A stretch of 64,000 nt of DNA from assembly GCF_046105845.1 (NCBI RefSeq), contig NZ_CP151004.1. One strand, written 5' to 3'. Both the position numbers and the translations under genes were made by a program. Positions 1 through 64,000 of the stretch are shown piece after piece. The notes beneath the pieces are model-generated. The model made no database searches. It was not told where the DNA came from and was given only the letters and a program-made list of their open reading frames with translations. This DNA comes from Escherichia coli. Its GTDB lineage: Bacteria; Pseudomonadota; Gammaproteobacteria; Enterobacterales; Enterobacteriaceae. Numbering within the stretch: position 1 is the first letter of the stretch; every line of letters begins with the position of its first letter.

Positions 1-837
1 ACTGCCGAGAATGACGACAAAGACCTGAACACGCAACACCAGCAGTCGACCAAACTTATCCGCCAGACGTCCAATCGGCCATTGTCCAAGGATACCCGCA
101 CTGACCAGTACCGCCATCCAGAAACCAATGCTGGCATTGCTCACCCCTTTGTGATTGAGGTACAGCGGCATCAGGCCATATAGAGATCCCAGAACGATTC
201 CTGAGATAATGCAGCCATTCACGCCAAGCCGCGCCTGACGGAGTTTTAGCATTGACGTAATTGACGTCGAATCATGGTTTTCAGCCTGCTGATTCAGCAC
301 ACGCGTAAACAACAGCGGTAAGATCCCTGCCAACGTCAAACCTGTAACCCACGGCAATACGGACATCAGCTCGGTTGAAACTTTGCTGACCAGTAACTGG
401 CCTAAAAACGTTCCCACGTAATAAACCATCATATACGCAGCAAGCAAACGCCCACGGTTACGTGACGTCCCACTGCACATCAGCGCGCTCTCAACAACCA
501 CCCAAATCATGGCACAGCCGACGCCGGCGACAAAACGCCAAGCCAACCAGCTCCAGAATCCAATCATCAGGCCAAGGCCGGCACAGCCAGCGGCAAAAAT
601 GAAGGAGGCCAGATAATAGCTGCGGTTAAAGCCAATGCGCTTAATGACATACCCTGTCAGCAATGTACCGACCAGGTTGCCGGTAAAATAGGATGAGCTG
701 ACAACGCCTACCTGCCATGTGGACATGTGTTCCTGGGCGAGCCAAAGCGGCACGAGTGTATTTAACACTGCGATCGCCAGAGTCAACAAAAGCAGGCCAG
801 ACAGCAAAAGCATGACAGGCCGGGTATACGTGGACAT
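1..837 (-). CDS. ycaD: MFS transporter YcaD, N-terminal ~279 codons; gene runs off the window start
   Basis: Reverse-strand reading from ATG at 835-837 gives [46 protein letters not shown]..., which I recognise as YcaD; frame stays open to position 1. Missing from the ORF track because it is truncated. Confidence 0.8.
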
Positions 838-1151
838 GAATTAAAACCGTGAGGAAGTTCAAATTTCATGCGCATCATGCCACCGCCAAAAACATTGTCA
901 ATGGGTGAAAATACGCGCATATCGCAGCGGAGGTATTATCGATTTATATTACTCATTCATAACGCTAATGCTGGAGAGACGATTAATCTCATCTGATTGT
1001 TTTTATTGATCTAACACAAATTTCATACGCTTCGTTCAGTCGAAAAATTTCATGGTCACAGCAAACTCATATTTCCCGTCTATGCTTTCAGAGCAATGCA
1101 TCGCGTCTGACCGATTTCAGACGTACCACTGACTCTCGAAAGGAGAAGAGG

Positions 1152-1778
1152 ATGACCAAACCGTATGTTCGTCTTGATAAAAATGATGCTGCCGTTTTGC
1201 TTGTTGATCACCAGGCTGGTTTACTTTCCCTTGTACGGGATATCGAACCCGATAAGTTTAAAAATAACGTGCTGGCGCTGGGTGACCTGGCTAAGTATTT
1301 CAACTTACCAACTATTCTTACCACCAGTTTTGAAACCGGTCCTAACGGCCCATTAGTTCCAGAACTGAAAGCACAATTCCCCGATGCACCTTACATTGCT
1401 CGCCCGGGCAATATTAACGCCTGGGATAACGAAGATTTTGTAAAAGCAGTCAAAGCGACAGGTAAAAAACAGTTAATTATTGCCGGTGTGGTAACCGAAG
1501 TTTGCGTGGCATTCCCGGCGCTTTCAGCCATTGAAGAAGGGTTTGACGTCTTTGTCGTGACTGACGCGTCAGGGACCTTTAATGAAATTACCCGGCATTC
1601 GGCATGGGATCGCATGTCGCAAGCTGGTGCGCAATTGATGACATGGTTCGGCGTGGCTTGCGAGCTGCACCGTGACTGGCGTAATGATATTGAAGGACTG
1701 GCGACGTTGTTCTCTAACCACATTCCTGATTATCGTAATTTGATGACCAGTTATGACACATTAACGAAGCAGAAATAA
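1152..1778 (+). CDS. ycaC: Isochorismatase-family hydrolase YcaC
   Basis: 208-aa ORF with RBS aggagaag upstream of ATG; sequence and length match YcaC as recalled. Confidence 0.9.
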   Translation: MTKPYVRLDKNDAAVLLVDHQAGLLSLVRDIEPDKFKNNVLALGDLAKYFNLPTILTTSFETGPNGPLVPELKAQFPDAPYIARPGNINAWDNEDFVKAVKATGKKQLIIAGVVTEVCVAFPALSAIEEGFDVFVVTDASGTFNEITRHSAWDRMSQAGAQLMTWFGVACELHRDWRNDIEGLATLFSNHIPDYRNLMTSYDTLTKQK

Positions 1779-1783
1779 AAGAG

Positions 1784-1805
1784 AACCGGGGTCGAAACCC
1801 CGGTT
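1784..1805. terminator. Bidirectional hairpin between convergent ycaC and dmsC
   Basis: Inverted repeat aaccgggg / ccccggtt in the 35-bp gap between two converging stop codons. Confidence 0.5.
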
Positions 1806-1813
1806 GTTACTGA

Positions 1814-2677
1814 TTAGCTTGCGACGGCCATCCCCACGGTCATATGCAAACCATAGAATACGCCGCGGCCGATTAATTCTCCTGCCAGAAGCAGAATGAA
1901 TGAGACGGATAGTAGCGGAACCGCAGGCTGATAACCTTTTAGCTGTGGTGCAATCCACAAACACAGGGCAACAGCCAAAAGCACGATCCGCCAGGACATC
2001 AGCGCACCATAGTCCGGCACCAGCGCTGCGGCCTGCTGCACAGAACTATGAATAGTCGCCAGCTCTGCGCCCTGCATCACTGACATCACGCCACTCACTA
2101 CCAGTGCCAGTACAGAAATGGCTGGCAGCAGACGCATCGCCCAGCCATCGACGCCAGCCAGACTCAGCAACAGGTAACCCAGTAACGGGCCGCCCATAAA
2201 CATCGTCAGGAAGAAGCCCATCGGCGTCCAGATGCTGTACCAGGTCGGAACGGTATCAATGCTGTTATACACACGCACCATCATCCAGACAAAGATGACG
2301 CCAAGAACCATCGTCACTATCAGCCACAGCGTACGCAATGCCGGTGACAGCTTTTTCAGCATTGCCAGCAACCAGCCGATGCCACCAACAGCAAAAAAGA
2401 TCGAACCGCTGGCGATTTCGTTACTGAGTGCTGAAGCCCCTACCCGGTTGAGCGAGTTAAAGGCGCGCATCGGTGAACCAAGATGAAGCATAGAGGCGAT
2501 AAAGCCAATGCCCATCAGCACCCATAAACCAAACATGCAGGCAATAACACGCTGTTGGGCTTCTGCTCGCAGGTCGCCTTTGAGCAGCGCCAAAGCCAGA
2601 ACGATAAAACCACCTGCTACACATTGCCCGAAGACCGTGAAGATCATCAGCGGCCATTCATGCCATCCACTTCCCAT
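1814..2677 (-). CDS. dmsC: DMSO reductase membrane anchor subunit DmsC
   Basis: ORF 1814..2740; start placed at internal ATG giving MGSGWHEWPLMIF..., 287 aa, right after dmsB stop. Hydrophobic throughout. Confidence 0.9.
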   Translation of the reverse strand: MGSGWHEWPLMIFTVFGQCVAGGFIVLALALLKGDLRAEAQQRVIACMFGLWVLMGIGFIASMLHLGSPMRAFNSLNRVGASALSNEIASGSIFFAVGGIGWLLAMLKKLSPALRTLWLIVTMVLGVIFVWMMVRVYNSIDTVPTWYSIWTPMGFFLTMFMGGPLLGYLLLSLAGVDGWAMRLLPAISVLALVVSGVMSVMQGAELATIHSSVQQAAALVPDYGALMSWRIVLLAVALCLWIAPQLKGYQPAVPLLSVSFILLLAGELIGRGVFYGLHMTVGMAVAS

Positions 2678-2678
2678 C

Positions 2679-3296
2679 TCACACCTCCTTCGGGTTTGCC
2701 AGATAGCCAGTGGTATCCCCGGTCGGGCGGCTGTTGGCATTGGGTTTGATCACAATATTCGGTTTGGTAAAGTGAGCTCGCGGCAACGGCGCAACGGCCG
2801 CCAGATCGCCATGTTTTTTACGCAGCTCGTCGATAGGGCCGAAATCCAGCGCCCGCAGCGGGCAAGATTCAACACAGATCGGCTTTTTCCCCTCCGCAAC
2901 ACGGTCATAACAACCATCGCATTTGGTCATATGGCCTTTCGTTTCGTTATATTGCGGTGCGCCATACGGGCAAGCCATATGGCAGTAGCGGCAGCCAATG
3001 CACACATCTTCATCGACCACAACAAAACCATCTTCACGTTTATGCATCGCACCACTCGGGCAGACTTTAGTACAAGCCGGATCTTCGCAGTGGTTACATG
3101 AAATCGACAGATAGTAGGCAAACACGTTCTGATGCCAGACACCGTTATCTTCCTGCCAGTCACCGCCAGCATATTCATAAATGCGGCGGAAGCTGACTTC
3201 CGGCGTCAGATCTTTATAGTCTTTACAGGCCAGCTCGCAGGTTTTGCAACCGGTGCAACGGCTGGAATCAATAAAAAATCCATACTGGGTTGTCAT
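2679..3296 (-). CDS. dmsB: DMSO reductase iron-sulfur subunit DmsB
   Basis: 205 aa with several CxxCxxCxxxCP ferredoxin-type cysteine clusters; position between dmsA and dmsC. Confidence 0.95.
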   Translation of the reverse strand: MTTQYGFFIDSSRCTGCKTCELACKDYKDLTPEVSFRRIYEYAGGDWQEDNGVWHQNVFAYYLSISCNHCEDPACTKVCPSGAMHKREDGFVVVDEDVCIGCRYCHMACPYGAPQYNETKGHMTKCDGCYDRVAEGKKPICVESCPLRALDFGPIDELRKKHGDLAAVAPLPRAHFTKPNIVIKPNANSRPTGDTTGYLANPKEV

Positions 3297-3306
3297 CGGT
3301 TACTCC

Positions 3307-5751
3307 TTACACCTTTTCAACCTGAACCAGGTTTGTATGTGACGGATTCCCCTTAGCGAGAGGAGACGGACGTTGAGTGGTCAGTACGTTAATACAACCG
3401 CCCTTATCGACACGTTTTGCATCCGGGTCATACCAGGCACCTTCACCCAGTGCGACCACACCCGGCATCATTCGTGGCGTCACTTTCGCCTCAATATGAA
3501 CTTCACCACGGTCGTTAAAGATCCTGACCTTATCGCCGTTGTTGATACCGCGTTTTTGTGCATCAAGCGGGTTGATCCACATTTCCTGACGGCAAGCTGC
3601 TTTCAGCACATCAACGTTGCCGTAAGTTGAGTGAACGCGAGATTTGTAGTGGAAGCCAGTAAGCTGCAGCGGATATTGTTTGTTCAGCGGATCCTGATAA
3701 CTTTCAAAGCCCGGCGTATAGATCGGCAGTGGATCGATCACATCGCCTTCTGGCAATTCCCAGGTCGCGGCAATGTCAGCCAGCGCCTGCGAATAAATCT
3801 CAATTTTACCCGATGGCGTGGTCAGTGGATTTGCCTGAGGATCTTCACGGAAAGCTTTATAAGCAACGTGGTGCCCTTGTGGGTCGCGCTTTTTAAAGAT
3901 CCCCTGCTTGCGGAACTCTTCAAACGTTGGCAGTTCAGGAATCGCTTCCCGCGACTGGGCATACAGATGCCGCATCCACTCTTCCTGTGTACGGCCTTCA
4001 GTAAACTGTTGCTCAACGCCAAGACGTTTTGCCAGTTCGCTGGTCATTTCATAGATGGTCTTACATTCAAAGCGCGGTTTAATCACCTGATCGTTGAAAA
4101 TCACGTAAGACATATTCCCGCAGGATGCATCCAGTGCAAAGTCCATCTGTTCGGAAGCGGTGCAGTCAGGCAGCAGGATGTCAGCATATTTCGCCGATGA
4201 GGTCATGTGGCAGTCGATAACCACAATCAGCTCGCACTTCTTATCATCCTGAAGGATTTCATGGGTACGGTTGATTTCAGAATGCTGGTTAATCAGGCAG
4301 TTACCAGCATAGTTCCAGATCATTTTGATCGGCACATCCAGCTTATCTTTCCCGCGCACACCATCACGCAGCGCCGTCATTTCCGGGCCACGTTCAATGG
4401 CATCGGTCCACATAAACATCGAAATGCTGGTCTGGATCGGGTTTTCGAGGGTCGGCATACGGACAAACGGTAAGCTGTATGAACCTTCACGCGCGCCGCT
4501 GTTCCCCCCGTTAATACCAACGTTACCGGTCAGAATCGCCAGCATCGAGATAGCACGGGTTGCGATTTCACCGTTAGCGTGACGCTGCGGGCCCCATCCC
4601 TGGCTGATAAACGCCGGTTTGGTACTACCGATTTCACGAGCCAATTTGATGATTTTGTCTGCCGGAACACCGGTGATTTGCGAGGCCCATTCCGGCGTTT
4701 TAGCCACGCCATCTGGCCCTTCACCCAGAATATAAGCTTTATAGTGACCATTTTTCGGCGCACTGGCTGGCAGTGTTTTCTCGTCGTAGCCAACGCAATA
4801 TTTATCGAGGAATGCCTGATCCACCAGGTTTTCGGTGATCATGACATACGCCAGACCGTTAACCAGTGCGGCATCTGTTCCCGGACGAATAGGGATCCAC
4901 TCATCTTCGCGCCCGGCACCGGTGTCGGTATAGCGCGGATCGATGATGATCATGCGAGCATTAGATTTCTGGCGCGCCTGTTCAAGATAGTAAGTCACCC
5001 CACCGCCACTCATTCGCGTTTCGCCAGGGTTATTACCAAACAGCACTACCAGTTTACTGTTTTCGATATCCGACGGGCTGTTACCATCTGCCCAGCCGCC
5101 GTAGGTATAGTTCAAACCTTCCGCAATTTGCGCGGAAGAGTAGTCACCGTAATGGTTCAGATAACCGCCGCAGCAGTTCATCAGGCGAGCGACCAGGGTA
5201 TTTCCCGGCGGCCAGGAGCGGGTCATGGTGCCGCCCAGCGTACCGGTACCATAGTTCAGATAGATAGACTCGTTGCCGTACTCTTTGATCAGGCGCTGCA
5301 TATTGGTCGCGATGATGTCGTAGGCTTCTTCCCAGCTAATGCGCTCGAATTTGCCTTCACCGCGCGCCCCGACTCGTTTCATCGGATATTTCAGGCGGTC
5401 CGGATTGTAGACACGGCGACGCATGGAACGCCCACGCAGACAGGCGCGCACCTGGTGCAGGCCGTCATAGTTGTCATCGCCGGTATTATCCGTTTCAACA
5501 TATTTAATTTCACCGTCCACAACGTGCATACGTAGCGGGCAGCGGCTACCACAGTTAACTGTACAGGCGCTCCAGATTACCTTTTCGTCTGACTTTGCCG
5601 GAAGGGCACTATCAACAGCGTGCGCAATTCGACTAAAAGGTAATGTTAATGCGCTGCTGGCCATTGCCAGGCCGCCGATCGCTGTCGTTTTTACCAAACC
5701 ACGGCGACTCACCTCAGCAGCCAATACCGCATCAGGGATTTTCGTTTTCAT
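3307..5751 (-). CDS. dmsA: DMSO reductase catalytic subunit DmsA (molybdopterin; Tat signal)
   Basis: 814 aa; N-terminus carries twin-arginine motif SRRGLVK; N-terminal Cys cluster; operon context dmsABC. Confidence 0.95.
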   Translation of the reverse strand: MKTKIPDAVLAAEVSRRGLVKTTAIGGLAMASSALTLPFSRIAHAVDSALPAKSDEKVIWSACTVNCGSRCPLRMHVVDGEIKYVETDNTGDDNYDGLHQVRACLRGRSMRRRVYNPDRLKYPMKRVGARGEGKFERISWEEAYDIIATNMQRLIKEYGNESIYLNYGTGTLGGTMTRSWPPGNTLVARLMNCCGGYLNHYGDYSSAQIAEGLNYTYGGWADGNSPSDIENSKLVVLFGNNPGETRMSGGGVTYYLEQARQKSNARMIIIDPRYTDTGAGREDEWIPIRPGTDAALVNGLAYVMITENLVDQAFLDKYCVGYDEKTLPASAPKNGHYKAYILGEGPDGVAKTPEWASQITGVPADKIIKLAREIGSTKPAFISQGWGPQRHANGEIATRAISMLAILTGNVGINGGNSGAREGSYSLPFVRMPTLENPIQTSISMFMWTDAIERGPEMTALRDGVRGKDKLDVPIKMIWNYAGNCLINQHSEINRTHEILQDDKKCELIVVIDCHMTSSAKYADILLPDCTASEQMDFALDASCGNMSYVIFNDQVIKPRFECKTIYEMTSELAKRLGVEQQFTEGRTQEEWMRHLYAQSREAIPELPTFEEFRKQGIFKKRDPQGHHVAYKAFREDPQANPLTTPSGKIEIYSQALADIAATWELPEGDVIDPLPIYTPGFESYQDPLNKQYPLQLTGFHYKSRVHSTYGNVDVLKAACRQEMWINPLDAQKRGINNGDKVRIFNDRGEVHIEAKVTPRMMPGVVALGEGAWYDPDAKRVDKGGCINVLTTQRPSPLAKGNPSHTNLVQVEKV

Positions 5752-5943
5752 AATGGCTCACTCAAGCTTGCTCACGATTGATTCCAGTAACAAACCGTAT
5801 TGTGTAATTATTTCTATAGCAGGTCGCTATATAGGCTTGTATACATCGAATAATTTGAAAATCAAAGAGATAGGTAGATTTTCACTCGAAAGTAGTATTA
5901 CGTGTAAGTGAGGAGTAATTATTGTTCGGTATCAAAGGGAGAC

Positions 5944-5969
5944 AAAAAAAGCGCCCGCAGGCGCTTTTT
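5944..5969 (-). terminator. Rho-independent terminator downstream of serS
   Basis: Perfect palindrome aaaaagcgcc-cgca-ggcgcttttt flanked by A and T runs, just past the serS stop. Confidence 0.7.
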
Positions 5970-5989
5970 AGATTCAGAAAAATTGGGTA

Positions 5990-7303
<1,314 letters not shown>

Positions 7304-7372
7304 TTAAATGGGAGATGTGGCCACAGCCTGCGACCACAGGGATACAGTAACAACATTACCGCAACGATAACA

Positions 7373-8716
7373 TTAACGGTAGCGTTTTATGGGGCTATTT
7401 TGATCCTGTTCAGCCAGCCAGGCGAGCTTTTCGCCAATCTTGCCTTCAAGGCCCCTGTTTGTCGGGAAATAATAGCGTGTTTGTGCTATTTCCGGCGGGA
7501 AATAAACCTCACCGGCAGCATAAGCGTTTGCTTCATCATGAGCGTAACGATATTCCTGCCCGTAGCCCATTTCCTTCATTAATTTTGTCGGCGCATTACG
7601 CAAATGAACCGGCACGTCATAATCCGGACGTTCGCGAGCATCCGCCAGCGCGGCTTTAAACGCAGTGTAGACAGCGTTGCTTTTTGGCGCGCAGGCGAGG
7701 TAAACAATCGCCTGAGCAATGGCGCGTTCACCTTCCGCCGGGCCAACTCGGGTAAAGCAATCCCAGGCCGCAATTGCCACCTGCATCGCTCGTGGATCAG
7801 CATTACCCACATCTTCAGACGCAATCGCCAGACAGCGACGCGCAACATATAACGGATCGCCACCAGCGGTAATAATTCGCGCATACCAGTACAGCGCCGC
7901 ATCGGGTGCACTACCACGTACCGACTTATGCAGTGCGGAAATGAGATCGTAAAAGCGATCGCCTTTGTTATCAAAGCGGGCGCTACGTTCACCGGCGATT
8001 TCGGTCAGTAATTCAGGCTTCAGGACCCGCTTACCGCTATCATCGACTTCGGCCATATCAGCCATCATTTCCAGCGTATTTAACGCCCGGCGCGCGTCGC
8101 CATTCACCAGTTCAGCAATGGCGCGTCGTGTTTCATCTGGCAGAACAATATCCTGACCACCATAGCCACGGGTTTTGTCTTCCATCGCCTGAGTCAGTAC
8201 TTGCTCAATATCCTCTGTACTCAGGGATTTCAACAGATAGACACGGGCACGGGAAAGCAGTGCCGAATTAAGCTCAAACGACGGGTTTTCAGTGGTTGCG
8301 CCAATAAAAGTGATGGTGCCGTCTTCAATATGTGGCAGAAATGCATCCTGCTGGCTTTTGTTGAAACGGTGAACTTCGTCAACAAAAAGAATAGTGCGGC
8401 GACCTGCATTGCGGTTTTGCCGAGCGCGCTCTATCGCCTCGCGAATCTCTTTCACGCCAGAGGTGACGGCAGAAATACGTTCCACATCAGCATTCGCATA
8501 GCGGGCAATCACTTCAGCGAGGGTTGTTTTGCCGGTACCCGGTGGCCCCCAGAGGATCATCGAATGCAAATGCCCGGCTTCGATTGCACGCGGCAACGGC
8601 TTCCCCGCAGCCAGCAAATGTTGCTGACCGATATACTGTGCTAAATTTTCTGGCCGCATACGCGCGGCCAGAGGTTGAAAAGTATTATCCGAAAAATCGA
8701 GCGACAGATTGCTCAC
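7373..8716 (-). CDS. rarA: Replication-associated recombination protein A (AAA+ ATPase)
   Basis: 447 aa; Walker [10 protein letters not shown]; recognised as RarA/MgsA. Confidence 0.95.
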
Positions 8717-8726
8717 TCAGGTGCCT

Positions 8727-9338
8727 CTACTTACGTTGATCATCTACCGTGACGCCTTGCGGCGGGGTGAAGGTAAATTTCGCTGCATCCACAGCCCCAT
8801 TTTGCTGGGATTTCAGCTGATAACTGCTGCGCTGATCGTCCTGCTCCACCGCGCTAAACTGATGGATCGTGCCATCACGTCCCACGTTAATGGTGAACTG
8901 CTTCAGATTGCCATTGCTGGCTTTCGGCGTCAGGACAAAGTCATCGCCATTCTGTTTGATATTGTACTGCTGCCAGTCGCTGGACTGGTTGCGGGCAATC
9001 AGCATAAACGGCGTATTACCGGTGGCATCTTTCAGCCAGGTTGCCGTAGCTTGCTCAACGAACGGGTTATAGAACCACAGTGTTTTACCGTCAGAAACCA
9101 GAATGCTTTCATCAGGTTGAGTCATATGCCAGTTGAATAAGTTTGGACGCTTCACCCACAGATCGCCCTGGCCTTCCTGCACCGCCGCGCCGCTACCGTC
9201 AGTCACTTTTTGTGTGAAGCTGGCGTGGAAGCTGCTGACTTTATCCAGGCGGCTTTTAAGATCGCTTGCGGCATCAGCCCAAACGCTGCTTGCTACTAAG
9301 CTTGAGAGTAATGCACAGGTGATGGCAATTTTTTTCAT
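8727..9338 (-). CDS. lolA: Periplasmic lipoprotein chaperone LolA
   Basis: ORF 8727..9341; start at second Met gives [21 protein letters not shown] signal peptide, 203 aa. Confidence 0.95.
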
Positions 9339-9450
9339 CATTATTCCTCAAATTACGTCACTCCCGATCGGGAGTTCCCTCTACTCTCTATTCCAGGCTA
9401 ATAATCAGCTTGAGGAAAGAAGAAAATACTGAATTTTCAGTTACCAGATT

Positions 9451-9486
9451 GCCGGATGCGACGCTACCGCGCCTTATCCGGCCTAC
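9451..9486. repeat. REP (repetitive extragenic palindromic) element
   Basis: gccggatgcgacgctaccgcgccttatccggcctac matches the classical E. coli REP consensus; lies in the lolA-ftsK intergenic gap. Confidence 0.65.
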
Positions 9487-9496
9487 GATGCATTAA

Positions 9497-12400
9497 TTAG
9501 TCAAACGGCGGTGGGGCCAGCACTTCACGATTACCGTTGTGCCCCTGCTCGCTGACAATCCCCTGCGCTTCCATCTGTTCGATAATACGCGCTGCACGGT
9601 TATAACCAATGCGGAACTGACGCTGTACGCCAGAAATTGATGCTTTGCGTTTTTCAGTGACAAACTGCACCGCCTGATCGAACAACGGATCCAGCTCTTC
9701 AGCGCCATCGAAACCGCCCGCGCCACCTTCGCTTTCGCTGTCGGAGGTGATGCCATCAACATACTGTGGGCGACCACGCGCTTTCCAGTCCTGCACCACG
9801 GCATGAACTTCCTGATCGCGAACAAAAGCACCATGAACACGTACCGGCAACGTGGAGTTCGGCCCAGAGTAAAGCATATCCCCCATACCCAGTAGTGATT
9901 CCGCGCCAGCCTGATCAAGAATGGTACGTGAGTCAATCTTACTGGATACGGTAAAGGCGATACGGGTCGGAATATTCGCTTTAATCAGACCAGTAATAAC
10001 ATCAACCGATGGACGCTGAGTTGCCAGTACGAGGTGGATACCCGCGGCACGGGCTTTTTGCGCCAGACGTGCTATCAGCTCTTCCACTTTTTTACCTACG
10101 GTCATCATCAGGTCGGCAAATTCGTCCACCAACACCACAATGTATGGTTCTTTTTTCAGCACCGGATGCTGGGCGTCCATACTGTCACCCGGCTTCCAGT
10201 ACGGGTCTGGAATCGGACGCATCATGCGATCGGCTTCAGCAATTTTTTCGTTATAACCCGCCAGATTACGCACACCTAGGGCGGACATAAGCTTATAACG
10301 ACGTTCCATTTCATTTACGCACCAGCGCAAAGCGTTGGCAGCATCTTTCATGTCGGTAACGACTTCCGTTAACAGATGCGGAATGCCTTCATAAACCGAA
10401 AGCTCCAGCATTTTCGGGTCGATCATGATGAAACGCACATCTTCTGGCTGTGCTTTATAAAGCATGCTCAGGATCATCGCGTTCACACCGACAGACTTAC
10501 CGGAACCGGTAGTCCCCGCAACCAACAAGTGCGGCATTTTCGCCAGATCGGCAACCACCGGCTCACCGGCGATATCTTTACCCAGCACCACGGTTAATGG
10601 CGACGGATTATCGCGGAATTTGGCGTTATCCAAAACTTCGCGCAGATATACGGTTTGTCGTTTTTTATTCGGTAACTCCAGACCTACATAGGGTTTGCCA
10701 GGAATAACTTCAACGACACGCACCGCCACCGTCGAAAGTGAACGGGCAAGGTCCCGTGACAAGTTAGAAATACGCGCCGCTTTTACGCCCGGTGCCAGGT
10801 TAAGTTCAAAGCGAGTGATAACCGGCCCCGGAGAGTAATTGACAACATCGGCTTTAATACGGAAATCAGCCAGACGCGCTTCCACCAGACGCGCCATTTG
10901 TTCAAGCGCAAAGGTATCTACCGGCTCCACTTCGCTCGGCGGAGGTGTCAACAAATCCAAAGAAGGCAGCGGCGTCGTCGGTTTATGCAACGGACGGCTG
11001 TCGCCATTACGCATCAACAGCGGATGAAGCAGGGTATCCTGCGGCTGTGGCGCAACTGGCTGTTGTGGCTGCTGATACTGCGGCTGCGGTGCAACCGGTT
11101 GTTGTGGCTGCTGATACTGCTGCTGCGGTGCAACCGGTTGTTGCGGCTGCTGATATTGTGGCTGCGGCGCAACCTGCTGTTGTGGCTGCTGATACTGCTG
11201 CTGCGGTGCAACCGGTTGTTGCGGCTGCTGTACAGGTTCAACAATTGGCGTAAACAACGGTTCGTGTGGACCATCATCCAGCAACGCTTTCATTGGCGAA
11301 AATTCAAAATCATCCAGCGAGAACGGATTCGCCCCAGCCGGTTGTTCGCCGGAATAACGTTGTTGTTGAGTTTGCGCAAACTGACGAGCCAGTTCAGCCT
11401 CTGCCGCAGCATCTGCATCTTCTGCGTTTACGGGCACATCATGTTGATACTGTTCGCCATAGCGTTGCTGCTGTGTCTGGGCGAACTGACGTGCCAGTTC
11501 ATCCTGCTGCATCGCATCGATTTCATCATCGTTGTACTGATCGCCAGAATCGTACTGATTGCGCTGGGCTTCACGGGCTTTTTCTTCCGCCGCACGCTGT
11601 GAGGGCAGCTTAATACCGTAAGACGCCAATTCACGACGAGTTGGCACGCGGATACGTTTCGGTCGTGGCAACTGCGGGCCAATCCCCTCTTTGACCTGCG
11701 GACGCGGTCCAGCGCTATTTGCCAGACTGAAGACTGGCGCGGCAACGGTTGCGGCAGCCCCCGTCGCCAGTGTCGCTTTTTTCACGCCAGATGCCAGAGG
11801 GGAAACAGCGGCAGCGGCTTCCACTGGAGGTACTGCTGCAACAGAAGGTGCTTTTAGCGAAGATTTGATCGGTTCTGGTTCTTTAACCGGTTCTGGAATC
11901 GGTTGATACCAGGCCGCAAGTTGTTCACGTTCACGGGCTCGCTTCTCTTCCACTTCTTCAAAGTAGTAAAGCGGCGGACGCGCGGGTTTTGTCTCTTCTA
12001 CAACGGGTTCAGGCTCCACAACAGGCTGCTGTTCAACAGGTTGCGGCTGTTGGTACAACGGCTCCTGAGCGACTGGCTGCTGATAAGTTTGCTCAGTCTG
12101 GTATGTAGACTGTGGAGCAAAAGTGGATTGCTGCTCTTCGGCTTGCCAGGCGTTACCTGCCACCGATTGTTCTGGCGCAGGGGCGTAATACGGCTGTTGC
12201 GCAGACTGTTCCGGCGCAGGGGCGTAATACGACTGTTGCGCAGACTGTTCCGGCGCAGTTGCGTAATACGGTTGCTGAACAGGTTGTTCCGCCGCAGGCG
12301 CATAATACGGCTGCTGTGGCTGTACAGGTTGTTGCAGCGGCTCATTATATTGCACTGCAGGCTGCGCATATTGTGGCTGCTGTGGGTAACCTTCCGGTGC

Positions 12401-13525
12401 AGGAGCAATCACCGGCTCTCCCGTTTGTGGCCCCGGTACAGGCTGCCAGGCTACTGTAGGTTGTGCAGGTGCAACATCAACAGAGGCAACAGGTGGCGTC
12501 TGAGTCACAGGTTCAACCGGTGCAGCCCAGCTTTGCGTCGCCGTGGTAGCAGCAGCTGCTACAGCAACAGGTTCGGTAATTGGCGCACCGTTTAATAATG
12601 GATCGTACTCGTCATATTCTGGCTGCGTTGCACGATTGCCCGAAAAGAGGACGTCGTCAGGGTCGGCAGCCACACCGCGTGCAGTGTAGGTAATCTCTTC
12701 GTCATCATCCATCCGCTTACCGGAGAACAACGCAGCGTCTGTTTGCCGCCCCATCGGATTAATGAATTTTTCCGCCAACCGTTTACGACGCGCTAGCGCG
12801 CCGCGAAGAATACGAGCACGGCGTGATTCATGCTGTTTGCCGTGATTTTCATCTTCATACTCTTCGTCATCTTCATACTCATCTTCATCGACCCAGGTAT
12901 CATCGCGACGGGTACGATTACTGGCGAAGGTGAGAATGTTTAAAATCCAGCCGCCGAGTTTTTCAGCAATGGTCACCCATGACCAACCGGTGAACAGCGT
13001 CAGACCCGCAGCCCAAACGCAGAGCAGCGCAATAGTTCCCCCGCTACTGTGTAGCAGTGGTTGTAGCGTAGTGCTTAGTAAGCTGCCAATGACGCCACCG
13101 GAGGCAAAATACCAGATATCGTCAGCGTTGATTGCCGCCAGACCACAGGAGGTAAGGATGAGCGCCAAAACGCCAATGATGCGTAGCGAAACGGCAAAAT
13201 AATCAATGTATTCGTCGCTGGACTGATGACGCCAGGCAAACCAACAACCGCCGACAATAATGACGGGAATGGTGTAAGCCATCACGCCAAAAATAAAGAA
13301 CAGCGTATCTGCCAGCCATGCACCGGGCATCCCACCTAAATTATGGATAGGTTCATGCCAGGCCGTTTGCGACCAGCTGGGGTCCGAAGGGTTAAAGCTT
13401 AGTAAGGCAGCCATCAACCAGACGGCAAACAGGACAATAAGGATCAGCAACGCCTCCAGAAGGCGGCGGCCGCTACTTAACTTTGTCAATGTGACTTCTT
13501 TGTCTTCAGTGTATTCCTGGCTCAA
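9497..13525 (-). CDS. ftsK: DNA translocase FtsK
   Basis: 1342 aa; N-terminal membrane domain, long Pro/Gln-rich linker, C-terminal motor with Walker A GTTGSGKS and gamma domain. Confidence 0.95.
11041..11235 (-). repeat. In-frame 39-bp tandem repeats in ftsK linker (about 5 units, [13 protein letters not shown]-type)
   Basis: Near-identical units ggctgctgatactgctgctgcggtgcaaccggttgttgc repeated head-to-tail on the + strand. Confidence 0.85.
12160..12320 (-). repeat. In-frame 39-bp tandem repeats in ftsK linker (about 4 units, [13 protein letters not shown]-type)
   Basis: Units ggcgcaggggcgtaatacggctgttgcgcagactgttcc repeated with a few substitutions. Confidence 0.85.
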
Positions 13526-13659
13526 GAAAGGCTCTCCAGGTTACAGGCTTTTCCTGCCCGATGCTAAAACGGACAACAGTACCAGGTTACCCCAGTACTG
13601 TTGCTGTATGGATTAACAGGAGTGTAATCAAAATACGCCGATTTTGCACCTGTTCCGTG

Positions 13660-14154
13660 TTAGCGCGTCTTAATAACCAGACGATTACTCTGCTTGACTT
13701 CTTCCATAACAACGTATGTCCGTGTGTCATTGACGCCAGGCAGACGCAGCAGGGTTTCCCCCAACAACTTACGGTAAGCTGACATATCCGGCACGCGTGT
13801 TTTCAACAGGTAGTCGAAATCACCGGATACTAAATGACACTCCTGAATTTCTTCAAGTTTTTGTACAGCGGTATTGAATTGTTCAAACACATCCGGTGCG
13901 CCACGATTCAGAGTAATCTCAACGAATACCAGAAGTGATGCATCCAGATAATGAGGGTTCAGCAGCGCCGTATAGCCCTGAATAAACCCTTGTCTTTCCA
14001 GCCGACGCACACGCTCAAGGCACGGCGTTGGGGAAAGTCCCACACGTTTAGAAAGCTCGACGTTAGAAATACGCCCATCCTTTTGCAACTCATTAAGAAT
14101 GTTACGATCGATACGGTCGAGATCTTTGCCAGGGCGCTTCTTGCTATCTACCAT
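13660..14154 (-). CDS. lrp: Leucine-responsive regulatory protein
   Basis: ORF 13660..14208; start at internal ATG gives MVDSKKRPGKDLDRIDRNIL..., 164 aa. Confidence 0.95.
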   Translation of the reverse strand: MVDSKKRPGKDLDRIDRNILNELQKDGRISNVELSKRVGLSPTPCLERVRRLERQGFIQGYTALLNPHYLDASLLVFVEITLNRGAPDVFEQFNTAVQKLEEIQECHLVSGDFDYLLKTRVPDMSAYRKLLGETLLRLPGVNDTRTYVVMEEVKQSNRLVIKTR

Positions 14155-14581
14155 TATTATTGTCTCTCTGTATTCCTTCCCTACTCCTGTCTGACCCTGA
14201 TACATCACTGTTCAGAGTCGCTACCCGTCACGATAGACCGAAATCATGAAGATTCACGGCGCGCAATGCCTGGGTCTACGGTGAGAAGACCGTTGCCTTG
14301 TGGCAGCTATCGACATCACGAATGGCGTCTGTCCACGCCATACGTAGATTTCACTAGCACGGTAAACATGGTATTTACATGCATGGTTATGCGCATATAA
14401 GAATACTGTTTTTTTTCTTCCTCGAATGTTTTCGCAAAACACCAGGGGATTGTCAAAGCAAAACATCGATTTTTAGTACAACATGCCAGATATTCATTAC
14501 CAGGGGCGTTTATTCATCATTTAATCGGCTTATAAAGCGGGAAATTTAAGTAGCAGAGGTGATAATGACGGGAGAGTTTGA

Positions 14582-15664
<1,083 letters not shown>

Positions 15665-15692
15665 TTTTACAAATCAGTAACAAAAGTAAAGA

Positions 15693-15730
15693 AGGCGACA
15701 CCATGCGACTATGGGTCGCCTTTATTTTTT
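15693..15730 (+). terminator. Rho-independent terminator after trxB
   Basis: Hairpin ggcgacaccatgcgactatgggtcgcc followed by tttatttttt. Confidence 0.6.
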
Positions 15731-15786
15731 CCTCGTTGTAACATTGCTCTGCAAATAATTCTGATAACTCACCTGCTAAGCGTGCA

Positions 15787-17553
15787 ATGAATAAATCCCG
15801 TCAAAAAGAGTTAACCCGCTGGTTAAAACAGCAAAGCGTCATCTCCCAACGTTGGCTGAATATTTCTCGTCTGCTGGGCTTTGTGAGCGGCATATTGATC
15901 ATTGCCCAGGCCTGGTTCATGGCGCGAATTCTGCAACATATGATTATGGAGAATATTCCCCGTGAAGCCCTGCTGCTTCCCTTTACGTTACTGGTTCTGA
16001 CCTTTGTACTGCGCGCATGGGTGGTCTGGTTACGCGAACGGGTGGGTTATCACGCCGGGCAGCATATCCGCTTTGCCATCCGCCGTCAGGTTCTCGACCG
16101 TCTGCAACAAGCAGGGCCAGCGTGGATTCAGGGTAAACCGGCGGGGAGCTGGGCGACGCTGGTACTCGAGCAAATTGACGATATGCATGATTACTATGCA
16201 CGCTACCTGCCGCAAATGGCGCTGGCAGTGTCGGTGCCGTTGCTGATTGTGGTGGCTATCTTCCCCTCAAACTGGGCTGCAGCGCTGATTCTGCTGGGCA
16301 CTGCACCGCTAATTCCGTTATTTATGGCGCTGGTTGGAATGGGGGCTGCCGATGCTAACCGACGTAACTTTCTCGCTCTTGCTCGCTTAAGTGGGCATTT
16401 TCTCGATCGCCTGCGCGGCATGGAAACATTGCGTATTTTTGGTCGTGGTGAAGCTGAAATTGAAAGTATTCGTTCTGCTTCGGAAGATTTCCGCCAACGG
16501 ACAATGGAAGTGCTACGGCTGGCGTTTTTATCCTCCGGCATTCTCGAATTTTTTACCTCGCTGTCAATTGCTCTGGTGGCGGTCTACTTTGGTTTTTCCT
16601 ATCTCGGCGAGCTGGATTTTGGTCACTATGATACTGGCGTGACGCTGGCTGCGGGTTTTCTAGCCCTGATCCTTGCGCCGGAGTTTTTCCAGCCATTACG
16701 CGATCTCGGTACGTTTTATCATGCTAAAGCCCAGGCTGTTGGCGCAGCTGACAGTCTGAAAACGTTTATGGAAACCCCGCTCGCCCATCCGCAACGTGGT
16801 GAGGCGGAATTAGCATCAACCGATCCGGTGACCATTGAAGCCGAGGATCTGTTTATTACATCACCAGAAGGTAAAACGCTGGCTGGACCGCTGAACTTTA
16901 CTTTGCCAGCAGGCCAACGTGCAGTGTTGGTTGGTCGCAGCGGTTCAGGTAAAAGCTCACTGCTGAACGCGCTTTCTGGTTTTCTCTCATATCAGGGATC
17001 GCTACGAATCAACGGGATAGAATTACGCGATTTATCACCGGAATCATGGCGTAAACATCTCTCCTGGGTTGGGCAAAACCCACAATTACCGGCAGCAACA
17101 CTACGGGATAACGTACTACTGGCACGACCTGATGCCAGCGAACACGAGTTACAAACAGCGCTGGATAACGCCTGGGTCAGTGAGTTTCTACCGCTCCTGC
17201 CACAAGGCGTTGATACGCCTGTTGGCGACCAGGCTGCCCGCCTTTCCGTAGGGCAGGCACAGCGCGTGGCGGTGGCCCGAGCATTACTAAATCCCTGTTC
17301 GCTATTACTGTTGGATGAACCCGCTGCCAGCCTTGATGCTCACAGTGAACAGCGCGTAATGGGGGCGCTTAATGCCGCCTCTCTGCGCCAGACAACGTTA
17401 ATGGTCACCCACCAGTTAGAAGATCTTGCTGACTGGGATGTCATTTGGGTAATGCAGGATGGTCAGATTATTGAGCAAGGACGTTACGCGGAATTAAGCG
17501 TGGCTGGTGGTCCTTTCTCCACATTGCTGGCCCATCGTCAGGAGGAGATTTAA
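15787..17553 (+). CDS. cydD: ABC transporter CydD (cysteine/glutathione export, cytochrome bd assembly)
   Basis: 588 aa; N-terminal TMD plus C-terminal ABC ATPase (GRSGSGKSS, LSVGQAQR). Confidence 0.95.
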   Translation: MNKSRQKELTRWLKQQSVISQRWLNISRLLGFVSGILIIAQAWFMARILQHMIMENIPREALLLPFTLLVLTFVLRAWVVWLRERVGYHAGQHIRFAIRRQVLDRLQQAGPAWIQGKPAGSWATLVLEQIDDMHDYYARYLPQMALAVSVPLLIVVAIFPSNWAAALILLGTAPLIPLFMALVGMGAADANRRNFLALARLSGHFLDRLRGMETLRIFGRGEAEIESIRSASEDFRQRTMEVLRLAFLSSGILEFFTSLSIALVAVYFGFSYLGELDFGHYDTGVTLAAGFLALILAPEFFQPLRDLGTFYHAKAQAVGAADSLKTFMETPLAHPQRGEAELASTDPVTIEAEDLFITSPEGKTLAGPLNFTLPAGQRAVLVGRSGSGKSSLLNALSGFLSYQGSLRINGIELRDLSPESWRKHLSWVGQNPQLPAATLRDNVLLARPDASEHELQTALDNAWVSEFLPLLPQGVDTPVGDQAARLSVGQAQRVAVARALLNPCSLLLLDEPAASLDAHSEQRVMGALNAASLRQTTLMVTHQLEDLADWDVIWVMQDGQIIEQGRYAELSVAGGPFSTLLAHRQEEI

Positions 17554-19275
17554 ATGCGCGCTTTGCTACCCTATCTGGCACTGTATAAACGTCATAAATG
17601 GATGTTAAGTCTTGGTATTGCGCTGGCAATTGTCACACTGCTCGCCAGTATCGGTCTGTTGACACTTTCCGGCTGGTTCCTCTCCGCCTCAGCGGTAGCG
17701 GGGGTTGCCGGACTGTATAGCTTCAACTATATGCTACCCGCTGCGGGCGTGCGTGGCGCAGCAATCACCCGTACTGCCGGGCGCTATTTTGAACGTCTGG
17801 TAAGTCACGACGCGACTTTCCGCGTGTTGCAGCATCTGCGCATTTACACCTTCAGCAAATTGCTGCCCCTATCCCCTGCCGGACTGGCGCGCTATCGTCA
17901 GGGCGAATTGCTCAACCGCGTGGTGGCGGATGTTGATACGCTCGATCATCTTTACCTGCGCGTTATCTCGCCGCTGGTGGGCGCTTTTGTGGTGATTATG
18001 GTGGTGACAATCGGGTTAAGTTTCCTTGATTTCACCCTCGCCTTTACGCTGGGCGGCATTATGTTACTGACGCTTTTCCTGATGCCACCGCTGTTTTATC
18101 GTGCGGGAAAAAGCACCGGGCAAAATCTGACTCATCTTCGCGGGCAGTATCGCCAACAACTGACGGCCTGGCTGCAAGGGCAAGCTGAGCTGACCATTTT
18201 TGGTGCCAGCGATCGTTATCGCACGCAGTTAGAGAATACCGAAATTCAGTGGCTGGAAGCGCAACGACGTCAATCTGAACTCACCGCATTGTCGCAAGCG
18301 ATAATGCTGCTCATTGGCGCGTTAGCGGTGATCCTGATGCTGTGGATGGCGTCTGGCGGCGTTGGCGGCAATGCTCAACCCGGCGCGTTAATTGCCCTGT
18401 TTGTCTTCTGCGCGTTAGCCGCGTTTGAAGCACTGGCACCAGTAACGGGTGCATTTCAGCATCTGGGGCAAGTCATTGCCTCTGCCGTACGGATCACTGA
18501 CTTAACGGATCAAAAACCGGAGGTCACCTTCCCTGATACCCAAACTCGTGTTGCCGATCGCGTTTCGCTGACGTTACGGGATGTTCAGTTCACTTATCCG
18601 GAGCAATCCCAACAGGCACTTAAAGGGATTTCTCTTCAGGTAAACGCCGGAGAACATATAGCGATTCTCGGGCGAACCGGATGCGGCAAATCAACACTGT
18701 TACAACTGCTGACCCGCGCATGGGACCCGCAACAGGGCGAGATTTTGCTTAACGATAGCCCCATAGCCAGCCTGAATGAAGCGACTCTACGACAGACCAT
18801 CAGCGTTGTGCCACAGCGAGTGCATCTGTTTAGCGCCACGCTGCGTGATAATCTGTTACTCGCCTCGCCTGGCAGTAGTGATGAGGCTCTGGCGGAGATC
18901 TTACGTCGCGTTGGTCTGGAGAAGCTGCTCGAGGATGCAGGTCTCAACAGTTGGTTGGGTGAAGGCGGACGCCAGCTCTCCGGTGGTGAACTACGCCGTC
19001 TGGCTATCGCCCGTGCGCTGTTACATGATGCGCCGCTGGTATTGCTGGATGAACCTACAGAAGGCTTAGATGCCACAACCGAAAGTCAGATCCTTGAATT
19101 GCTTGCAGAAATGATGCGTGAGAAAACGGTGTTAATGGTCACCCATCGACTTCGTGGACTCTCTCGTTTCCAACAAATAATAGTGATGGACAACGGGCAA
19201 ATTATTGAGCAAGGTACTCACGCAAAACTGCTTGCCAGACAGGGGCGTTATTACCAGTTTAAGCAGGGTTTGTAA
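17554..19275 (+). CDS. cydC: ABC transporter CydC
   Basis: 573 aa; starts directly after the cydD stop; TMD plus ABC ATPase (GRTGCGKST, LSGGELRR). Confidence 0.95.
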   Translation: MRALLPYLALYKRHKWMLSLGIALAIVTLLASIGLLTLSGWFLSASAVAGVAGLYSFNYMLPAAGVRGAAITRTAGRYFERLVSHDATFRVLQHLRIYTFSKLLPLSPAGLARYRQGELLNRVVADVDTLDHLYLRVISPLVGAFVVIMVVTIGLSFLDFTLAFTLGGIMLLTLFLMPPLFYRAGKSTGQNLTHLRGQYRQQLTAWLQGQAELTIFGASDRYRTQLENTEIQWLEAQRRQSELTALSQAIMLLIGALAVILMLWMASGGVGGNAQPGALIALFVFCALAAFEALAPVTGAFQHLGQVIASAVRITDLTDQKPEVTFPDTQTRVADRVSLTLRDVQFTYPEQSQQALKGISLQVNAGEHIAILGRTGCGKSTLLQLLTRAWDPQQGEILLNDSPIASLNEATLRQTISVVPQRVHLFSATLRDNLLLASPGSSDEALAEILRRVGLEKLLEDAGLNSWLGEGGRQLSGGELRRLAIARALLHDAPLVLLDEPTEGLDATTESQILELLAEMMREKTVLMVTHRLRGLSRFQQIIVMDNGQIIEQGTHAKLLARQGRYYQFKQGL

Positions 19276-19316
19276 GCTATTATTGAACGATCCGACTTGC
19301 GTGGAGTTTTGCGGTC

Positions 19317-20021
19317 ATGCGCCTGGTTCAGCTTTCTCGCCATTCAATAGCCTTCCCTTCCCCGGAAGGCGCATTACGTGAGCCTAACGGCCTGCTGGCA
19401 CTGGGGGGCGATCTTAGCCCTGCGCGCCTGTTAATGGCTTACCAGCGTGGTATTTTTCCGTGGTTTTCTCCAGGTGACCCCATCCTCTGGTGGTCGCCCG
19501 ATCCTCGCGCGGTGCTTTGGCCTGAATCACTGCATATCAGCCGTAGTATGAAGCGATTTCATAAACGCTCGCCCTATCGAGTCACGATGAATTACGCTTT
19601 TGGTCAGGTCATTGAAGGCTGTGCCAGCGATCGCGAAGAAGGAACCTGGATCACGCGTGGCGTGGTCGAAGCCTACCATCGCCTTCACGAACTCGGTCAT
19701 GCCCACTCTATTGAAGTCTGGCGTGAAGATGAGCTTGTCGGCGGTATGTACGGCGTGGCCCAGGGAACGCTATTTTGTGGCGAGTCCATGTTCAGCCGGA
19801 TGGAAAATGCGTCTAAAACGGCGCTTCTGGTATTCTGTGAGGAATTTATTGGTCATGGCGGTAAACTTATCGACTGCCAGGTCCTTAACGATCACACAGC
19901 GTCGCTTGGTGCCTGCGAAATTCCCCGCCGGGATTACCTCAATTATCTCAATCAAATGCGCCTCGGACGATTGCCGAATAATTTCTGGGTACCACGGTGC
20001 TTGTTTTCACCACAAGAATGA
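19317..20021 (+). CDS. aat: Leucyl/phenylalanyl-tRNA--protein transferase
   Basis: 234 aa; recognised as Aat. Confidence 0.95.
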
Positions 20022-20302
20022 ATGTTTTCGGCACATTTCTCCCCAGAGTGTTATAATTGCGGTCGCAGAGTTGGTTACGCTCATTACCCCGCTGCCGATA
20101 AGGAATTTTTCGCGTCAGGTAACGCCCATCGTTTATCTCACCGCTCCCTTATACGTTGCGCTTTTGGTGCGGCTTAGCCGTGTGTTTTCGGAGTAATGTG
20201 CCGAACCTGTTTGTTGCGATTTAGCGCGCAAATCTTTACTTATTTACAGAACTTCGGCATTATCTTGCCGGTTCAAATTACGGTAGTGATACCCCAGAGG
20301 AT

Positions 20303-20524
<222 letters not shown>

Positions 20525-20565
20525 TTGTTTTACCGCCTGATGGGCGAAGAGAAAGAACGAGTAAA

Positions 20566-20590
20566 AGGTCGGTTTAACCGGCCTTTTTAT
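20566..20590 (+). terminator. Rho-independent terminator after infA
   Basis: Hairpin ggtcggtttaaccggcc followed by tttttatttt. Confidence 0.6.
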
Positions 20591-20704
20591 TTTGTGATAT
20601 GTATGAAGTACTTTGGAAGTATAAGTCCATAACTTGTCTCGATGTAGATATACTGCACAACTTGTTTACAGTATGAGCAAACAATAATTATCATTAAAAT
20701 TCTT

Positions 20705-20734
20705 CTTGACCGTTTTACTCCAACTCCCTATAGT
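20705..20734 (+). promoter_or_regulatory. Candidate sigma-70 promoter for serW (cttgac-N18-tatagt, GC-rich discriminator)
   Basis: -35/-10-like hexamers about 45 nt upstream of the tRNA; discriminator gcgcccc is typical of stringently controlled stable-RNA promoters. Confidence 0.45.
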
Positions 20735-20777
20735 AGCGCCCCGTTGCCACCCATGAGGTTTGGTAGCAAAACAATTT

Positions 20778-20865
20778 GGTGAGGTGTCCGAGTGGCTGAA
20801 GGAGCACGCCTGGAAAGTGTGTATACGGCAACGTATCGGGGGTTCGAATCCCCCCCTCACCGCCA
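20778..20865 (+). tRNA. serW: tRNA-Ser (anticodon GGA), 88 nt with long variable arm, encoded CCA
   Basis: Acceptor stem GGTGAGG/CCTCACC, anticodon loop cuGGAaa, T-arm gggggttcgaatccccc, genomic CCA end. Confidence 0.95.
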
Positions 20866-20875
20866 TATTCAAAGA

Positions 20876-20908
20876 AGAGTTCGTACGAAAGTGCGAGCTT
20901 TTTTTTCG
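20876..20908 (+). terminator. Rho-independent terminator after serW
   Basis: Hairpin gttcgtac-gaaa-gtgcgagc (two G-U pairs) followed by T8. Confidence 0.6.
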
Positions 20909-21025
20909 CATATTGCACTCCAGGGGGGATGAGAAGCCCCGACCGGGGTTCGACAACTGGCGCAGCCAGTTGGACAGACCACGAACACAGTGAGTGGGCT
21001 GCCCGCAGGGCGAGCGAAGCGAGTC

Positions 21026-21088
21026 AATCCCCCCTCACCGCCATATTTAAAGAAAAGCTCGTACGAAAGTACGAGTTTTTTTTCGCAT
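21026..21088 (+). repeat. Direct duplicate of serW 3' end (last ~21 nt) plus its terminator
   Basis: aatcccccctcaccgccatat...gtacgaaagtacgag-T8 repeats 20847..20917 with a few substitutions; period about 179 bp. Confidence 0.7.
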
Positions 21089-21321
21089 TTTATCTGCCTG
21101 TACGGCAGTGAACGGTATAAAAATCGAGTTTTTCTTTCGGTTGGCTTTCTAAGCTGCCTGTACGGCAGTGAACTCAAATACTACACGTTTAGTCCGTTAT
21201 TAATAAAGCAAAACCATCTCATTTTCCTGCTGCCACCCTTTTTTATTCTTACCTTCCAGCACCATTAATTATCAACAACTTACCTTCACCTCCAAAAATA
21301 GGGTTTTCACCGCCCCAGCCT

Positions 21322-21360
21322 ACAAACAAAAAGTCCGTAACCTCTTTCGAGATTACGGAC
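21322..21360 (-). terminator. Rho-independent terminator after clpA
   Basis: Minus-strand hairpin gtccgtaa...ttacggac followed by a T-rich run, just past the clpA stop. Confidence 0.6.
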
Positions 21361-21385
21361 TTCACCAACCTACCTGACAATCAGA

Positions 21386-23662
21386 TTAATGCGCTGCTTC
21401 CGCCTTGTGCTTTTGTGCACTCTGGAATCCATAAGTCAGCTCATTTTTCTCTTTATCCAGCGCAACCGTCACCTGACCGCCGTCCACCAGCGAACCAAAC
21501 AACAGTTCGTTGGCGAGCGGTTTTTTCAGGTTGTCCTGGATGACACGCGCCATCGGACGTGCGCCCATTGCCCGGTCGTAACCTTTCTCGGCCAGCCAGT
21601 TACGCGCTTCCTGGCTCACTTCCAGAGAAACACCTTTCTGATCCAACTGAACCTGCAACTCGACGATGAATTTATCCACTACCTGATGGATCACGTCGGT
21701 GGAGAGATGATCGAACCAGATAATGTTGTCGAGACGGTTACGAAACTCCGGCGTAAAGATCTTCTTGATCTCTTCCATCGCATCGGTACTGTTGTCCTGG
21801 TGGATAAGACCAATCGATTTACGCTCAGTTTCTCGTACCCCAGCGTTGGTGGTCATCACCAATACCACGTTACGGAAGTCCGCTTTGCGTCCGTTGTTAT
21901 CGGTCAGCGTACCGTTGTCCATCACCTGCAACAGAATATTGAACACGTCCGGGTGCGCTTTCTCGATTTCGTCCAGCAGCAGCACCGCATGTGGATGCTT
22001 GATGACCGCATCAGTCAGCAAACCGCCCTGATCAAAACCAACGTATCCCGGAGGCGCACCAATAAGACGGCTGACGGTATGGCGTTCCATATACTCGGAC
22101 ATATCAAAGCGCAGAAGCTCAATGCCCAACGCTTTCGAAAGCTGTACCGTCACCTCTGTTTTCCCGACCCCGGTAGGGCCGGCAAACAGGAACGAACCAA
22201 CCGGTTTATGTTCGTGACCTAAACCTGCACGCGCCATCTTAATGGCTTCAGTCAGCGCCTCAATGGCTTTATCCTGACCGAAGACCAGCATTTTCAGGCG
22301 ATCGCCGAGGTTTTTCAGGGTATCGCGGTCACTCTGCGAAACACTCTTCTCTGGAATGCGCGCAATACGGGCCACCACGGACTCAATATCCGCCACATTA
22401 ACGGTTTTCTTGCGTTTGCTTACCGGCATCAGGCGTGCGCGAGCGCCCGCTTCGTCGATAACGTCAATGGCTTTATCCGGCAGATGACGATCGTTAATGT
22501 ATTTCACCGCCAGCTCTACCGCTGCACGCACCGCTTTTGCGGTATAACGCACGTCGTGGTGCGCTTCATACTTCGGTTTCAGGCCATTGATGATTTGAAC
22601 AGTTTCTTCGATCGACGGTTCAGTAATATCAATTTTCTGGAAGCGACGCGCCAGAGCACGGTCTTTCTCGAAAATGTTGCTGAACTCCTGATAGGTTGTC
22701 GAACCAATTACGCGAATTTTACCGCTGGAGAGCAGCGGTTTGATCAGGTTAGCCGCATCGACCTGGCCACCAGACGCTGCACCTGCACCGATAATGGTGT
22801 GGATCTCATCAATAAACAGGATGCTGTTAGTATCCTGCTCCAGCTGCTTGAGCAACGCTTTAAAACGTTTTTCAAAGTCGCCGCGATATTTAGTGCCCGC
22901 TAACAGAGAACCGATATCGAGAGAGTAAATCGTACAGTCAGCCATCACTTCCGGCACATCGCCCTGAACAATTCGCCAGGCAAGACCTTCCGCAATCGCG
23001 GTTTTACCGACACCAGACTCCCCCACCAGCAGCGGGTTGTTTTTACGGCGACGGCAGAGAACCTGAATAGCACGCTCCAGCTCCTTCTCACGACCAATCA
23101 GTGGGTCGATTCCGCCCACACGCGCAAGCTGATTCAGGTTCGTCGTGAAATTCTCCATACGTTCCTCCCCACCAGCTTGTTCTTCGCTGTTTGGCTGGCT
23201 GCCAGGATCAGAAGACTGTGTCGGCTCGTCTTTACGCGTGCCATGAGAGATAAAGTTCACCACATCGAGACGGCTGACTTCATGTTTACGCAACAGATAT
23301 GCCGCCTGCGACTCCTGTTCGCTAAAAATAGCGACCAGAACGTTTGCACCGGTAACCTCATTGCGACCGGAGGACTGGACATGGAAGACCGCACGTTGCA
23401 GTACACGCTGAAAACTCAGCGTCGGCTGTGTGTCGCGCTCCTCTTCACTGGCAGGCAGAACGGGTGTGGTTTGTTCAATAAAGGCTTCCAGTTCCTGACG
23501 GAGCGCAACCAAATCCACAGAACACGCTTCCAGCGCCTCCCGGGCAGATGGGTTACTGAGCAGCGCCAGTAACAAGTGCTCGACGGTCATAAACTCATGA
23601 CGGTGCTCGCGCGCTCTGGCGAAAGCCATATTTAAACTGAGTTCCAGTTCTTGATTGAGCAT
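21386..23662 (-). CDS. clpA: ATP-dependent Clp protease ATPase subunit ClpA
   Basis: ORF 21386..23677; start at internal ATG gives [19 protein letters not shown]..., 758 aa; two AAA+ modules ([16 protein letters not shown]). Confidence 0.95.
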
Positions 23663-23692
23663 AGGCACCTCCCCCAATTTTTATGCCTGCAT

Positions 23693-24013
23693 TCAGGCTT
23701 TTTCTAGCGTACACAGCAATGGATGCTCATTCTCCCTCGCGTACTTGTTCACCATCGCCACTTTGGTTTCTGCAACCTCGGCGGTAAAGACTCCGCAAAT
23801 GGCCTTCCCCTGGTAGTGAACAGCGAGCATCAATTGCGTTGCACGTTCTACATCATAAGAAAAGAATTTTTGTAACACGTCAATAACAAACTCCATCGGA
23901 GTGTAATCATCATTGACTAATATCACTTTATACATAGATGGCGGTTTTAGCGCGTCGCGAACTTTTTCTTCCGCCAGTTGATCAAAGTCCAGCCAGTCGT
24001 TCGTTTTACCCAT
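23693..24013 (-). CDS. clpS: ClpA adaptor protein ClpS
   Basis: 106 aa; immediately upstream of clpA; recognised as ClpS. Confidence 0.95.
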
Positions 24014-24335
24014 TGTCAGTTATCATCTTCGGTTACGGTTATCGGCAGAACGCCCTGCCGCTGACAAGAGCTTATTTGCCTGACCAATCTACTCCACATG
24101 ATAGATAACTATCATCTATCGTTGGCATCAGCGACATCTGTCACATTCCTGTCAATAGCGTTAACTGCTTCAAATTTTTGATTCATACCTGCCCCCTGGC
24201 CCCTGTCAAATGCTTGACGGCTCGCCCTAATTCTCTAAATTGTATTTCTAGAGTTGGCGAGGTTTTGAACAGCCCCCTCTCTGACCCCGGTTTATTCCAT
24301 CTTACTTGTATAAGATTTGCGAAGGATGTCGAAGC

Positions 24336-24560
24336 ATGGAAAAGGGTACTGTTAAGTGGTTCAACAATGCCAAAGGGTTTGGTTTCATCTGCCCTGAAGG
24401 CGGCGGCGAAGATATTTTCGCTCATTATTCCACCATTCAGATGGATGGTTACAGAACGCTAAAAGCTGGACAATCCGTTCAGTTTGATGTCCACCAGGGG
24501 CCAAAAGGCAATCATGCCAGTGTTATTGTGCCCGTCGAAGTAGAAGCGGCAGTCGCATAG
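24336..24560 (+). CDS. cspD: Cold-shock-domain protein CspD
   Basis: ORF 24306..24560; start at internal ATG gives MEKGTVKWFNNAKGFGFI..., 74 aa. Confidence 0.9.
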   Translation: MEKGTVKWFNNAKGFGFICPEGGGEDIFAHYSTIQMDGYRTLKAGQSVQFDVHQGPKGNHASVIVPVEVEAAVA

Positions 24561-24593
24561 CTCTTCTGTCTCATTGTGTACATCCTAAAGGCA

Positions 24594-24624
24594 AAATGCC
24601 AGCCCGATCGGCTGGCATTTTTAT
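24594..24624. terminator. Bidirectional terminator between convergent cspD and macB
   Basis: Hairpin aaatgccagcc-gatc-ggctggcattt flanked by A and T runs. Confidence 0.6.
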
Positions 24625-24632
24625 CTCAAAAA

Positions 24633-26579
24633 TTACTCTCGTGCCAGAGCATCTACTGGATCCAGTCGTGCCGCATTTCGTGCGGGTAACCAGCCAAATA
24701 AAATCCCGGTGACCGTCGAGCAGAGAAACGCCAGCAGCAGCGCCAAAGGTGAAAAACCAATCTCCCAGCCGGGTAAGAAAAGCTGCAAGGTGAAAGCAAT
24801 TAACAGTGACAGTGTTATTCCCAACGCGCCACCGACCAGGCAAACCAGCACGGCTTCGATCAGGAACTGTTGCAACACATCACTTGCTCGCGCACCTACA
24901 GCCATGCGAATGCCAATTTCCCGCGTCCGCTCGGTCACTGACACCAGCATAATATTCATTACACCAATACCGCCCACCACCAGCGAAATCACCGCCACCA
25001 GCGTCAGAAACAGTTGTAAAGTACGTGTGGTCTTTTCAACGGTTTTCAAGACGCCGTCCATGTTCCAGGTAAAGAAATCCTTTTTTCCGTGGCGCAGTGA
25101 AAGTAAACGCATGAGTTGCTGTTCCGCCTCAGCGCTGTCAAATCCTTCTTTCACCCTGACAGTAATGGAGTTCAGCCACGACTGGCCCATAACTCGCCCG
25201 GACATCGTGCTGTAAGGTAGCCAGACACGCAGCACTTTACTGCTACCAAACATCGACTGTTTTTCTTCCGCCACACCAATGACTCTGGCGGGCATATTGC
25301 CGACCAGAATCACCTCGCCAACCACATCTGCTTTATGGGGGAAAAGCTGGCGGCGAGTATTACTGTCGAGAACTACGACCTGCGCACGACCGTTCAGCTG
25401 CTCCTGATTAAAGGTGTTCCCTTCACTGAAGGTCATGCCATAGACATTAAAATAATCGCCGCTCACGCCATTGGCACTGGCAGCCACATCAACATTGTTA
25501 TAACGCAGGCGCAGGTTTTGCGAGACGGCAGGTGTGGCTGAGGCGACCCACGGTTGTTTTTGGATGGCGATTAAGTCATCGTACTTCAGCGCCTGCTGAT
25601 ATTGCGGATCGTCATCGCCAAAATCTTTCCCGGGATAGACATCAATAGTATTCGTACCAATAGAACGAATATCCGCCAGCACCATTTGTTTGGCGGCGTC
25701 ACCCACCACGACAATGGAAACCACCGACGCAATACCGATAATAATCCCCAGCATGGTCAGTAAAGTACGCATTTTATTCGCTGCCAGCGCCCGCCATGCC
25801 ATCGTCAGCGCCTCGTTAAAACCGCTGACAAACTGCCGCCAGCCAGACGCCGTGTTGACAGCAGGTTCCGTCCCGCCAGCAACATTCACTTTTTCAATGG
25901 CGGGAGGATTGCGCACAATTTCGCCGTCGCGAATTTCGATCACCCTCTCGGCCTGAGCAGCGACCTGCGGATCGTGGGTAACGATAATCACCGTATGCCC
26001 GCGATCGCGCAGCTGATGCAGGATCGCCATCACCTCTTCGCCAGAATGGCTGTCCAGTGCGCCGGTTGGTTCATCGGCAAGAATTACCTGACCGCCGTTC
26101 ATCAATGCCCGCGCGATGCTGACGCGCTGTTGCTGACCACCCGAAAGCTGTGCCGGATAATACTCTGTACGGTCTTCCAGCCCCAGTCGTTGCAGCAACT
26201 CCTGGGCGCGAAGCAGCCGCTGTTTCCGCTCAAGACCGGCATAGACGGCGGGTACTTCAACGTTCTGCTCGGCGGTTAAATGCGAAAGCAAATGGTAACG
26301 CTGGAAAATAAAGCCGAAATGCTCGCGGCGCAGTTGCGCCAGCGCATCGGCGTCCAGCGTGGCAACATCCTGACCGGCTACGCGATAGGTGCCGCTGGTG
26401 GCCTTATCCAGGCAGCCGAGAATATTCATTAGGGTCGATTTACCGGAACCCGAAGCGCCGACAATCGCCACCATCTCACCAGCATAAATATCGAGGGTGA
26501 TGCCCTTCAGCACCTCAACCTGCTCATCACCGGCAGGATAGCTGCGACGAATATCCTTTAATTCGAGCAAGGGCGTCAT
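24633..26579 (-). CDS. macB: Macrolide/peptide export ABC transporter MacB (ATPase-permease fusion)
   Basis: 648 aa; N-terminal ABC ATPase ([17 protein letters not shown]) plus FtsX-like permease. Confidence 0.95.
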
Positions 26580-27691
26580 TGTGCAGCTCCTGGTTTGGCC
26601 TCACCAATCACCACTTCATCGCCCGCTTCCAGCCCTTTGACAATCTCAACATCGGTATCGTTACGTGCGCCAATCGTCACTTCACGCTCGCGTGTTTCAC
26701 CATTACGCAACAATTTGACTTTATAACGATTATCGCCAACCGGATCGCCTAACGCCGACAGAGGGATCGTCAGCACATTTTTCACATCGGTGAGCTGAAT
26801 ATGCACTTGCGCAGTCATATCCAGCCGCAGCAAACCATTGGGGTTGGGGACTTCAAAACGGGCGTAATAGAAAATAGCGTCGTTAACCTTTTCCGGCGTC
26901 GGTAGTACATCCTTGATTTGCCCCTCGTAGCGCGTCAGTGGATCGCCAAGCACCGTAAACCAGGCTTTTTGCCCCGGCTTCAGGTGGATTACATCCGCTT
27001 CAGAAACCTGCGCTTTTACCAGCATGGTGCTCATATCTGCCAGCGTCAGAATGTTCGGTGCTTGTTGTGCGGCAATCACCGTCTGGCCTTGCAGAGTAGT
27101 GATTTGCGTGACTTCCCCGGCCATCGGAGCAACGATGCGGGTGTAATCGAGATTGGTTTTAGCCGTATCGAGAGAGGCCTGATTGCGCTTGATTTGCGCG
27201 TCAATGGTGCCAATTTGCGCCTGTTTCACAGCCATCTCCGTCGCGGCGGTATCGAGATCCTGCTGTGAAACCGCTTGCGTTTGTGCAAGACGTTGCTGAC
27301 GGGAATACGTCACCCGCGCCAGTTTCAGCTCCGCTTCCGCCTGCTGCCGCTGCGCGCGTAGCTCCATCAGCGTTGCTTCCACCTCCTTAATCTGGTTTTC
27401 AGCCTGTTCAGGATCAATAACCCCTAAAAGCTGGTCTTTTTTTACTTTATCACCAATCGCCACCGACAGCGTTTTCAACTGACCGCTGACCTGCGCGCCC
27501 ACATCAACCTTACGCAGCGCGTCCAGCTTTCCGGTCGCCAGCACGCTTTGCTGTAAATCACCGGGGCGCACAATCAGCGTCTGATAAGTCGGCACGGGTG
27601 CGTTAAGAATTCTCCATAACGTAATCAGCCCGGCAATGACTATCACCAGCGCAATAACGTAACGCTTCTTCACGGTTTTCCGCTTTTTCAT
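26576..27691 (-). CDS. macA: Membrane fusion protein MacA
   Basis: ORF 26576..27718; start at internal ATG gives [21 protein letters not shown]..., 371 aa; 4-bp overlap with macB start. Confidence 0.9.
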
Positions 27692-27805
27692 AAATATTCT
27701 GAATACTCCATATGCCAATCCGGGTCATTAACTTCAACGAAATATCAACAAAACCCTAAAATTTACGTTAGTAATCACACTATTGATGTTTGGTTAAGAT
27801 ACGCA

Positions 27806-28798
27806 ATGGTGAAATCGACGTCATGTATAACCATTGATTTCATGAATATGTCGCAGCTAACTGAACGGACCTTTACGTCATCTGAATCTCTCAGCAGCCT
27901 GTCACTTTTTCTTAGTCTGGCACGTGGACAGTGTCGGCCGGGTAAATTCTGGCATCGCCGTAGTTTTCGCCAGAAATTTTTGCTGCGCTCGTTGATTATG
28001 CCGCGTTTAAGCGTTGAGTGGATGAACGAACTTTCCCACTGGCCCAATCTCAATGTGTTGTTAACGCGCCAGCCGCGACTGCCTGTGCGTCTGCATCGCC
28101 CTTACCTTGCGGCGAATCTTAGCCGTAAGCAATTGCTGGAGGCGTTACGTTACCATTATGCGTTACTCCGCGGGTGTATGTCGGCGGAAGAATTCAGCTT
28201 ATATTTGAATACCCCCGGGCTGCAACTGGCGAAGCTGGAAGGCAAAAACGGCGAGCAGTTCACACTTGAGCTGACCATGATGATCTCAATGGATAAAGAA
28301 GGTGACAGCACAATCCTGTTCCGCAACAGCGAAGGTATTCCTCTGGCAGAGATCACGTTTACCCTGTGTGAATATCAGGGGAAAAGAACGATGTTTATTG
28401 GCGGACTGCAAGGCGCAAAATGGGAAATTCCACATCAGGAAATCCAGAATGCGACGAAAGCCTGCCACGGGCTATTTCCTAAACGCCTCGTGATGGAAGC
28501 GGCCTGTCTGTTTGCCCAACGTTTGCAGGTAAAGCAGATCATTGCCGTCAGCAATGAAACACATATTTACCGCAGCCTGCGTTATCGCGATAAAGAAGGC
28601 AAGATCCATGCTGATTACAACGCTTTCTGGGAGTCGGTTGGCGGCGTATGTGATGCTGAATGCCATTACCGCCTTCCGGCACAGATAGCACGAAAAGAGA
28701 TTGCCGAAATCGCCAGTAAAAAACGGGCTGAATACCGTCGGCGCTATGAGATGCTCGACGCTATTCAGCCACAAATGGCCACGATGTTTCGCGGTTAA
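27806..28798 (+). CDS. ybjX: VirK/YbjX-family protein (DUF535)
   Basis: 330-aa ORF in the conserved position between macA and ybjD; exact start uncertain (ATG candidates at 27806, 27842, 27848). Confidence 0.8.
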   Translation: MVKSTSCITIDFMNMSQLTERTFTSSESLSSLSLFLSLARGQCRPGKFWHRRSFRQKFLLRSLIMPRLSVEWMNELSHWPNLNVLLTRQPRLPVRLHRPYLAANLSRKQLLEALRYHYALLRGCMSAEEFSLYLNTPGLQLAKLEGKNGEQFTLELTMMISMDKEGDSTILFRNSEGIPLAEITFTLCEYQGKRTMFIGGLQGAKWEIPHQEIQNATKACHGLFPKRLVMEAACLFAQRLQVKQIIAVSNETHIYRSLRYRDKEGKIHADYNAFWESVGGVCDAECHYRLPAQIARKEIAEIASKKRAEYRRRYEMLDAIQPQMATMFRG

Positions 28799-30453
28799 TC
28801 CGCGCGACCGCGCGCCAGCCACAGCACGCGTGAGAACATTTTTTTCAGCAGCGTCGGTACGGAGTCCACACCACGACGTCCGGCCTCCATTGCCACTTCA
28901 ATGGCAAGATCGGGTTTGGAAGAGCGATGGATCGCTTTCGAGATAATTTTGCGCAGATTCATCGGTACATTTTCCGGGATTTGCGCCACGCGGTGGAACA
29001 CATCGGAAAATCCCTGGCGATACATAAAATGTTCCATATCCAGCGCCGGTAACGCCGTTAAATGTTCTCGTTCGGCTTCCCGATCGTTATTCAACAGGCT
29101 GCGTACCGTAGCGGCATATTTCTTCCCTGCTTCATCGCCATCGACCAGTACATGCCATTCAATCCCCATTCGGCGGGCAAATTTAACCAGTGGCTTTAGC
29201 CCGGACTGGGCAAACTCAATGACCTTGATTCCTTCGGCATCAAAATGATGTCCGCACTGACGCGCCAGTTCATTGATAACCCAGGTTTCCGTTTCGCCTT
29301 CCACCAGCAGCCAGCAGCGTGCAAACAGCGATGACGGACGATTAAAACGAATGTGGAAAGAGATGCGTCGGCTGTCTTCGGTACTCAAACCACTCGGTCC
29401 CAGACGCCAGGCGGCAACGCGCGAGGACTCACGTACCAGTCGGCAAATATGCTCTACCGGCGTTAACGAAAGCAACTCACCCGAGTTGGTGGTGGCAATG
29501 CGCTGCAATGGCAGAAGATTCAACAGATGCCAGGCAACTGAAAGCATAATGGGGTGTAAACGGGTTTCTGGATCTTCGATCAGCAACAATGGACGGGCGT
29601 CTTTATCCAGTCGCAATGTGCCTTTTGCCTGCAACAAAGTAGCAAACAGGCCGAGCAAAATAACCCGATACGAGCGCCCTCCTGGTCGGTCAATCATCCG
29701 GTTGATGATATCCAGATAGCGCCAGCTTCGTTGCTCATTGCTGGCTCGCCGCCGCATTAAACGATATCGCGCCTGTCCGGCCCCCTGCTCAGAGAAATAA
29801 TGCTCTAGCAGCTGTACCATTGCGGAAAGTCCCTGACGAATCTGCCCATCAGAGAGATTTTGCGGATGTGAGGATAACTCACGGGCGAGGAAATCGAGCT
29901 GGCGCGCGGTGACTTCCACATTAGGGACATTTGGCACCGTGCCGTTACGAATACGGCGCATAAAACGGGCATCACGCAAGCGCAGCACCGGCATTAAACG
30001 CACCAGATGGCGTGCCTGATCGTTAATATCCTCGACATCAATCGGATGTCCGTCTTTATCGAGAAAACTGCGCAGTGTCATCACGCTGCCGTCTTCCGCA
30101 CTCTCCCCTTCCAGACGATAAAAAATACGGTGATAGCCATCGGTGCATGGCGTCCAGCACGCTTCCAGCGGCCGATAACGGCGAACCCGATGTCGGCCTG
30201 GCAACGATTCGCGGAAGGTCAAAATAATATGCAGATGATGTTCTCGCCCGTTGATATCTCCCGGCGGGAACCAGAAATCGTCGCGCTCAAAATGGTAGAG
30301 ATCTGATTCTGGCGATAGCAGCAGAGTTAAGGCGTCCAGCAAGCTGGATTTACCCCACGCGTTCTCCCCAATCAGGACGTTGTTTTGTTCCAGCATCAAC
30401 GACAAACGGTTGATACCGCGAAAACCCACAATTTCAACGCGCTCAAGAATCAT
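28795..30453 (-). CDS. ybjD: OLD-family putative nuclease YbjD (N-terminal ABC-type ATPase, C-terminal Toprim-like region)
   Basis: 552 aa; Walker A GENAWGKSS at the N-terminus; recognised as YbjD; stop overlaps the ybjX stop (shared TTAA). Confidence 0.85.
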   Translation of the reverse strand: MILERVEIVGFRGINRLSLMLEQNNVLIGENAWGKSSLLDALTLLLSPESDLYHFERDDFWFPPGDINGREHHLHIILTFRESLPGRHRVRRYRPLEACWTPCTDGYHRIFYRLEGESAEDGSVMTLRSFLDKDGHPIDVEDINDQARHLVRLMPVLRLRDARFMRRIRNGTVPNVPNVEVTARQLDFLARELSSHPQNLSDGQIRQGLSAMVQLLEHYFSEQGAGQARYRLMRRRASNEQRSWRYLDIINRMIDRPGGRSYRVILLGLFATLLQAKGTLRLDKDARPLLLIEDPETRLHPIMLSVAWHLLNLLPLQRIATTNSGELLSLTPVEHICRLVRESSRVAAWRLGPSGLSTEDSRRISFHIRFNRPSSLFARCWLLVEGETETWVINELARQCGHHFDAEGIKVIEFAQSGLKPLVKFARRMGIEWHVLVDGDEAGKKYAATVRSLLNNDREAEREHLTALPALDMEHFMYRQGFSDVFHRVAQIPENVPMNLRKIISKAIHRSSKPDLAIEVAMEAGRRGVDSVPTLLKKMFSRVLWLARGRAD

Positions 30454-30878
30454 ATCCCCTCCAGAAATATGTGACTTATCCTTTACGCTGGCAGTATAAC
30501 GGGAAAGGCCATGCTAATACGTGATGACATCACATTTAAGCATGGCAAATGTCTGAAAAATGAGCGAATAATCGCGTTATACTCCCTCTTGCTGATAAGC
30601 CTGCAAAAACAACAAAATCAAATAATTAGCATGATAAATTATTTTTTATTACGCCTAAAGGATTAAATCTTTTGCTTGCACTACACTGTCAATCAGACAA
30701 ATGACTATATGGGGCAACCCGCTGTTGCCCTAAATCAAATTTACTGGATTTATTTATCTGGTGAATGACTCGCCTTCGTTTTTAAAATAGCCGCGCATTA
30801 TTTCCGTCGTCACTTTTTTACGACGACCCTATAAAACGACCATATTTTTCACAGGGTCAATTTTTAATTGAGGTGGAT

Positions 30879-31574
30879 ATGTTCAGAAAATTAGCAGCTG
30901 AATGTTTTGGTACTTTCTGGCTTGTTTTTGGTGGCTGTGGTAGTGCTGTACTGGCCGCAGGCTTCCCGGAATTAGGCATTGGTTTTGCCGGCGTGGCGCT
31001 GGCATTCGGTCTGACCGTTCTGACGATGGCCTTTGCTGTTGGTCATATTTCTGGTGGTCATTTTAACCCGGCGGTCACTATTGGTTTATGGGCTGGCGGA
31101 CGTTTCCCGGCAAAAGAAGTCGTTGGCTACGTAATTGCCCAGGTTGTCGGCGGTATTGTTGCGGCGGCGCTGCTGTATTTAATTGCCAGTGGTAAAACGG
31201 GTTTTGACGCGGCAGCCAGCGGTTTTGCTTCTAACGGTTATGGCGAGCATTCGCCAGGCGGTTATTCCATGCTTTCCGCACTGGTAGTTGAACTGGTATT
31301 GAGTGCAGGTTTCCTGCTGGTGATCCACGGCGCAACCGACAAATACGCTCCGGCAGGTTTTGCACCGATCGCTATTGGTCTGGCCTTAACCCTGATTCAC
31401 TTAATCAGTATTCCGGTGACTAACACTTCTGTTAACCCGGCGCGCAGCACCGCGGTTGCTATCTTCCAGGGCGGCTGGGCATTAGAACAACTGTGGTTCT
31501 TCTGGGTGGTGCCAATTGTCGGCGGTATTATCGGTGGTCTGATTTACCGGACCCTGCTGGAAAAGCGTAATTAA
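30879..31574 (+). CDS. aqpZ: Aquaporin Z
   Basis: ORF 30873..31574; start at ATG gives [22 protein letters not shown], 231 aa; two NPA motifs. Confidence 0.95.
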
Positions 31575-31639
31575 TTAGCATTGGCATTTTATTTGCCCTG
31601 GTTGTTTTATCTTCGACGTTACAAACCGCACGGGTGTTG

Positions 31640-31860
31640 GTGGCGTCAAAATCGCTGAAGCGTTCCCCGAAGGCCGGGGCAGCCCACATGGATGTGGGCT
31701 GAGGGCGCGTCTTACAGGACGTTACCTCGCGCCCGACCCGGTAGCCGAAGGGGATAAGCGGAAGGCACCGCGCAGCGGCGATTTTGTTCGCCAGAGCCCG
31801 GGGGTGCAGGGGGCGGCGGCGACTGGCCGCCCCCTGCGCGCTCCTTGCACCAGTGGCTTT
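31640..31860. other. GC-rich, hairpin-dense intergenic element (unclassified)
   Basis: About 220 bp of high GC with several inverted repeats, including a perfect 11-bp stem at 31806..31837 and palindrome gcccacat-gg-atgtgggc at 31682..31699. Confidence 0.3.
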
Positions 31861-32030
31861 ATATGGCATTGCACATGAAAGGAGCGCAACAATGCTAAAC
31901 ACTCATAGAGAATTAAAAATCCCCCTCTGATGCATAACATTTCCTTTTAATTGCAACTTTACTCGTCCTTCCGCTTTCAGTAGTGTGTCATCGCGCATTT
32001 CGACTTCATCTTTGCAAGGACTGGGTTTTC

Positions 32031-32930
32031 ATGTTTTCTGGGCTGTTAATCATTCTGGTTCCCCTGATTGTGGGTTACCTCATTCCGCTTCGCCAAAAAG
32101 CTGCATTAAGAGTTATTAATCAGCTCTTAAGCTGGATGGTTTACCTTATTCTCTTTTTTATGGGTATCAGTCTGGCGTTTCTCGATAACCTCGCCAGTAA
32201 CCTGTTGGCAATTCTGCATTATTCCGCCGTCAGCATTACCATTATTTTACTCTGCAATATTATTGCGTTGTTGTGGCTGGAGCGCGGTCTGCCGTGGCGC
32301 AATCACCACCAGCAAGAAAAACTCCCGTCGCGTATTGCGATGGCGCTGGAGTCGCTAAAACTGTGCGGCGTAGTAGTGATTGGTTTTGCCATTGGCCTGA
32401 GTGGACTGGCTTTCTTACAACATGCGACCGAAGCCAGTGAATACACCTTAATTCTGCTACTTTTCCTCGTCGGTATTCAGTTGCGCAATAATGGCATGAC
32501 CTTAAAGCAGATTGTCCTTAATCGCCGGGGAATGATTGTCGCCGTGGTGGTGGTTGTCAGTTCATTAATTGGTGGTTTAATTAACGCCTTTATTCTTGAT
32601 CTCCCCATCAATACCGCGCTGGCAATGGCCTCTGGTTTCGGCTGGTATTCTCTTTCCGGTATTTTATTGACCGAATCTTTTGGTCCGGTAATCGGGAGCG
32701 CGGCGTTTTTTAATGATCTGGCCCGTGAGCTGATTGCAATTATGTTGATCCCTGGGCTGATTCGCCGCAGCCGCTCTACCGCACTGGGCTTATGCGGTGC
32801 CACGTCGATGGATTTCACCCTGCCCGTTCTTCAACGTACTGGCGGGCTGGATATGGTCCCGGCGGCGATTGTTCACGGTTTTATTCTTAGTCTGTTAGTG
32901 CCGATCCTCATCGCCTTTTTCTCTGCATAA
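32031..32930 (+). CDS. lysO: Lysine exporter LysO
   Basis: ORF 31983..32930; start at internal ATG gives MFSGLLIILVPLIVGYLIP, 299 aa; polytopic membrane protein. Confidence 0.85.
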   Translation: MFSGLLIILVPLIVGYLIPLRQKAALRVINQLLSWMVYLILFFMGISLAFLDNLASNLLAILHYSAVSITIILLCNIIALLWLERGLPWRNHHQQEKLPSRIAMALESLKLCGVVVIGFAIGLSGLAFLQHATEASEYTLILLLFLVGIQLRNNGMTLKQIVLNRRGMIVAVVVVVSSLIGGLINAFILDLPINTALAMASGFGWYSLSGILLTESFGPVIGSAAFFNDLARELIAIMLIPGLIRRSRSTALGLCGATSMDFTLPVLQRTGGLDMVPAAIVHGFILSLLVPILIAFFSA

Positions 32931-32963
32931 TACCTCTCTGGCGGTAGATCCCTGCCGCCAAAA

Positions 32964-32977
32964 TTGCGCTAAATCAA
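32964..32977 (+). promoter_or_regulatory. Candidate FNR half-site pair upstream of hcp (TTGCG-ctaa-ATCAA)
   Basis: Close to the FNR consensus TTGAT-N4-ATCAA; about 100 bp upstream of the hcp start. Confidence 0.45.
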
Positions 32978-33036
32978 TCTCCCTTAAAGTTGCATAAAAA
33001 ATCCCTTTTATCCCCGCGTTAAGCGTCTTAACCTTA

Positions 33037-33059
33037 AACATGTATATTAAATATAACTT
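33037..33059 (+). promoter_or_regulatory. Candidate NsrR operator upstream of hcp
   Basis: AT-rich inverted repeat aacatgtatatt-aaatataactt resembling the NsrR 11-1-11 motif, overlapping the likely core promoter. Confidence 0.5.
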
Positions 33060-33073
33060 TAAAAGGTGTGATC

Positions 33074-34726
33074 ATGTTTTGTGTGCAATGTGAACAAACT
33101 ATCCGTACTCCGGCAGGAAACGGCTGCTCATACGCGCAGGGGATGTGTGGTAAAACGGCGGAAACCTCTGACCTTCAGGATTTACTCATCGCGGCGCTGC
33201 AAGGGCTTTCGGCCTGGGCGGTAAAAGCGCGTGAATACGGCATCATCAACCACGATGTAGACAGCTTTGCGCCACGCGCATTTTTCTCAACCCTGACCAA
33301 CGTTAACTTCGATTCTCCGCGTATTGTCGGCTACGCTCGTGAAGCGATTGCCCTGCGCGAGGCGCTGAAAGCACAATGCCTGGCTGTAGATGCCAACGCG
33401 CACGTCGATAACCCGATGGCTGACCTGCAACTGGTGAGCGACGATCTCGGCGAGCTGCAACGTCAGGCAGCAGAATTTACCCCTAACAAAGATAAAGCGG
33501 CGATTGGCGAAAACATTCTCGGCCTGCGTCTGCTGTGCCTGTATGGCCTGAAAGGTGCGGCGGCCTATATGGAACACGCACACGTTCTCGGTCAATACGA
33601 CAATGATATTTACGCCCAGTACCATAAAATCATGGCGTGGCTGGGGACCTGGCCTGCCGATATGAACGCGCTTCTTGAGTGTTCAATGGAAATCGGCCAG
33701 ATGAACTTCAAAGTGATGAGCATTCTGGATGCAGGCGAAACCAGTAAATACGGTCACCCGACGCCAACCCAGGTCAACGTCAAAGCGACGGCGGGTAAAT
33801 GCATTCTGATTTCCGGTCACGATCTCAAAGATCTCTACAACCTGCTGGAACAGACCGAAGGCACGGGCGTTAATGTCTACACCCACGGTGAAATGCTGCC
33901 TGCGCATGGCTACCCGGAGCTGCGTAAATTCAAGCATCTGGTCGGTAACTACGGCAGCGGCTGGCAGAATCAGCAAGTGGAGTTCGCTCGTTTCCCTGGC
34001 CCCATCGTGATGACCTCGAACTGCATCATCGACCCAACCGTAGGCGCTTATGACGATCGTATCTGGACCCGCAGCATCGTTGGCTGGCCGGGTGTGCGTC
34101 ATCTGGATGGCGAAGATTTCTCTGCGGTCATCGCCCAGGCGCAACAAATGGCGGGCTTCCCGTACAGCGAAATTCCGCACCTGATCACCGTGGGCTTTGG
34201 TCGTCAAACGCTGCTTGGCGCAGCGGATACGCTGATTGATCTGGTAAGCCGTGAAAAACTGCGTCATATCTTCCTGCTTGGCGGCTGTGACGGCGCACGC
34301 GGCGAGCGTCACTACTTCACCGATTTCGCCACCAACGTGCCGGATGACTGTCTGATCCTGACTCTCGCCTGTGGTAAATATCGCTTTAACAAACTCGAGT
34401 TTGGCGATATCGAAGGTCTGCCGCGTCTGGTAGATGCTGGTCAGTGTAACGATGCTTACTCAGCGATTATTCTGGCGGTAACGCTGGCAGAAAAACTGGG
34501 CTGCGGTGTCAACGATCTGCCGCTGTCGCTGGTGCTCTCGTGGTTTGAACAGAAAGCGATTGTCATTCTGCTGACACTGCTTTCTCTGGGTGTGAAAAAT
34601 ATCGTAACCGGCCCGACTGCACCTGGTTTCCTGACACCAGACCTGCTGGCGGTGCTGAACGAGAAATTCGGCCTGCGTTCTATCACCACTGTTGAAGAAG
34701 ACATGAAGCAACTGTTGAGCGCGTAA
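33074..34726 (+). CDS. hcp: Hybrid-cluster protein (hydroxylamine reductase / NO reductase)
   Basis: ORF 33068..34726; start gives [20 protein letters not shown], 550 aa; N-terminal Cys motif. Confidence 0.95.
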
Positions 34727-34737
34727 GGAGTTTGTCG

Positions 34738-35706
34738 ATGACGATGCCAACGAATCAATGCCCGTGGCGGATGCAGGTTCATCACATTACGCAAGAAACG
34801 CCGGATGTATGGACGATTTCCCTGATTTGCCACGATTACTACCCATATCGCGCCGGGCAATATGCACTGGTCAGCGTGCGTAACTCAGCGGAAACGCTGC
34901 GTGCTTACACCATTTCCTCCACGCCAGGCGTGAGTGAATACATCACCCTGACTGTGCGGCGGATTGATGACGGAGTCGGCTCCCAGTGGCTGACGCGCGA
35001 TGTAAAACGCGGTGATTATCTCTGGCTTTCGGACGCGATGGGGGAATTTACCTGCGACGATAAAGCAGAAGATAAATTCCTGTTGCTGGCGGCAGGCTGC
35101 GGCGTCACGCCGATTATGTCGATGCGTCGCTGGCTGGCGAAGAACCGTCCGCAGGCCGATGTGCAGGTGATCTACAACGTGCGTTCGCCGCAGGATGTTA
35201 TTTTCGCCGATGAGTGGCGTAACTATCCGGTGACGCTGGTGGCAGAAAATAACGTTACCGAAGGCTTTATCGCTGGTCGTCTCACTCGCGAACTGCTGGC
35301 AGGTGTCCCTGACTTAACTTCACGTACCGTGATGACCTGCGGCCCGGCTCCGTATATGGATTGGGTAGAGCAGGAAGTGAAAGCGCTCGGCGTGACGCGT
35401 TTCTTTAAAGAGAAATTCTTCACCCCAGTAGCGGAAGCGGCGACCAGCGGTCTGAAATTCACCAAACTGCAACCGGCACGAGAATTTTACGCCCCGTTTG
35501 GCACCACGCTACTGGAGGCGCTGGAAAGCAATAACGTTCCGGTTGTCGCCGCCTGCCGTGCAGGTGTTTGCGGCTGCTGTAAGACGAAAGTGGTTTCCGG
35601 TGAATATACGGTGAGCAGCACAATGACGCTGACCGACGCCGAAATCGCTGAAGGTTACGTGCTGGCCTGCTCCTGCCATCCGCAGGGAGATTTGGTTCTC
35701 GCATAA
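34738..35706 (+). CDS. hcr: NADH oxidoreductase for Hcp (FNR-like FAD/NAD domain plus C-terminal 2Fe-2S ferredoxin)
   Basis: ORF 34732..35706; start at internal ATG gives MTMPTNQCPWRMQVHHITQETPDVW, 322 aa; C-terminal CRAGVCGCC cluster. Confidence 0.95.
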   Translation: MTMPTNQCPWRMQVHHITQETPDVWTISLICHDYYPYRAGQYALVSVRNSAETLRAYTISSTPGVSEYITLTVRRIDDGVGSQWLTRDVKRGDYLWLSDAMGEFTCDDKAEDKFLLLAAGCGVTPIMSMRRWLAKNRPQADVQVIYNVRSPQDVIFADEWRNYPVTLVAENNVTEGFIAGRLTRELLAGVPDLTSRTVMTCGPAPYMDWVEQEVKALGVTRFFKEKFFTPVAEAATSGLKFTKLQPAREFYAPFGTTLLEALESNNVPVVAACRAGVCGCCKTKVVSGEYTVSSTMTLTDAEIAEGYVLACSCHPQGDLVLA

Positions 35707-35715
35707 TCGTCTTAT

Positions 35716-47147: not shown

Positions 47148-47864
47148 ATGAATGAATTTTTTCCTTTAGCAAGCGCCGCCGGGATGACCGTCGGCCTTGC
47201 CGTTTGTGCATTGATTGTCGGGCTGGCGCTGGCGATGTTCTTTGCGGTATGGGAGTCGGCAAAATGGCGTCCTGTCGCGTGGGCAGGTTCAGCGCTGGTA
47301 ACCATTCTGCGTGGCCTGCCAGAAATTCTGGTGGTGCTGTTTATCTATTTTGGCTCCTCGCAGCTGCTGCTGACGCTTTCGGATGGCTTCACTATCAATC
47401 TTGGGTTCGTGCAGATCCCGGTGCAGATGGACATTGAGAACTTCGACGTTAGCCCGTTCCTTTGTGGTGTCATCGCTCTGTCGCTGCTGTATGCCGCCTA
47501 TGCCTCGCAAACGCTGCGCGGCGCGTTGAAAGCGGTGCCGGTGGGCCAGTGGGAATCTGGTCAGGCGCTGGGGCTGTCGAAATCGGCTATCTTTTTCCGT
47601 CTGGTGATGCCGCAGATGTGGCGTCATGCGCTGCCTGGTCTCGGTAACCAGTGGCTGGTGCTGCTGAAAGATACCGCGCTGGTCAGTTTGATTAGTGTGA
47701 ATGATTTAATGCTGCAAACCAAAAGCATCGCTACCCGTACCCAGGAACCGTTTACCTGGTACATTGTGGCGGCGGCGATTTACCTGGTGATCACCCTGCT
47801 CAGTCAGTACATTCTCAAACGCATTGACCTGCGCGCGACACGTTTTGAGCGGAGGCCCAGCTAA
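47148..47864 (+). CDS. artQ: Arginine ABC transporter permease ArtQ
   Basis: 238 aa; polytopic membrane protein. Confidence 0.95.
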
Positions 47865-48532
47865 TGTTTGAGTATTTACCCGAACTGATGAAAGGGCTGC
47901 ACACCAGCCTGACGCTAACCGTTGCCTCGCTGATTGTGGCACTGATTCTGGCATTGATTTTTACCATCATCCTGACACTGAAAACGCCGGTACTGGTGTG
48001 GCTGGTGCGGGGTTATATCACGCTGTTTACCGGTACGCCGCTGCTGGTGCAGATCTTCCTGATTTATTACGGGCCGGGCCAGTTCCCGACGTTGCAGGAG
48101 TATCCGGCACTGTGGCATTTGTTGTCAGAACCGTGGTTATGTGCGCTGATTGCGTTATCGCTGAACAGTGCGGCGTATACCACGCAGCTGTTTTACGGTG
48201 CAATTCGTGCGATCCCGGAAGGTCAGTGGCAGTCCTGTAGCGCCCTGGGAATGAGCAAAAAAGATACGCTAGCGATCCTGCTGCCGTATGCCTTTAAACG
48301 CTCGCTCTCTTCTTATTCCAACGAAGTGGTGCTGGTGTTCAAAAGTACCTCTCTGGCTTACACCATTACGCTGATGGAAGTGATGGGATACAGCCAGTTG
48401 TTGTACGGACGCACCTACGATGTCATGGTGTTCGGTGCGGCAGGGATTATTTACCTGATTGTTAACGGTCTGTTGACGCTGATGATGCGTCTGATCGAGC
48501 GCAAAGCACTGGCATTCGAACGGCGGAATTAA
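47864..48532 (+). CDS. artM: Arginine ABC transporter permease ArtM
   Basis: 222 aa; start overlaps the artQ stop. Confidence 0.95.
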   Translation: MFEYLPELMKGLHTSLTLTVASLIVALILALIFTIILTLKTPVLVWLVRGYITLFTGTPLLVQIFLIYYGPGQFPTLQEYPALWHLLSEPWLCALIALSLNSAAYTTQLFYGAIRAIPEGQWQSCSALGMSKKDTLAILLPYAFKRSLSSYSNEVVLVFKSTSLAYTITLMEVMGYSQLLYGRTYDVMVFGAAGIIYLIVNGLLTLMMRLIERKALAFERRN

Positions 48533-48549
48533 TGTAGCTGCGTGCTGAT

Positions 48550-48587
48550 GCCGGATGCGTCGTGGACGTCTTACCCGACCTGCATAG
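48550..48587. repeat. Degenerate REP-like element
   Basis: gccggatgcgtcgtggacgtcttacccgacctgcatag partly matches the REP consensus. Confidence 0.4.
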
Positions 48588-48606
48588 TGCATAAATTCTT
48601 ATAATG

Positions 48607-48642
48607 AAGACGGACAACTCACTAAGTTGTCCGTCTTTTTTA
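48607..48642 (+). terminator. Rho-independent terminator after artM
   Basis: Hairpin gaagacggacaact-cact-aagttgtccgtct followed by a T6 run. Confidence 0.7.
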
Positions 48643-48756
48643 TTTCATTTAAATTATTTAATCATATTTATTGCATATAAATTCACTTGATGGCATTGTT
48701 ATCCCATGCCGCAGACACGGCCAAAAATCATAAGATTGACAGACGGGAGTTCCATC

Positions 48757-49488
48757 ATGAAAAAGTTAGTTCTTGCCGCTTTACTTGCTTCCTTTACTTT
48801 CGGTGCTTCTGCCGCAGAGAAAATCAATTTTGGCGTTTCAGCCACCTATCCACCCTTTGAATCTATAGGTGCTAATAATGAGATTGTCGGCTTTGATATC
48901 GATCTGGCAAAAGCCTTGTGCAAACAAATGCAGGCAGAATGTACTTTTACTAATCACGCGTTCGACAGCCTGATCCCGTCACTGAAATTCAGAAAATATG
49001 ACGCCGTAATCTCCGGTATGGATATCACCCCGGAGCGTAGCAAACAGGTATCGTTTACCACGCCCTACTATGAAAACTCAGCCGTCGTGATTGCCAAAAA
49101 AGATACCTACAAAACGTTTGCCGATCTGAAAGGCAAACGTATTGGGATGGAAAACGGTACTACGCACCAGAAATATATTCAGGATCAGCACCCGGAAGTG
49201 AAAACTATCTCCTATGACAGTTATCAGAATGCCTTTATCGATCTGAAAAATGGTCGTATTGATGGGGTATTTGGTGACACAGCGGTGGTTAATGAATGGC
49301 TGAAAACCAACCCGCAACTGGGCGTTGCGACTGAAAAAGTGACCGATCCGCAATACTTCGGCACCGGCCTGGGTATCGCTGTACGTCCGGATAACAAAGC
49401 TCTGCTGGAAAAACTGAATAACGCGCTGGCAGCAATTAAAGCTGACGGTACATATCAGAAAATCAATGACCAGTGGTTCCCACAGTAA
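48757..49488 (+). CDS. artJ: Arginine-binding periplasmic protein ArtJ
   Basis: ORF 48706..49488; start at internal ATG gives MKKLVLAALLASFTFGASA, 243 aa. Confidence 0.95.
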   Translation: MKKLVLAALLASFTFGASAAEKINFGVSATYPPFESIGANNEIVGFDIDLAKALCKQMQAECTFTNHAFDSLIPSLKFRKYDAVISGMDITPERSKQVSFTTPYYENSAVVIAKKDTYKTFADLKGKRIGMENGTTHQKYIQDQHPEVKTISYDSYQNAFIDLKNGRIDGVFGDTAVVNEWLKTNPQLGVATEKVTDPQYFGTGLGIAVRPDNKALLEKLNNALAAIKADGTYQKINDQWFPQ

Positions 49489-49495
49489 GATTCAG

Positions 49496-49519
49496 AAAGC
49501 CGCACCTGCGGCTTTTTTA
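49496..49519. terminator. Bidirectional terminator between convergent artJ and rlmC
   Basis: Hairpin agccgca-cc-tgcggct flanked by A and T runs. Confidence 0.7.
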
Positions 49520-50644
49520 TTGCTTCACCAGCAGCGTCAGCACTTCATAGTGCGCGGTGTGCGGGAACATATCAAAAAGCTGTACCCGTTCGATGCGGTA
49601 ACCTGGCAGTTCGCGGATATCTTTCGCCATGGTTTGGGCGTTACAGCTGGAGTAGATAATAAAACGCGGTGCCATCGTTGAGAGATAATCACACAGCGGT
49701 TTACCAATGCCGCGGCGCGGCGGGTTAACCAGCACCAGCTCCGGCACTTCCCCCTGGGCGGTGGCAAACTGAGTGGAGTCCAGCGCCTGAAATTGCAAAC
49801 GCGTTAAGCCCAGTTCAGCAGCTGACTGATTCGCACAGGCAATGGCCTCTGGTGCAATTTCGATCCCGGTTAACTGCATGTCAAGCGTCGCGCAGTGTAA
49901 ACCAAAGCCCCCCACGCCGCAGAAGAGATCCCACATATGGTTTACCGGTAGTTGCCGCACCCAGTAGCGCGCGGTAGCGTAAAGCTGGCTGGCGACCGCC
50001 GGATTGGTCTGGAAGAAACTTTGCGGACGGATCCACAGCGGTACGTCGTTAAAACGCTCTGCCAGCGCCTGTTGTTCGGTCAGGTAGATCTCCGTCTCCC
50101 CTTCCATGATCGCCATATGTACCGGCTGAATATTGACGGTAATAACTTTTAGCTGCGGCAGTTGTTCCTGTAACCACGGCAGCGCCTTACGCAGTTGCGC
50201 CAGTTTGGTTTCAGAACGCAGTACAAAGCGCAGCATCATACCGCCATCGCTCTGGCTTTCGGTCAGCAGAATGTATTTCAGTTCGCCACGTTTGCGCGCC
50301 ACGTTGTAAGGCGTAAGCCCGGCGCGAGCAATAAATGGTTTCAGTGCCGCAAAAACGGGCGCAAATGAGGCAGGATAAAGCGGGCAGTCACAAAGGTCTT
50401 CCGGTGTGCCGTCTCGATGCAGCATACCGAGCAGTGGTTTTTCAACGCTACCACTCACCACCATTTTGGCTTTATTACGAAACCCTTGTTCCGGACCTGA
50501 CACCGGCGCGCACCATTCCTCAACCGGAAAGTCGGCGAGCAGATTTTTAAGATCGGCGGTTTTAGCGGAGAGTTGCTCTGGAATCGGCTGCGTTATCCAC
50601 TGACAGGAACGACAGCGACCCGCGTCGTAAAGTGCGCACTGCAT
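49517..50644 (-). CDS. rlmC: 23S rRNA (uracil747-C5)-methyltransferase RlmC
   Basis: 375 aa; N-terminal Cys cluster ([14 protein letters not shown]) and SAM-dependent MTase fold. Confidence 0.9.
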
Positions 50645-50684
50645 ACATTGACCTTCACATCATCAGGGGCGACGATTATACACA

Positions 50685-51173
50685 TTATTGCAACTGGAAG
50701 AACCGCCGACTAGTCGAGGGAACGAACAGCAGCATCAGGATGAGCATATCCGGCAGCTTCTGCAGCATCAGGCTATGGAAGATTTCACGTTTTGATTCAC
50801 CGGGAATGCTGAACAGCTCCGGATAACCATACCCCAGCGAAGCCGCCCACAAGTAACTTGCGGCCGTGATTTGTGTCAACAGATACAGCCAGCGCGCCCA
50901 GCGACGCCCTTTCACCAGTGAAAACGCACACCAGATCTCAATAAAAACCAACACCAGACTGCTTAAAAAGACCAGCGTTAAACTCCAGGTTTGTACGCTG
51001 CGATGAATGAACTCGCCAATACCGCGCACGCCCAGCGTATTGAAAATCATCAGCACGTCGAGGCCACGGATCATAATAATGGCGAGCGCCGCCACCTGCA
51101 CCAGCGCAGGCACATTCAGGCGAGCATGAGATGAAGATGTTTTCTTAAAAAATCCCAACGTTTCGTCTTCCAT
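50685..51173 (-). CDS. ybjO: Inner membrane protein YbjO
   Basis: 162 aa; hydrophobic; conserved position. Confidence 0.85.
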   Translation of the reverse strand: MEDETLGFFKKTSSSHARLNVPALVQVAALAIIMIRGLDVLMIFNTLGVRGIGEFIHRSVQTWSLTLVFLSSLVLVFIEIWCAFSLVKGRRWARWLYLLTQITAASYLWAASLGYGYPELFSIPGESKREIFHSLMLQKLPDMLILMLLFVPSTSRRFFQLQ

Positions 51174-51232
51174 GAAAACAATGCCGCGACATGCGCGGCA
51201 TTATGTAGCCAGGTTGGCAAATTTTAGTGTCT

Positions 51233-52078
51233 TCAGCCACGTCTTGCACGCTGGATGTCGCGTATCCGCTGTTTTTCTGCGCGAGCCATCAGATACCAGG
51301 CGATAAATCCGACAATTCCGACCGCGCCGAGGATCAATGTTGCCAGGGCGTTGATTTCCGGATTCACCCCCATCCGCACGCTGGAAAAGACCAGCATCGG
51401 TAACGTGGTGGCTCCCGGCCCGGAAACAAAGCTGGCGATCACCAGATCATCAAGCGACAAAGTAAAAGCCAGTAACCAGCCAGAAATGATCGCGGGCATG
51501 ATCATCGGTAGCGTAATGACGAAAAACACTTTCAGCGGCGTCGCACCGAGATCCATCGCTGCTTCTTCTATCGAGCGATCCAGTTCCCGCAATCTTGAAG
51601 AAATAACGACTGCCACATAAGCCGTACAGAAAGTGACATGCGCCAGCCAGATGGTGAGCATACCGCGGTCCGCAGGCCAGCCAATGGCATGAGCAAGCGC
51701 GACGAATAACAACAATAGCGACAAGCCCGTGATGACATCTGGCATCACCAGCGGCGCGGTGATCATAAAGGCAAAACCATTTGATCCGCGAAATCTGCCA
51801 AAGCGCACCAGCACGACCGCCGCAATCGTCCCGAGGATCGCCGCCGCCGTCGCCGCACAGGCAGCAATTGTCAGGCTTAAACCAACCGCACTCATCATCG
51901 CGTCATCGCGCAATAATTCGCCATACCAGCGCGTTGACCAGCCGGCCCACACCGTCACCAGCTTCGAGCTGTTGAATGAATAGATCACCAGCATCAGCAT
52001 TGGCGCGTAGAGAAAGGTGAAGCCCAGCAGCAAAATCATAATCCGCCAGGGCGAACGAACTACCGGTAAATTATTCAT
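51233..52078 (-). CDS. potI: Putrescine ABC transporter permease PotI
   Basis: ORF 51233..52120; start at internal ATG gives MNNLPVVRSPWRIMILLLGF, 281 aa; ATGA overlap with potH stop. Confidence 0.95.
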   Translation of the reverse strand: MNNLPVVRSPWRIMILLLGFTFLYAPMLMLVIYSFNSSKLVTVWAGWSTRWYGELLRDDAMMSAVGLSLTIAACAATAAAILGTIAAVVLVRFGRFRGSNGFAFMITAPLVMPDVITGLSLLLLFVALAHAIGWPADRGMLTIWLAHVTFCTAYVAVVISSRLRELDRSIEEAAMDLGATPLKVFFVITLPMIMPAIISGWLLAFTLSLDDLVIASFVSGPGATTLPMLVFSSVRMGVNPEINALATLILGAVGIVGFIAWYLMARAEKQRIRDIQRARRG

Positions 52079-53019
52079 CCGTGTTCTCCCACGCTTTTTT
52101 GCTGATGCTTGTGGAACCACATTATCGGCACAATTAGCAGCAGCAACATGATGATCGCTACCGCCGAGGCCACCGGCCAGTCGCGGTTATTGAAAAACTC
52201 CTGCCACAGCACGCGCCCGATCATGATGCTGTCCGGGCCACCGAGCAGTTCAGGGATCACAAACTCGCCCACCGCCGGGATAAACACCAGCATCGATCCG
52301 GCAATAATCCCGCCTTTGGTCAGCGGCACGATCACAGTAAAGAACGTTTTCAGCGGTCGTGCACCGAGATCCAGTGCAGCTTCCACCAGCGAATAATCAA
52401 TACGAATCAACGCGGTATAAATCGGCAGCACCATAAACGGCACGTAGGCGTAAACAATGCCAATATAAACTGCCAGATTGGTATGAAGAATGGTCAGCGG
52501 TTGATCGATAACCCCCAACCACAGCAGAAAGTTATTCAGCACGCCGTTATTTTTTAATATTCCCATCCAGGCATAAACGCGGATCAGAAACGAGGTCCAC
52601 GACGGCAGGATCACCAGTAGTAATAAGATATTACGGGTCGAGGGCTTACTGTGCGCCACCGCCCACGCCAGCGGATAGCCGATCAGTAAACAGCAAATAG
52701 TCGAAATCGCCGCCACCTGTAGCGACTGGAGATAAGCATCGAAATAGAGCGGATCGTCGGTCAGTTGCAGGAAATTACCGAGATTAAGAGTGATGGAAAG
52801 TTGCCCGTCAGCCCACTCCATCAGTTCGGTATAAGGTGGAATGGCGCGCGCCATCTCCGCCAGGCTTATTTTAAAAACGATCAGAAATGGCAGCAGAAAC
52901 AGCAGGATTAGCCAGATATAGGGCAGCGCAATCACCAGTTTGCGCCCATGCTTCATTTGCAACTGCGACAGCCACAGCTTAAAGGGTTTTGGCTGGGCAG
53001 CAGGTTCAAGTGTACTCAT
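52075..53019 (-). CDS. potH: Putrescine ABC transporter permease PotH
   Basis: 314-aa ORF; start may lie a few codons upstream at a non-ATG start. Confidence 0.9.
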   Translation of the reverse strand: MSTLEPAAQPKPFKLWLSQLQMKHGRKLVIALPYIWLILLFLLPFLIVFKISLAEMARAIPPYTELMEWADGQLSITLNLGNFLQLTDDPLYFDAYLQSLQVAAISTICCLLIGYPLAWAVAHSKPSTRNILLLLVILPSWTSFLIRVYAWMGILKNNGVLNNFLLWLGVIDQPLTILHTNLAVYIGIVYAYVPFMVLPIYTALIRIDYSLVEAALDLGARPLKTFFTVIVPLTKGGIIAGSMLVFIPAVGEFVIPELLGGPDSIMIGRVLWQEFFNNRDWPVASAVAIIMLLLLIVPIMWFHKHQQKSVGEHG

Positions 53020-53028
53020 CTTTGCTCC

Positions 53029-54162
53029 TTAAACCGTCAGCACCACACAGCTGTCCACTTCCCAGCACAAACGCACTTCGTCGCCCCAGGTCGGTAACCC
53101 TTTACGATGACGATGGGCGTTTTGTAGCTGGGCGCTAATCATCTGCCCACTTTTCAGACGAACGTGATACACCGAAAGATCGCCGAGATAGGCAATGTGT
53201 ATCACCTCCCCCACCGCAAAATTGTAGCCGTCAGCAGGCGGTTGATCGCAAAGCATGATTTTTTCCGGGCGCAGCGCCACATGTACCGGCACGTTATCGA
53301 CCACCGAAGCATCCGCATCGACTTTCAGTGGATGCACCAGCCCCGGCGAATAAAGCACCAGACCATCTTCCTGACGCTCTTTGAGTACACCTTCAAAGAC
53401 ATTAACCGAGCCAATAAATTCGGCGCTGTAGCGGGTGGTCGGATGCTCATAGATCTCTTCCGGTTCGCCAATCTGGACAAATTTCCCACGATTCATAATG
53501 GCGATACGCCCCGCCATGGTCATCGCCTCTTCCTGATCGTGGGTGACCATCACACAAGTCACACCGACACGCTCCAGAATATCCACCACTTCAAGCTGCA
53601 TCCGGTCACGCAGCTTTTTATCCAGCGCGCCCATCGGCTCATCGAGCAGTAATAGTTTCGGGCGCTTGGCAAGGCTTCGGGCCAGTGCCACACGCTGTCG
53701 CTGACCGCCGGAAAGCTGATGCGGTTTGCGTTTGGCGAACTCCTGCATATGCACCAGGCCGAGCATCTCATTGACCCGGCTGGCAATTTCCGCTTTCGGC
53801 AATTTGTCCTGTTTCAGGCCAAAAGCGATATTCTGTTCCACGGTCATATGCGGAAACAGCGCGTAAGACTGAAACATCATATTGATGGGGCGCAGGTAAG
53901 GCGGAACCTGTGACAAATCGACGCCATCAAGCATTATCTGTCCGGCAGAAGGTTGTTCGAAACCTGCCAGCATACGCAGCAGCGTGGACTTGCCACAGCC
54001 GGATGCGCCCAGCAGCGCGAAGATTTCACCTTTGTAGATGGTCAGGCTGACATCATCCACTGCATGTTGACCATCGTAGGATTTGGTGAGGTTGCGGATT
54101 TCTAATAGCGGCGTCAGCGCCTTACGGGTTTTCGCCTGCGGGCGAGGGATAGCGTCATTCAC
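53029..54162 (-). CDS. potG: Putrescine ABC transporter ATP-binding protein PotG
   Basis: 377 aa; Walker A GASGCGKST, signature LSGGQRQR. Confidence 0.95.
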   Translation of the reverse strand: MNDAIPRPQAKTRKALTPLLEIRNLTKSYDGQHAVDDVSLTIYKGEIFALLGASGCGKSTLLRMLAGFEQPSAGQIMLDGVDLSQVPPYLRPINMMFQSYALFPHMTVEQNIAFGLKQDKLPKAEIASRVNEMLGLVHMQEFAKRKPHQLSGGQRQRVALARSLAKRPKLLLLDEPMGALDKKLRDRMQLEVVDILERVGVTCVMVTHDQEEAMTMAGRIAIMNRGKFVQIGEPEEIYEHPTTRYSAEFIGSVNVFEGVLKERQEDGLVLYSPGLVHPLKVDADASVVDNVPVHVALRPEKIMLCDQPPADGYNFAVGEVIHIAYLGDLSVYHVRLKSGQMISAQLQNAHRHRKGLPTWGDEVRLCWEVDSCVVLTV

Positions 54163-54290
54163 GGCTGCTCTCCGGCATTGAATGTGTGCAAGCGCACCAT
54201 AATGGTGCGAATTGCCGGCGGGTGTGGTGCGCCCGTCCGGCAGATTAATTTGTCGCAGAACGTCTATTGCTGGCTATCTGTAGGCTGGAA

Positions 54291-54345
54291 CCATCCCCTC
54301 GCCCCTTTGGGGAGAGGGTTAGGGTGAGGGGAAGCCCCGTCATAC
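54291..54345. repeat. GC-rich imperfect palindromic intergenic repeat (unclassified)
   Basis: atcccctcgcccctttggggagagggttagggtgaggggaagcc in the potG-potF gap. Confidence 0.35.
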
Positions 54346-54366
54346 CTGTTCAGCAATCTGAACTGA

Positions 54367-55479
54367 TTATTTTCCGCTCTTCACTTTGGTCCACGCGCGG
54401 GTGCGCACACGGTCGATTTTCGGATCCTGTACTTTCAGAGTGAACAGCTTCGCACGAACATCCGCAGGCGGGTAAATACCCGGGTTATCACGGACTTCCG
54501 CACTCACCAGCGGCGTAGCTTCTTTGTTAGCATTGGCATAGAACACATGGTCGGAAATATGCGCCACCACATCCGGGCGCAGCAGGTAATTCAGGAATTG
54601 ATAGGCTTCGTCTTTATTTTTGGCATCCGCAGGCATGGCGAAGACATCAAAGAACGCCATCGCCCCTTCTTTCGGAATCGAGAACGAGACATTAACGCCA
54701 TTCTTCGCTTCCTTCGCGCGGTTTGACGCCTGCCAGACATCGCCCGCCCAGCCAATAGCGACGCAGATATCGCCGTTTGCCAGGTCGTTAATGTATTGCG
54801 ATGAATGGAAATAACGAATGTTCGGGCGCAGCTTTAACAGCAGATCGGTTGCCGGTCCGGTGTAATCATCTGCTTTAGTGCTGTTGGGATCTTTACCGAG
54901 ATAATTCAGCACGGTAGCAAACACTTCTTCCGGTGCATCAAGGAAAGAGACGCCGCAGCTTTTCAGTTTTTCCAGATTTTCAGGTTTGAGGATCAAGTCC
55001 CAGCTATCGACGGGCACGTTTTCGCCCAGCACCGCTTTAACTTTATCGACGTTATAGCCAATCCCGGTTGTCGCCCACATATAGGGCATAGCAAATTTAT
55101 TATCCGGGTCGTGTTTGGCAACCAACTTCAGCAGTTCCGGGTCGAGATTCTTCCACTCCGGCAATTTGCTTTTATCCAGCGGCTGGAAAACTCCCGCAGT
55201 CAACTGGCGTTCAAGAAAGCTTGCTGACGGCACCACCAGGTCAAAGCCGGTGCTACCCGCCATTAATTTGCCTTCCAGTACTTCGTTAGAGTCGAAAACA
55301 TCGTAGACGACTTTAATACCGGTTTCTTTTTCAAAATTGGCCACCGTGTCCGGGGCGATATAATCAGACCAATTATAAATGTGGAGTGTTTTTTGTTCAG
55401 CCGCGAGCGTACCGACAGAGACGGCCATCAGAGCACCCGCAACCAGACCCGATAGCCATTTTTTATTTAAGGCGGTCAT
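54367..55479 (-). CDS. potF: Putrescine-binding periplasmic protein PotF
   Basis: ORF 54367..55629; start at internal ATG gives MTALNKKWLSGLVAGALMAVSVGTLA signal peptide, 370 aa. Confidence 0.95.
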   Translation of the reverse strand: MTALNKKWLSGLVAGALMAVSVGTLAAEQKTLHIYNWSDYIAPDTVANFEKETGIKVVYDVFDSNEVLEGKLMAGSTGFDLVVPSASFLERQLTAGVFQPLDKSKLPEWKNLDPELLKLVAKHDPDNKFAMPYMWATTGIGYNVDKVKAVLGENVPVDSWDLILKPENLEKLKSCGVSFLDAPEEVFATVLNYLGKDPNSTKADDYTGPATDLLLKLRPNIRYFHSSQYINDLANGDICVAIGWAGDVWQASNRAKEAKNGVNVSFSIPKEGAMAFFDVFAMPADAKNKDEAYQFLNYLLRPDVVAHISDHVFYANANKEATPLVSAEVRDNPGIYPPADVRAKLFTLKVQDPKIDRVRTRAWTKVKSGK

Positions 55480-55829
55480 ATCTCTTTCCTTCTGAAAGTT
55501 CGTTAACAAACGAACAAAAGTTGTCACACTGAAAGATATGCAATAAACGTGCATATTTTTTATCGGCGCGGTGTAAGAAAAGAGAACTCTCTCCCGGCCA
55601 GCACTGCTCGCTATATAAAAGCATCGCAAGAATAACTTTAGCCAGGGTTTGAGACTATAGCTCGGATTAAAAAACGGTATTTAACAAATTTTTATGCGTA
55701 TTTGCTCTATGTGATAAAGCCAAATCGGCACAAGAGAAGTGAAATAATCTTTAAGAAAAGGTTAAAAACAGCAGATAATTTTGCAGCACGCAGTCACTGC
55801 GGCAGCGACTGCGTACTCGAAAGGAGTTA

Positions 55830-56306
55830 TCAGTGGAGGAAATAGTTTTCGGTAACGTTGTTTTGCCCTTCATCGTCAGTCGGTAACAGCAGTTGATGGG
55901 CATTAGCTTCAAGAATGACCATCGAAATCTGCTCTTCGCTCTGACGCACGAACCATGCAAACTGCTCATAGGTTACGCCCTGCATAACGGATAAAGACTG
56001 GCAAACCACCAGCTTTGGCAGATTATCATCCTGCATATCAAGAAATGCTTTCACGGTCAGCGAACTGGCATTGATGGCTGATAAATCCGCCGCCAGCGGC
56101 AATACGGCTGAAGGTCGGACTTCCGCCATGGCAGAAAACAGGATCGTGTTATCGATCAGATCGATTTTGGCATCAAAGACACCGTCGAAATTCTGCATAT
56201 GGGGCAGATGCAGAGCCTGACAGTTATCACATTCAAAAAAACTCATCCCCAGGTCATCGAGCCATTGACGCAACGTATCCAGACCAGGAACGACCAGCGA
56301 TGTCAT
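55830..56306 (-). CDS. ybjN: YbjN (putative sensory transduction regulator family)
   Basis: ORF 55830..56354; start at internal ATG gives MTSLVVPGLDTLRQWLDDLG, 158 aa. Confidence 0.85.
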   Translation of the reverse strand: MTSLVVPGLDTLRQWLDDLGMSFFECDNCQALHLPHMQNFDGVFDAKIDLIDNTILFSAMAEVRPSAVLPLAADLSAINASSLTVKAFLDMQDDNLPKLVVCQSLSVMQGVTYEQFAWFVRQSEEQISMVILEANAHQLLLPTDDEGQNNVTENYFLH

Positions 56307-56393
56307 AATTTTGTACAACCTCTTTCGATAAAAAGACCGGCACAGCTTACGCAAAAAGCGCAGGCAAAACCATGATCAGTAATGTGATTGCGA

Positions 56394-57296
56394 CTAACCA
56401 CCCGTTTTCAGGCAATATTCGGTCGTAGCGTGGCGTTCGATCCAGCGGATCATTTTACCCGCGATGTCGATACCGGTGGTTTTTTCTATTCCTTCCAGCC
56501 CCGGCGACGCATTCACCTCCATCACCAATGGCCCGCGATTAGCACGCAGAATATCCACACCAGCAACGTCCAGCGCCATCGTTCGCGCGGCTTTTATCGC
56601 GATTTCACGCTCCTGTGGTGTGATACTGGCGACGCTTGCCGCGCCGCCACGATGCAAATTGGAACGAAAATCGCCCTCTTTCGCCCGCCGTTCAATCGCC
56701 GCGACCACTTCATCCCCAACAACCAGGCAGCGGATATCGCACCCTTGCGCCTCTTTGATATATTCCTGCACCAGAATATGCGCGTTCAGACCGCGAAAGG
56801 CGTCAATCACGCTTTCCGCCGCCTGACGCGTCTCCGCCAGCACGACACCAATTCCCTGCGTACCTTCAACCAGCTTAACCACCAGCGGCGCACCACCGAC
56901 CATGTCGATTAAATCGCTGGTATCATCCGGCGAATGCGCAATGCCCGTGACAGGCAGGTCGATGCCCTGACGCGCCAGCAGTTGCATGGAACGCAATTTG
57001 TCACGCGCCCGGGCAATGGCGACCGACTCATTGAGCGGATAGCTCCCCAGCATCTCGAACTGGCGCAGTGCCGCCGTCCCATAAAAGGTAATGGCGGTGC
57101 CAATACGCGGGATCACAGCGTCAAAATGGGGTAACTTGCGGCCTTTGTAGTGAATAGAAGACGCCGCAGGATTTATGTTCATGTAGCAAGAAAGCGGATC
57201 AAGAATTTCAACCAGGTGACCGCGCTGTATAGCGGCTTCACGCAGCCGCTTACACGAATAGAGCGTTCCATCCCGGGACAATATGGCAATTTTCAC
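56394..57296 (-). CDS. rimK: Ribosomal protein S6 glutamate ligase RimK (ATP-grasp)
   Basis: 300 aa; recognised as RimK. Confidence 0.95.
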
Positions 57297-57356
57297 CCTG
57301 CACCTCTCTGTCAGACCTGGTCAAAAGCCCGCGTATCATACATCGGCGTGGCGGTT

Positions 57357-58079
57357 TTAGCGCGTCGCCCAACCCTGTTTGTGCAAATAATCCAGTATAA
57401 ATGGGCGGCTTTCTTTAATGATTGTTCGGCGGATATGATCGCTCCAGGTATCCCGGCGATTATTGCTGCCACGTGTGAGGTAATATTCCGCCAGTTGTTC
57501 GTCATACTGCGCCAGTGCGTCTTTATCCAGCGGTTGATAGTTGTTTTCATGCACCAAAATGGAGGCCGGTAAACGCGGCTTAAGATCCGGATTATCCGCA
57601 GGCCAGCCAAGGCACAGCCCAAACAGCGGCAGAACATGCTGCGGTAATTTCAGCAGTTCCGTCACCGCTTCAATATTATTGCGCAGGCCGCCGATATATA
57701 CCCCGCCCAATCCCAGCGATTCCGCTGCGGTTAACGCATTCTGCGCCATCATTGCTGTATCAACGACACCGAGCAACAGTTGCTCCGCCAGGCCAAGTTG
57801 TGCATCCGGACAGATCTGTAAATGGCGGTTAAAGTCGGCACAGAACACCCAGAACTCCGCCGCTTGCGCTACGTGTTTTTGCCCGCCGGTCAGCGTCACC
57901 AGTTCATCACGTAACGCTTTGTCGGTAATGCGAATAATGCTACTGCACTGCAAAAAACTGGAACTGGACGTCGCACGGGCGCTGTTAATAATCGCCTCAC
58001 GCTGCGCTTCGGAAATGGGTTCATCAGTGAAATGGCGAATGGAGCGATGGCCACAAATAAGTTCAATGGTTGGCGTCAT
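57357..58079 (-). CDS. nfsA: Oxygen-insensitive NADPH nitroreductase NfsA
   Basis: 240 aa MTPTIELICGHRSIRHFTDEPISEAQREAIINSARA... Confidence 0.95.
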   Translation of the reverse strand: MTPTIELICGHRSIRHFTDEPISEAQREAIINSARATSSSSFLQCSSIIRITDKALRDELVTLTGGQKHVAQAAEFWVFCADFNRHLQICPDAQLGLAEQLLLGVVDTAMMAQNALTAAESLGLGGVYIGGLRNNIEAVTELLKLPQHVLPLFGLCLGWPADNPDLKPRLPASILVHENNYQPLDKDALAQYDEQLAEYYLTRGSNNRRDTWSDHIRRTIIKESRPFILDYLHKQGWATR

Positions 58080-58350
58080 TATCTTTTTCTCTTTCTGAAC
58101 GTGAATATTGCGGTGGACGGTTCATCAGCTGTGGGGCAAGACGTTTTGCCACCTGAAGAATAACCACCACCGCAGCGGGAAGCATGAGCAAAACACCGAG
58201 AAAAATCATCAGAATCTGCACTTCTGGCCGAGAAAATGGCTCAGGCAGCGACAGGGAGCCGCTTACCGACAGCAGCGCCACCGCCAGCAACATCATTCCG
58301 ATAAATTCCAGTATCAACACGCTTGTAGGCAATTTACCGATCGCGCGCAT
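58063..58350 (-). CDS. ybjC: Small membrane protein YbjC
   Basis: 95 aa, hydrophobic; stop overlaps the nfsA start. Confidence 0.8.
   Translation of the reverse strand: MRAIGKLPTSVLILEFIGMMLLAVALLSVSGSLSLPEPFSRPEVQILMIFLGVLLMLPAAVVVILQVAKRLAPQLMNRPPQYSRSEREKDNDANH

Positions 58351-64000: not shown

Follow-up and report, generated by a model that had tools for sequence, protein, structure and literature searches.

The window, by which we mean the whole 64-kb stretch of Escherichia coli DNA that was analyzed, carries ftsK on its minus strand at 9497..13525, as an open reading frame with a TTG start that encodes 1342 residues. By sequence comparison, the TTG start is the same as that of K-12 ftsK; the gene order lrp-ftsK-lolA is also that of K-12, and the gene is 98.1% identical to K-12 b0890 over the 3663 collinear nucleotides lying outside the two repeat arrays described below. 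The product presents the full architecture of the DNA translocase FtsK, with the 4TM, linker, alpha, FtsK_SpoIIIE P-loop and gamma parts all present. Pfam matches were found for FtsK_4TM (residues 20-191), FtsK_alpha (853-953), FtsK_SpoIIIE (961-1174) and FtsK_gamma (1277-1337). All four families score far above their cut-offs, and the exact protein carries identical precomputed matches. The gap between the Pfam domains at residues 192-852 (10970..12952, minus strand) is the linker, and it contains both arrays, which fall outside every Pfam domain of FtsK. The sequence-only reading, which had placed the repeats in a Pro/Gln-rich linker between the membrane domain and the motor, is thus borne out on this point. 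FtsK-L has been described as unstructured, Pro/Gln-rich and about 650 residues long (PMC5357621), and reviews add that it varies between species, is required for full FtsK activity and touches divisome proteins (PMC5357621; PMC3870252). Two plus-strand open reading frames, at 10898..11602 and 11903..12595, were rejected as genes, being no more than CAG/CCG-rich coding sequence read in antisense, which is free of stops.

The array nearer to the motor, array A, lies at 11039..11233 on the minus strand (residues 765-829) and consists of five in-frame units of 39 nt, as delimited by the codon register and the unit table. Tandem Repeats Finder (TRF) placed it at 11039..11230, with a period of 39, 4.9 copies, 86% matches, no indels and a score of 293. 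Pro and Gln make up 77% of its residues, the mean pairwise identity of its units is 86%, the last two of the five units are the same at the protein level, and the array ends 23 residues short of the FtsK_alpha match. Array B, delimited in the same manner, lies at 12155..12310 on the minus strand (residues 406-457) and holds four in-frame units of 39 nt of the PYYAPAPEQ type, of which the last is half degenerate. For this array, TRF gave 12168..12313, a period of 39, 3.7 copies, 85% matches, no indels and a score of 201, while the mean pairwise identity of the units is 76%. Directly upstream of array B, a degenerate stretch of one unit length (12311..12349, minus strand) has a QQP..QQP microrepeat. 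Two in-frame 39-bp arrays in ftsK had been proposed from the letters alone, at 11041..11235 and 12160..12320; TRF and the reading of the codon register confirm both of them, with coordinates that agree to within about 10 bases and with the unit counts (five and four) and motifs correctly given.

To judge these scores against composition, the codons of the linker were shuffled 300 times. The best TRF score at a period of at least 12 then averaged 5.4 and reached 64 at most, with 0 of the 300 shuffles attaining 200. As these scores are far below those of both arrays, a composition rich in Pro and Gln does not account for the arrays. Throughout the 64 kb, the only tandem repeats that scored 60 or more were arrays A and B and a small 18-bp acidic repeat, which is also in ftsK. 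A common origin of the two arrays was considered and rejected, since the best in-frame rotation of one unit type onto the other gave 18 identities out of 39, fewer than the mean of 20.1 obtained with shuffled codons (p = 0.99).

The ftsK gene of K-12 MG1655 (NC_000913.3, b0890) is 3990 nt long and encodes 1329 residues, so that the lengths previously given for K-12 (1329 residues) and for the window (1342) both hold. That the difference of 13 residues is exactly one repeat unit, as had been proposed, is contradicted by the protein alignment, in which the window protein exceeds that of K-12 by 26 residues, or two units, in array B and falls short of it by 13 residues, or one unit, in array A, i.e., A5/B4 in the window and A6/B2 in K-12. 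Two units gained in array B and one lost in array A give the net 13 residues, and they imply no fewer than two events, spread over two loci. Both gaps are of whole units, and whole-unit copy-number variation is thereby upheld as the source of the length difference. The earlier interpretation is therefore partly supported: the kind of change was correctly recognised, but the count was not, as three units at two loci are concerned rather than one. The two extra units in array B carry substitutions of their own (T, S, QS) and, thus, are not fresh copies of the K-12 unit. The window allele further differs from that of K-12 by 69 SNPs outside the arrays, and the path between the two may include imported alleles.

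A survey of FtsK length across E. coli strains, as had been suggested, was run on a collection of 5,426 complete E. coli genomes, from which samples of 59-60 genomes were taken at even spacing down the ranking of matches. The sampled strains are phylogenetically non-independent, and this should be considered when referring to the counts given here. Since whole-gene megablast split the matches into pieces that overlapped in the repeats, the arrays were instead cut out of synthetic queries, and array length in each genome was read from the span that the match covered across the joined flanks. Array A was 273 nt long in 30 of 59 genomes, 234 nt in 17, 312 nt in five, 195 nt in two and 351 nt in one, i.e., it ranged from 5 to 9 units in this sample; the other four genomes had alleles that were off register by 15 or 24 nt (249 nt in two, 258 nt in one and 288 nt in one). 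Array B measured 156 nt in 22 of 60 genomes, 78 nt in 19, 117 nt in 18 and 60 nt in a single one, which amounts to 2-4 units in 59 of the 60. The allele of the window is thus uncommon for array A (five units, 2/59) and is the longest common allele for array B (four units, 22/60). When both arrays were deleted from the query, the summed copy number ran from 4 to 14 units, implying FtsK lengths that vary from 1277 to 1407 residues. The commonest implied lengths among 59 genomes were 1368 (17 genomes), 1355 (12), 1329 (11) and 1342 residues (9), and the exact 1342-residue protein was found on four independent contigs.

Seventeen genes were dissected at the level of single units, namely the window ftsK, that of K-12 and those of 15 other E. 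coli strains. Once the arrays and five codons (VQPQQ) beside array B were removed, 3663 nt remained, collinear in 17 of 17 genes, and all length variation in these genes therefore lies inside or directly beside the arrays. Two genomes that had been picked for extreme total length gave one unit in array A for EC529 (1277 residues) and 11 units for 204446 (1407 residues). The off-register alleles hold either a 15-nt partial unit (YQQPQ) or a truncated unit of eight codons, and strain H22 has an 18-nt in-frame deletion across the QQP..QQP microrepeat beside array B. Every variant is a multiple of 3 nt (39, 78, 15, 18 or 24), and FtsK is full-length in all 17 genes. A phase-variable contingency locus, in which a change in repeat number would switch expression through a frameshift or through altered spacing in the promoter, was rejected on these grounds, as 39 nt is 3 x 13 nt, all variants are in frame and 17/17 genes are full-length. 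The same length can be reached in different ways: FtsK also has 1342 residues in O157:H7 F1273 (B2/A7) and in RM11911 (B4/A5, with a different unit order), and SCAID URN1 (B3/A5) and K-12 both have 1329. FtsK length is homoplasious, with 1342 residues arising from at least three allele structures, and length alone is a poor descriptor of allele structure.

Both arrays are known from strain typing. Using published primers (PMC4553163), we located the forward site of ms06 at 12407..12426 (minus strand, one mismatch) and its reverse site at 12048..12067 (plus strand, exact); the pair brackets array B with a predicted amplicon of 379 bp. The forward site of ms07 (CVN001) lies at 11471..11490 (minus strand, exact) and its reverse site at 10943..10962 (plus strand), with three mismatches, each of which falls on a synonymous position in the codons for LPSLDLLTP; this pair brackets array A with a predicted amplicon of 548 bp. 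Array A is the multiple-locus VNTR analysis (MLVA) locus ms07/CVN001 and array B is the MLVA locus ms06. The identity of ms07 with CVN001 of the generic E. coli MLVA has been stated (PMC4553163), and the locus goes back to the GECM scheme of Lindstedt and the primers of Gorge et al., as cited in PMC4553163, PMC5217547 and PMC3877011. Among 47 S. sonnei isolates, with units of 39 bp, alleles 2-4 were reported for ms06 and alleles 2 and 4-8 for ms07 (PMC4553163), and Swedish ESBL E. coli presented CVN001 alleles 4-8, most commonly 5 and 6 (PMC5217547). The published CVN001 numbering seems to be our unit count minus one, as ST131 has seven units here and allele 6 in that study (PMC5217547). With this apparent offset of one unit, the Swedish CVN001 alleles agree with our genome sample. 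The repeat variation of ftsK is therefore already known, as both arrays are published typing loci.

Pairs of genes that are identical outside the arrays are the most informative on how copy number changes. Strains ecoli019 and 204446 have 0 SNPs in the 3663 nt outside the arrays, and array A has 9 units in the former and 11 in the latter, the excess in 204446 being one more two-unit block. Nissle 1917 and GPEC1186 likewise show 0 SNPs in 3663 nt, and their array A differs by sub-unit indels. Since pairs with no SNP differ in array A, the array changes faster than point substitutions accumulate. EC529, with its single unit of array A, is only 6 SNPs away from ecoli019 and from 204446. Array A of the window corresponds to the 8-unit array of SC418 minus units 2-3 and with units 5 and 6 merged into a chimera, a pattern that reads as the footprint of in-register misalignment.

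We consider it highly probable that the ftsK arrays are in-frame minisatellites in the disordered segment that tethers the DNA-pumping motor to the septal membrane anchor, and that slippage or unequal exchange changes their length in a near-neutral way. The instability of tandem repeats in E. coli is an established basis for such a reading. Units that are 76-86% identical and lie head-to-tail would be expected to misalign, either in replication (slipped-strand mispairing) or in unequal exchange between sister chromosomes, and whole units or two-unit blocks would then be gained or lost, with chimeric units arising on the way. As the period is divisible by three and the segment has no fold to break, such changes should be tolerated, each allele still encoding a complete FtsK. 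Tolerated changes would build up as near-neutral length polymorphism, and repeated exchange would homogenise the units within a species. The molecular mechanism, whether slippage or unequal recombination, is something that we infer from these patterns, as is the near-neutrality of the changes, which is suggested by the natural tolerance of 1-11 units and by one negative allele swap in another genus, although slight effects on fitness, by way of division or dimer resolution, may still exist.

Further to the E. coli survey, one genome per species was scanned for DNA coding for YQQPQQPV. The scan gave 92 loci, of which 14 are ftsK, all in Enterobacterales. The rest are isolated matches, due to chance, in Q/P-rich genes of no relation to ftsK; one of these encodes an Erysipelotrichaceae membrane-anchored protein with YQQP repeats of its own. 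In Citrobacter species (4.1-8.2 copies), Escherichia sp. MOD1-EC7003 (7.4 copies) and S. enterica subsp. arizonae L062 (4.5 copies), the place of array A is taken by a 39-bp array, which in S. enterica subsp. arizonae directly precedes the motor domain. The unit variant that runs through the array is specific to the species, as in the Escherichia species and in C. sedlakii, and AQPPQ YQQP(Q/H)QPV is seen in two Citrobacter species. The pattern is one of concerted evolution. Serratia and Enterobacteriaceae RIT691 have at this position a Q/P-rich stretch without the 13-residue periodicity.

Several other explanations for the length differences need to be considered. A single gain of one 13-codon unit would fit the net difference of exactly 13 codons between the window and K-12 (1342 and 1329 residues), but the alignment places two gaps about 330 residues apart, in opposite directions, and the substitutions in the extra units of array B show no recent duplicate of a K-12 unit, so that we give this explanation next to no credence. 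The idea that the differences are sequencing or assembly artefacts draws on the fact that tandem repeats can be collapsed by short-read assemblers. Nonetheless, the arrays are only 39-430 nt long and the RefSeq genomes in the comparison set are all of complete level; identical alleles turn up in many independent genomes, such as the 273-nt array A in 30/59, and the exact 1342-residue protein on four independent contigs, and fragment sizing by PCR in the MLVA studies gives the same allele ranges. An artefact is thus just as improbable as the single gain. More weight, though still clearly the smaller share, goes to the view that the allele differences stem mainly from exchange between lineages, with whole ftsK alleles imported through homologous recombination, in place of slippage on the spot. 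Unit variants are lineage-specific, with S-containing units of array B common to the window, SC418, 19KM1776, RM14516 and WP4-S18, the window allele is 33-99 SNPs away from every sampled E. coli allele, and the summed copy number varies as if both arrays traveled together in lineages. However, pairs with zero SNPs over 3663 nt differ by two units or by sub-unit indels, the chimeric unit in array A of the window marks an in-register deletion, multiple alleles occur within the single species S. sonnei (PMC4553163), and import moves alleles but cannot make new copy numbers. As the main source of the differences, import is therefore unlikely.

Another possibility is that copy number is tuned adaptively, with the arrays setting the reach or stiffness of the tether and lineages being selected for different or for constant total length. 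In support of this, FtsK depends on the linker for its normal activity, divisome proteins are contacted by parts of the linker (PMC5357621), and array A has kept its 13-residue period beside the motor in three genera, Escherichia, Salmonella and Citrobacter. In a sample of 59 genomes, the summed copy number had a variance of 2.7, as opposed to the 1.27 expected if the arrays were independent, with a bootstrap 95% confidence interval for the excess of 0.33-2.84. Compensation between the arrays, which would keep the total linker length constant, is rejected by this value. The excess runs counter to compensation and is of the sort expected from lineage structure. The summed-variance test showed no sign of selection on total FtsK length, although it is a weak test on small and phylogenetically non-independent samples. 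Also against tuning, natural alleles of array A run from 1 to 11 units in nearly identical gene backgrounds, Serratia and Enterobacteriaceae RIT691 do without the 13-residue periodicity, and in S. Enteritidis, a swap of the ftsK repeat indel between strains had no effect on egg-white survival, in the one assay tried (PMC6137255). We regard adaptive tuning as very doubtful. A narrower version, in which the motor-adjacent 13-residue PQ repeat, conserved in register in these three genera and homogenised within each species, is selected as a spacer module whose copy number (1-11) could tune the distance or stiffness with which the motor is tethered from the septum, appears only marginally less improbable; if true, a typing marker would double as a natural allelic series for linker function. 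We found no evidence for a function of the arrays beyond spacer length.

Near-neutral variation of in-frame minisatellites thus accounts best for the arrays, and as a discovery it carries little weight, since the variability of the PQ repeats of ftsK is textbook-level for the typing of E. coli, Shigella and Salmonella. FtsK researchers, too, already treat the linker as variable. What is new is confined to the possibility that the number of units tunes the tether. For practical purposes, differences in ftsK length should not be taken for annotation errors or for functional divergence. With 1-11 units of array A, sometimes in otherwise identical genes, natural strains offer a ready allelic series for the study of tether length in division and chromosome dimer resolution.

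When compared with known systems, array A presents no structural difference from ms07/CVN001, both having a 39-bp unit and a copy number that is polymorphic from strain to strain. The same applies to array B and ms06, where the published alleles 2, 3 and 4 correspond to the 2, 3 and 4 units of our genome sample. In Salmonella, the ftsK VNTR known as STTR7/SENTR2 is an in-frame 39-bp repeat that lies in the PQ region; S. Enteritidis NCTC 13349 has 9.3 copies of it (PMC2430564). It has also been described as an ftsK VNTR in Typhimurium (PMC8627665), and in S. Enteritidis, an indel in ftsK has been mapped to codons 757-784 (PMC6137255). By position and unit sequence, STTR7/SENTR2 would be orthologous to array A, from which it differs in its unit variants and copy numbers. 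A more distant parallel, among in-frame VNTRs in extended linkers of envelope proteins, is provided by the tolA VNTR SENTR1, an MLVA marker with a 45-bp unit (Table 1 of PMC2430564). Like the ftsK arrays, it has a period divisible by three, lies in a gene for an envelope or division protein and serves in MLVA, whereas the gene, the unit and the residue composition are different, such that the likeness is one of kind and not of homology.

The repeat number of array A, the in-frame 39-bp array that has five units in the window (11039..11233, ftsK, minus strand), varies widely in other E. coli. The natural minimum is a single unit, giving an FtsK of 1277 aa, in E. coli EC529 (NZ_AP039439.1), while the natural maximum is 11 units, giving an FtsK of 1407 aa, in E. 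coli 204446 (NZ_CP025910.1); the ftsK backgrounds of these two strains are only 6 SNPs apart. A smaller change is found in E. coli H22 (NZ_CP120563.1), where an in-frame deletion of 18 nt (VQPQQP), at the position of window 12311-12328, spans a QQP..QQP microrepeat immediately upstream of array B, the four-unit 39-bp array at 12155..12310. Events of less than one unit, at microhomology, thus occur as well.

The window's lineage is thinly represented among complete E. coli genomes and protein records. Over the 20-kb flank at 13600-33600, identity reaches only 99.0% with the top match in a search of 5,426 complete E. coli genomes; the nearest ftsK among those sampled is 33 SNPs from the window allele, and the identical 1342-aa FtsK protein is recorded on only four contigs. 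The isolates with the nearest ftsK alleles came from a dog, a blackbird, a wood-wren and sediment. The source of the window may be a Shigella or an E. coli lineage that is under-sampled. Both 39-bp arrays are also retained in the ftsK of SCPM-O-B-8794 (NZ_JAATUR010000002.1), a representative in the genome collection that is labelled E. coli. As its FtsK is 89.7% identical to the window protein (aa 10-773), far outside the 97-99% identity seen among complete E. coli genomes, this isolate probably belongs to another Escherichia species or clade.

Searches of the same 5,426 genomes with array-deleted linker-flank queries returned a few irregular matches. Alone among the sampled genomes, E. coli CRE10 (NZ_CP034404.1) matched the ftsK linker in two separate places (matches H120 and H240, coverage 59% and 81%), which suggests that its ftsK carries an insertion, has been rearranged or is broken in the assembly. 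Eight linker-flank matches fell on plasmid-labelled records, and a single genome out of the 5,426 gave no match; these cases may reflect mis-assigned replicons or a mislabelled genome.

Other repeats are found in the linker outside the two arrays. Between them, a 14-residue dispersed duplicate is encoded on the minus strand at 11354-11395 and 11459-11500 (aa 711-724 and 676-689), its two copies spaced by 35 residues. Because Citrobacter, Salmonella and RIT691 share this conserved pair, ELARQFA.(S/T)QQ.RY, it may represent a functional motif instead of low-complexity sequence. Just C-terminal of the membrane domain lies a small acidic 18-bp tandem repeat (12848-12889, minus strand, aa 213-226; TRF score 68), across which the 17 ftsK genes compared are collinear. 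Antisense to the arrays, two long Leu/Arg-rich ORFs on the plus strand (10898-11602, 234 aa; 11903-12595, 230 aa) were rejected as genes: they exist only because CAG/CCG-rich coding sequence is free of stops when read on the opposite strand.

YQQP(S/Q/V) repeats also form a tract in a 556-aa protein of the Erysipelotrichaceae MAG RUG14856 (locus L032, 1640-3310, plus strand; also at locus L037). When compared with FtsK, this protein shows no similarity; its membrane anchor is at the C-terminus, and its repeat tract includes a 39-nt periodicity. The Q/P/Y-rich repeat of this Firmicute is convergent.

Follow-up and report, generated by a model that had tools for sequence, protein, structure and literature searches.

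A known RtT RNA repeat unit behind the tRNA-Ser(GGA) gene serW of Escherichia coli

The tRNA-Ser genes serW and serX of E. coli are targets of genomic islands. OI-43 and OI-48 lie between perfect 14-bp repeats that correspond to the final 14 bp of serW/serX and have an integrase of the P4 family, and their precise excision gives back an intact serW; the 14-bp repeat is printed there in reverse complement to CCCCCTCACCGCCA, namely TGGCGGTGAGGGGG (PMC3064760).

A second described system is the RtT RNA (Rfam RF00391) of the tyrT operon. K-12 has one plus three 178-bp units at tyrT/tyrV, each ending in a tRNA-Tyr 3' end, and the rttR annotation starts 7 nt past tyrV and ends exactly one 178-bp period on, at the repeated CCA. 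The K-12 serX gene (between ghrA and ycdU), a paralogue of serW, has four RtT units of 181 bp downstream. The tyrT RtT RNA was reportedly proposed by Bosl and Kersten in 1991 to be a modulator of the stringent response. This proposed link is echoed by a 2024 preprint. Our literature search found no description of RtT at serX or serW, although the element at serW is already known and annotated as such (RtT, RF00391) in RefSeq genomes.

The DNA analysed here, referred to as the window, is a 64,000-nucleotide stretch of an E. coli chromosome. It contains a single tRNA gene, a tRNA-Ser(GGA) at 20778-20865 on the plus strand, which its position between infA, upstream, and clpA, downstream, identifies as serW. 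An earlier note on this DNA had read the doubled 3' end of this gene as an att-site-like scar. We find instead that the feature is one known RtT repeat unit behind serW. The features of the locus are as follows.

20706..20734, plus strand: promoter-like site of serW, TTGACC-17-TATAGT (consensus scan, 10/12 matches; predicted function)
20778..20865, plus strand: tRNA-Ser(GGA) gene serW (ARAGORN; Rfam tRNA, 53.8 bits; RefSeq annotation in matching genomes)
20847..20914, plus strand: repeat copy 1, from the final ~19 nt of serW through the trailer and the terminator hairpin with its U-run, with CGCAT at its end
20852..20865, plus strand: genuine 14-bp attB core CCCCCTCACCGCCA of serW/serX islands (island junctions, alignment, PMC3064760)
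20871..20906, plus strand: terminator-like hairpin 1 with U8 (-19.0 kcal/mol, z-score -6.3; predicted termination)
20909..21043, plus strand: RtT RNA element (Rfam RF00391, 48.6 bits)
~20915-21025, plus strand: RtT core
21026-21043, plus strand: tRNA-derived 3' end of the RtT element, terminating in CCA
21026..21091, plus strand: repeat copy 2, from the RtT-borne tRNA 3' end through the trailer and the terminator hairpin with its U-run
21030..21043, plus strand: second 14-bp core, RtT-borne (alignment)
21050..21083, plus strand: terminator-like hairpin 2 with U8 (-18.1 kcal/mol)
21086-21113 and 21146-21173, minus strand: CRISPR-DR4 matches of a two-repeat type I-F array just past copy 2 (Rfam scan)
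21386-23677, minus strand: clpA, the downstream neighbour of serW

The repeat pair and the RtT unit at serW

The earlier note was right that the tRNA-Ser 3' end and its terminator occur twice in direct orientation. A repeat search of the window returned direct repeats at 20851-20905 and 21029-21083 (55 nt, 91% identity, spacing 178), and local alignment lengthened the pair to 20851-20914 versus 21029-21091 with 58/64 identical positions and one 1-nt gap; overall, the repeated segment measures ~64-67 nt. The alignment score of 47.5 lies far above that of 200 shuffles of the 900-nt region (mean 9.3, maximum 14), which excludes chance. Copy 1 starts in the T-loop/T-stem of serW, as follows from the placement of the tRNA gene by ARAGORN and Rfam, and the copy starts of 20847 and 21026 claimed previously hold once the preceding AAT(C) is counted in. 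Each copy contains a hairpin followed by a U-run. The perfect stem of copy 2 does contrast with the two G-U pairs of copy 1, as had been remarked, but the difference is energetically trivial (-18.1 versus -19.0 kcal/mol). As hairpin 2 lies between an A-run and a T-run, it may be active as a terminator in both directions.

The spacer between the copies is G+C-rich, again as described. The RtT covariance model RF00391 matches over its full length (1-130/130) at 20909-21043 on the plus strand, with 48.6 bits against a gathering threshold of 45, and this match spans both the 'spacer' and the tRNA-derived start of copy 2. The unit is co-oriented with serW, lies directly downstream of it and ends in AAUCCCCCCUCACCGCCA at 21026-21043. 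In strain MEI003, which over this region is 99.6% identical to the window, RefSeq annotates an 'RtT sRNA' between tRNA-Ser and clpA, and the same label is found at the serW locus of other near-identical strains. The feature thus combines what marks members of this family: a score above gathering, a tRNA-adjacent position with a copy of CCA, a variable tandem of ~178 bp and a covarying structure. Taken as a whole, we are highly confident in an account in which an RtT unit lies downstream of serW, together with the steps of copy-number change, RNA processing and history proposed below.

Three parts make up the 178-bp unit: the final ~19 nt of the tRNA, ~49 nt (to 20914) that hold the trailer and the terminator-like hairpin with its U-run, and a G+C-rich core of ~110 nt. 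Because each unit closes with a further tRNA 3' end, n units display n + 1 copies of the tRNA end and terminator; the window has one unit and therefore two visible copies. The earlier note had suggested an alignment with the serW-clpA region of K-12 and other strains. When this interval was cut at every ATCCCCC in five genomes, there were no units in K-12, one in the window, one in DG343-1, two in 2013C-4991 and three in SL124, with a period of 177-179 bp. The suspicion that the serW-clpA spacer is longer here than in K-12 was therefore well founded, K-12 being short of exactly one 178-bp unit. The single K-12 terminator (...TTTTTTTTCGCAT) runs straight into the CRISPR terminal repeat, as copy 2 does in the window, where it abuts a degenerate terminal CRISPR repeat at the exact position of the single K-12 copy. 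The unit number would most likely change when the ~65-nt repeats recombine unequally or slip during replication.

To survey the species, a junction-specific megablast query was used, of which a K-12-type serW or any serX locus covers less than 80%, with hits counted at 80% coverage or more. An RtT unit was present at serW in at least 946 of 5,426 complete E. coli genomes (~17%), a lower bound since genomes with an island in serW are left uncounted. The carriers apparently include an E. coli B derivative (H80). There are two serW haplotypes: that of the window, with diverged copies, and that of 2013C-4991, with homogeneous multi-copy arrays. In two further genomes (H119 and H121) matches end just past the first terminator; these are without an island, as their serW-clpA interval is as short as that of K-12. 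The unit at serW is thus a natural presence/absence and copy-number polymorphism and provides isogenic-like material for testing the role of RtT RNA, decades after its first description.

The only insertion seen inside an RtT array was an IS200/IS605 element: E. coli isolate 362 has a tnpA of this family in its serW array (L009:2399-2857), between the annotated RtT unit and the clpA-proximal repeat.

Genuine islands at serW and the att-scar reading

That serW serves as an integrase target, as the earlier note supposed, is borne out by OI-43 and islands of the SRL-PAI type (PMC3064760) and by an island of ~80 kb in strain 300033. The proposed scar would make the two copies the attL and attR of a lost serW island or prophage, with ~110 bp of element DNA left behind. 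Several facts speak for such a reading: serW is a bona fide integration site, with a tyrosine-integrase island in 300033; the left end of this same island adjoins tRNA-Ser in O157:H7, O145, O104:H4 and E2348/69; OI-43 and OI-48 have been described at serW/serX (PMC3064760); and the 14-bp att core is contained in both repeat copies.

Comparison with a real island nevertheless separates the two structures. The attL of strain 300033 is an intact serW followed by island DNA, while its attR reads ...caggcgg|TCCCCCTCACCGCCA| and then continues into the native trailer/terminator, the RtT core and copy 2. The island repeat is therefore ~14 nt long and ends at CCA, and the island lies outside the repeat pair, to the left of copy 1 and beside an intact RtT unit. 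The repeat in the window is of ~64-67 nt and extends ~49 nt (20866-20914) beyond CCA, terminator included. Like OI-43, OI-48, SpLE1 and SRL-PAI, whose integrases are of the P4 family, the serW unit shows a direct duplication of the tRNA-Ser 3' end with the 14-bp core in both copies; unlike them, it is not a 14-bp repeat around tens of kilobases and an integrase with precise excision, but a repeat of 64-67 nt around a structured-RNA core of 110 nt that varies in tandem copy number. The DNA between the copies is an RtT element scoring above gathering in Rfam, not island debris, and it occurs as 0-3 tandem units at a constant period. Excision of such islands is, moreover, precise and leaves an intact serW with no scar (PMC3064760).

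The island of strain 300033 is a pathogenicity island between 14-nt direct repeats (L016:18562 to L014:4015). Its cargo comprises afa-type fimbrial genes, iro remnants, Ag43 and a type I RM system with DarTG; the tyrosine integrase lies at the clpA-proximal end, and to the right of the island follow the RtT unit and a CRISPR array of four repeats.

The search for strains with a full island between the two repeats, which the earlier note had put forward, found none. A chimeric query joining the end of the RtT core, the tRNA end and the one island left end tested was matched at 80% coverage in none of the 5,426 genomes; islands with this left end always adjoin the genuine tRNA, and no use of the RtT-borne 14-bp core (21030..21043) as an att site was detected among these genomes. 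Nor did the suggested comparison of the spacer with mobile elements point to such an origin: the RtT core had no match among 50,697 phage records and matched 15 'plasmid' records, mostly chromosome-sized or mislabelled. On the strength of the real serW island, the OI-43/48 literature, the chimeric-junction search and the phage and plasmid searches, we rejected the att-scar reading, which we consider extremely improbable. Of the two origins that had been offered, an island remnant falls away, while a small local duplication comes near the truth, the unit being a tandem repeat; the RtT unit is independent of the att repeats of islands.

For annotation, the lesson is that a duplicated tRNA 3' end alone is no proof of integration, because RtT arrays produce exactly that signature; at serW and serX they also adjoin a real att site.

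Relatives, RNA structure and a model of expression

The serW unit resembles the RtT of rttR/tyrT in its full-length match to the model, its 178-bp tandem period, its ending in the 3' end of the host tRNA including CCA, its motifs (GAUGAGAA...CGA...GGUUCGA...CCCG.AGGGCGA) and its closing-helix architecture. It differs in its host, which is tRNA-Ser(GGA) rather than tRNA-Tyr, and the tRNA-derived and complementary segments are consequently G/C here and not A/U. The serW trailer also contains an intrinsic-terminator-like hairpin that the tyrT units do not have, and the serW unit is without a tpr-like ORF.

The serX arrays of K-12 and many Enterobacteriaceae are closer, sharing the host tRNA sequence, trailer, terminator, core and the RefSeq label RtT sRNA. 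Differences lie in the period (181 bp at serX, 178 bp at serW), in ~8% divergence with signature substitutions that are partly compensatory, in distribution (near-universal for serX arrays, ~17% of E. coli genomes for the serW unit), and in the distal end, which is within the next core at serX and at CGCAT beside the CRISPR4 terminal repeat at serW. The two loci are homologous from the promoter, whose region is conserved between them, through the terminator to TTTTTTTTCG(C/T)AT. This makes the terminator part of the ancestral tRNA-Ser(GGA) unit, not element-borne.

A pattern scan of species-representative genomes gave at least 179 matches at at least 120 loci. The host genes among the matches listed were almost exclusively tRNA-Tyr(GTA) and tRNA-Ser(GGA), and variable core positions followed the host, being CTT...AAGGTTCG behind Tyr and CCC...GGGGTTCG behind Ser among these matches.

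RtT-like units were also seen outside Enterobacterales or behind other tRNAs (L038:10395, L045:7256-7392, L122:1369, L030/L092/L135 and L101). Those behind tRNA-Tyr in Marinobacterium and Sedimenticola scored 44-51 bits in Rfam (gathering 45), one behind tRNA-Cys in a Pseudomonadota MAG had a sub-threshold 36 bits, and units behind tRNA-Asn (Opitutaceae MAG) and tRNA-Asp (Kangiella MAG) were recognized by eye. The T-stem segments match the unit's own host tRNA in each.

The RtT RNA is predicted to fold into a multibranch structure whose closing helix pairs GGGGGGAU, a 5' G-run, with the tRNA-derived AUCCCCCC; a predicted second helix uses a copy of the T-stem 5' strand and T-loop, GGGGUUCGA. 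RNAalifold was run on 78 units that were selected by pattern, which biases the columns of the conserved motifs. At two pairs the closing helix P1 is A-U in the 43 Tyr units and G-C in the 35 Ser units, P2 is U-A or C-G according to host type, and double-sided changes occur in 8/17 pairs; Ser-type units additionally show compensatory changes in the inner P3/P4 hairpins. Given the host-tracking of the cores together with this covariation, the element is a selected structured RNA and not debris.

Expression of the core would hinge on read-through, as a strong terminator-like hairpin with U8 sits between serW and the core. By analogy with rttR, transcription from the serW promoter (20706-20734) through hairpin 1 would yield an RNA of ~171 nt (roughly 20873-21043), trimmed at its 3' end to the tRNA-like CCA at 21043 by tRNA-processing nucleases. 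The same analogy suggests that it would be released as a discrete RNA from the tRNA operon transcript.

We tentatively raise one wider reading, to which we give rather less than even credence: that RtT units are not a quirk of the tyrT operon but a widespread class of structured RNAs derived from tRNA 3' halves and co-adapted to whichever tRNA precedes them. It is suggested by the closing and second helices, which are complementary or identical to the T-arm of the host tRNA. The hosts may comprise tRNA-Tyr, tRNA-Ser(GGA) and, more tentatively, tRNA-Cys, tRNA-Asn and tRNA-Asp, in taxa that may be as far apart as Marinobacterium, Sedimenticola, Kangiella and Opitutaceae. If true, RtT RNAs would function by mimicking or engaging the acceptor/T-arm end of the host tRNA, and might for instance act as decoys or sensors during tRNA processing, CCA maintenance or stringent signalling; the serW copy would be a dispensable, polymorphic instance fit for testing that function. 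Such co-adaptation across tRNA identities and taxa is the sole lead here that may go beyond documented knowledge; if undocumented so far, it offers a concrete structural hypothesis.

History of the serW unit and its neighbourhood

A recent origin within the genome by ectopic gene conversion, in which the serX RtT array was copied into serW by means of the tRNA/terminator homology arms, has the necessary substrates: the serW and serX genes are identical, their promoters and terminators are homologous, and serX RtT arrays are present in K-12 and in MEI003, the strain nearly identical to the window. Yet the serW unit of the window shares only ~92% identity with the serX units of these two strains, with fixed indels (178 versus 181 bp) and signature substitutions, whereas its identity to serW units from unrelated strains is 96.6%, these being 99-100% identical among themselves, and each type is 96.6-100% conserved across strains. 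The same serW signatures mark the two units that each of Citrobacter sp. R56 and Citrobacter sp. Awk 4 has at serW-clpA. Given this divergence and these locus-specific signatures we rejected a recent copy from the serX of the same genome, which is very unlikely; an ancient conversion event from serX to serW is possible.

By these comparisons the serW-type unit is a distinct, old lineage, older than E. coli and common to the serW loci of Citrobacter. Its age and its sharing with Citrobacter favour loss over a recent gain here, and we hold with moderate confidence that absence from K-12 and most E. coli more likely reflects loss. Acquisition of the whole serW-clpA region by homologous recombination from another lineage or species, for instance from Citrobacter-like DNA, would fit the patchy spread (~17% of genomes), the two distinct serW haplotypes and the standing of the region as a hotspot of recombination and CRISPR-Cas exchange (PMC3903273). 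The flanking sequence is ordinary E. coli, however, and we regard this route as possible but on the unlikely side. It bears on history alone; the identity of the element as an RtT unit is unchanged by it.

Other identities for the DNA between the copies were tried and rejected. It does not belong to the CRISPR4 array or its leader (locus nomenclature from PMC3903273), since the CRISPR-DR4 matches, both on the minus strand, cover 21086-21113 and 21146-21173 and K-12 has the same terminator/CRISPR junction without an RtT unit. A hammerhead-like ribozyme, brought to mind by a GAUGAG...CGA motif, had no Rfam ribozyme match in a scan at E-value threshold, and the motif is put down to tandem G-A (PMC7657543). 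Protein coding was dismissed, the ORFs across the region being judged spurious from context.

RefSeq has a 132-aa 'hypothetical protein', WP_012602745.1, over the RtT core, terminator copy and CRISPR array (L004:591-989; also H72, H73 and H117), which is probably a spurious ORF.

The array next to copy 2 is an orphan type I-F array (CRISPR4.1-2, 21086-21173, minus strand) in which a single spacer (21114-21145) separates a perfect repeat from a degenerate terminal one. At 30/32 positions this spacer agrees with csy3 from a strain that has cas genes, and the K-12 spacer at the same position matches cas1f, also at 30/32. An 'anti-cas spacer' situation was reportedly described by Almendros et al. 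in 2016, and we take the cas-matching spacers of the window and K-12 to be instances of it. E. coli PA45B, which has I-F cas genes, is arranged as infA, CRISPR4.2, serW, cas6f...cas1f, CRISPR4.1 and clpA (L011:2304-12260); its serW, inside the CRISPR-Cas locus, has a T-stem variant (CCGGGGTTCGAATCCCCG) and no RtT unit. The origin of the cas-less arrangement is not obvious, as a simple repeat-to-repeat deletion of cas would take serW as well.

PA45B (L011:15793-24537) and EH41 (L013:15576-24225) also carry a P4-like satellite prophage just past clpS; the window lacks it. The PA45B prophage has genes for capsid, head decoration protein, small terminase, primase, an Icd-like protein and an integrase; in EH41 there is no integrase within the stretch L013:15576-24225. 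Finally, a 'tRNA-OTHER' on a 105-kb E. coli plasmid (NZ_AP027855.1:29534-29635; H40/H130) matches the 3' part of serW plus the terminator at 93% identity.

Follow-up and report, generated by a model that had tools for sequence, protein, structure and literature searches.

Several defence systems (Gabija, retrons and PARIS) have OLD nucleases at their centre, and ybjD, which encodes an OLD protein, is among the E. coli genes, approximately 15% of the total, that still lack an assigned physiological role. Class 2 of the family is exemplified by B. cereus GajA of Gabija (PDB 8sm3, 8u7i and 8x5i) and by the C-terminal regions of the B. pseudomallei (Bp) and X. campestris OLD proteins (6nk8 and 6njw), and Class 1 by phage P2 Old, Thermus scotoductus OLD (6p74) and Vibrio cholerae (Vc) OLD. 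The Class 1 C-terminus is without the insert-3 helix and the helical domain, and has a catalytic arginine or lysine 7 residues past the metal-B glutamate (R487 in the Thermus protein and K550 in P2 Old; PMC7049728). A further member, the Class 5 protein Cran1 of the Sulfolobales, works in the cell cycle rather than in defence and is passed on by vertical descent (PMC12796447). YbjD itself was assigned to Class 1 by Schiltz et al. 2019 and renamed oldB in a 2026 micropublication (PMC13261556). It is the product of an already known, annotated and recently studied gene; what is new here is a build like that of the Gabija nuclease combined with housekeeping-type inheritance.

In the window, by which we mean the whole stretch of 64,000 nucleotides of E. 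coli DNA analysed, ybjD (oldB) occupies 28795..30453 on the minus strand, with an ATG start and 552 amino acids plus stop, and carries the RefSeq label 'ybjD: ATP-dependent endonuclease'. The surrounding gene row is macB-macA, ybjX, ybjD, aqpZ, lysO and hcp. No helicase, reverse transcriptase or AriB-like gene adjoins ybjD within the window, so that the earlier note was right to describe a stand-alone gene set among core genes between ybjX and aqpZ. A Shine-Dalgarno sequence, GGAGG (30458..30462, minus strand), lies 4 nt 5' of the ATG and is kept in most of the 14 species aligned. A candidate -10 hexamer, TATACT (30493..30498, minus strand), is predicted within CGCTATACTGCTG, the sole conserved upstream block in an alignment of 14 Enterobacterales; a consensus promoter scan called nothing upstream of ybjD, TATACT included, and no -35 element is evident for this hexamer. 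Inspected by eye, the 14-species alignment contained no obvious regulator site in the ybjD-aqpZ spacer that is conserved beyond Escherichia, and no part of the locus matched an Rfam RNA family. ybjD is apparently monocistronic. The aqpZ-ybjD spacer serves as a neutral insertion site in other papers that mention ybjD, and the name 'ybjD' has also been given, in annotation, to a Gabija-like helicase-endonuclease pair of SGI1; literature searches for DUF2813, b0876 and STM0907 found nothing useful.

YbjD is an OLD-family protein in which an ABC-type ATPase and an intact Toprim nuclease are joined in one chain. Pfam places DUF2813 on residues 1-375 (E = 1.5e-160) and OLD-like_TOPRIM (PF20469) on residues 376-440 (E = 3.8e-16), values that put the observation far beyond chance. 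The strongest PADLOC matches are the GajA models, at 268 bits against 84 bits for Old, and the YbjD family profile picks up GajA with an E value of 2e-20 and Thermus OLD with one of 4e-19. The full-length AF2 model (pLDDT 84.7) most closely resembles GajA, Thermus OLD and retron-Eco8 OLD in fold. NCBIfam has no YbjD-specific model, and its sole match was a P-loop stretch far below cut-offs. The family assignment made in the earlier note is thus upheld by Pfam, PADLOC, profile and fold matches alike. Both halves carry the expected motifs, namely Walker A, Walker B and the D-loop histidine in the N-terminal ABC-type ATPase, and a conserved glutamate and a DxD motif in the C-terminal Toprim domain.

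The ATPase region comprises residues 1-377 (29323..30453, minus strand), is modelled confidently by AF2 except for two loops, and aligns over residues 1-397 to GajA through the family profile (E = 2e-20). Its Walker A motif, GENAWGKSS, was correctly read in the earlier note as N-terminal in a 552-residue protein, and lies at residues 29-37 (30343..30369, minus strand). G29 and E30 are invariant among 48 relatives sharing 28-90% identity, and the position of K35 holds lysine in 43 of them, arginine in 4 and serine in 1. The Walker B and D-loop segment, LLLIEDPETRLHP (residues 289-301; 29551..29589, minus strand), contains E293 and E296 (each conserved in 44/48) and H300 (47/48); its IEDPETRLHP aligns with IEEPEISLH of GajA in the family profile, and the spacing from E293 to H300 equals that from E276 to H283 in Thermus OLD (PMC7049728). 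Further on, the H-loop region TTNSGE (residues 321-326; 29476..29493, minus strand) has N323 in place of the usual histidine. This asparagine, reported in Class 1 homologues (PMC7049728), is found in 34 of the 48 relatives and histidine in 7.

Within the ATPase head lies a helical insertion of residues ~161-284 (29602..29973, minus strand), for which AF2 predicts helices between residues 177 and 277 and low-confidence loops at 163-178 and 222-244. It is the least conserved part of YbjD, with a mean column conservation of 0.30, and includes a degenerate ABC signature-like stretch, GGRSYR (residues 258-263). By analogy with Thermus OLD, from which the role is taken (PMC7049728), the insertion probably serves dimerisation.

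The Toprim nuclease core (residues 378-471; 29041..29322, minus strand) is, by contrast with the insertion, the most conserved part of the protein, with a mean column conservation of 0.64. Based on alignment to Bp and Thermus OLD, E385, D438 and D440 are the predicted ligands of metal A and E389 is a predicted ligand of metal B. The aligned segments are VEGDAE and TDLD in Bp OLD and VEGYGD and HDED in the Thermus protein, with E385 and D438-G-D440 corresponding to E400/D455/D457 and E377/D431/D433, respectively (PMC6755086, PMC7049728). The C-terminal helical domain (residues 472-552; 28798..29040, minus strand) begins with D472 and E474, which are assigned to metal B, and contains the invariant pair K513-P514; on the model, K513 would be the equivalent of K562 in Bp OLD. 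None of the metal ligands varies among the 48 relatives, and neither does K513.

These features bear on the class to which YbjD belongs. As a gene that stands alone and has no conserved partner, ybjD is Class 1 by context; on the models it is Class 2-like by build. In AF2 models, which are not solved structures, the C-terminus departs from the Class 1 pattern: a helix of residues 458-464 lies between alpha3 and beta4, further helices extend across residues 473-547, the residue 7 positions past E474 is the invariant G481, and the nearby R479 is variable among the 48 relatives. In the model comparison, the C-terminal region fits 6nk8 better than 6p74, and a Toprim domain followed by a helical domain that would supply metal-B ligands and a catalytic lysine is the Class 2 arrangement. 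The Class 2 helicase is the missing element, as no GajB/UvrD-like gene adjoins ybjD in any locus examined. The label 'class 1' in the earlier note therefore holds for gene context and fails for the C-terminal build, which is that of GajA and Bp OLD, with a helical domain and an invariant lysine. It follows that the classes assigned by context (Class 1 and Class 2) do not coincide with structural types.

The inheritance of ybjD is that of a core gene. Among complete E. coli genomes it is present in 5424 of 5426, at 95% DNA identity or more and with a full-length ORF, and the best loci from 80 Enterobacterales species all fall in one syntenic slot, the hcp-lysO-(aqpZ)-ybjD-(ybjX)-macAB region, with individual flanking genes missing or off-contig in some of the 80. 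The identity of YbjD tracks that of MacB, Hcp and LysO (r 0.93-0.95). Its dN/dS of 0.015-0.04 is equal to or below that of its neighbours, dS being saturated in the more distant comparisons, and Toprim dN was lower than ATPase dN in 4/4 comparisons. ybjD is inherited vertically and is under strong purifying selection, which is strongest on the nuclease part; the term 'domesticated', used in the earlier note, finds good support in the conserved gene order, the vertical inheritance and a very low dN/dS. Beyond Enterobacterales the family is scattered, with members in Vibrio, Pasteurellaceae, a betaproteobacterium and an Acidobacteria MAG, and horizontal transfer may have taken place at these deeper levels.

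A mobile origin of ybjD was considered and rejected. No YbjD-type gene was found in 50,697 phage records; apart from near-identical plasmid-record matches, the phage and plasmid searches together yielded only P2 old at 27.8% identity and other distant OLD genes. The twelve plasmid matches listed, at 86-99.8% identity, are megabase-sized or also carry ybjX, and 180 of the 194 matching plasmid records fall below 60% identity; the near-identical matches look like chromosomal DNA filed as plasmid. Defence systems are recognised by a patchy, horizontally moving distribution, frequently within defence islands or mobile elements, and ybjD is instead core, syntenic and co-diverging with its neighbours.

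We favour, with moderate confidence, the reading that ybjD encodes an intact, expressed, stand-alone OLD enzyme whose native job is a conserved cellular one and not that of a typical mobile anti-phage module, because its inheritance is housekeeping-like and its nuclease site is the most constrained part. According to the models, YbjD would oligomerise through the helical insertion of the ATPase. By analogy with GajA, whose nuclease is inhibited by ATP binding and activated when nucleotides are depleted, ATP bound at K35, E293 and H300 may keep the enzyme restrained, and the H-loop asparagine would suit a switch better than a fast hydrolase. On release, the Toprim and helical domains are predicted to cut nucleic acid by two-metal catalysis, with metal A held by E385/D438/D440, metal B by E389/D472/E474, and the transition state possibly stabilised by K513. 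The native role might then be nucleic-acid maintenance or a basal surveillance of DNA or RNA; other OLD/Toprim enzymes cut tRNA. Counting against a cellular role, the gene is non-essential and the only reported phenotypes are anti-phage, though they need over-expression (PMC13261556). Conservation of this kind is also compatible with defence.

The description of ybjD as a gene of uncharacterised function no longer wholly applies, since experiments on oldB have been published, and they bear on a second reading, in which ybjD is a true single-gene anti-phage system, possibly acting by abortive infection. On that account it would be core owing to the small cost of its low native expression, and the phages that it naturally targets would lie outside the tested panel. 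pBAD over-expression of ybjD, at a non-toxic inducer level, reduced plaquing of Bas18 and Bas20 and shrank Bas64-68 plaques (PMC13261556). The strongest PADLOC matches are to a defence nuclease, and all the well-studied bacterial OLD proteins are defence effectors (P2 Old, Vc OLD, GajA and Eco8). Against this, the Keio knockout left plaquing of 68 BASEL phages unchanged (PMC13261556). Checks of the kind called for in the earlier note have in this way been published, with narrow effects of over-expression and none of the knockout, and by the standard which that note itself had set for refutation, the simple defence reading is weakened. Moreover, the Toprim domain is not needed for these over-expression effects (PMC13261556), yet it is the most constrained domain, and cells carrying recBC-ts are not killed by YbjD, unlike with P2 Old (PMC13261556). 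The fixed synteny, vertical descent and low dN/dS are atypical of defence genes, as are the lack of YbjD-type genes in phage records and the chromosomal look of the strongest plasmid-collection matches. We regard this reading as possible but unlikely. On the reading that we favour, the anti-phage effects of over-expression stem from the ATPase half and are probably no guide to what YbjD does natively; the K35A variant is more toxic (PMC13261556), which fits ATP binding as a restraint.

The Class 2-like build raises another prospect, namely that YbjD is a Gabija-type nuclease paired in trans with an unlinked chromosomal helicase, for example a UvrD/Rep-like SF1 enzyme. The modelled C-terminal region, the preference of PADLOC for GajA models and a Walker B/D-loop motif almost identical to that of GajA all point in this direction. 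However, no helicase, reverse transcriptase or AriB-like gene adjoins ybjD in the 80 best Enterobacterales loci or in 10 distant contexts, and the over-expression phenotypes appeared without any added partner (PMC13261556), which makes the pairing improbable. A helicase partner hidden in those lineages with another downstream context was likewise rejected: cspD-clpS-clpA lies downstream of ybjD in Pectobacterium and Mangrovibacter, and beside distant relatives lie glycogen phosphorylase, PTS, isoamylase, MFS, Band-7 or dxs genes.

A functional unit with a neighbouring gene is a still fainter prospect. The convergent neighbour ybjX (VirK/DUF535; 27842..28798, plus strand; Pfam DUF535 E = 1.6e-101), which we treat as context rather than as a functional part, has its TAA stop at 28796-28798 on the plus strand, and ybjD has its stop at 28795-28797, written TTA and read on the minus strand. 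The two share the TTAA at 28795..28798 (no strand assigned), just as the earlier note had it, and this 4-nt overlap is kept in E. coli, E. albertii and Salmonella; by RNA-seq, ybjD and ybjX form a convergent overlapping transcript pair (PMC12288877). The efflux genes macAB are co-directional with ybjD across Enterobacterales, and one distant relative has a macB-like/OEP/ybjD-like row with a 4-nt overlap. But ybjX is not beside ybjD in 25 of the 80 species and its dN/dS is 3-8 times that of ybjD, and as a missing, convergent and much faster evolving gene it was rejected as an obligate partner. Similarly, macAB is not adjacent in Pectobacterium, Brenneria, Mangrovibacter or any of the other distant contexts, and shared descent accounts for their being neighbours within Enterobacterales. 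The least credible reading, that ybjD is a decaying and now functionless remnant of an old defence system, could appeal to the lack of a knockout phenotype so far (PMC13261556) and to the degenerate ABC signature, but is already contradicted by the selection data, and equally by the full-length ORF in nearly all the E. coli genomes, the invariant catalytic residues and the transcription of the gene (PMC13261556).

Returning to a stand-alone enzyme with a conserved cellular job, selection is heaviest on a nuclease site that the sole published phenotype does not need. Such constraint in a core gene argues for experiments other than plaque assays: catalytic-site alleles on the chromosome, identification of the substrate and tests of genome or RNA maintenance look more promising.

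Compared with the known Class 2 systems, ybjD has no adjoining GajB/UvrD-like helicase in any context examined and is a vertically inherited core gene outside defence islands; YbjD shares merely 12-21% sequence identity with these proteins, has a shorter helical domain (~80 versus ~90 residues) with fewer helices, and carries asparagine in place of the H-loop histidine. With Class 1 it shares the stand-alone gene, the fusion of ATPase to Toprim, the metal-A ligands and the first ligand of metal B, and the H-loop asparagine variant is known there; the action of YbjD does not depend on RecBCD, which is true of Vc OLD as well. PARIS AriA/AriB (Class 4) and retron-Eco8 OLD (Class 3) use the same ATPase and Toprim modules, but PARIS splits them over two proteins and the retron ties its OLD protein to a reverse transcriptase and msDNA, neither of which is the case at ybjD.

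In the comparison with Cran1, homology is considered at the family level. Cran1 is archaeal, essential and cell-cycle regulated, and its gene shares a putative operon with one for a membrane protein, whereas ybjD is non-essential. Both are OLD proteins conserved and vertically inherited over one order, with a helical insertion or extension around the Toprim domain, intact catalytic sites and no clear antiviral role. We suggest, tentatively, that the YbjD/DUF2813 clade may be a bacterial counterpart of Cran1: a GajA-type OLD nuclease that lost or never had its helicase and became fixed, as a housekeeping enzyme passed on vertically, in Enterobacterales and related Gammaproteobacteria. The Toprim domain would then work on DNA or RNA of the cell itself, in repair, replication-associated nicking or RNA processing, and the anti-phage effects would be a by-product of overproducing the ATPase head.

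The ybjD gene is already known and recently studied. Schiltz et al. (2019) defined the family with E. coli YbjD as the query and placed it in Class 1, that of single isolated genes (PMC6755086), and a May 2026 micropublication tested YbjD directly and proposed the name oldB (PMC13261556). Plaque assays with ybjD deleted or overexpressed, called for in an earlier note made from the sequence alone, are reported there: ybjD is transcribed, the Keio knockout shows no change against 68 BASEL phages, and arabinose-induced YbjD affects a few phages, with reduced plaquing of Bas18 and Bas20 and smaller plaques of Bas64-68. In the same work, Toprim-less YbjD (aa 1-377) acts as the full-length protein and the ATPase part is needed, the Walker A mutant K35A retains the phenotype with higher toxicity, and recBC-ts cells are not killed by YbjD, in contrast to P2 Old. 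Since the checks proposed in the earlier note are largely published, the finding is not new, and our additions are modest, testable refinements concerning Class 2-like architecture, core-gene inheritance and the constraint on the nuclease site. The induced phenotypes are what a true single-gene defence system could produce, and the unchanged knockout speaks for a conserved cellular role; we regard defence as the main rival, possible but rather doubtful.

In the window, ybjD is an ORF of 552 codons with an ATG start on the minus strand (28795..30453). Its product opens with MILERVEIVGFRGINRLSLMLEQNNVLIGENAWGKSS, as translated from the window, which places the Walker A motif GENAWGKSS at aa 29-37 and its lysine at K35. 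Bases 28795-28798 (TTAA) are common to two stops, the ybjX TAA on the plus strand and the ybjD TTA on the minus strand. The gene order, macB-macA (-), ybjX (+), ybjD (-), aqpZ (+), lysO (+) and hcp (+), agrees with the order annotated by RefSeq in the best-matching E. coli genome, and no helicase gene lies among the window neighbours of ybjD. The feature is real, and the earlier note is confirmed in full on its identity, motif, overlapping stops and partnerless position between ybjX and aqpZ. The ybjD-aqpZ spacer contains a perfect 13-bp palindrome, GTGATGACATCAC (30521-30533), some 70 nt upstream of the ybjD ATG. Almost kept in E. albertii but not conserved beyond Escherichia, it resembles a CRP half-site pair, though with the wrong spacing.

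Membership of YbjD in the OLD family, with an ATPase and a Toprim domain as first proposed, is secure. In Pfam, aa 1-375 match DUF2813 (E 1.5e-160) and aa 376-440 match an OLD-like Toprim domain (E 3.8e-16), and the top matches in a defence-protein library are models of the Gabija nuclease GajA (best 268 bits), with a P2-type Old model weaker at 84 bits. A profile of 48 diverse relatives matched the solved structures of GajA (E 2e-20) and Thermus scotoductus OLD (E 4e-19), and the full-length AlphaFold model (mean pLDDT 84.7) is structurally closest to GajA, Thermus OLD and retron-Eco8 OLD. The catalytic residues align as well: based on the profile alignment, E385/E389 correspond to E400/E404 of Burkholderia pseudomallei (Bp) OLD and E377/D381 of Thermus OLD, and D438/D440 fall on the DxD motifs of both, residues whose roles are taken from PMC6755086 and PMC7049728.

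The OLD classes are told apart by structure as well as by context. In Class 2, the first helix of the C-terminal helical domain contributes metal-B ligands (Bp T506/E508), and the domain also provides the catalytic lysine (Bp K562; PMC6755086), whereas Class 1 Thermus OLD is without the insert-3 helix and the helical domain and uses R487, at E480 + 7 (PMC7049728); P2 Old likewise has K550 seven residues past E543. YbjD differs from both in having an invariant glycine at E474 + 7, with variable basic residues nearby, and K513-P514 is invariant 39 residues past E474 among the 48 relatives. We infer that K513 is the counterpart of Bp K562. Of the earlier description as a stand-alone class 1 OLD, the context holds and the build does not: ybjD is Class 1 by context and Class 2-like by build. 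A split Gabija acting with an unlinked helicase would suit the GajA-like build, and YbjD relatives at 28-54% identity have housekeeping genes as neighbours, with no helicase in the contexts examined; we give this reading little weight.

The Toprim nuclease is the most constrained part of YbjD. E385, G386, E387, E389, D438, G439, D440, D472, E474, K513 and P514 are invariant in 48/48 relatives; the Walker A lysine is kept in 43 and replaced by R in four and by S in one, the ABC signature-like motif is degenerate, and the H-loop carries Asn in place of His in most. By mean column conservation, Toprim scores highest (0.64), ahead of the ATPase lobes (0.42-0.55) and, last, the helical insertion (0.30), and dN is lower in Toprim than in ATPase in all four species comparisons. 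That the most constrained domain is nevertheless dispensable for the over-expression phenotype (PMC13261556) suggests that this phenotype is not a readout of what selection preserves.

A functional tie of ybjD to ybjX or macAB is a minor alternative. In Enterobacterales ybjD is co-directional with macAB, with antisense ybjX between them (window 24633-30453), and a distant relative (35% identity; locus L091, 1-4062) stands directly behind a MacB-like permease gene and an outer-membrane factor gene in the same orientation, with an overlap of 4 nt. This arrangement may be a coincidence; other distant contexts have no such row. ybjX was rejected as a partner because it is missing beside ybjD in 25/80 species (the best 80 of 496) and evolves far faster than ybjD. 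Its dN/dS (27842-28798) of 0.08-0.27 is unusually fast for the neighbourhood, and its identity is 45-60% where YbjD, MacB and LysO keep 81-91%. The region is otherwise fixed, but aqpZ is a variable insert in it: it is missing between ybjD and lysO in Salmonella (L002, L003) and several other genera.

ybjD is a vertically inherited core gene. It is present in 5424/5426 complete E. coli genomes at 95-99.3% DNA identity. When a single genome was scanned for each species, 496 relatives were confirmed; the 80 best (66-99% protein identity) belong without exception to Enterobacterales, with genera ranging from Escherichia to Serratia and Pectobacterium. All 80 loci lie in the hcp-lysO-(aqpZ)-ybjD-(ybjX)-macAB region, single flanking genes being absent or off-contig in some. 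YbjD identity to the window protein tracks that of MacB, Hcp and LysO (r 0.93-0.95, with similar means, in 64-70 of the 80 species). A decaying gene is contradicted by selection: dN/dS is 0.015 in the comparison with E. albertii and 0.03-0.04 in those with Salmonella, Citrobacter and Enterobacter, values equal to or below those of its housekeeping neighbours, with dS saturated in the more distant pairs. No YbjD-type gene was found in 50,697 phage records, where the sole real match was P2 old, 27.8% identical across one third of the protein. The plasmid-collection matches listed (12/12, 86-99.8% identity) look like chromosomal DNA, because they are megabase-sized or also carry ybjX. The distant relatives come from Vibrio, Motilimonas, Pasteurellaceae, Succinivibrionaceae, Tatumella, one betaproteobacterium and one Acidobacteria MAG.

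Several observations stand beside these. The window ybjD is at most 99.3% identical to that of any of the 5,426 genomes, and only 23 reach 99%, which suggests a source strain from a poorly sampled lineage. Six relatives of 1,187-1,867 aa (P0149, P0162, P0163, P0165, P0175, P0196), with shorter variants P0138 and P0141, combine DUF2813 and Toprim as in YbjD with long C-terminal tails and very large insertions in the ATPase head, reminiscent of the coiled coils in SMC/Rad50 heads; P0162, from Anaerobiospirillum, is the sole long form with named cluster members. Elsewhere in the window, tRNA-Ser(GGA) (20778-20865) and an RtT-like element (20909-21043) precede a single CRISPR-DR4 repeat match (21146-21173, minus strand, 50 bits), which may be a leftover repeat, since the clpA-infA interval is where E. 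coli has its type I-F CRISPR arrays. Full-length Rfam matches mark the sRNAs STnc130 (5842-5976, 140 bits) and RybB (61209-61287, 104 bits).

YbjD is a stand-alone, expressed, strongly conserved ATPase-Toprim-helical protein with intact predicted motifs. Like Thermus OLD and GajA, it would oligomerise through the ATPase insertion; cleavage would use two metals and K513, and ATP binding may restrain the protein, in line with the Asn at its H-loop and with K35A being more toxic. As to its native role, we lean, with some reserve, towards a conserved cellular one in nucleic-acid maintenance or basal surveillance, a reading that draws on the likeness of its inheritance to that of Cran1, an archaeal OLD that is order-wide, vertically inherited and active in the cell cycle, not in defence (PMC12796447).

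What the first reader, a model, noticed from the sequence alone, without database searches (positions are those of the whole stretch)
28795..28798. Convergent genes sharing overlapping stop codons (ybjX/ybjD, ybjS/amiD)
Seen in sequence: ybjX (+) and ybjD (-) terminate in the same palindromic TTAA (28795..28798), and ybjS (+) and amiD (-) overlap by 4 bp at 41145..41148. Convergent transcripts must therefore read into each other's 3' ends, since there is no room for a terminator between them. Inference: possible antisense interference; minor.
Basis: seen in the sequence. Interest (0 to 1): 0.15.

Follow-up and report, generated by a model that had tools for sequence, protein, structure and literature searches.

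The report
Two ordinary 4-bp tail-to-tail gene overlaps
Two pairs of facing E. coli genes (ybjX/ybjD and ybjS/amiD) really do end inside each other's stop codons, but this is the commonest, already catalogued kind of convergent gene overlap, best explained as a by-product of how stop codons read on the opposite strand rather than as a special regulatory device.

Summary
ybjX(+) and ybjD(-) share TTAA at 28795-28798. ybjS(+) and amiD(-) share CTAA at 41145-41148. The same 4-bp overlaps are annotated in K-12 MG1655 and in RefSeq strains, and both junction segments are present, uninterrupted, in at least 5421 of 5426 complete E. coli genomes.

YTAR is the shortest possible convergent overlap and the documented modal class. 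Both pairs are already listed as convergent excludons of MG1655 (NAR 2025). Published bicyclomycin data (eLife 2021) place Rho termination regions 375-880 nt inside the partner gene on three of the four strands.

Across 34-36 Enterobacterales loci, the ybjX/ybjD overlap recurs in 23 of 34. YbjD's C-terminus (…WLARGRAD*) is nearly invariant, while YbjX's tail varies in sequence and length yet still ends at the same forced stop. Sister species differ (-4, +13, +24, -110).

The ybjS/amiD overlap is kept in only 11 of 36. Elsewhere it is replaced by small gaps, REP/BIME insertions or an extra gene. This fits a neutral "stop trap".

One addition: ybjD has a strong hairpin plus U6, 71 nt past its stop, inside ybjX codons. 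It is a likely embedded intrinsic terminator.

Antisense interference is untested and probably minor. Verdict: real, already known, low interest.

The parts
27806..28798 (+). ybjX CDS (VirK/YbjX, DUF535). The stop is TAA at 28796-28798. This is the K-12-style start; the PGAP start is equivalent to 27842.
28795..30453 (-). ybjD CDS (class 1 OLD-family ATPase/Toprim nuclease, 'oldB'). The stop is TAA, the reverse complement of 28795-28797. The last codon is GAT (Asp).
28795..28798 (.). TTAA tetramer shared by the ybjX and ybjD CDSs (YTAR class).
28718..28772 (-). Candidate intrinsic terminator of ybjD, embedded in ybjX codons KKRAEYRRRYEMLDAIQP. The hairpin is 28772..28725 (dG -26.5 kcal/mol) and is followed by U6 at 28723..28718, 71 nt past the ybjD stop.
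   Evidence: most stable hairpin next to a U-tract in the whole window; identical in K-12; kept across E. coli; no covariation support across genera
29680..29680 (+). Mapped position of the published Rho termination region on the ybjX strand (K-12 917246 -). It is antisense to ybjD, 882 nt past the ybjX stop.
   Evidence: coordinate mapping
27781..27797 (+). PhoP box TATTGA-N5-GGTTAA of the ybjX promoter, as defined in Shigella flexneri.
40135..41148 (+). ybjS CDS (NAD-dependent epimerase/dehydratase family). The stop is TAA at 41146-41148.
41145..41975 (-). amiD CDS (N-acetylmuramoyl-L-alanine amidase). The stop is TAG, the reverse complement of 41145-41147. The last codon is GAT.
41145..41148 (.). 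CTAA tetramer shared by the ybjS and amiD CDSs (YTAR class).
41799..41799 (+). Mapped position of the published Rho termination region on the ybjS strand (K-12 905089 -). It is antisense to amiD, 651 nt past the ybjS stop.
40770..40770 (-). Mapped position of the published Rho termination region on the amiD strand (K-12 906118 +). It is antisense to ybjS, 375 nt past the amiD stop.
41972..42295 (-). ybjQ, upstream of amiD, with a co-directional 4-bp overlap. A promoter-like site lies at 42405..42378 (-). It is the likely source of amiD transcription.

Best explanation
Both junctions are genuine 4-bp tail-to-tail CDS overlaps of the YTAR class. They are best explained as a neutral by-product of stop-codon geometry, a 'stop trap', and not as a dedicated regulatory element.

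Origin of the overlap:
- ybjD and amiD both end in GAT + TAR. On the opposite strand this reads YTA-ATC, which contains TAA in one frame.
- Any + strand ORF in that frame (ybjX, ybjS) that lacks an earlier stop is forced to end exactly there.
- Positions 1 and 4 of the tetramer are synonymous or stop-neutral for both genes. The central TA is doubly constrained, so the state is stable.

Transcription (partly shown in published K-12 data, partly inferred):
- Every transcript must enter the partner's antisense strand.
- ybjD transcripts probably stop at an intrinsic terminator embedded in the last ~75 nt of the ybjX CDS. This step is inferred from sequence.
- ybjX, ybjS and amiD transcripts have no intrinsic terminator. 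Once untranslated, they are ended by Rho several hundred nt inside the partner gene (published bicyclomycin data).
- Complementary 3' regions therefore exist, but any antisense or collision effect on expression is unproven and probably small.
For: The overlaps and their annotation are confirmed.

The class is known. [quoted passage not shown] E. coli has 58 convergent overlaps, and only 20% of the genes involved have rho-independent terminators. Another count gives 75 convergent overlaps in E. coli.

Comparative evidence for ybjX/ybjD:
- The gap is -4 in 23 of 34 loci, with all four YTAR tetramers seen (TTAA 9, CTAA 9, CTAG 3, TTAG 2).
- YbjD's C-terminus MFSRVxWLARGRAD* is nearly invariant from Escherichia to Yersinia and Serratia.
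- YbjX's tail after RRRYxLLD varies in sequence and in length (14 to more than 23 aa) yet ends at the same position.
- Close relatives differ: Serratia grimesii -4 against S. plymuthica +13; Yersinia aldovae -4 against Y. artesiana +24, Y. thracica +19 and Y. nurmii -110.

Comparative evidence for ybjS/amiD:
- The gap is -4 in only 11 of 36 loci.
- All -4 cases have TAR stops on amiD. Of the 25 loci without the overlap, 17 end amiD in TGA, which cannot form the trap.
- The junction is split by a REP/BIME insertion in two Citrobacter genomes, with the junction sequence duplicated so both stops survive.
- It is split by an extra gene or by repeat arrays in other genera.

Termination:
- Only weak terminator-like hits lie near the junctions.
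- Folds of the ybjX, ybjS and amiD 3' regions are no better than shuffles.
- The ybjD 3' hairpin plus U6 has z = -2.6, is the most stable such feature in 64 kb, is identical in K-12 and is kept in the most divergent E. coli copy.
- Rho termination regions antisense to ybjD, amiD and ybjS carry Rho scores of 15.9, 3.9 and 4.3.
- No sigma-70-like promoter was found on the read-through strands inside the partner genes.

Transcriptional overlap of both pairs is listed in at least 50% of 58 RNA-seq samples.
Against: The ybjX/ybjD overlap and synteny persist widely (23 of 34 loci). That could also reflect selection, and excludon pairs are reported to be more syntenic than other pairs.

The published Rho regions could stem from unmapped internal antisense promoters rather than from read-through. 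My promoter scan is crude.

No Term-seq 3' end was reported for any of the four genes, so the embedded ybjD terminator is unverified. Its hairpin is not supported by covariation across genera: 65.9% of cells pair against a shuffle mean of 66.5%.

C>G composition downstream of the stops is only weakly rut-like, and not at all for the amiD read-through.

The excludon listing is nearly automatic for any CDS-overlapping pair that is expressed.
Confidence: 0.75

Rival explanations
1. Functional convergent excludons. The obligatory 3' overlap is selected because transcription of one gene represses its partner, through RNAP collision and/or RNase III cleavage of the sense-antisense duplex. The result would be mutually exclusive expression of ybjX against ybjD and of ybjS against amiD.
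For: Both pairs are in the published E. coli excludome. Excludon pairs as a class show higher synteny. Antisense RNA covers about 880 nt of ybjD in untreated cells, with 299 reads upstream and 18 downstream of the Rho region. The ybjX-ybjD adjacency is conserved across Enterobacterales. Convergent transcription can cause interference that Rho relieves in reporter systems. A proven E. coli example of convergent 3' crosstalk exists in mscL-arfA.
Against: No expression or genetic test exists for these pairs. p19 dsRNA validation failed for convergent pairs in general. The ybjS/amiD overlap is lost in most genera and is interrupted by REP/BIME or a whole gene without apparent consequence. The YbjX tail variation and the -4/+13/+24/-110 differences between sister species look like drift to and from a trap. 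Rho and the embedded terminator limit the overlap.
Confidence: 0.15
2. Selection for compaction or for co-inheritance. Under this view the overlap is kept because it saves sequence, or because it locks the two genes together so that deletions and insertions between them are counter-selected.
For: Convergent gaps in this region are generally tight: 28-40 bp at four other junctions. Short overlaps have been discussed as 'genomic compression'.
Against: Saving 4 bp is negligible. Insertions of 100-630 bp at the ybjS/amiD junction are tolerated in several genera. The partners have no known functional link: an OLD nuclease with an envelope protein, and an epimerase with an amidase.
Confidence: 0.05
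3. Annotation artefact. Under this view one of the stops is miscalled and the real C-terminus lies upstream, which would remove the overlap.
For: The last ~12 residues of YbjX are poorly conserved.
Against: Stop codons are read directly from the sequence. The C-termini of YbjD, AmiD and YbjS are conserved to the last residue across genera. Independent annotations agree. There is no in-frame stop upstream in E. coli.
Confidence: 0.01

Closest known systems
4-bp convergent (tail-to-tail) stop-codon overlaps CTAA/TTAA/CTAG/TTAG, as analysed by Lillo & Krakauer 2007 (PMC2174442). The 'offset' model of Kingsford et al. 2007 is cited from my own knowledge and is not held in the library.
   Same: The tetramers are exactly the same (TTAA, CTAA). 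The length is the minimal and modal one. The stop-codon-mutation origin is the same. E. coli has 58-75 such convergent overlaps of all lengths.
   Different: Nothing differs in kind. The additions here are the cross-genus reconstruction for these two pairs and the observation that a conserved Asp-stop (GAY TAR) of the minus-strand gene sets the trap.
Convergent excludons of E. coli MG1655 (ExcludonFinder, Sanmartin et al. 2025, PMC12288877)
   Same: amiD-ybjS and ybjD-ybjX are themselves entries in the published list of 165. The idea of a terminator lying inside the neighbour's transcription unit matches the embedded ybjD hairpin.
   Different: The excludon concept implies reciprocal repression. 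That is not shown for these pairs, and the listing follows almost automatically from the CDS overlap.
Rho-dependent termination of antisense and read-through transcription (Adams et al. 2021, PMC7815308; Peters et al. 2012, as cited there)
   Same: Published Rho termination regions lie antisense to ybjD, amiD and ybjS, on the strands of the convergent partners. Antisense is the largest class of Rho regions, at 51.5%.
   Different: No region is reported for ybjD read-through into ybjX, where an intrinsic terminator candidate exists instead. The origin of the antisense RNA, read-through or internal promoter, is not established.
Bidirectional intrinsic terminators between convergent genes (Ju et al. 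2019, cited; details from my own knowledge)
   Same: They solve the same problem, ending two convergent transcripts in little space.
   Different: There is none here. There is no intergenic space, and the only strong hairpin (28725-28772) has a U-tract on the minus-strand side only. On the + strand it is followed by CCACAAATGG.
mscL-arfA convergent 3' antisense crosstalk (PMC10070815)
   Same: It is a convergent E. coli pair with overlapping 3' transcription, and it is also in the excludon list.
   Different: That pair has experimental evidence of regulation. The two pairs here have none.

Membership tests
YTAR 4-bp convergent CDS overlap | Two real protein-coding genes on opposite strands, arranged tail to tail. 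| tested here: met
   ORFs; Pfam families for all four proteins; RefSeq and K-12 annotation; orthologues in 34-36 Enterobacterales loci.
YTAR 4-bp convergent CDS overlap | Both stop codons lie within one tetramer, Y-T-A-R. | tested here: met
   TTAA at 28795-28798 and CTAA at 41145-41148. Orthologous junctions show TTAA, CTAA, TTAG and CTAG.
Convergent excludon | Overlapping transcription of the two neighbouring genes. | not testable with these tools
   No RNA data can be generated here. The published list includes both pairs in at least 50% of 58 RNA-seq samples, and BCM data show antisense RNA over ybjD, amiD and ybjS.
Convergent excludon | Reciprocal or mutually exclusive expression of the partners. 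| not tested
   No source I read tests these pairs. The comparative data show the overlap is dispensable at ybjS/amiD.
Convergent excludon | RNase III processing of the sense-antisense duplex. | not testable with these tools
   p19 dsRNA capture was uninformative for convergent pairs.
Intrinsic (Rho-independent) terminator embedded in the neighbour's CDS (ybjD 3' end) | A GC-rich hairpin immediately followed by a U-tract, in the right orientation downstream of the stop. | tested here: met
   Hairpin at 28772..28725, dG -26.5, with U6 starting 2 nt after the stem, 71 nt past the stop. It is the strongest in the window.
Intrinsic (Rho-independent) terminator embedded in the neighbour's CDS (ybjD 3' end) | A mapped RNA 3' end at the U-tract. 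| tested here: inconclusive
   No Term-seq 3' end is labelled ybjX or ybjD in the Adams et al. supplementary files 1 and 3. Expression may be too low. Other datasets were not readable.
Intrinsic (Rho-independent) terminator embedded in the neighbour's CDS (ybjD 3' end) | Structure conserved through compensatory changes. | tested here: not met
   Across 17 genera or species, 65.9% of cells pair against a shuffle mean of 66.5%. The RNAalifold consensus does not recover the hairpin. A hairpin plus U6 is present only in Escherichia, the Citrobacter freundii group and Pseudocitrobacter.
Intrinsic terminators for ybjX, ybjS, amiD | A hairpin plus U-tract within about 100 nt of the stop. | tested here: not met
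   Only weak 5-bp hits were found. Fold z-scores are -0.08, -0.56 and +0.45.
Rho-dependent terminator in the antisense region | Bicyclomycin-sensitive read-through. | not testable with these tools
   Published Rho scores are 15.9 (antisense to ybjD), 3.9 (antisense to amiD) and 4.3 (antisense to ybjS). I recomputed the ratios from the listed read counts and they match.
Rho-dependent terminator in the antisense region | A C-rich, G-poor (rut-like) untranslated stretch upstream. | tested here: inconclusive
   C>G windows occur at +280 to +440 nt after ybjX and at 0-80 and beyond +720 nt after ybjS. There are none before +840 after amiD.
Bidirectional terminator | One hairpin flanked by an A-tract upstream and a U-tract downstream, serving both strands. 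| tested here: not met
   The U-tract is on the minus-strand side only.

The most novel reading that the evidence does not exclude
The ybjX/ybjD junction could be a working excludon that ties an anti-phage OLD nuclease to envelope-stress signalling. ybjX is PhoPQ-activated at low Mg2+ (PhoP box at 27781-27797). It has no terminator, and its transcript runs about 0.9 kb antisense through the Toprim-encoding half of ybjD until Rho stops it. Induction of ybjX, or reduced Rho activity, would then lower expression of the potentially toxic YbjD/OldB nuclease. ybjD's own embedded terminator would keep the reverse effect short.
Probability: 0.07. Interest if true: 0.4.

Novelty: already known. Interest (0 to 1): 0.08.

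Why it matters
It matters little. The result shows that this flagged feature is a textbook-class overlap, already annotated, already listed in an excludon catalogue and already covered by Rho-termination maps.

There are three modest values:
- It is a clean natural illustration of the stop-trap model: one partner's invariant Asp-stop fixes where a fast-evolving partner ends, with repeated gains and losses between sister species.
- It yields a candidate intrinsic terminator written inside coding sequence.
- It gives a cheap, testable link between PhoPQ-driven ybjX transcription and the recently characterised OLD nuclease ybjD.

Tried and rejected
- Conserved RNA structure at the ybjD 3' hairpin. 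I aligned 17 junctions and tested the E. coli structure and an RNAalifold consensus. There was no covariation support, so the terminator claim is limited to Escherichia and Citrobacter.
- Rfam scan of 28000-42500. It gave only a spurious sub-threshold archaeal snoRNA hit.
- Simple terminator and promoter scans. No convincing terminators lie at the junctions, apart from the long hairpin that the scan under-called, and there are no internal promoters on the read-through strands.
- C/G composition as a rut predictor. It was only weakly informative.
- Gene-specific 3'-end data in other papers. There was no held supplement or no hits for Dar & Sorek 2018, SMRT-Cappable-seq, the iRAP paper and the ExcludonFinder supplements.
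- Annotation error. Rejected, because the stops are unambiguous and three of the four C-termini are conserved to the last residue.
- Genome-wide count of -4 convergent pairs. I did not attempt it with the annotation tool because it would need about 90 calls. I used literature counts instead.

Full report
**What is there**

The window is E. coli chromosome, 99.3-99.4% identical at best to complete RefSeq genomes. The region is present in 5424 (ybjX/ybjD) and 5423 (ybjS/amiD) of 5426 genomes.

- Junction 1 at 28795-28798. The + strand reads GGT TAA, where TAA is the stop of ybjX. The - strand reads GAT TAA, the stop of ybjD.
- Junction 2 at 41145-41148. The + strand reads CGC TAA (ybjS stop). 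The - strand reads GAT TAG (amiD stop).

Each pair therefore shares 4 bp of CDS, and the stop codons themselves share the central TA. K-12 MG1655 and PGAP-annotated strains carry identical overlaps. All four proteins have the expected Pfam families. The only correction is that the second tetramer is CTAA, with TAG as the amiD stop.

**Is it more than chance?**

From the genetic code, convergent overlaps of 1, 2 or 3 bp are impossible. The reverse complements of the stop codons start with T or C, and stops end in A or G. The shortest possible overlap is therefore the tetramer YTAR.

Lillo & Krakauer (PMC2174442) name CTAA, TTAA, CTAG and TTAG as the cause of the jump at length 4. They report 1890 convergent overlaps in 58 species, of which 1218 are 5 nt or longer. 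They count 58 convergent overlaps in E. coli. Huvet & Stumpf count 75.

That implies roughly 20-27 four-bp cases per E. coli genome, or about 0.3 per 64 kb. This is my inference from those numbers. Two in one window is a mild coincidence. In the syntenic annotated region, 2 of 9 convergent junctions are -4, and four more have gaps of only 28-40 bp.

**Comparative anatomy**

One scan of species-representative genomes with PoxB and 10-kb flanks captured both junctions in 80 loci. I located the four orthologues by tblastn, extended each to its stop and measured the stop-to-stop distances.

*ybjX/ybjD*
- The gap is -4 in 23 of 34 loci: Escherichia, Citrobacter, Salmonella, Pseudocitrobacter, Enterobacter, Pluralibacter, Phytobacter, Leclercia, Rahnella, Serratia and Yersinia aldovae.
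- All four YTAR variants occur. The outer positions change only by transitions that are silent for both genes, and the central TA never changes.
- YbjD ends ...MFSRVxWLARGRAD* almost everywhere.
- YbjX is only 41-60% identical outside Escherichia. After the conserved KKRAEYRRRYxLLD motif its tail varies in sequence and length (14 to more than 23 residues), yet still ends at the same nucleotide.
- Sister species differ: Serratia grimesii -4 against S. plymuthica +13; Yersinia aldovae -4 against Y. artesiana +24, Y. thracica +19 and Y. nurmii -110.

This is what a stop trap predicts. GAY-TAR on the minus strand reads YTA-RTC on the plus strand, which forces TAA or TAG in one plus frame. Any ybjX allele that loses its own stop in that frame ends there.

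*ybjS/amiD*
- The gap is -4 in only 11 of 36 loci.
- Every -4 case has a TAR stop on amiD. Seventeen of the 25 loci without the overlap use TGA, which cannot form the trap.
- In Citrobacter youngae CCUG 30791 and Citrobacter sp. Cu233, a REP/BIME pair sits exactly in the junction, flanked by a duplicated GCGTTAACC, so that both genes keep their last codon and stop. C. youngae ATCC 29220 still has -4.
- Other genera carry an extra ~190-aa secreted-protein gene or GC-rich repeat arrays there.

The overlap as such is evidently dispensable.

Within E. coli both junction segments are fixed. The 141-bp segments match in one ungapped piece in at least 5421 genomes. The most divergent ybjX/ybjD copy (95.0%) still has TTAA and an annotated 4-bp overlap.

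**How the transcripts end**

Consensus scans find no convincing terminator at either junction. The 3' regions of ybjX, ybjS and amiD fold no better than shuffled sequence.

The exception is the minus strand just past the ybjD stop:
- A 48-nt hairpin at 28772..28725 (dG -26.5 kcal/mol) is followed after 2 nt by U6 at 28723..28718. It lies 71 nt downstream of the stop, inside ybjX codons KKRAEYRRRYEMLDAIQP.
- In a crude scan of both strands of the whole window, it is the most stable hairpin adjacent to a U-tract of 5 or more: -26.5 against -21.5 for the next.
- It is identical in K-12 and survives, through a G-U wobble and a bulge change, in the most divergent E. coli copy.
- Citrobacter werkmanii and C. 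youngae have different but equally strong hairpins at the same place.
- Across 17 genera or species the structure has no covariation support.
- No Term-seq 3' end is reported there.

I call it a likely, unverified, lineage-restricted embedded terminator.

For the other three transcripts, published MG1655 data point to Rho. Adams et al. 2021 (supplementary file 2, DirectRNA-seq with and without bicyclomycin) list these Rho termination regions:

| K-12 position, strand | Antisense to | Reads upstream/downstream, untreated | Reads upstream/downstream, +BCM | Rho score | p |
|---|---|---|---|---|---|
| 917246 (-) | ybjD | 299/18 | 568/545 | 15.9 | 7e-53 |
| 905089 (-) | amiD | 186/25 | 305/160 | 3.9 | — |
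| 906118 (+) | ybjS | 65/26 | 31/53 | 4.3 | — |

I checked the column order by recomputing the ratios from the read counts. These are the strands of ybjX, ybjS and amiD, and the sites lie 882, 651 and 375 nt beyond the respective stops. Mapped to the window they are about 29680(+), 41799(+) and 40770(-). No sigma-70-like site was found on those strands inside the partner genes. Read-through is therefore the simplest source, but this is inference. C>G composition is only weakly supportive.

**Known status**

ExcludonFinder (NAR 2025) lists amiD-ybjS and ybjD-ybjX among the 165 convergent excludons of MG1655 seen in at least 50% of 58 RNA-seq samples. With their definition, transcript boundaries at 50% of gene coverage, any expressed CDS-overlapping pair qualifies. 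The listing therefore confirms overlap but not regulation. Their p19 dsRNA validation did not work for convergent pairs.

The ybjD paper (PMC13261556) notes the convergent arrangement with ybjX and identifies YbjD as a class 1 OLD protein. ybjX is PhoPQ-activated in Shigella, with a defined PhoP box. That box is present unchanged at 27781-27797.

**Verdict**

The feature is real, ordinary and already known. 'Antisense interference' remains a possibility that the comparative data do not favour as the reason for the overlap.

The most novel reading not excluded is that PhoP-driven ybjX read-through tunes the OLD nuclease ybjD. I give it about 7%.

Noticed in passing
window 31619-31892 (aqpZ-lysO intergenic region): A 275-bp GC-rich, hairpin-rich element is inverted relative to K-12 (915009-915283). 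It is only 91.6% identical, while the flanks are 97-98%. It is an unannotated dispersed repeat with a median of 3 and up to 8 places per E. coli genome. There is no Rfam match. It may be a MITE-like or otherwise mobile element, and its identity is not established.
   Followed up: partly
window 42350-44913: A ~2.5-kb island between ybjQ and ybjP is absent from K-12. It carries an apparently intact 600-aa ORF (42506..44308, -) with weak pentapeptide-repeat Pfam hits. The island is present in 1128 of 5426 E. coli genomes, at 96.2% identity at best. It is annotated as a truncated pseudogene in the closest strains.
   Followed up: partly
L006 6126-6230 (Citrobacter youngae CCUG 30791); L010 ~15310-15410 (Citrobacter sp. 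Cu233): A REP/BIME pair is inserted exactly into the ybjS/amiD TTAA junction. About 9 bp (GCGTTAACC) is duplicated on both sides, so each gene keeps its last codon and stop. C. youngae ATCC 29220 (L007) retains the 4-bp overlap. The target-duplication-like flank is unusual for REP insertion.
   Followed up: partly
L019 13974-14560, L020 15310-15910, L033 15312-15918; L021 15301-15929: In Phytobacter and two other taxa, a ~190-aa signal-peptide protein gene (- strand) sits between ybjS and amiD. In Superficieibacter the gap holds a tandem array of ~83-bp GC-rich repeats.
   Followed up: no
window 27781-27842: The experimentally defined PhoP box, which overlaps the -35 of PybjX, lies at 27781-27797. 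That is only 9 bp upstream of the K-12-style ybjX start codon (27806). The transcript probably starts downstream of that ATG. This favours the shorter PGAP start (equivalent to 27842, 318 aa) over the 330-aa K-12 annotation.
   Followed up: partly
window 41972-41975 and 26576-26579: There are co-directional 4-bp overlaps (start and stop within one tetramer) at ybjQ/amiD and at macA/macB, the usual operon-coupling type.
   Followed up: no
K-12 908096 (+), about window 38792 (-): A further published Rho termination region lies antisense to ybjT, on the amiD strand (Rho score 9.0). This suggests additional antisense transcription across the ybjS-ybjT genes.
   Followed up: no

Follow-up and report, generated by a model that had tools for sequence, protein, structure and literature searches.

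The GC-rich element between aqpZ and lysO of Escherichia coli is TRIP1a (RRS-lysO), a member of a structured repeat family of the Enterobacteriaceae

A GC-rich element dense in hairpins

What is the short GC-rich sequence that separates aqpZ from lysO in Escherichia coli, and what does it do? We addressed this question in a stretch of 64,000 nucleotides of contig NZ_CP151004.1 (assembly GCF_046105845.1), hereafter called the window. An initial annotation, made from the letters alone, had drawn attention to positions 31640-31860 as a non-coding region of high GC content with several inverted repeats, and had proposed a structured 5' leader for lysO, a small RNA, or an unclassified repeat. The region has a GC content of 68.8%, against 51.0% for the whole window, and it lies, as described, downstream of aqpZ (30879-31574) and upstream of lysO (32031-32930). 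Repeat finding recovered all three of the inverted repeats that had been named. The palindrome gcccacat-gg-atgtgggc has perfect 10-nt arms (31680-31689 and 31692-31701) and the gggcgcg/cgcgccc pair perfect 7-nt arms (31703-31709 and 31728-31734), while the stem at 31806-31837 is indeed perfect but has arms of 12 nt instead of 11. It also revealed a long-range pairing (31647-31662 with 31771-31786) and a 3' stem (31838-31849 with 31876-31887). Two open reading frames that had been regarded as spurious (31528-31902 and 31722-31940) exist on the minus strand; neither they nor a 48-aa frame on the plus strand over the element had any Pfam match, and we treated the region as non-coding. The impression that it does not resemble REP was borne out by naRNA4, a REP-derived proxy, which has no match in 31400-32200 at E <= 10 and does match genuine REP clusters at other loci.

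The element folds very stably. As single-stranded RNA, the plus strand of 31623-31894 reaches -154 kcal/mol (z = -6.77), and none of 200 dinucleotide shuffles was as stable; the minus strand reaches -135.8 kcal/mol (z = -5.14). The features of the locus are given below, where A1 is an alignment of 64 family sequences on which the profile HMM, the covariation analysis, and the counts of invariant positions are based.

30879..31574, plus strand: aqpZ (context).
31575..31622, no strand: allele-specific left flank, without the aqpZ terminator hairpin of K-12.
31623..31894, plus strand: TRIP1a/RRS-lysO module; its G-rich "sense" strand is the plus strand of the window.
31635..31855, plus strand: equivalent of the published 222-bp RRS, mapped through A1.
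31647..31786, plus strand: domain I, a long-range helix (P1) around a three-way junction.
31647-31655 with 31778-31786, plus strand: helix P1, CAAAATCGC with GCGATTTTG; pairs kept in 94.8% of cells.
31680..31701, plus strand: hairpin H1, loop AUGGAU, the first AYGGAY/GGA loop.
31703..31734, plus strand: hairpin H2, loop ACAGGACG, from repeat finding and direct reading.
31800..31819, plus strand: predicted G-quadruplex (G4) motif GGGGGTGCAGGGGGCGGCGG, exact match.
31806..31837, plus strand: perfect 12-bp GC hairpin overlapping the G4 motif, from repeat finding.
31838..31887, plus strand: 3' hairpin with closing stem GCGCUCC/GGAGCGC, from repeat finding.
31895..31926, no strand: allele-specific right flank; the sequence shared with K-12 restarts at ATGCATAAC.
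32031..32930, plus strand: lysO, also ybjE (context).

Identity of the element

The element is TRIP1a, also published as RRS-lysO, and as such is already known and characterised (Rudd 1999; Pham et al. NAR 2023, 2024; Li et al. Genes 2024; Kusi-Appauh et al. bioRxiv 2026). TRIP1 repeats were first listed by Rudd in 1999, and the copies of K-12 are TRIP1a between aqpZ and ybjE, TRIP1b at putP, and TRIP1c at dusC/yohI (PMC10888264). The RRS were described as a pair of GC-rich 222-bp repeats, one near lysO and an inverted one near dusC, at a distance of 650 kb from dif in each case, and TRIP1 and RRS have been stated to be one element (PMC11194060). Both dif and dusC are outside the window. The copy in the window is homologous over most of its length to TRIP1a of K-12 (NC_000913.3, 915016-915281; 91.6% identity over 275 bp), occupies the same intergenic region between aqpZ and lysO (ybjE), and carries the G4-forming motif on one strand only, with a G4Hunter-like maximum of 1.80 on the sense strand. 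Built from the 64 family members, a profile HMM hits 31627-31892 (E = 9.7e-73). The orientation differs from the canonical one of K-12, the element being inverted in the window, which is a matter of configuration and not of membership. The span delimited initially is nearly the same as that of the published RRS, whose K-12 definition is 168-389 bp upstream of lysO (PMC11194060), and the conserved module is slightly longer (approximately 31623-31894).

A BLAST search with 31620-31880 found the element in 5425 of 5426 complete E. coli genomes, at a median of 3 and a maximum of 10 places per genome. It is hence a dispersed repeat, although the window itself holds no further copy. The proposal of an unclassified repeat was therefore right about the repeat and wrong about the classification, and an already known family of repeats with many copies in the genome is an outcome that the initial annotation had set against its own proposals. 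The RSA repeat was considered as an identity and dropped after the identification of TRIP1; we found no literature on RSA, Box C, or IRU as the class of the aqpZ-lysO repeat.

Two alleles at lysO

Compared with the K-12 locus, the window matches the minus strand in its aqpZ and lysO flanks and the plus strand in the element itself, which means that the element is inverted in place. Around 105 bp proximal to lysO remain 98.9% identical between the two alleles, and the immediate 40-65 bp on each side of the element differ. The aqpZ terminator hairpin of K-12 (GGCCTGGCGTAATGTCAGGCC, followed by seven T) is absent from the window allele, where a 9-bp inverted repeat has one arm at 31575-31583 and the other at 31890-31898. 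The element is 8.4% divergent between the alleles, against 1-2.5% for the neighbouring genes. We considered an inversion of the whole segment, flanks included, as the origin of the two alleles, but the flanks are weakly alignable at most and a simple recent inversion is unsupported.

Searches specific to the junctions identified the window-type allele in 1293 and the K-12 type in 3576 of the 5426 complete genomes. These counts agree with those of Li et al. for the two orientations (1255 and 3448), who had already reported the coordinates of TRIP1a and its orientation polymorphism (PMC10888264). In E69, the lysO and dusC copies are both flipped with their native flanks kept. Internal-deletion variants are known for both lysO alleles and were the only variants of this kind in the sampled genomes, none of which had an empty site at lysO or dusC. 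The co-directionality with lysO noted initially is a property of the window's strain and does not extend beyond it.

The GC skew of the plus strand is negative in 12 of the 15 intervals in which it was computed, and a complete genome with 100% identity retains the gene order of K-12 with the element on the opposite strand. Hence, the G-rich strand serves as the leading-strand template in the window's strain, and aqpZ and lysO have their coding sense on this strand too.

A family with a covarying fold

Relatives of the element are found in chromosomal records labelled as plasmids, from Klebsiella (13 places in one record of 5.4 Mb) and Citrobacter. Scanning a single genome of each species with a pattern gave 66 loci from Escherichia, Citrobacter, Klebsiella, Enterobacter, Pseudescherichia, Pluralibacter, Kluyvera, Pseudocitrobacter, and Raoultella, with seven copies in one Enterobacter. 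The copies in Klebsiella directly adjoin REP-like sequences.

Compensatory changes are present in every major helix of A1, and RNAalifold predicts 57 pairs, 26 of which changed on both sides. When the minimum free energy structure of the window copy is laid over the family, 81.9% of the cells are paired, compared with 39-44% when the partners are slid, and the covariation score is 0.203 against 0.07-0.08 in the slid controls. Helix P1 has four pairs with changes on both sides. In H1, three of the nine pairs covary (CG/GC, CG/AU, GC/AU) and 99.7% of the cells are paired; its loop is also retained in the modules detected by the HMM, independently of the search pattern. The H2 positions C93, A94, G95, G96, A97, and G99, which lie outside the search pattern, are invariant in all 64 members. 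The GC hairpin has changes on both sides in seven of its 12 pairs, and the closing stem of the 3' hairpin covaries as well (GCGCTCC/GGAGCGC, ACGTTCAC/GTGAACG, GCGCTCT/AGAGCGC). The family thus spans the Enterobacteriaceae and has at least six helices with strong compensatory covariation, which goes beyond the cited papers. The covariation analysis recommended at the outset indicates a fold under purifying selection across these bacteria.

The two strands are not equivalent. On the G-rich strand, G-U pairs outnumber A-C pairs (426 vs 215), and the sense strand is the more stable one in 64 of 64 members, with RNA and DNA parameters alike. The excess of G-U pairs and the better folding both indicate that the G-rich strand is under structural selection, which fits the experiments, where this strand gives the stronger polymerase block.

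The G4 itself is less constant. Its exact motif is present in 19 of the 64 members and the G4Hunter-like score is high (>=1.5) in 38. The Citrobacter, Pseudescherichia, and Pluralibacter types score at most 1.2 and keep the hairpin by compensatory changes. In other words, the hairpin at the G4 site is conserved in all subfamilies and no conservation of the G4 is seen beyond one clade. This suggests that the target of selection is the fold with its GGA loops and not the G4 itself. Covarying helices, invariant loops, and a non-conserved G4 are testable additions to the RRS model.

Relative to the neighbouring genes, 26 of the 50 classifiable loci are convergent, 11 co-directional, 12 antisense, and one divergent. 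The elements are therefore almost always at the 3' ends of genes, with no orientation preference related to transcription in the tandem contexts (11 vs 12). Paralogous modules are joined head-to-head into a repeat unit of 560-690 bp in Citrobacter, Enterobacter, Pseudescherichia, Kluyvera, and Pseudocitrobacter. Such a pair offers the G-rich strand to both templates, whatever the direction of the fork, and its outer ends are long inverted repeats. The ends are heterogeneous, one pair being bracketed by a palindrome that may be a duplication or a terminator.

Action on replication

Pol I, II, and IV come to a halt at the predicted G4 GGGGGTGCAGGGGGCGGCGG, which in K-12 is on the lagging-strand template (PMC11194060), and at RRS-lysO the polymerases are blocked at the predicted G-quadruplex or at the GC hairpin, leaving post-replication gaps (Pham, Cox, Goodman). 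These lagging-strand gaps of up to 2 kb are coated with RecA and SSB and are visible as ssGap-seq peaks (PMC11194060, PMC10287960); with engineered inversions of the RRS, ssGap-seq has no gap peak (PMC11194060). In vitro, a G4 on the lagging-strand template leads to gaps of around 650 nt at about 100% of the encounters, and the reverse configuration to gaps of around 325 nt at some 66% of them (PMC13308219). Both RRS copies can be deleted only alongside a compensating amplification of insH7-8 (PMC11194060), and removal or inversion of the RRS alters supercoiling genome-wide (Pham et al.). Their authors propose that the gap is a topological relief valve near the border of the Ter macrodomain. 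By these reports, the two RRS of E. coli are thus conditionally essential and shape supercoiling across the genome, and given this identity and these roles, the initial annotation had picked a real functional element from sequence alone. Hairpins, small RNAs, and mobility are not mentioned in the 2024 RRS paper (PMC11194060).

We consider it likely that the element, as the lysO copy of TRIP1/RRS, acts at the DNA level by folding when the duplex is unwound. As the fork unwinds it, the module of around 270 nt would fold into a highly stable multi-helix structure made of the long closing helix, the three-way junction with its two hairpins, the GC hairpin overlapping the G4, and the 3' hairpin. 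The G-rich strand would fold most strongly, and in K-12 this is the lagging-strand template. There the fold would stop the DNA polymerases; the one on the lagging strand would jump past it and leave up to 2 kb as a gap, onto which SSB and RecA are loaded. In the window's strain, it is the C-rich strand, with its weaker fold, that the lagging-strand template exposes, and because of this we predict a weaker effect, with fewer and shorter gaps than those of K-12.

Several observations sit less well with this mechanism. The orientation that puts the G4 onto the lagging-strand template is not maintained in nature, since 1293 genomes have the opposite arrangement to the 3576 of K-12 type and E69 has both copies flipped. 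The engineered inversions, with their missing ssGap-seq peak, also weigh against it. Across the family, the G-rich strand is on the lagging-template side at 13 of 34 loci (13 vs 21), as judged by local GC skew, a noisy proxy. Other genera have 6-13 dispersed copies, more than a pair flanking Ter. Finally, a mechanism in which any stable structure would do does not explain the invariant loops A(U/G)GGAU and CAGGGA. The window-type "reverse" allele, present in about a quarter of the complete E. coli genomes, provides a natural test of the claim that a lagging-strand position of the G4 matters.

A possible link with TwoAYGGAY

The Rfam scan suggested by the initial annotation was run at E <= 10 and returned nothing at threshold, with a sole lead. 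This was TwoAYGGAY (RF01731), which the two central hairpins of the window copy match with 24.2 bits (E = 0.34; model positions 46-112), below the gathering score of 43 bits. Other members of the family exceed this score: three Pluralibacter loci reach 51.9 (L014), 46.3 (L013), and 47.2 bits (L015), and the second modules of head-to-head pairs in Pseudocitrobacter and Kluyvera (L022, L069, L072) reach 49.2 bits. With the profile HMM of A1, these second modules are detected over almost their whole length (E from 1e-14 to 1e-52), and a joint alignment gives them the same helix P1, H1, AG linker, H2, GC hairpin, and 3' stem. The closing stems and the three-way junction of TwoAYGGAY are present and covary in the module. 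As for its loops, AUGGAU of H1 fits; the H2 loop reads AGGAC in the window copy and AGGGAU in that of K-12, so that the Y position is not kept.

TwoAYGGAY (Weinberg et al. 2010) belongs to the Rfam clan CL00106 together with CsrB. It was described as a probable RNA, with no function assigned, in gut metagenomes, Gammaproteobacteria, and Clostridiales (PMC2864571), and was later proposed to bind CsrA (PMC4333381). In the searched literature that mentions TwoAYGGAY, we found nothing that connects it to RRS or TRIP1. The link is to this extent unreported, and the matches above make it a candidate worth testing.

We put forward, as a tentative possibility, that RRS/TRIP1 and TwoAYGGAY are one dispersed family of around 270 nt, often arranged head-to-head, in which the fold and the GGA loops are selected and the G-quadruplex is not, and that one of two consequences follows. 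In the first, the function in gap formation would require that the fold, whether in ssDNA or in RNA, be recognised sequence-specifically, perhaps by CsrA or some other protein that binds GGA. In the second, the supposed RNA motif TwoAYGGAY would actually be an element that triggers gaps at the DNA level.

Other explanations

The dispersal of the element invites the question of whether it might simply be selfish, i.e., a mobilisable repeat, MITE-like or the cargo of one, that lands harmlessly downstream of genes. Its fold would then aid propagation, for example through the recognition of folded ssDNA, and stalling would be a side effect. The copies are dispersed and variable in number (from the median of 3 in E. 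coli to 13 in the Klebsiella chromosome), and they occupy unrelated intergenic contexts across genera, almost always at gene 3' ends, with 26 convergent loci and one divergent among the 50 classifiable. TRIP1d (alx-sstT) and TRIP1e (copA-ybaP) are present in 23% and 3% of the E. coli genomes, respectively (Li et al. 2024, PMC10888264). The long inverted repeats at the outer ends of the 560-690-bp pairs point in the same direction, and some of the pairs are bracketed by short inverted repeats, one set of which resembles the ends of IS50. The distinct flanks of the two lysO alleles, with an element more divergent than its surroundings, would also fit independent insertions. Yet no terminal inverted repeat or target-site duplication is consistent across loci, the sampled genomes have no empty site at lysO or dusC, and an associated transposase was not seen, the repeat units being at most around 690 bp. 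The phage collection had no match, and the plasmid matches are chromosome-like, non-mobilizable records. Moreover, the fact that the double deletion in K-12 was recovered only with a compensating amplification (PMC11194060) argues for a host function. We therefore regard selfishness as an unlikely explanation of the element.

Another proposal of the initial annotation, a small RNA, fares in a mixed way: the fold covaries and sister modules match TwoAYGGAY, but simple scans of the window, K-12, Citrobacter, and Pseudocitrobacter copies found no sigma-70-like promoter or intrinsic terminator of the module, and its orientation has no bias. Given the missing promoter and terminator signals, we dropped an independent small RNA gene as a leading idea.

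A broader version is that the element functions as RNA, as a member of TwoAYGGAY whose two GGA-loop hairpins bind a dimeric RNA-binding protein, with CsrA as the candidate, and acts either as a decoy or within a 3' UTR. In the window's strain, sense transcription would come from read-through of aqpZ, whose allele has no predicted terminator. The sense element lies 47-49 nt past the stop codon of aqpZ (window) or dusC (K-12). Each module has on average 7.0 GGA triplets, compared with 2.4 of UCC. Neither AUGGAU nor A(G)GGAY varies in the loops, and judging from their sequence these two GGA loops resemble CsrA binding sites. The H1 loop AUGGAU and the H2 loop of K-12, ACAGGGAUGU, resemble the CsrA SELEX consensus RUACARGGAUGU; ACAGGGAUG, found in K-12 in place of the window's H2 loop, equals the core ACARGGAUGU of this consensus. 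The sister modules that align full-length and exceed the threshold of RF01731, the weaker match of the window copy to the same hairpins, and the earlier proposal that TwoAYGGAY binds CsrA (PMC4333381) add to this. Against it, besides the lack of promoter or terminator signals, the element is about as often antisense as co-directional in tandem contexts, and its lysO copy is antisense to both neighbours in two thirds of the E. coli genomes. The window and other E. coli copies stay under the Rfam threshold, the window having AGGAC and not AYGGAY in H2, and we found no CsrA CLIP data near dusC in the literature. A single DNA strand that folds would equally be expected to produce the G-U bias and the covariation. 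Altogether, a function as RNA seems quite improbable to us. Both this explanation and the selfish one may be compatible with the mechanism at the DNA level.

A cis-regulatory 5' leader or riboswitch for lysO is hardly tenable, since the element, although it lies 137 bp upstream of the start codon and is co-directional in the window's strain, is inverted in 3576 of the 5426 genomes with the lysO-proximal 105 bp conserved, an orientation polymorphism that effectively refutes this reading; moreover, homologous copies adjoin unrelated genes, and no lysine riboswitch or leader family matches at E <= 10 in Rfam. We found no mapped transcription start of lysO in the literature.

Comparison with known systems

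We compared the element with several known systems. With the RRS/TRIP1 of K-12 the window copy shares the locus between aqpZ and lysO, an identical G4 motif, the GC richness, and the predicted fold. It differs by its inversion, its immediate flanks, the absence of the aqpZ terminator, and a 1-nt deletion in the loop of H2 (AGGAC vs AGGGAU). REP/BIME and ERIC are likewise intergenic repeats downstream of genes, GC-rich (REP) or palindromic, but the element is far longer, has a low copy number, and is a multi-helix structure instead of a single imperfect palindrome. The G4 at pilE of Neisseria gonorrhoeae, cited by the RRS authors as another bacterial sequence that triggers gaps, is also G-rich, forms a structure, and perturbs replication or repair locally. 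It is a short G4, whereas the RRS is an element of 270 nt with multiple helices in which the G4 is not conserved family-wide.

Like CsrB and CsrC, the element displays GGA in hairpin loops, with two sites around 30 nt apart, a spacing that could be suitable for a CsrA dimer. CsrB and CsrC have 9-22 loop sites, compared with two clear ones here, and the orientation of the element is not tied to transcription. As a sponge of this type it compares poorly, with 8.6 bits against CsrC, on the minus (wrong) strand only, and five GGA in 272 nt.

In structure the element also resembles TwoAYGGAY, which has the same three-way junction, closing stem, H1 loop AUGGAU, short AG-containing linker, and longer second hairpin with a GGA loop, and which is, like TRIP1, multi-copy in genomes. 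TRIP1 has in addition a 3' domain, made of the GC hairpin and the 3' hairpin, that is absent from the Rfam model. If the two are indeed related, the orphan motif TwoAYGGAY would gain its first experimentally studied relative.

Structure of the inverted lysO allele

The TRIP1a module between aqpZ and lysO, which is inverted relative to K-12, carries or adjoins three short features in the window:

31575-31583 and 31890-31898, perfect 9-bp inverted repeat (TTAGCATTG / CAATGCTAA)
31662-31679 and 31786-31803, 18-nt direct repeat inside the element (GTTCCCCGAAGGCCGGGG / GTTCGCCAGAGCCCGGGG)
within 31879-31931, AAGGAG in the 3' stem, an ATG 8 nt on and a 12-codon ORF (MLNTHRELKIPL)

The 9-bp inverted repeat brackets the whole allele-specific segment, including the inverted element, and has no counterpart in the K-12-type allele. 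It could be due to chance, or it could be the trace of an insertion or inversion of the segment. The left flank also differs in its termination signals. In K-12, aqpZ is followed by an intrinsic terminator consisting of GGCCTGGCGTAATGTCAGGCC and seven T, which is absent from the window allele (31575-31622, compared with 4287-4352 of the K-12 counterpart, L001), and no terminator-like site was predicted between aqpZ and lysO in the window. Hence, transcription from aqpZ may read through into the element in the sense direction, and possibly as far as lysO.

The short ORF at the 3' stem probably arises incidentally from the conserved GGAGCGC stem. At the corresponding place, other short ORFs are found in the K-12 modules TRIP1a (MMNQHITTS) and TRIP1c (MRD), and Klebsiella lacks one.

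Internal deletions, insertions and orientation

To the comparison of internal deletions we entered the loci L074 (strain A36), L006 (TRIP1b of K-12), and L075 (AR_0089). The 18-nt direct repeat lies at both ends of a recurrent deletion, in which the two GGA hairpins are lost and the GC hairpin is retained. The K-12-type allele has an internal deletion of another kind. Insertions of about 77 nt within the module were seen at L018, L026, and L046, and in Raoultella terrigena (L054, 193-615) the 5' part of the module is partially duplicated in tandem. In Klebsiella (L002, L003, L038, L039, L055-L060), most copies have REP-like sequences (e.g., GCCGGGTGGCGGCTGCGCCTTACCCGGCCTAC) directly upstream, and after these come ~40 nt that are likewise conserved among copies.

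In E. coli E69 (CP089930.1; L043 and L044), the lysO and dusC copies are both flipped relative to K-12 and keep their native flanking genes. The two copies are therefore still mutually inverted, but the G-rich strand would in each case be on the leading-strand template.

Head-to-head pairs in other genera

Whereas E. coli and Klebsiella have single modules, in several genera the repeat unit is 560-690 bp long and consists of two paralogous modules placed head-to-head. The spacer between the paired modules is about 50-190 bp long and AT-rich in most of the pair-bearing genera.

Loci bearing head-to-head pairs
Enterobacter sp. ENT03: L027-L033
Pseudescherichia: L017-L020
Citrobacter: L005, L016, L037, L062, L065, L066
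Pseudocitrobacter, Kluyvera: L022, L069, L072

In Pseudocitrobacter vendiensis (L069, about 5260-5950), the pair is enclosed by TAATGCTGGTCAGTTAAG inverted repeats, with the palindrome CCCCCGTAAGGGA external to them on both sides; this palindrome could be either a duplicated target site or a terminator that is itself duplicated. In Kluyvera genomosp. 3 (L050, about 9150-9900), the pair is flanked by the inverted sequences CTGTCTGTTATACACAA and CTGTCTCTTATA, which resemble the ends of IS50 / Tn5. No IS50-like brackets were seen at the other loci.

Copies in metagenome-assembled genomes and comparison with TwoAYGGAY

Near-identical Klebsiella-type or E. coli-type copies were also found in metagenome-assembled genomes of unrelated taxa, labelled Desulfacinum (L012), Sporobacter (L045), and 'Proteobacteria' (L021). 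These are most likely mis-binned enterobacterial contigs. Among the original TwoAYGGAY examples, those of Psychromonas ingrahamii (NC_008709) are multi-copy as well, and a further repeated block, GUAACACGCCGUCAGGGCGGAAGACCAACAA, comes after them (supplementary alignment TwoAYGGAY.sto, PMC2864571). This suggests that TwoAYGGAY likewise belongs to dispersed repeats in Psychromonas.

Follow-up and report, generated by a model that had tools for sequence, protein, structure and literature searches.

FNR provides activation in the absence of oxygen, and NsrR is a repressor that is released when nitric oxide (NO) attacks its iron-sulfur cluster. An OxyR input to hcp has also been reported in the literature. 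The closest described system for the locus discussed here is the hcp-hcr promoter of Escherichia coli K-12, which combines an FNR site at -72.5 with NarL/NarP binding further upstream and NsrR binding over the transcript start. The position of the FNR site relative to the transcript start was given in Table 1 of Myers 2013 (PMC3688515), where hcp-hcr is classed as directly FNR-activated. The NsrR target was found in an earlier K-12 ChIP-chip study, as cited in Mehta 2015 (PMC5320621); the latter work placed the NsrR peak summit in strain CFT073 22 bp upstream of the hcp start codon and reported a 44-fold induction of hcp in that strain under NO-generating conditions (nitrate-derived NO). An hcp::lacZ fusion is routinely used as an NsrR-dependent NO reporter.

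Two wider groups of promoters serve as a reference. The Class II FNR-activated promoters (narG, nirB, and dmsA, with their site at about -41.5) share the dyad family and anaerobic activation with hcp, whereas the hcp site has a published position of -72.5 (class-I-type) and has TTGCG instead of TTGAT as its left half. The other E. coli NsrR operators (ytfE, hmp, ygbA, and yeaR) resemble that of hcp in being an 11-1-11 inverted repeat of the AAGATGCATTT-N-AAATGCATCTT type; they overlap the core promoter, as the hcp operator probably does. The hcp arms differ from these in carrying TA for the central GC (ATGTAT/ATATAA versus ATGCAT), although the operator still ranks second genome-wide, and hcp has an additional candidate site 50 bp upstream.

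The window (the whole stretch of 64,000 nucleotides that was analysed) is E. coli chromosome and carries the already known, characterised hcp-hcr promoter of an ordinary E. coli. The gene order, all on the + strand, is aqpZ, lysO (ybjE), hcp, hcr, and poxB, and the fnr and nsrR genes are located outside the window. The coding sequences of hcp (hybrid cluster protein; 33074..34726, + strand, 550 aa, no internal stop) and hcr (NADH oxidoreductase; 34738..35706, + strand, 322 aa) are both full length, and the proteins are identical to their K-12 counterparts at 545 of 550 and 318 of 322 residues, respectively. We take 33074 as the hcp ATG on the basis of the K-12 annotation, the conserved ATGTTT, and an AGGTG Shine-Dalgarno sequence; a mechanical list of open reading frames places the start elsewhere, at a GTG at 33068. 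The lysO-hcp spacer comprises 32931-33073 (143 bp, 38% GC). Judging from its sequence and from the literature on identical sequences, this spacer is almost certainly the known hcp-hcr promoter, with FNR activation and NsrR repression.

The locus lysO-hcp-hcr-poxB, the spacing, the start codon, and both regulator sites are shared with K-12. Over 32901-33100, 198 of 200 bases are identical to MG1655, and neither of the two differences falls in the FNR site or the main NsrR site. One is a synonymous change at 32927, in the last lysO codon. The other, at 32996 (A in the window and G in K-12), is the sole difference in the spacer and corresponds to position 10 of the left half of the upstream NsrR-like site. 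The FNR site and the main NsrR operator are base-for-base the same in the window, K-12 MG1655, and CFT073.

The FNR binding site, TTGCGCTAAATCAA, occupies 32964..32977 (this and the other binding sites are given without a strand). Written as TTGCG-CTAA-ATCAA, it agrees with the consensus TTGAT-N4-ATCAA at 8 of the 10 specified positions, with G3 and C12 kept and a perfect right half. The hcp site in Table S6 of Myers 2013 (PMC3688515), TTGATTTAGCGCAA, is the reverse complement of the window 14-mer and was FNR ChIP-seq positive in K-12, with a PatSer score of 13.11 (ln p -11.6) that exceeds the authors' precision-recall threshold. The genome coordinate printed there agrees with the position found here to within 1 bp, once the U00096.2/.3 offset is allowed for. 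A log-odds matrix built from 61 published ChIP-positive sites, with hcp and aqpZ left out, gives 12.8 bits at 32964, which is rank 5 of about 64,000 window positions; bound sites span 11.75-21.3 bits, and the score falls near the bottom of that range, at the 8th percentile. Weak on sequence alone, the site needs support from its context, which the hcp promoter supplies. Since its centre lies at 32970.5, the published -72.5 (PMC3688515) would put the transcript start at 33043 (+ strand).

The main NsrR operator, AACATGTATAT-T-AAATATAACTT, is an 11-1-11 repeat at 33037..33059 with its centre at 33048 (about +6), so that it would span -6 to +17 of the transcript. It reads AACATGTATATTAAATATAACTT in full, and each arm matches AAGATGCATTT at 8 of 11 positions. 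With a log-odds matrix built from 25 published sites, again without hcp, it scores 25.9 of a possible 31.9 bits (half-sites 12.6 and 13.2 bits), ranks first in the window, and outscores 96% of the training sites of the matrix. Per position, the exact p amounts to about 5e-10, and none of 100 window shuffles reached the score. Given this score and rank, and no shuffle equalling it, the NsrR operator stands on sequence alone. Table 4 of Mehta 2015 (PMC5320621) lists the hcp operator as AAGTTATATTTAATATACATGTT, the reverse complement of 33037-33059, as NsrR ChIP-seq positive in CFT073, and its ln P of -23.87 makes it the second-best 11-1-11 site in the genome of that strain. The same core had been predicted by comparative genomics in Rodionov 2005 (PMC1274295; Table S2, cATGtATaTTAAATatAaC, -28).

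These results bear on a sequence-only reading of the same DNA, which had described an FNR site resembling the consensus dyad and an AT-rich inverted repeat resembling the NsrR operator just upstream of an hcp start at 33074, and had concluded that the control region is intact. Its letters and positions proved exact. Both sites are occupied by their regulators in strains carrying identical sequences (PMC3688515 for FNR and PMC5320621 for NsrR); in an alignment with the K-12 hcp promoter the characterised sites fall at the same positions, and the matrices give 12.8 and 25.9 bits there. Its statement that hcp-hcr is induced anaerobically by FNR and repressed by NsrR when NO is absent agrees with the literature on these same sequences. 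The region is indeed intact, with both sites as in K-12 and CFT073, both genes full length, and the arrangement recurring across species (see below). As a picture of the promoter, the reading holds for these two sites and was incomplete beyond them, as it left out the NarL/NarP site, the second NsrR-like site with its rare A at 32996, and a hairpin.

To follow the arrangement across species, loci were retrieved from a genome collection on the basis of a degenerate hcp N-terminal pattern (MFCVQCEQT), which yielded 120 loci, 116 of them with at least 170 nt of upstream sequence. Both sites, defined as an FNR match of at least 10 bits lying 97-113 bp, and an NsrR match of at least 19 bits lying 20-36 bp, from the ATG, are present in 87 of these 116, and all 87 appear from their record titles to be Enterobacterales. 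The centre-to-centre distance between the two sites is 77.5 bp in the window and in 51 of the 87 loci (range 72.5-83.5). In an alignment of 28 genera, the FNR site shows no variation in its TTG, in one A of its spacer, or in its ATCAA; most informative positions of the NsrR operator are likewise invariant, and 33010-33027 between the two sites varies freely. Aeromonas lacks a comparable NsrR site; its sequence at the same distance is a perfect TTGATCTGCATCAA. The deviating left half TTGCG is kept across the Enterobacterales, from Escherichia to Yersinia, and this pattern would point to selection for a sub-optimal FNR site instead of decay. The kept imperfect half-site and the fixed 77.5-bp spacing would together illustrate clearly how selection maintains the architecture of a promoter.

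Considering the degeneracy of the FNR consensus, the 14-mer at 32964-32977 could be a chance near-match without a role in hcp control. With only 8 of 10 consensus positions matched, it belongs to a class of sites (at most 2 mismatches) that occurs 46 times in the window against 32 expected, which is unremarkable, and about 1-1.6 matches of 12.8-bit quality are expected by chance per 64 kb. Yet when the 143-bp spacer was shuffled 20,000 times with its dinucleotide content preserved, the score was reached just 50 times (p = 0.0025), the exact 14-mer recurs in 55 of the 87 species loci with a constant spacing to the NsrR operator, in contrast to the drift of neighbouring spacer columns, and the identical K-12 sequence is bound by FNR above the threshold mentioned above (PMC3688515). 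Taken together, we regard a chance match as very improbable. Much the same holds for the notion that 33037-33059 is no specific NsrR operator, just part of a promoter or leader that is rich in AT, or the target of some general AT-binding protein. The arms are just 7/11 self-complementary, and both the spacer (38% GC) and the NsrR matrix are AT-rich. However, shuffles that preserve the dinucleotide content of the spacer never reached the score (0 of 20,000), the informative positions (the G of CATG and the AAC of AACTT) are invariant across the 28 genera, and the rank of the site in the CFT073 genome comes with ChIP-seq occupancy (PMC5320621). A nonspecific AT-rich element is hard to reconcile with these observations, and we give it very little credence.

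The second NsrR-like site calls for a more cautious weighing. It has the form AAGTTGCATAA-A-AAATCCCTTTT and reads AAGTTGCATAAAAAATCCCTTTT at 32987..33009. With its centre at 32998 (about -45), it precedes the main operator by 50 bp, and its left half is strong and its right half weak. At 19.95 bits it is the second-best NsrR match in the window and equals the median of the published sites, with p about 1e-7 per position. Its likeness to NsrR half-sites might be incidental to a -35 or alpha-CTD contact region. The best-conserved part, CCTTTT (33004-33009), sits at the expected -35 position, the right half contributes only 8.1 bits, and Salmonella, Citrobacter, Enterobacter, and Klebsiella, where hcp is still NsrR-regulated via the main site, have a degenerated left half AAGTTGCAT. 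On the other hand, a score of 20 bits is reached in only 2 of 20,000 spacer shuffles (p = 1e-4), and a strong left half is found in Enterobacteriaceae, Pectobacteriaceae, and Yersiniaceae at 50-52 bp from the main operator. A match of at least 15 bits occurs at that distance in 26 of the 87 species (strongly in Kluyvera, Buttiauxella, Mangrovibacter, Pectobacterium, Brenneria, and Yersinia) versus 0 of 87 at each of three control offsets. Moreover, the CFT073 version of the site, AAGTTGCATTA, is listed in Table 2 of Mehta 2015 (PMC5320621) as a third 11-bp motif under the hcp NsrR peak; the distance printed for it (11) mismatches the coordinates here (77), and the sequence is unique within the spacer. 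We therefore lean against a purely incidental likeness, while keeping it as a possibility of some weight.

The polymorphic base 32996 lends this upstream site a further aspect. The 61-mer around 32996, compared over 5,426 complete E. coli genomes, is of the K-12 type (G) in 3,843 of them and of the CFT073 type (T together with 33004 T) in 1,120; the window haplotype (A) is rare, with 32 genomes, and T alone occurs in 1. The predicted scores of the site are 17.98 bits for K-12, 19.83 for CFT073, and 19.95 for the window, and T alone at 32996 would give 21.43. A speculative scenario, which we put forward tentatively and consider rather doubtful as a whole, is that 32987-33009 may be a working auxiliary NsrR operator, ancestral to the Enterobacterales and repeatedly lost, five helical turns from the main operator, whose 32996 alleles might set lineage-specific NO thresholds for hcp-hcr in E. 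coli. A second NsrR target at the hcp promoter was reportedly examined by Chismon et al. in 2010; if so, just the natural-variation aspect would be new. As the hcp promoter serves as an intracellular NO reporter, the natural alleles of the second site could shift the sensitivity of that reporter.

The core promoter is best described around the putative start at 33043. A candidate -10 hexamer, TAACCT (TAnnnT), is located at 33029..33034 on the + strand, 8 bp upstream of this start. T33029 is invariant, and A33030 is shared by about 90% of 88 species; Pectobacterium, Serratia, and Yersinia have TATGCT as their hexamer. The main NsrR operator begins 3 bp past the candidate hexamer. A strict sigma-70 consensus scan of 32850-33150 found neither promoter nor terminator, a result that is uninformative because the promoter is activator-dependent; the poor -35 region and the empty scan fit such a promoter. 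Myers 2013 (PMC3688515) noted the absence of a sigma-70 ChIP peak at hcp and cited sigma-E dependence, and a by-eye search upstream of hcp for the sigma-E promoter GGAACTT-N16-TCNAA gave no convincing match.

Upstream of the FNR site, a candidate NarL/NarP 7-2-7 site, TACCTCT-CT-GGCGGTA, spans 32931..32946 and begins directly past the lysO stop codon, where its TAC is nearly invariant. Its 2 mismatches to TACYYMT-NN-AKRRGTA both fall in the right heptamer, and the window holds 6 such matches versus 2.7 expected. At the aligned position, a site with at most 3 mismatches is present in 45 of 52 Enterobacteriaceae. With the start at 33043 its centre falls exactly at -104.5, which is reportedly the NarL/NarP position at the hcp promoter (Filenko/Chismon) and which in turn would support that start. 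Candidate NarP sites were also marked in the hcp alignment of Rodionov 2005 (PMC1274295; Fig. S1). A NarL/NarP function of 32931-32946 seems probable.

The right NarL heptamer is overlapped by a hairpin or inverted repeat, TGGCGGTAG-atcc-CTGCCGCCA, at 32939..32960 on the + strand (9 bp; downstream of the lysO stop codon and upstream of the FNR site). Its RNA fold has -16.5 kcal/mol (z = -3.9), and 0 of 200 shuffles were as stable. In 50 distinct sequences, 98% of cells are paired; changes on both sides occur at 2 pairs only, and one pair shows UG/UA/CG alternation, but there is little true covariation. A role as lysO intrinsic terminator is not supported, as the hairpin is followed by AAAATT instead of a T-run and the covariation is thin. 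An inverted pair of NarL-type heptamers would be just as good a reading of the repeat. An Rfam search of 29000-37000 at E <= 1 returned zero matches.

In short, the promoter would work as follows; occupancy and the -72.5 position are taken from the literature on identical sequences, and the sequences themselves, the K-12 identity, the scores, and the conservation were obtained here. Without oxygen, [4Fe-4S] FNR would bind the dyad at 32964-32977, 72.5 bp upstream of the transcript start, and activate a promoter with a weak core from this class-I-type position, presumably by contacting the C-terminal domain of the RNA polymerase alpha subunit. As long as [4Fe-4S] NsrR occupies the operator at 33037-33059 (about -6 to +17), initiation would be blocked, and damage of the NsrR cluster by NO would release the repressor and derepress hcp-hcr. 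NarL/NarP at 32931-32946 (-104.5) may add a nitrate/nitrite input, and repression is probably helped by the weaker of the two NsrR-like sites, the second one (32987-33009, about -45), which covers the -35 region. With a standard, intact control region, K-12-like anaerobic and NO-responsive expression of the hybrid cluster protein is to be expected.

Several other sites in the window deserve mention. A 14-mer one base off the hcp FNR site, TTGCCCTAAATCAA, is found between ybjD and aqpZ (30725-30738), precedes the aqpZ ATG by about 140 bp, and scores higher than the hcp site (13.9 bits). Its reverse complement is a ChIP-seq-positive FNR site (aqpZ/ybjD) in Myers 2013 (PMC3688515), without an assigned regulatory effect. 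A common origin of the hcp and aqpZ 14-mers was rejected, as their likeness ends at the 14-mer. The aqpZ-lysO spacer (31619-31892) holds a GC-rich repeat of about 275 bp that is found at a median of 4 (maximum 9) places per E. coli genome with about 92% identity, and this spacer is matched over at least 80% of its length in only 895 of 5,426 genomes. In strain N3, an IS110-family transposase gene lies between aqpZ and lysO; the window has no such gene there. A weak NsrR-like match, ACATTTCCTTTTAATTGCAACTT (31937-31959, 15.7 bits), is located 72-94 bp upstream of the lysO start and may well be due to chance.

The top FNR matrix match in the window, TTGATCTAACACAA (1006-1019, 14.1 bits), overlaps the approximate ycaC start. 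Another FNR-like sequence, TTGTTCGGTATCAA at 5922-5935 (reverse complement TTGATACCGAACAA), has 1 mismatch to the consensus and precedes the dmsA start (- strand) by about 310 bp; presumably, it is the known dmsA FNR site. A ChIP-positive dmsA peak is listed in Myers 2013 (PMC3688515). Finally, the lrp-trxB spacer contains AACATCGATTTTTAGTACAACAT (14462-14484), whose reverse complement is listed as a trxB NsrR site with ChIP-seq support in CFT073 (Mehta 2015, Table 4, PMC5320621).

Follow-up and report, generated by a model that had tools for sequence, protein, structure and literature searches.

The potF-potG spacer raised the question of what kind of sequence the GC-rich palindrome lying in it is, how it came to be there and whether it contributes anything to the potFGHI operon. 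The locus was followed in the window, i.e., the whole 64-kb stretch of E. coli DNA that was analysed, and the features discussed below are collected in Table 1. An earlier sequence-only reading had described a GC-rich imperfect palindrome in the potG-potF intergenic region, and the quoted string was indeed located at 54293-54336. Its outer inverted arms, TCCCCTCGCCC (54294-54304) and GGGTGAGGGGA (54322-54332), are 91% complementary, and inner arms that are complementary at 9 of 10 positions, CCCTCGCCCC (54296-54305) and GGGGAGAGGG (54309-54318), were recognised by reading the sequence. The names of the two genes were confirmed by the annotation of a genome 100% identical to the window over 54100-54430. 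The spacer between them comprises 204 nt (54163-54366), and the element is intergenic, inside the potFGHI operon, 35 nt past the potF stop codon and 133 nt ahead of the potG start codon. The previous placement of the palindrome just upstream of the potG start had to be revised accordingly, the 3' end of potF being the nearer landmark.

Table 1. Features of the potF-potG locus in window coordinates (energies are those of the predicted RNA folds).
Feature	Position	Strand	Remark
potF, putrescine-binding periplasmic protein gene, upstream gene	54367-55479	-	stop codon 54367-54369
potG, ABC transporter ATPase gene, downstream gene	53029-54162	-	GTG start (54162)
122-bp lineage-specific segment replacing 12 bp CGCAGTCGTAGA of the common allele	54243-54364	-	alignments with K-12, CFSAN061763, E300010 and E. 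albertii
Full similarity to other BoxC copies, ~48-49 nt	54288-54336	+	nhmmer 54288-54335; blastn paralogs 54288-54336
BoxC/PIT/TMECO core, type A with one mismatch	54296-54331	+	exact fit to published consensus
Pyrimidine block CCCTCGCCC of BoxC core	54296-54304	+	
First loop CTTTG of BoxC core	54305-54309	+	
First purine block GGGAGAGGG of BoxC core	54310-54318	+	
Second loop TTA of BoxC core	54319-54321	+	
Second purine block GGGTGAGGG of BoxC core	54322-54330	+	
Terminal G of BoxC core	54331	+	
Small stem-loop GUUCAG-AUUG-CUGAAC in the insertion, 3 nt past the potF stop codon	54348-54363	-	-6.9 kcal/mol
Native intercistronic stem-loop GCCGGACGGG...CCCGCCGGC, both alleles, outside the insertion	54214-54241	-	-19.4 kcal/mol
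Native palindrome/stem-loop GCGCACCAUUAUGGUGCGC, both alleles	54192-54210	-	-10.1 kcal/mol

On sequence grounds, the palindrome belongs, as an ordinary copy, to BoxC, a family that is itself already known, having been described since the 1990s and examined in detail in 2015. BoxC (Bergler 1992; Bachellier), the PIT element (Hoyne and Maher 2000) and the TMECO intrastrand triplex motif (Holder et al. 2015) are one and the same element, with the TMECO consensus 5'-CCCTCNCCC N3-6 GGGNGAGGG N3 GGGNGAGGG [G/T/C/-]-3' (PMC4666352); an earlier survey gave BoxC as 56 bp long and present in 32 copies (PMC2267715). The consensus pattern had one exact match in the 64-kb window, at 54296-54330 on the + strand and followed by G at 54331, against 0.00 expected from 100 shuffles. 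A 22-mer taken from the element likewise occurred once in the window (0.00 expected, 100 shuffles), which thus holds a single BoxC copy. For comparison, 13 K-12 loci (L083-L095) holding 17 BoxC copies were fetched and aligned. The core from the window was identical at 36 of 36 positions to K-12 TMECO nos 7, 11 and 15, which makes non-homology with the K-12 copies implausible. These three are classed as type A mm, with a TTA second loop and one mismatched triplet, in Table 1 of PMC4666352. The potF-potG core was assigned to the same type because of its second loop TTA (54319-54321) and its one mismatched triplet, formed by G 54301 opposite A 54313. A nhmmer profile built from 13 K-12 type-A copies aligned with 54288-54335 at E = 5e-19.

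The presence of further copies was also evident genome-wide, as blastn detected BoxC matches in 5,425 of the 5,426 complete E. coli genomes; the median genome had 18-19 such places and the richest 34, for a family expected at about 20-30 copies. The earlier proposal that the palindrome belongs to one of the small intergenic repeat families of E. coli, with box C among the candidates, was thereby confirmed and the family given a name, and the alternative of a structure with no other genomic copies fell away. Of the interval originally delimited, 54291-54345, the part homologous to the family was retained and extended to 54288-54336, and 54337-54345 proved to be unique flank. In the supplement of Holder et al. 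2015, potF, potG and PCN033 were looked for and not found.

An element that is GC-rich, palindromic, intergenic and multi-copy could as well be suspected of being a MITE or a member of a different family of enterobacterial repeats, REP/BIME or ERIC/IRU. In the window, neither the REP/BIME consensus nor the conserved core of ERIC, in the form of the ERIC2 primer, had a match at up to 3 mismatches. As regards a MITE, no terminal inverted repeats join the ends of the 122-bp segment that carries the element (54243-54364); the ends show only an imperfect 8/9-nt near-repeat, AAATAATC / AAATTAATC, and, relative to the empty site, 12 bp are missing. Assignment to any of these families was considered highly improbable.

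The idea of a palindrome that arose by chance at this one locus, or of a polyamine-responsive RNA element akin to the antizyme frameshift stimulator, has still less to recommend it, and its probability was regarded as negligible. In the Rfam search nothing above threshold was found at the potF-potG locus. A sub-threshold match to Antizyme_FSE (RF00381) was obtained on the stem (18.4 bits, E = 1.8), and it does fall within a polyamine-transport operon, but the gathering score of the family is 40 bits and the alignment is limited to a generic CCCCUCACCC / GGGCGAGGGG stem. Moreover, each genome has about 18 occurrences of the same sequence, at loci that have no connection with polyamines, and the element lies between genes, with no frameshift context. 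Both versions of this explanation were refuted by the multi-copy distribution, and the Antizyme_FSE match was regarded as a coincidence.

The potF-potG copy resembles the rest of the BoxC family in its exact fit to the consensus, its intergenic location, its multi-copy nature and the polymorphism of its locus between strains, as reported for the family. It differs in the lack of the left module of about 35 nt (GATGACAAA..CAAAAA.G.GC.CGGACGGT) common to most K-12 type-A copies, in being set in unique flanks and in that the filled locus is missing from K-12 and 99.4% of complete E. coli genomes. The extended flank consensus of the K-12 type-A copies, which is an observation of the present analysis lying outside the published definition, is not shared by the potF-potG copy, and the profile alignment ends at 54288 and 54335. 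Beyond the 36-nt core, the K-12 type-A copies have in common the left module of about 35 nt and, on the right, AACAG-GCCAGCAC. In K-12, head-to-head pairs of type A and type B copies were also seen, which make up palindromic units some 100 bp long or longer. The BoxC unit that is repeated may extend beyond the published core. On E. coli plasmid records, BoxC-like matches were obtained at 365 places at E<=10 with a 97-mer and at 66 places at E<=1 with a 60-mer, many of them perhaps weak or due to chance; no association of TMECO/BoxC with plasmids was reported in 2015 (PMC4666352).

The alignments placed the BoxC copy within the 122-bp lineage-specific segment, in which BoxC accounts for about 49 nt, between unique flanks of 28 nt on the potF side and 45 nt on the potG side. 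The K-12 spacer is 94 bp long and represents the short allele. The filled allele was found in 33 of the 5,426 complete E. coli genomes (about 0.6%), which matched a 331-nt junction query end to end at 100%, carriers being defined by at least 80% coverage of this query. Among the remaining genomes, nearly every match sampled corresponded to the short allele, aligned as two pieces with 63% coverage. The two genomes whose potF is closest to that of the window (98.8% and 98.0%) both have the 94-bp spacer.

Outside E. coli, the sample comprised E. albertii and eight other enterobacterial genera and was without E. fergusonii, Salmonella and the cryptic Escherichia clades. E. albertii aligned only with the last ~80 nt of the spacer, on the potG-proximal side, and the eight genera either did the same or did not align at all. 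In E. albertii and the eight genera (Citrobacter, Kluyvera, Enterobacter, Pseudescherichia, Leclercia and others), neither the triplex motif nor similarity to the 122 bp was present among the matches listed. As the segment is missing from the outgroups checked and from almost all other E. coli, the empty site was taken as ancestral and the filled site as derived. Ancestral retention of the segment was rejected, given that the outgroups showed neither the motif nor similarity to the 122 bp among the matches listed. The potG-proximal 80 nt, with the two native hairpins and the ribosome-binding site, were left unchanged by the insertion.

The source genome of the window is absent from the 5,426-genome set. 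Its potF (54424-55479) had at most 98.8% identity to any complete genome, with 1,613 of the 5,421 matching records below 95%, and for the ftsK-lrp-trxB-cydD stretch (10000-16000) the best identity was 98.9%, to two insertion carriers. These values point to a lineage that has no representative in the complete-genome set. The whole pot region was 96.1-96.8% identical to that of K-12. In the flanking genes, the backgrounds of the insertion diverged from the window by 2.0% (strain 1190), 1.6% (L097) and about 3.8% (L096), and the 122 bp were identical on all compared backgrounds, with zero or one difference in the block 54062-54423. The invariance of the segment and its intact core could, judging from these comparisons, reflect constraint, or equally well mean that the segment arose recently and was spread by homologous recombination.

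The source of the flanks was searched for in several collections. Among the 5,426 E. coli genomes, a 55-nt potG-side flank occurred once per genome and solely at potF-potG in the same 33 carriers, and against the PLSDB plasmids it gave chance matches only. An exact 24-mer of this flank was absent from viral contigs and present in two metagenomic contigs, both of them with the same potF-potG allele. When both flanks were locally aligned with the flanks of the 17 K-12 BoxC copies, the scores stayed within the shuffle null. That a canonical 36-nt core stands in flanks for which no homologue was detected could be accounted for if a dedicated mechanism, such as templated synthesis or core-directed gene conversion, copied or regenerated BoxC cores, instead of ordinary transposition or the decay of an old insertion. 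Such a mechanism was judged very unlikely; if it were true, loci like potF-potG would be footprints for inferring how it works.

The published properties of the family bear on how the 122-bp replacement could have occurred. Formation of a triplex of the TMECO type was shown in vitro by CD and NMR, with a Tm of 74 C for the type A mm oligonucleotide and with the 36-mer of the potF-potG core carrying G-to-C changes as the control, and DMS gave no triplex footprint in vivo (PMC4666352). Earlier work, as cited there, found polymerase arrest in vitro, and BoxC loci showed an 'intergenic change' in 39% of comparisons versus <1% for controls (PMC4666352). By analogy with the in vitro data, the G-rich + strand of the potF-potG copy could, when single-stranded, adopt a purine-motif intrastrand triplex. 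A structure of this kind would be able to stall polymerases and is statistically tied to local indels, an association that fits the polymorphic state of the potF-potG locus. The purine half of the core, GGGGAGAGGGTTAGGGTGAGGGG (54309-54331, +), also conforms to the canonical quadruplex motif G3-N3-G3-N3-G3-N3-G3 and includes GGGTTAGGG; a quadruplex was excluded by NMR for the full oligonucleotide by Holder et al. (PMC4666352).

Taken further, these properties would make the element a fragile site in the DNA, at which a transient triplex or hairpin formed during replication would cause stalling and template switching and so the 12-to-122-bp replacement. The locus is polymorphic exactly at the element, in line with the reported excess of intergenic change and the polymerase stops in vitro. 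However, just two alleles and no intermediate or decayed forms were seen in the 5,426 genomes (those beyond the carriers through sampled matches), and with only these two alleles the instability is not ongoing at potF-potG. The lack of a triplex footprint in vivo also speaks against it, and cause and effect are inseparable here, as the repeat may simply be the DNA that was inserted. Fragility as the origin of the allele was retained as a tentative possibility, clearly short of an even chance. It is compatible with a passively carried BoxC copy, the preferred reading, and not exclusive of it: the indel may owe something to instability caused by triplex or hairpin formation.

The placement of the copy is typical for the family, since 12 of the 13 fetched K-12 BoxC loci lie downstream of a stop codon and two of the 13, pstA-pstB and yihS-yihR, are flanked by co-directional genes that belong to known clusters. 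The copies at these two loci share family, type and orientation with that at potF-potG (the mRNA being C-rich) and lie 18-27 nt after the upstream stop codon; they differ in having the extended K-12 flank consensus and in their loci. At potF-potG the G-rich strand of BoxC is the + strand, i.e., the template strand for potFGHI, and the potFGHI mRNA consequently has the C-rich complement.

RNA folds of the element reached -21 to -24 kcal/mol on either strand, with z = -1.2 to -1.5 relative to dinucleotide shuffles. As 14-25 of 200 shuffles were as stable, the hairpin energy is unexceptional for the base composition, and it is the repeat-family identity, not the fold energy, that makes the feature non-random. 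In the mRNA, the C-rich complement would fold into a predicted stem-loop (about -16 to -20 kcal/mol) located 35 nt beyond the potF stop codon, with the -6.9 kcal/mol hairpin alongside, both being added by the insertion upstream of the native pair. The two native hairpins kept a pairing probability of about 0.9 when the long and the short allele were folded. The GCGCACCAUUAUGGUGCGC palindrome (54192-54210) is followed by a conserved TTGCAC and ATGCCGGAGAGCA. In Citrobacter, Leclercia, Pseudescherichia and Superficieibacter the sequence is different, yet GC-rich hairpins are found at the same place of the spacer, which suggests that an intercistronic structure between potF and potG is conserved.

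The scan of the - strand for an intrinsic terminator (a GC-rich stem-loop with a U-run) detected none, and with no U-tract on the sense strand the BoxC element is not an intrinsic terminator. Terminator and promoter scans of the sense strand at the locus gave nothing above chance. Antisense to the pot genes, a terminator-like site was noticed at 54348-54372 (+), with the stem GTTCAGCAATCTGAAC (54348-54363) within the insertion and a T-rich tail overlapping the potF stop codon. By chance alone, the region would be expected to contain about 0.6 sites of this type.

The features described so far invite a comparison with REP/BIME elements such as that at malE-malF, which are likewise GC-rich palindromic repeats following the gene for a periplasmic binding protein in an ABC transporter operon and are predicted to form a stem-loop in the mRNA, but which have no sequence relationship with the potF-potG element. 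For REP, mRNA-stabilising and protein-binding roles have been demonstrated. No function has been demonstrated for BoxC (PMC4666352).

Were the insertion an intercistronic mRNA stabiliser or attenuator of the malE-malF kind, it would protect the potF mRNA against 3'-5' exonucleases or make potGHI partly independent, so that the binding protein would increase relative to the membrane components. Its location 35 nt past the coding sequence of a periplasmic binding protein, the high pairing probability of the predicted hairpins, the occurrence of BoxC between genes of the K-12 pst cluster and the invariance of the segment on diverged backgrounds are all consistent with such a role. Against this stand a hairpin stability no better than that of composition-matched shuffles and a sense strand with no U-tract. 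In published tests, from earlier work as cited in PMC4666352, BoxC had no promoter or terminator activity, and its orientation relative to genes is unbiased (PMC4666352). In addition, the operon already possesses a native hairpin of -19 kcal/mol at this position, and the insertion is missing from >99% of E. coli. A stabilising or attenuating role was accordingly considered unlikely. The added stem-loops would at most modestly change the 3' decay or processing of the potF segment, and a modest effect on the 3' stability of the potF mRNA is possible, as far as the predicted folds indicate.

Very probably, then, the palindrome is one type A mm BoxC copy that was brought in by the 122-bp insertion/replacement and has been carried passively, with no function specific to this locus. 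At potF-potG it would represent passive, structure-prone DNA. The value of this as a discovery is small, the practical gain being that the repeat has been named and that a rare derived allele with its exact empty site has been defined in the operon. The filled and empty forms of the spacer offer a convenient natural pair for studying BoxC effects on mRNA fate or on local mutation, and the insertion allele can be used as a lineage marker.

Several other features of the 64-kb window were recorded alongside. A tRNA-Ser(GGA) gene at 20778-20865 is followed by an RtT-like element at 20909-21043. Beyond it lies the remnant of a type I-F CRISPR array, in which a complete 28-nt repeat (21146-21173) matched Rfam CRISPR-DR4 at 50.1 bits and lies about 31 nt from a partial one (21095-21114). 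Rfam matches at the gathering level were also obtained for the sRNAs STnc130 and RybB, at 5842-5976 and 61209-61287, respectively.
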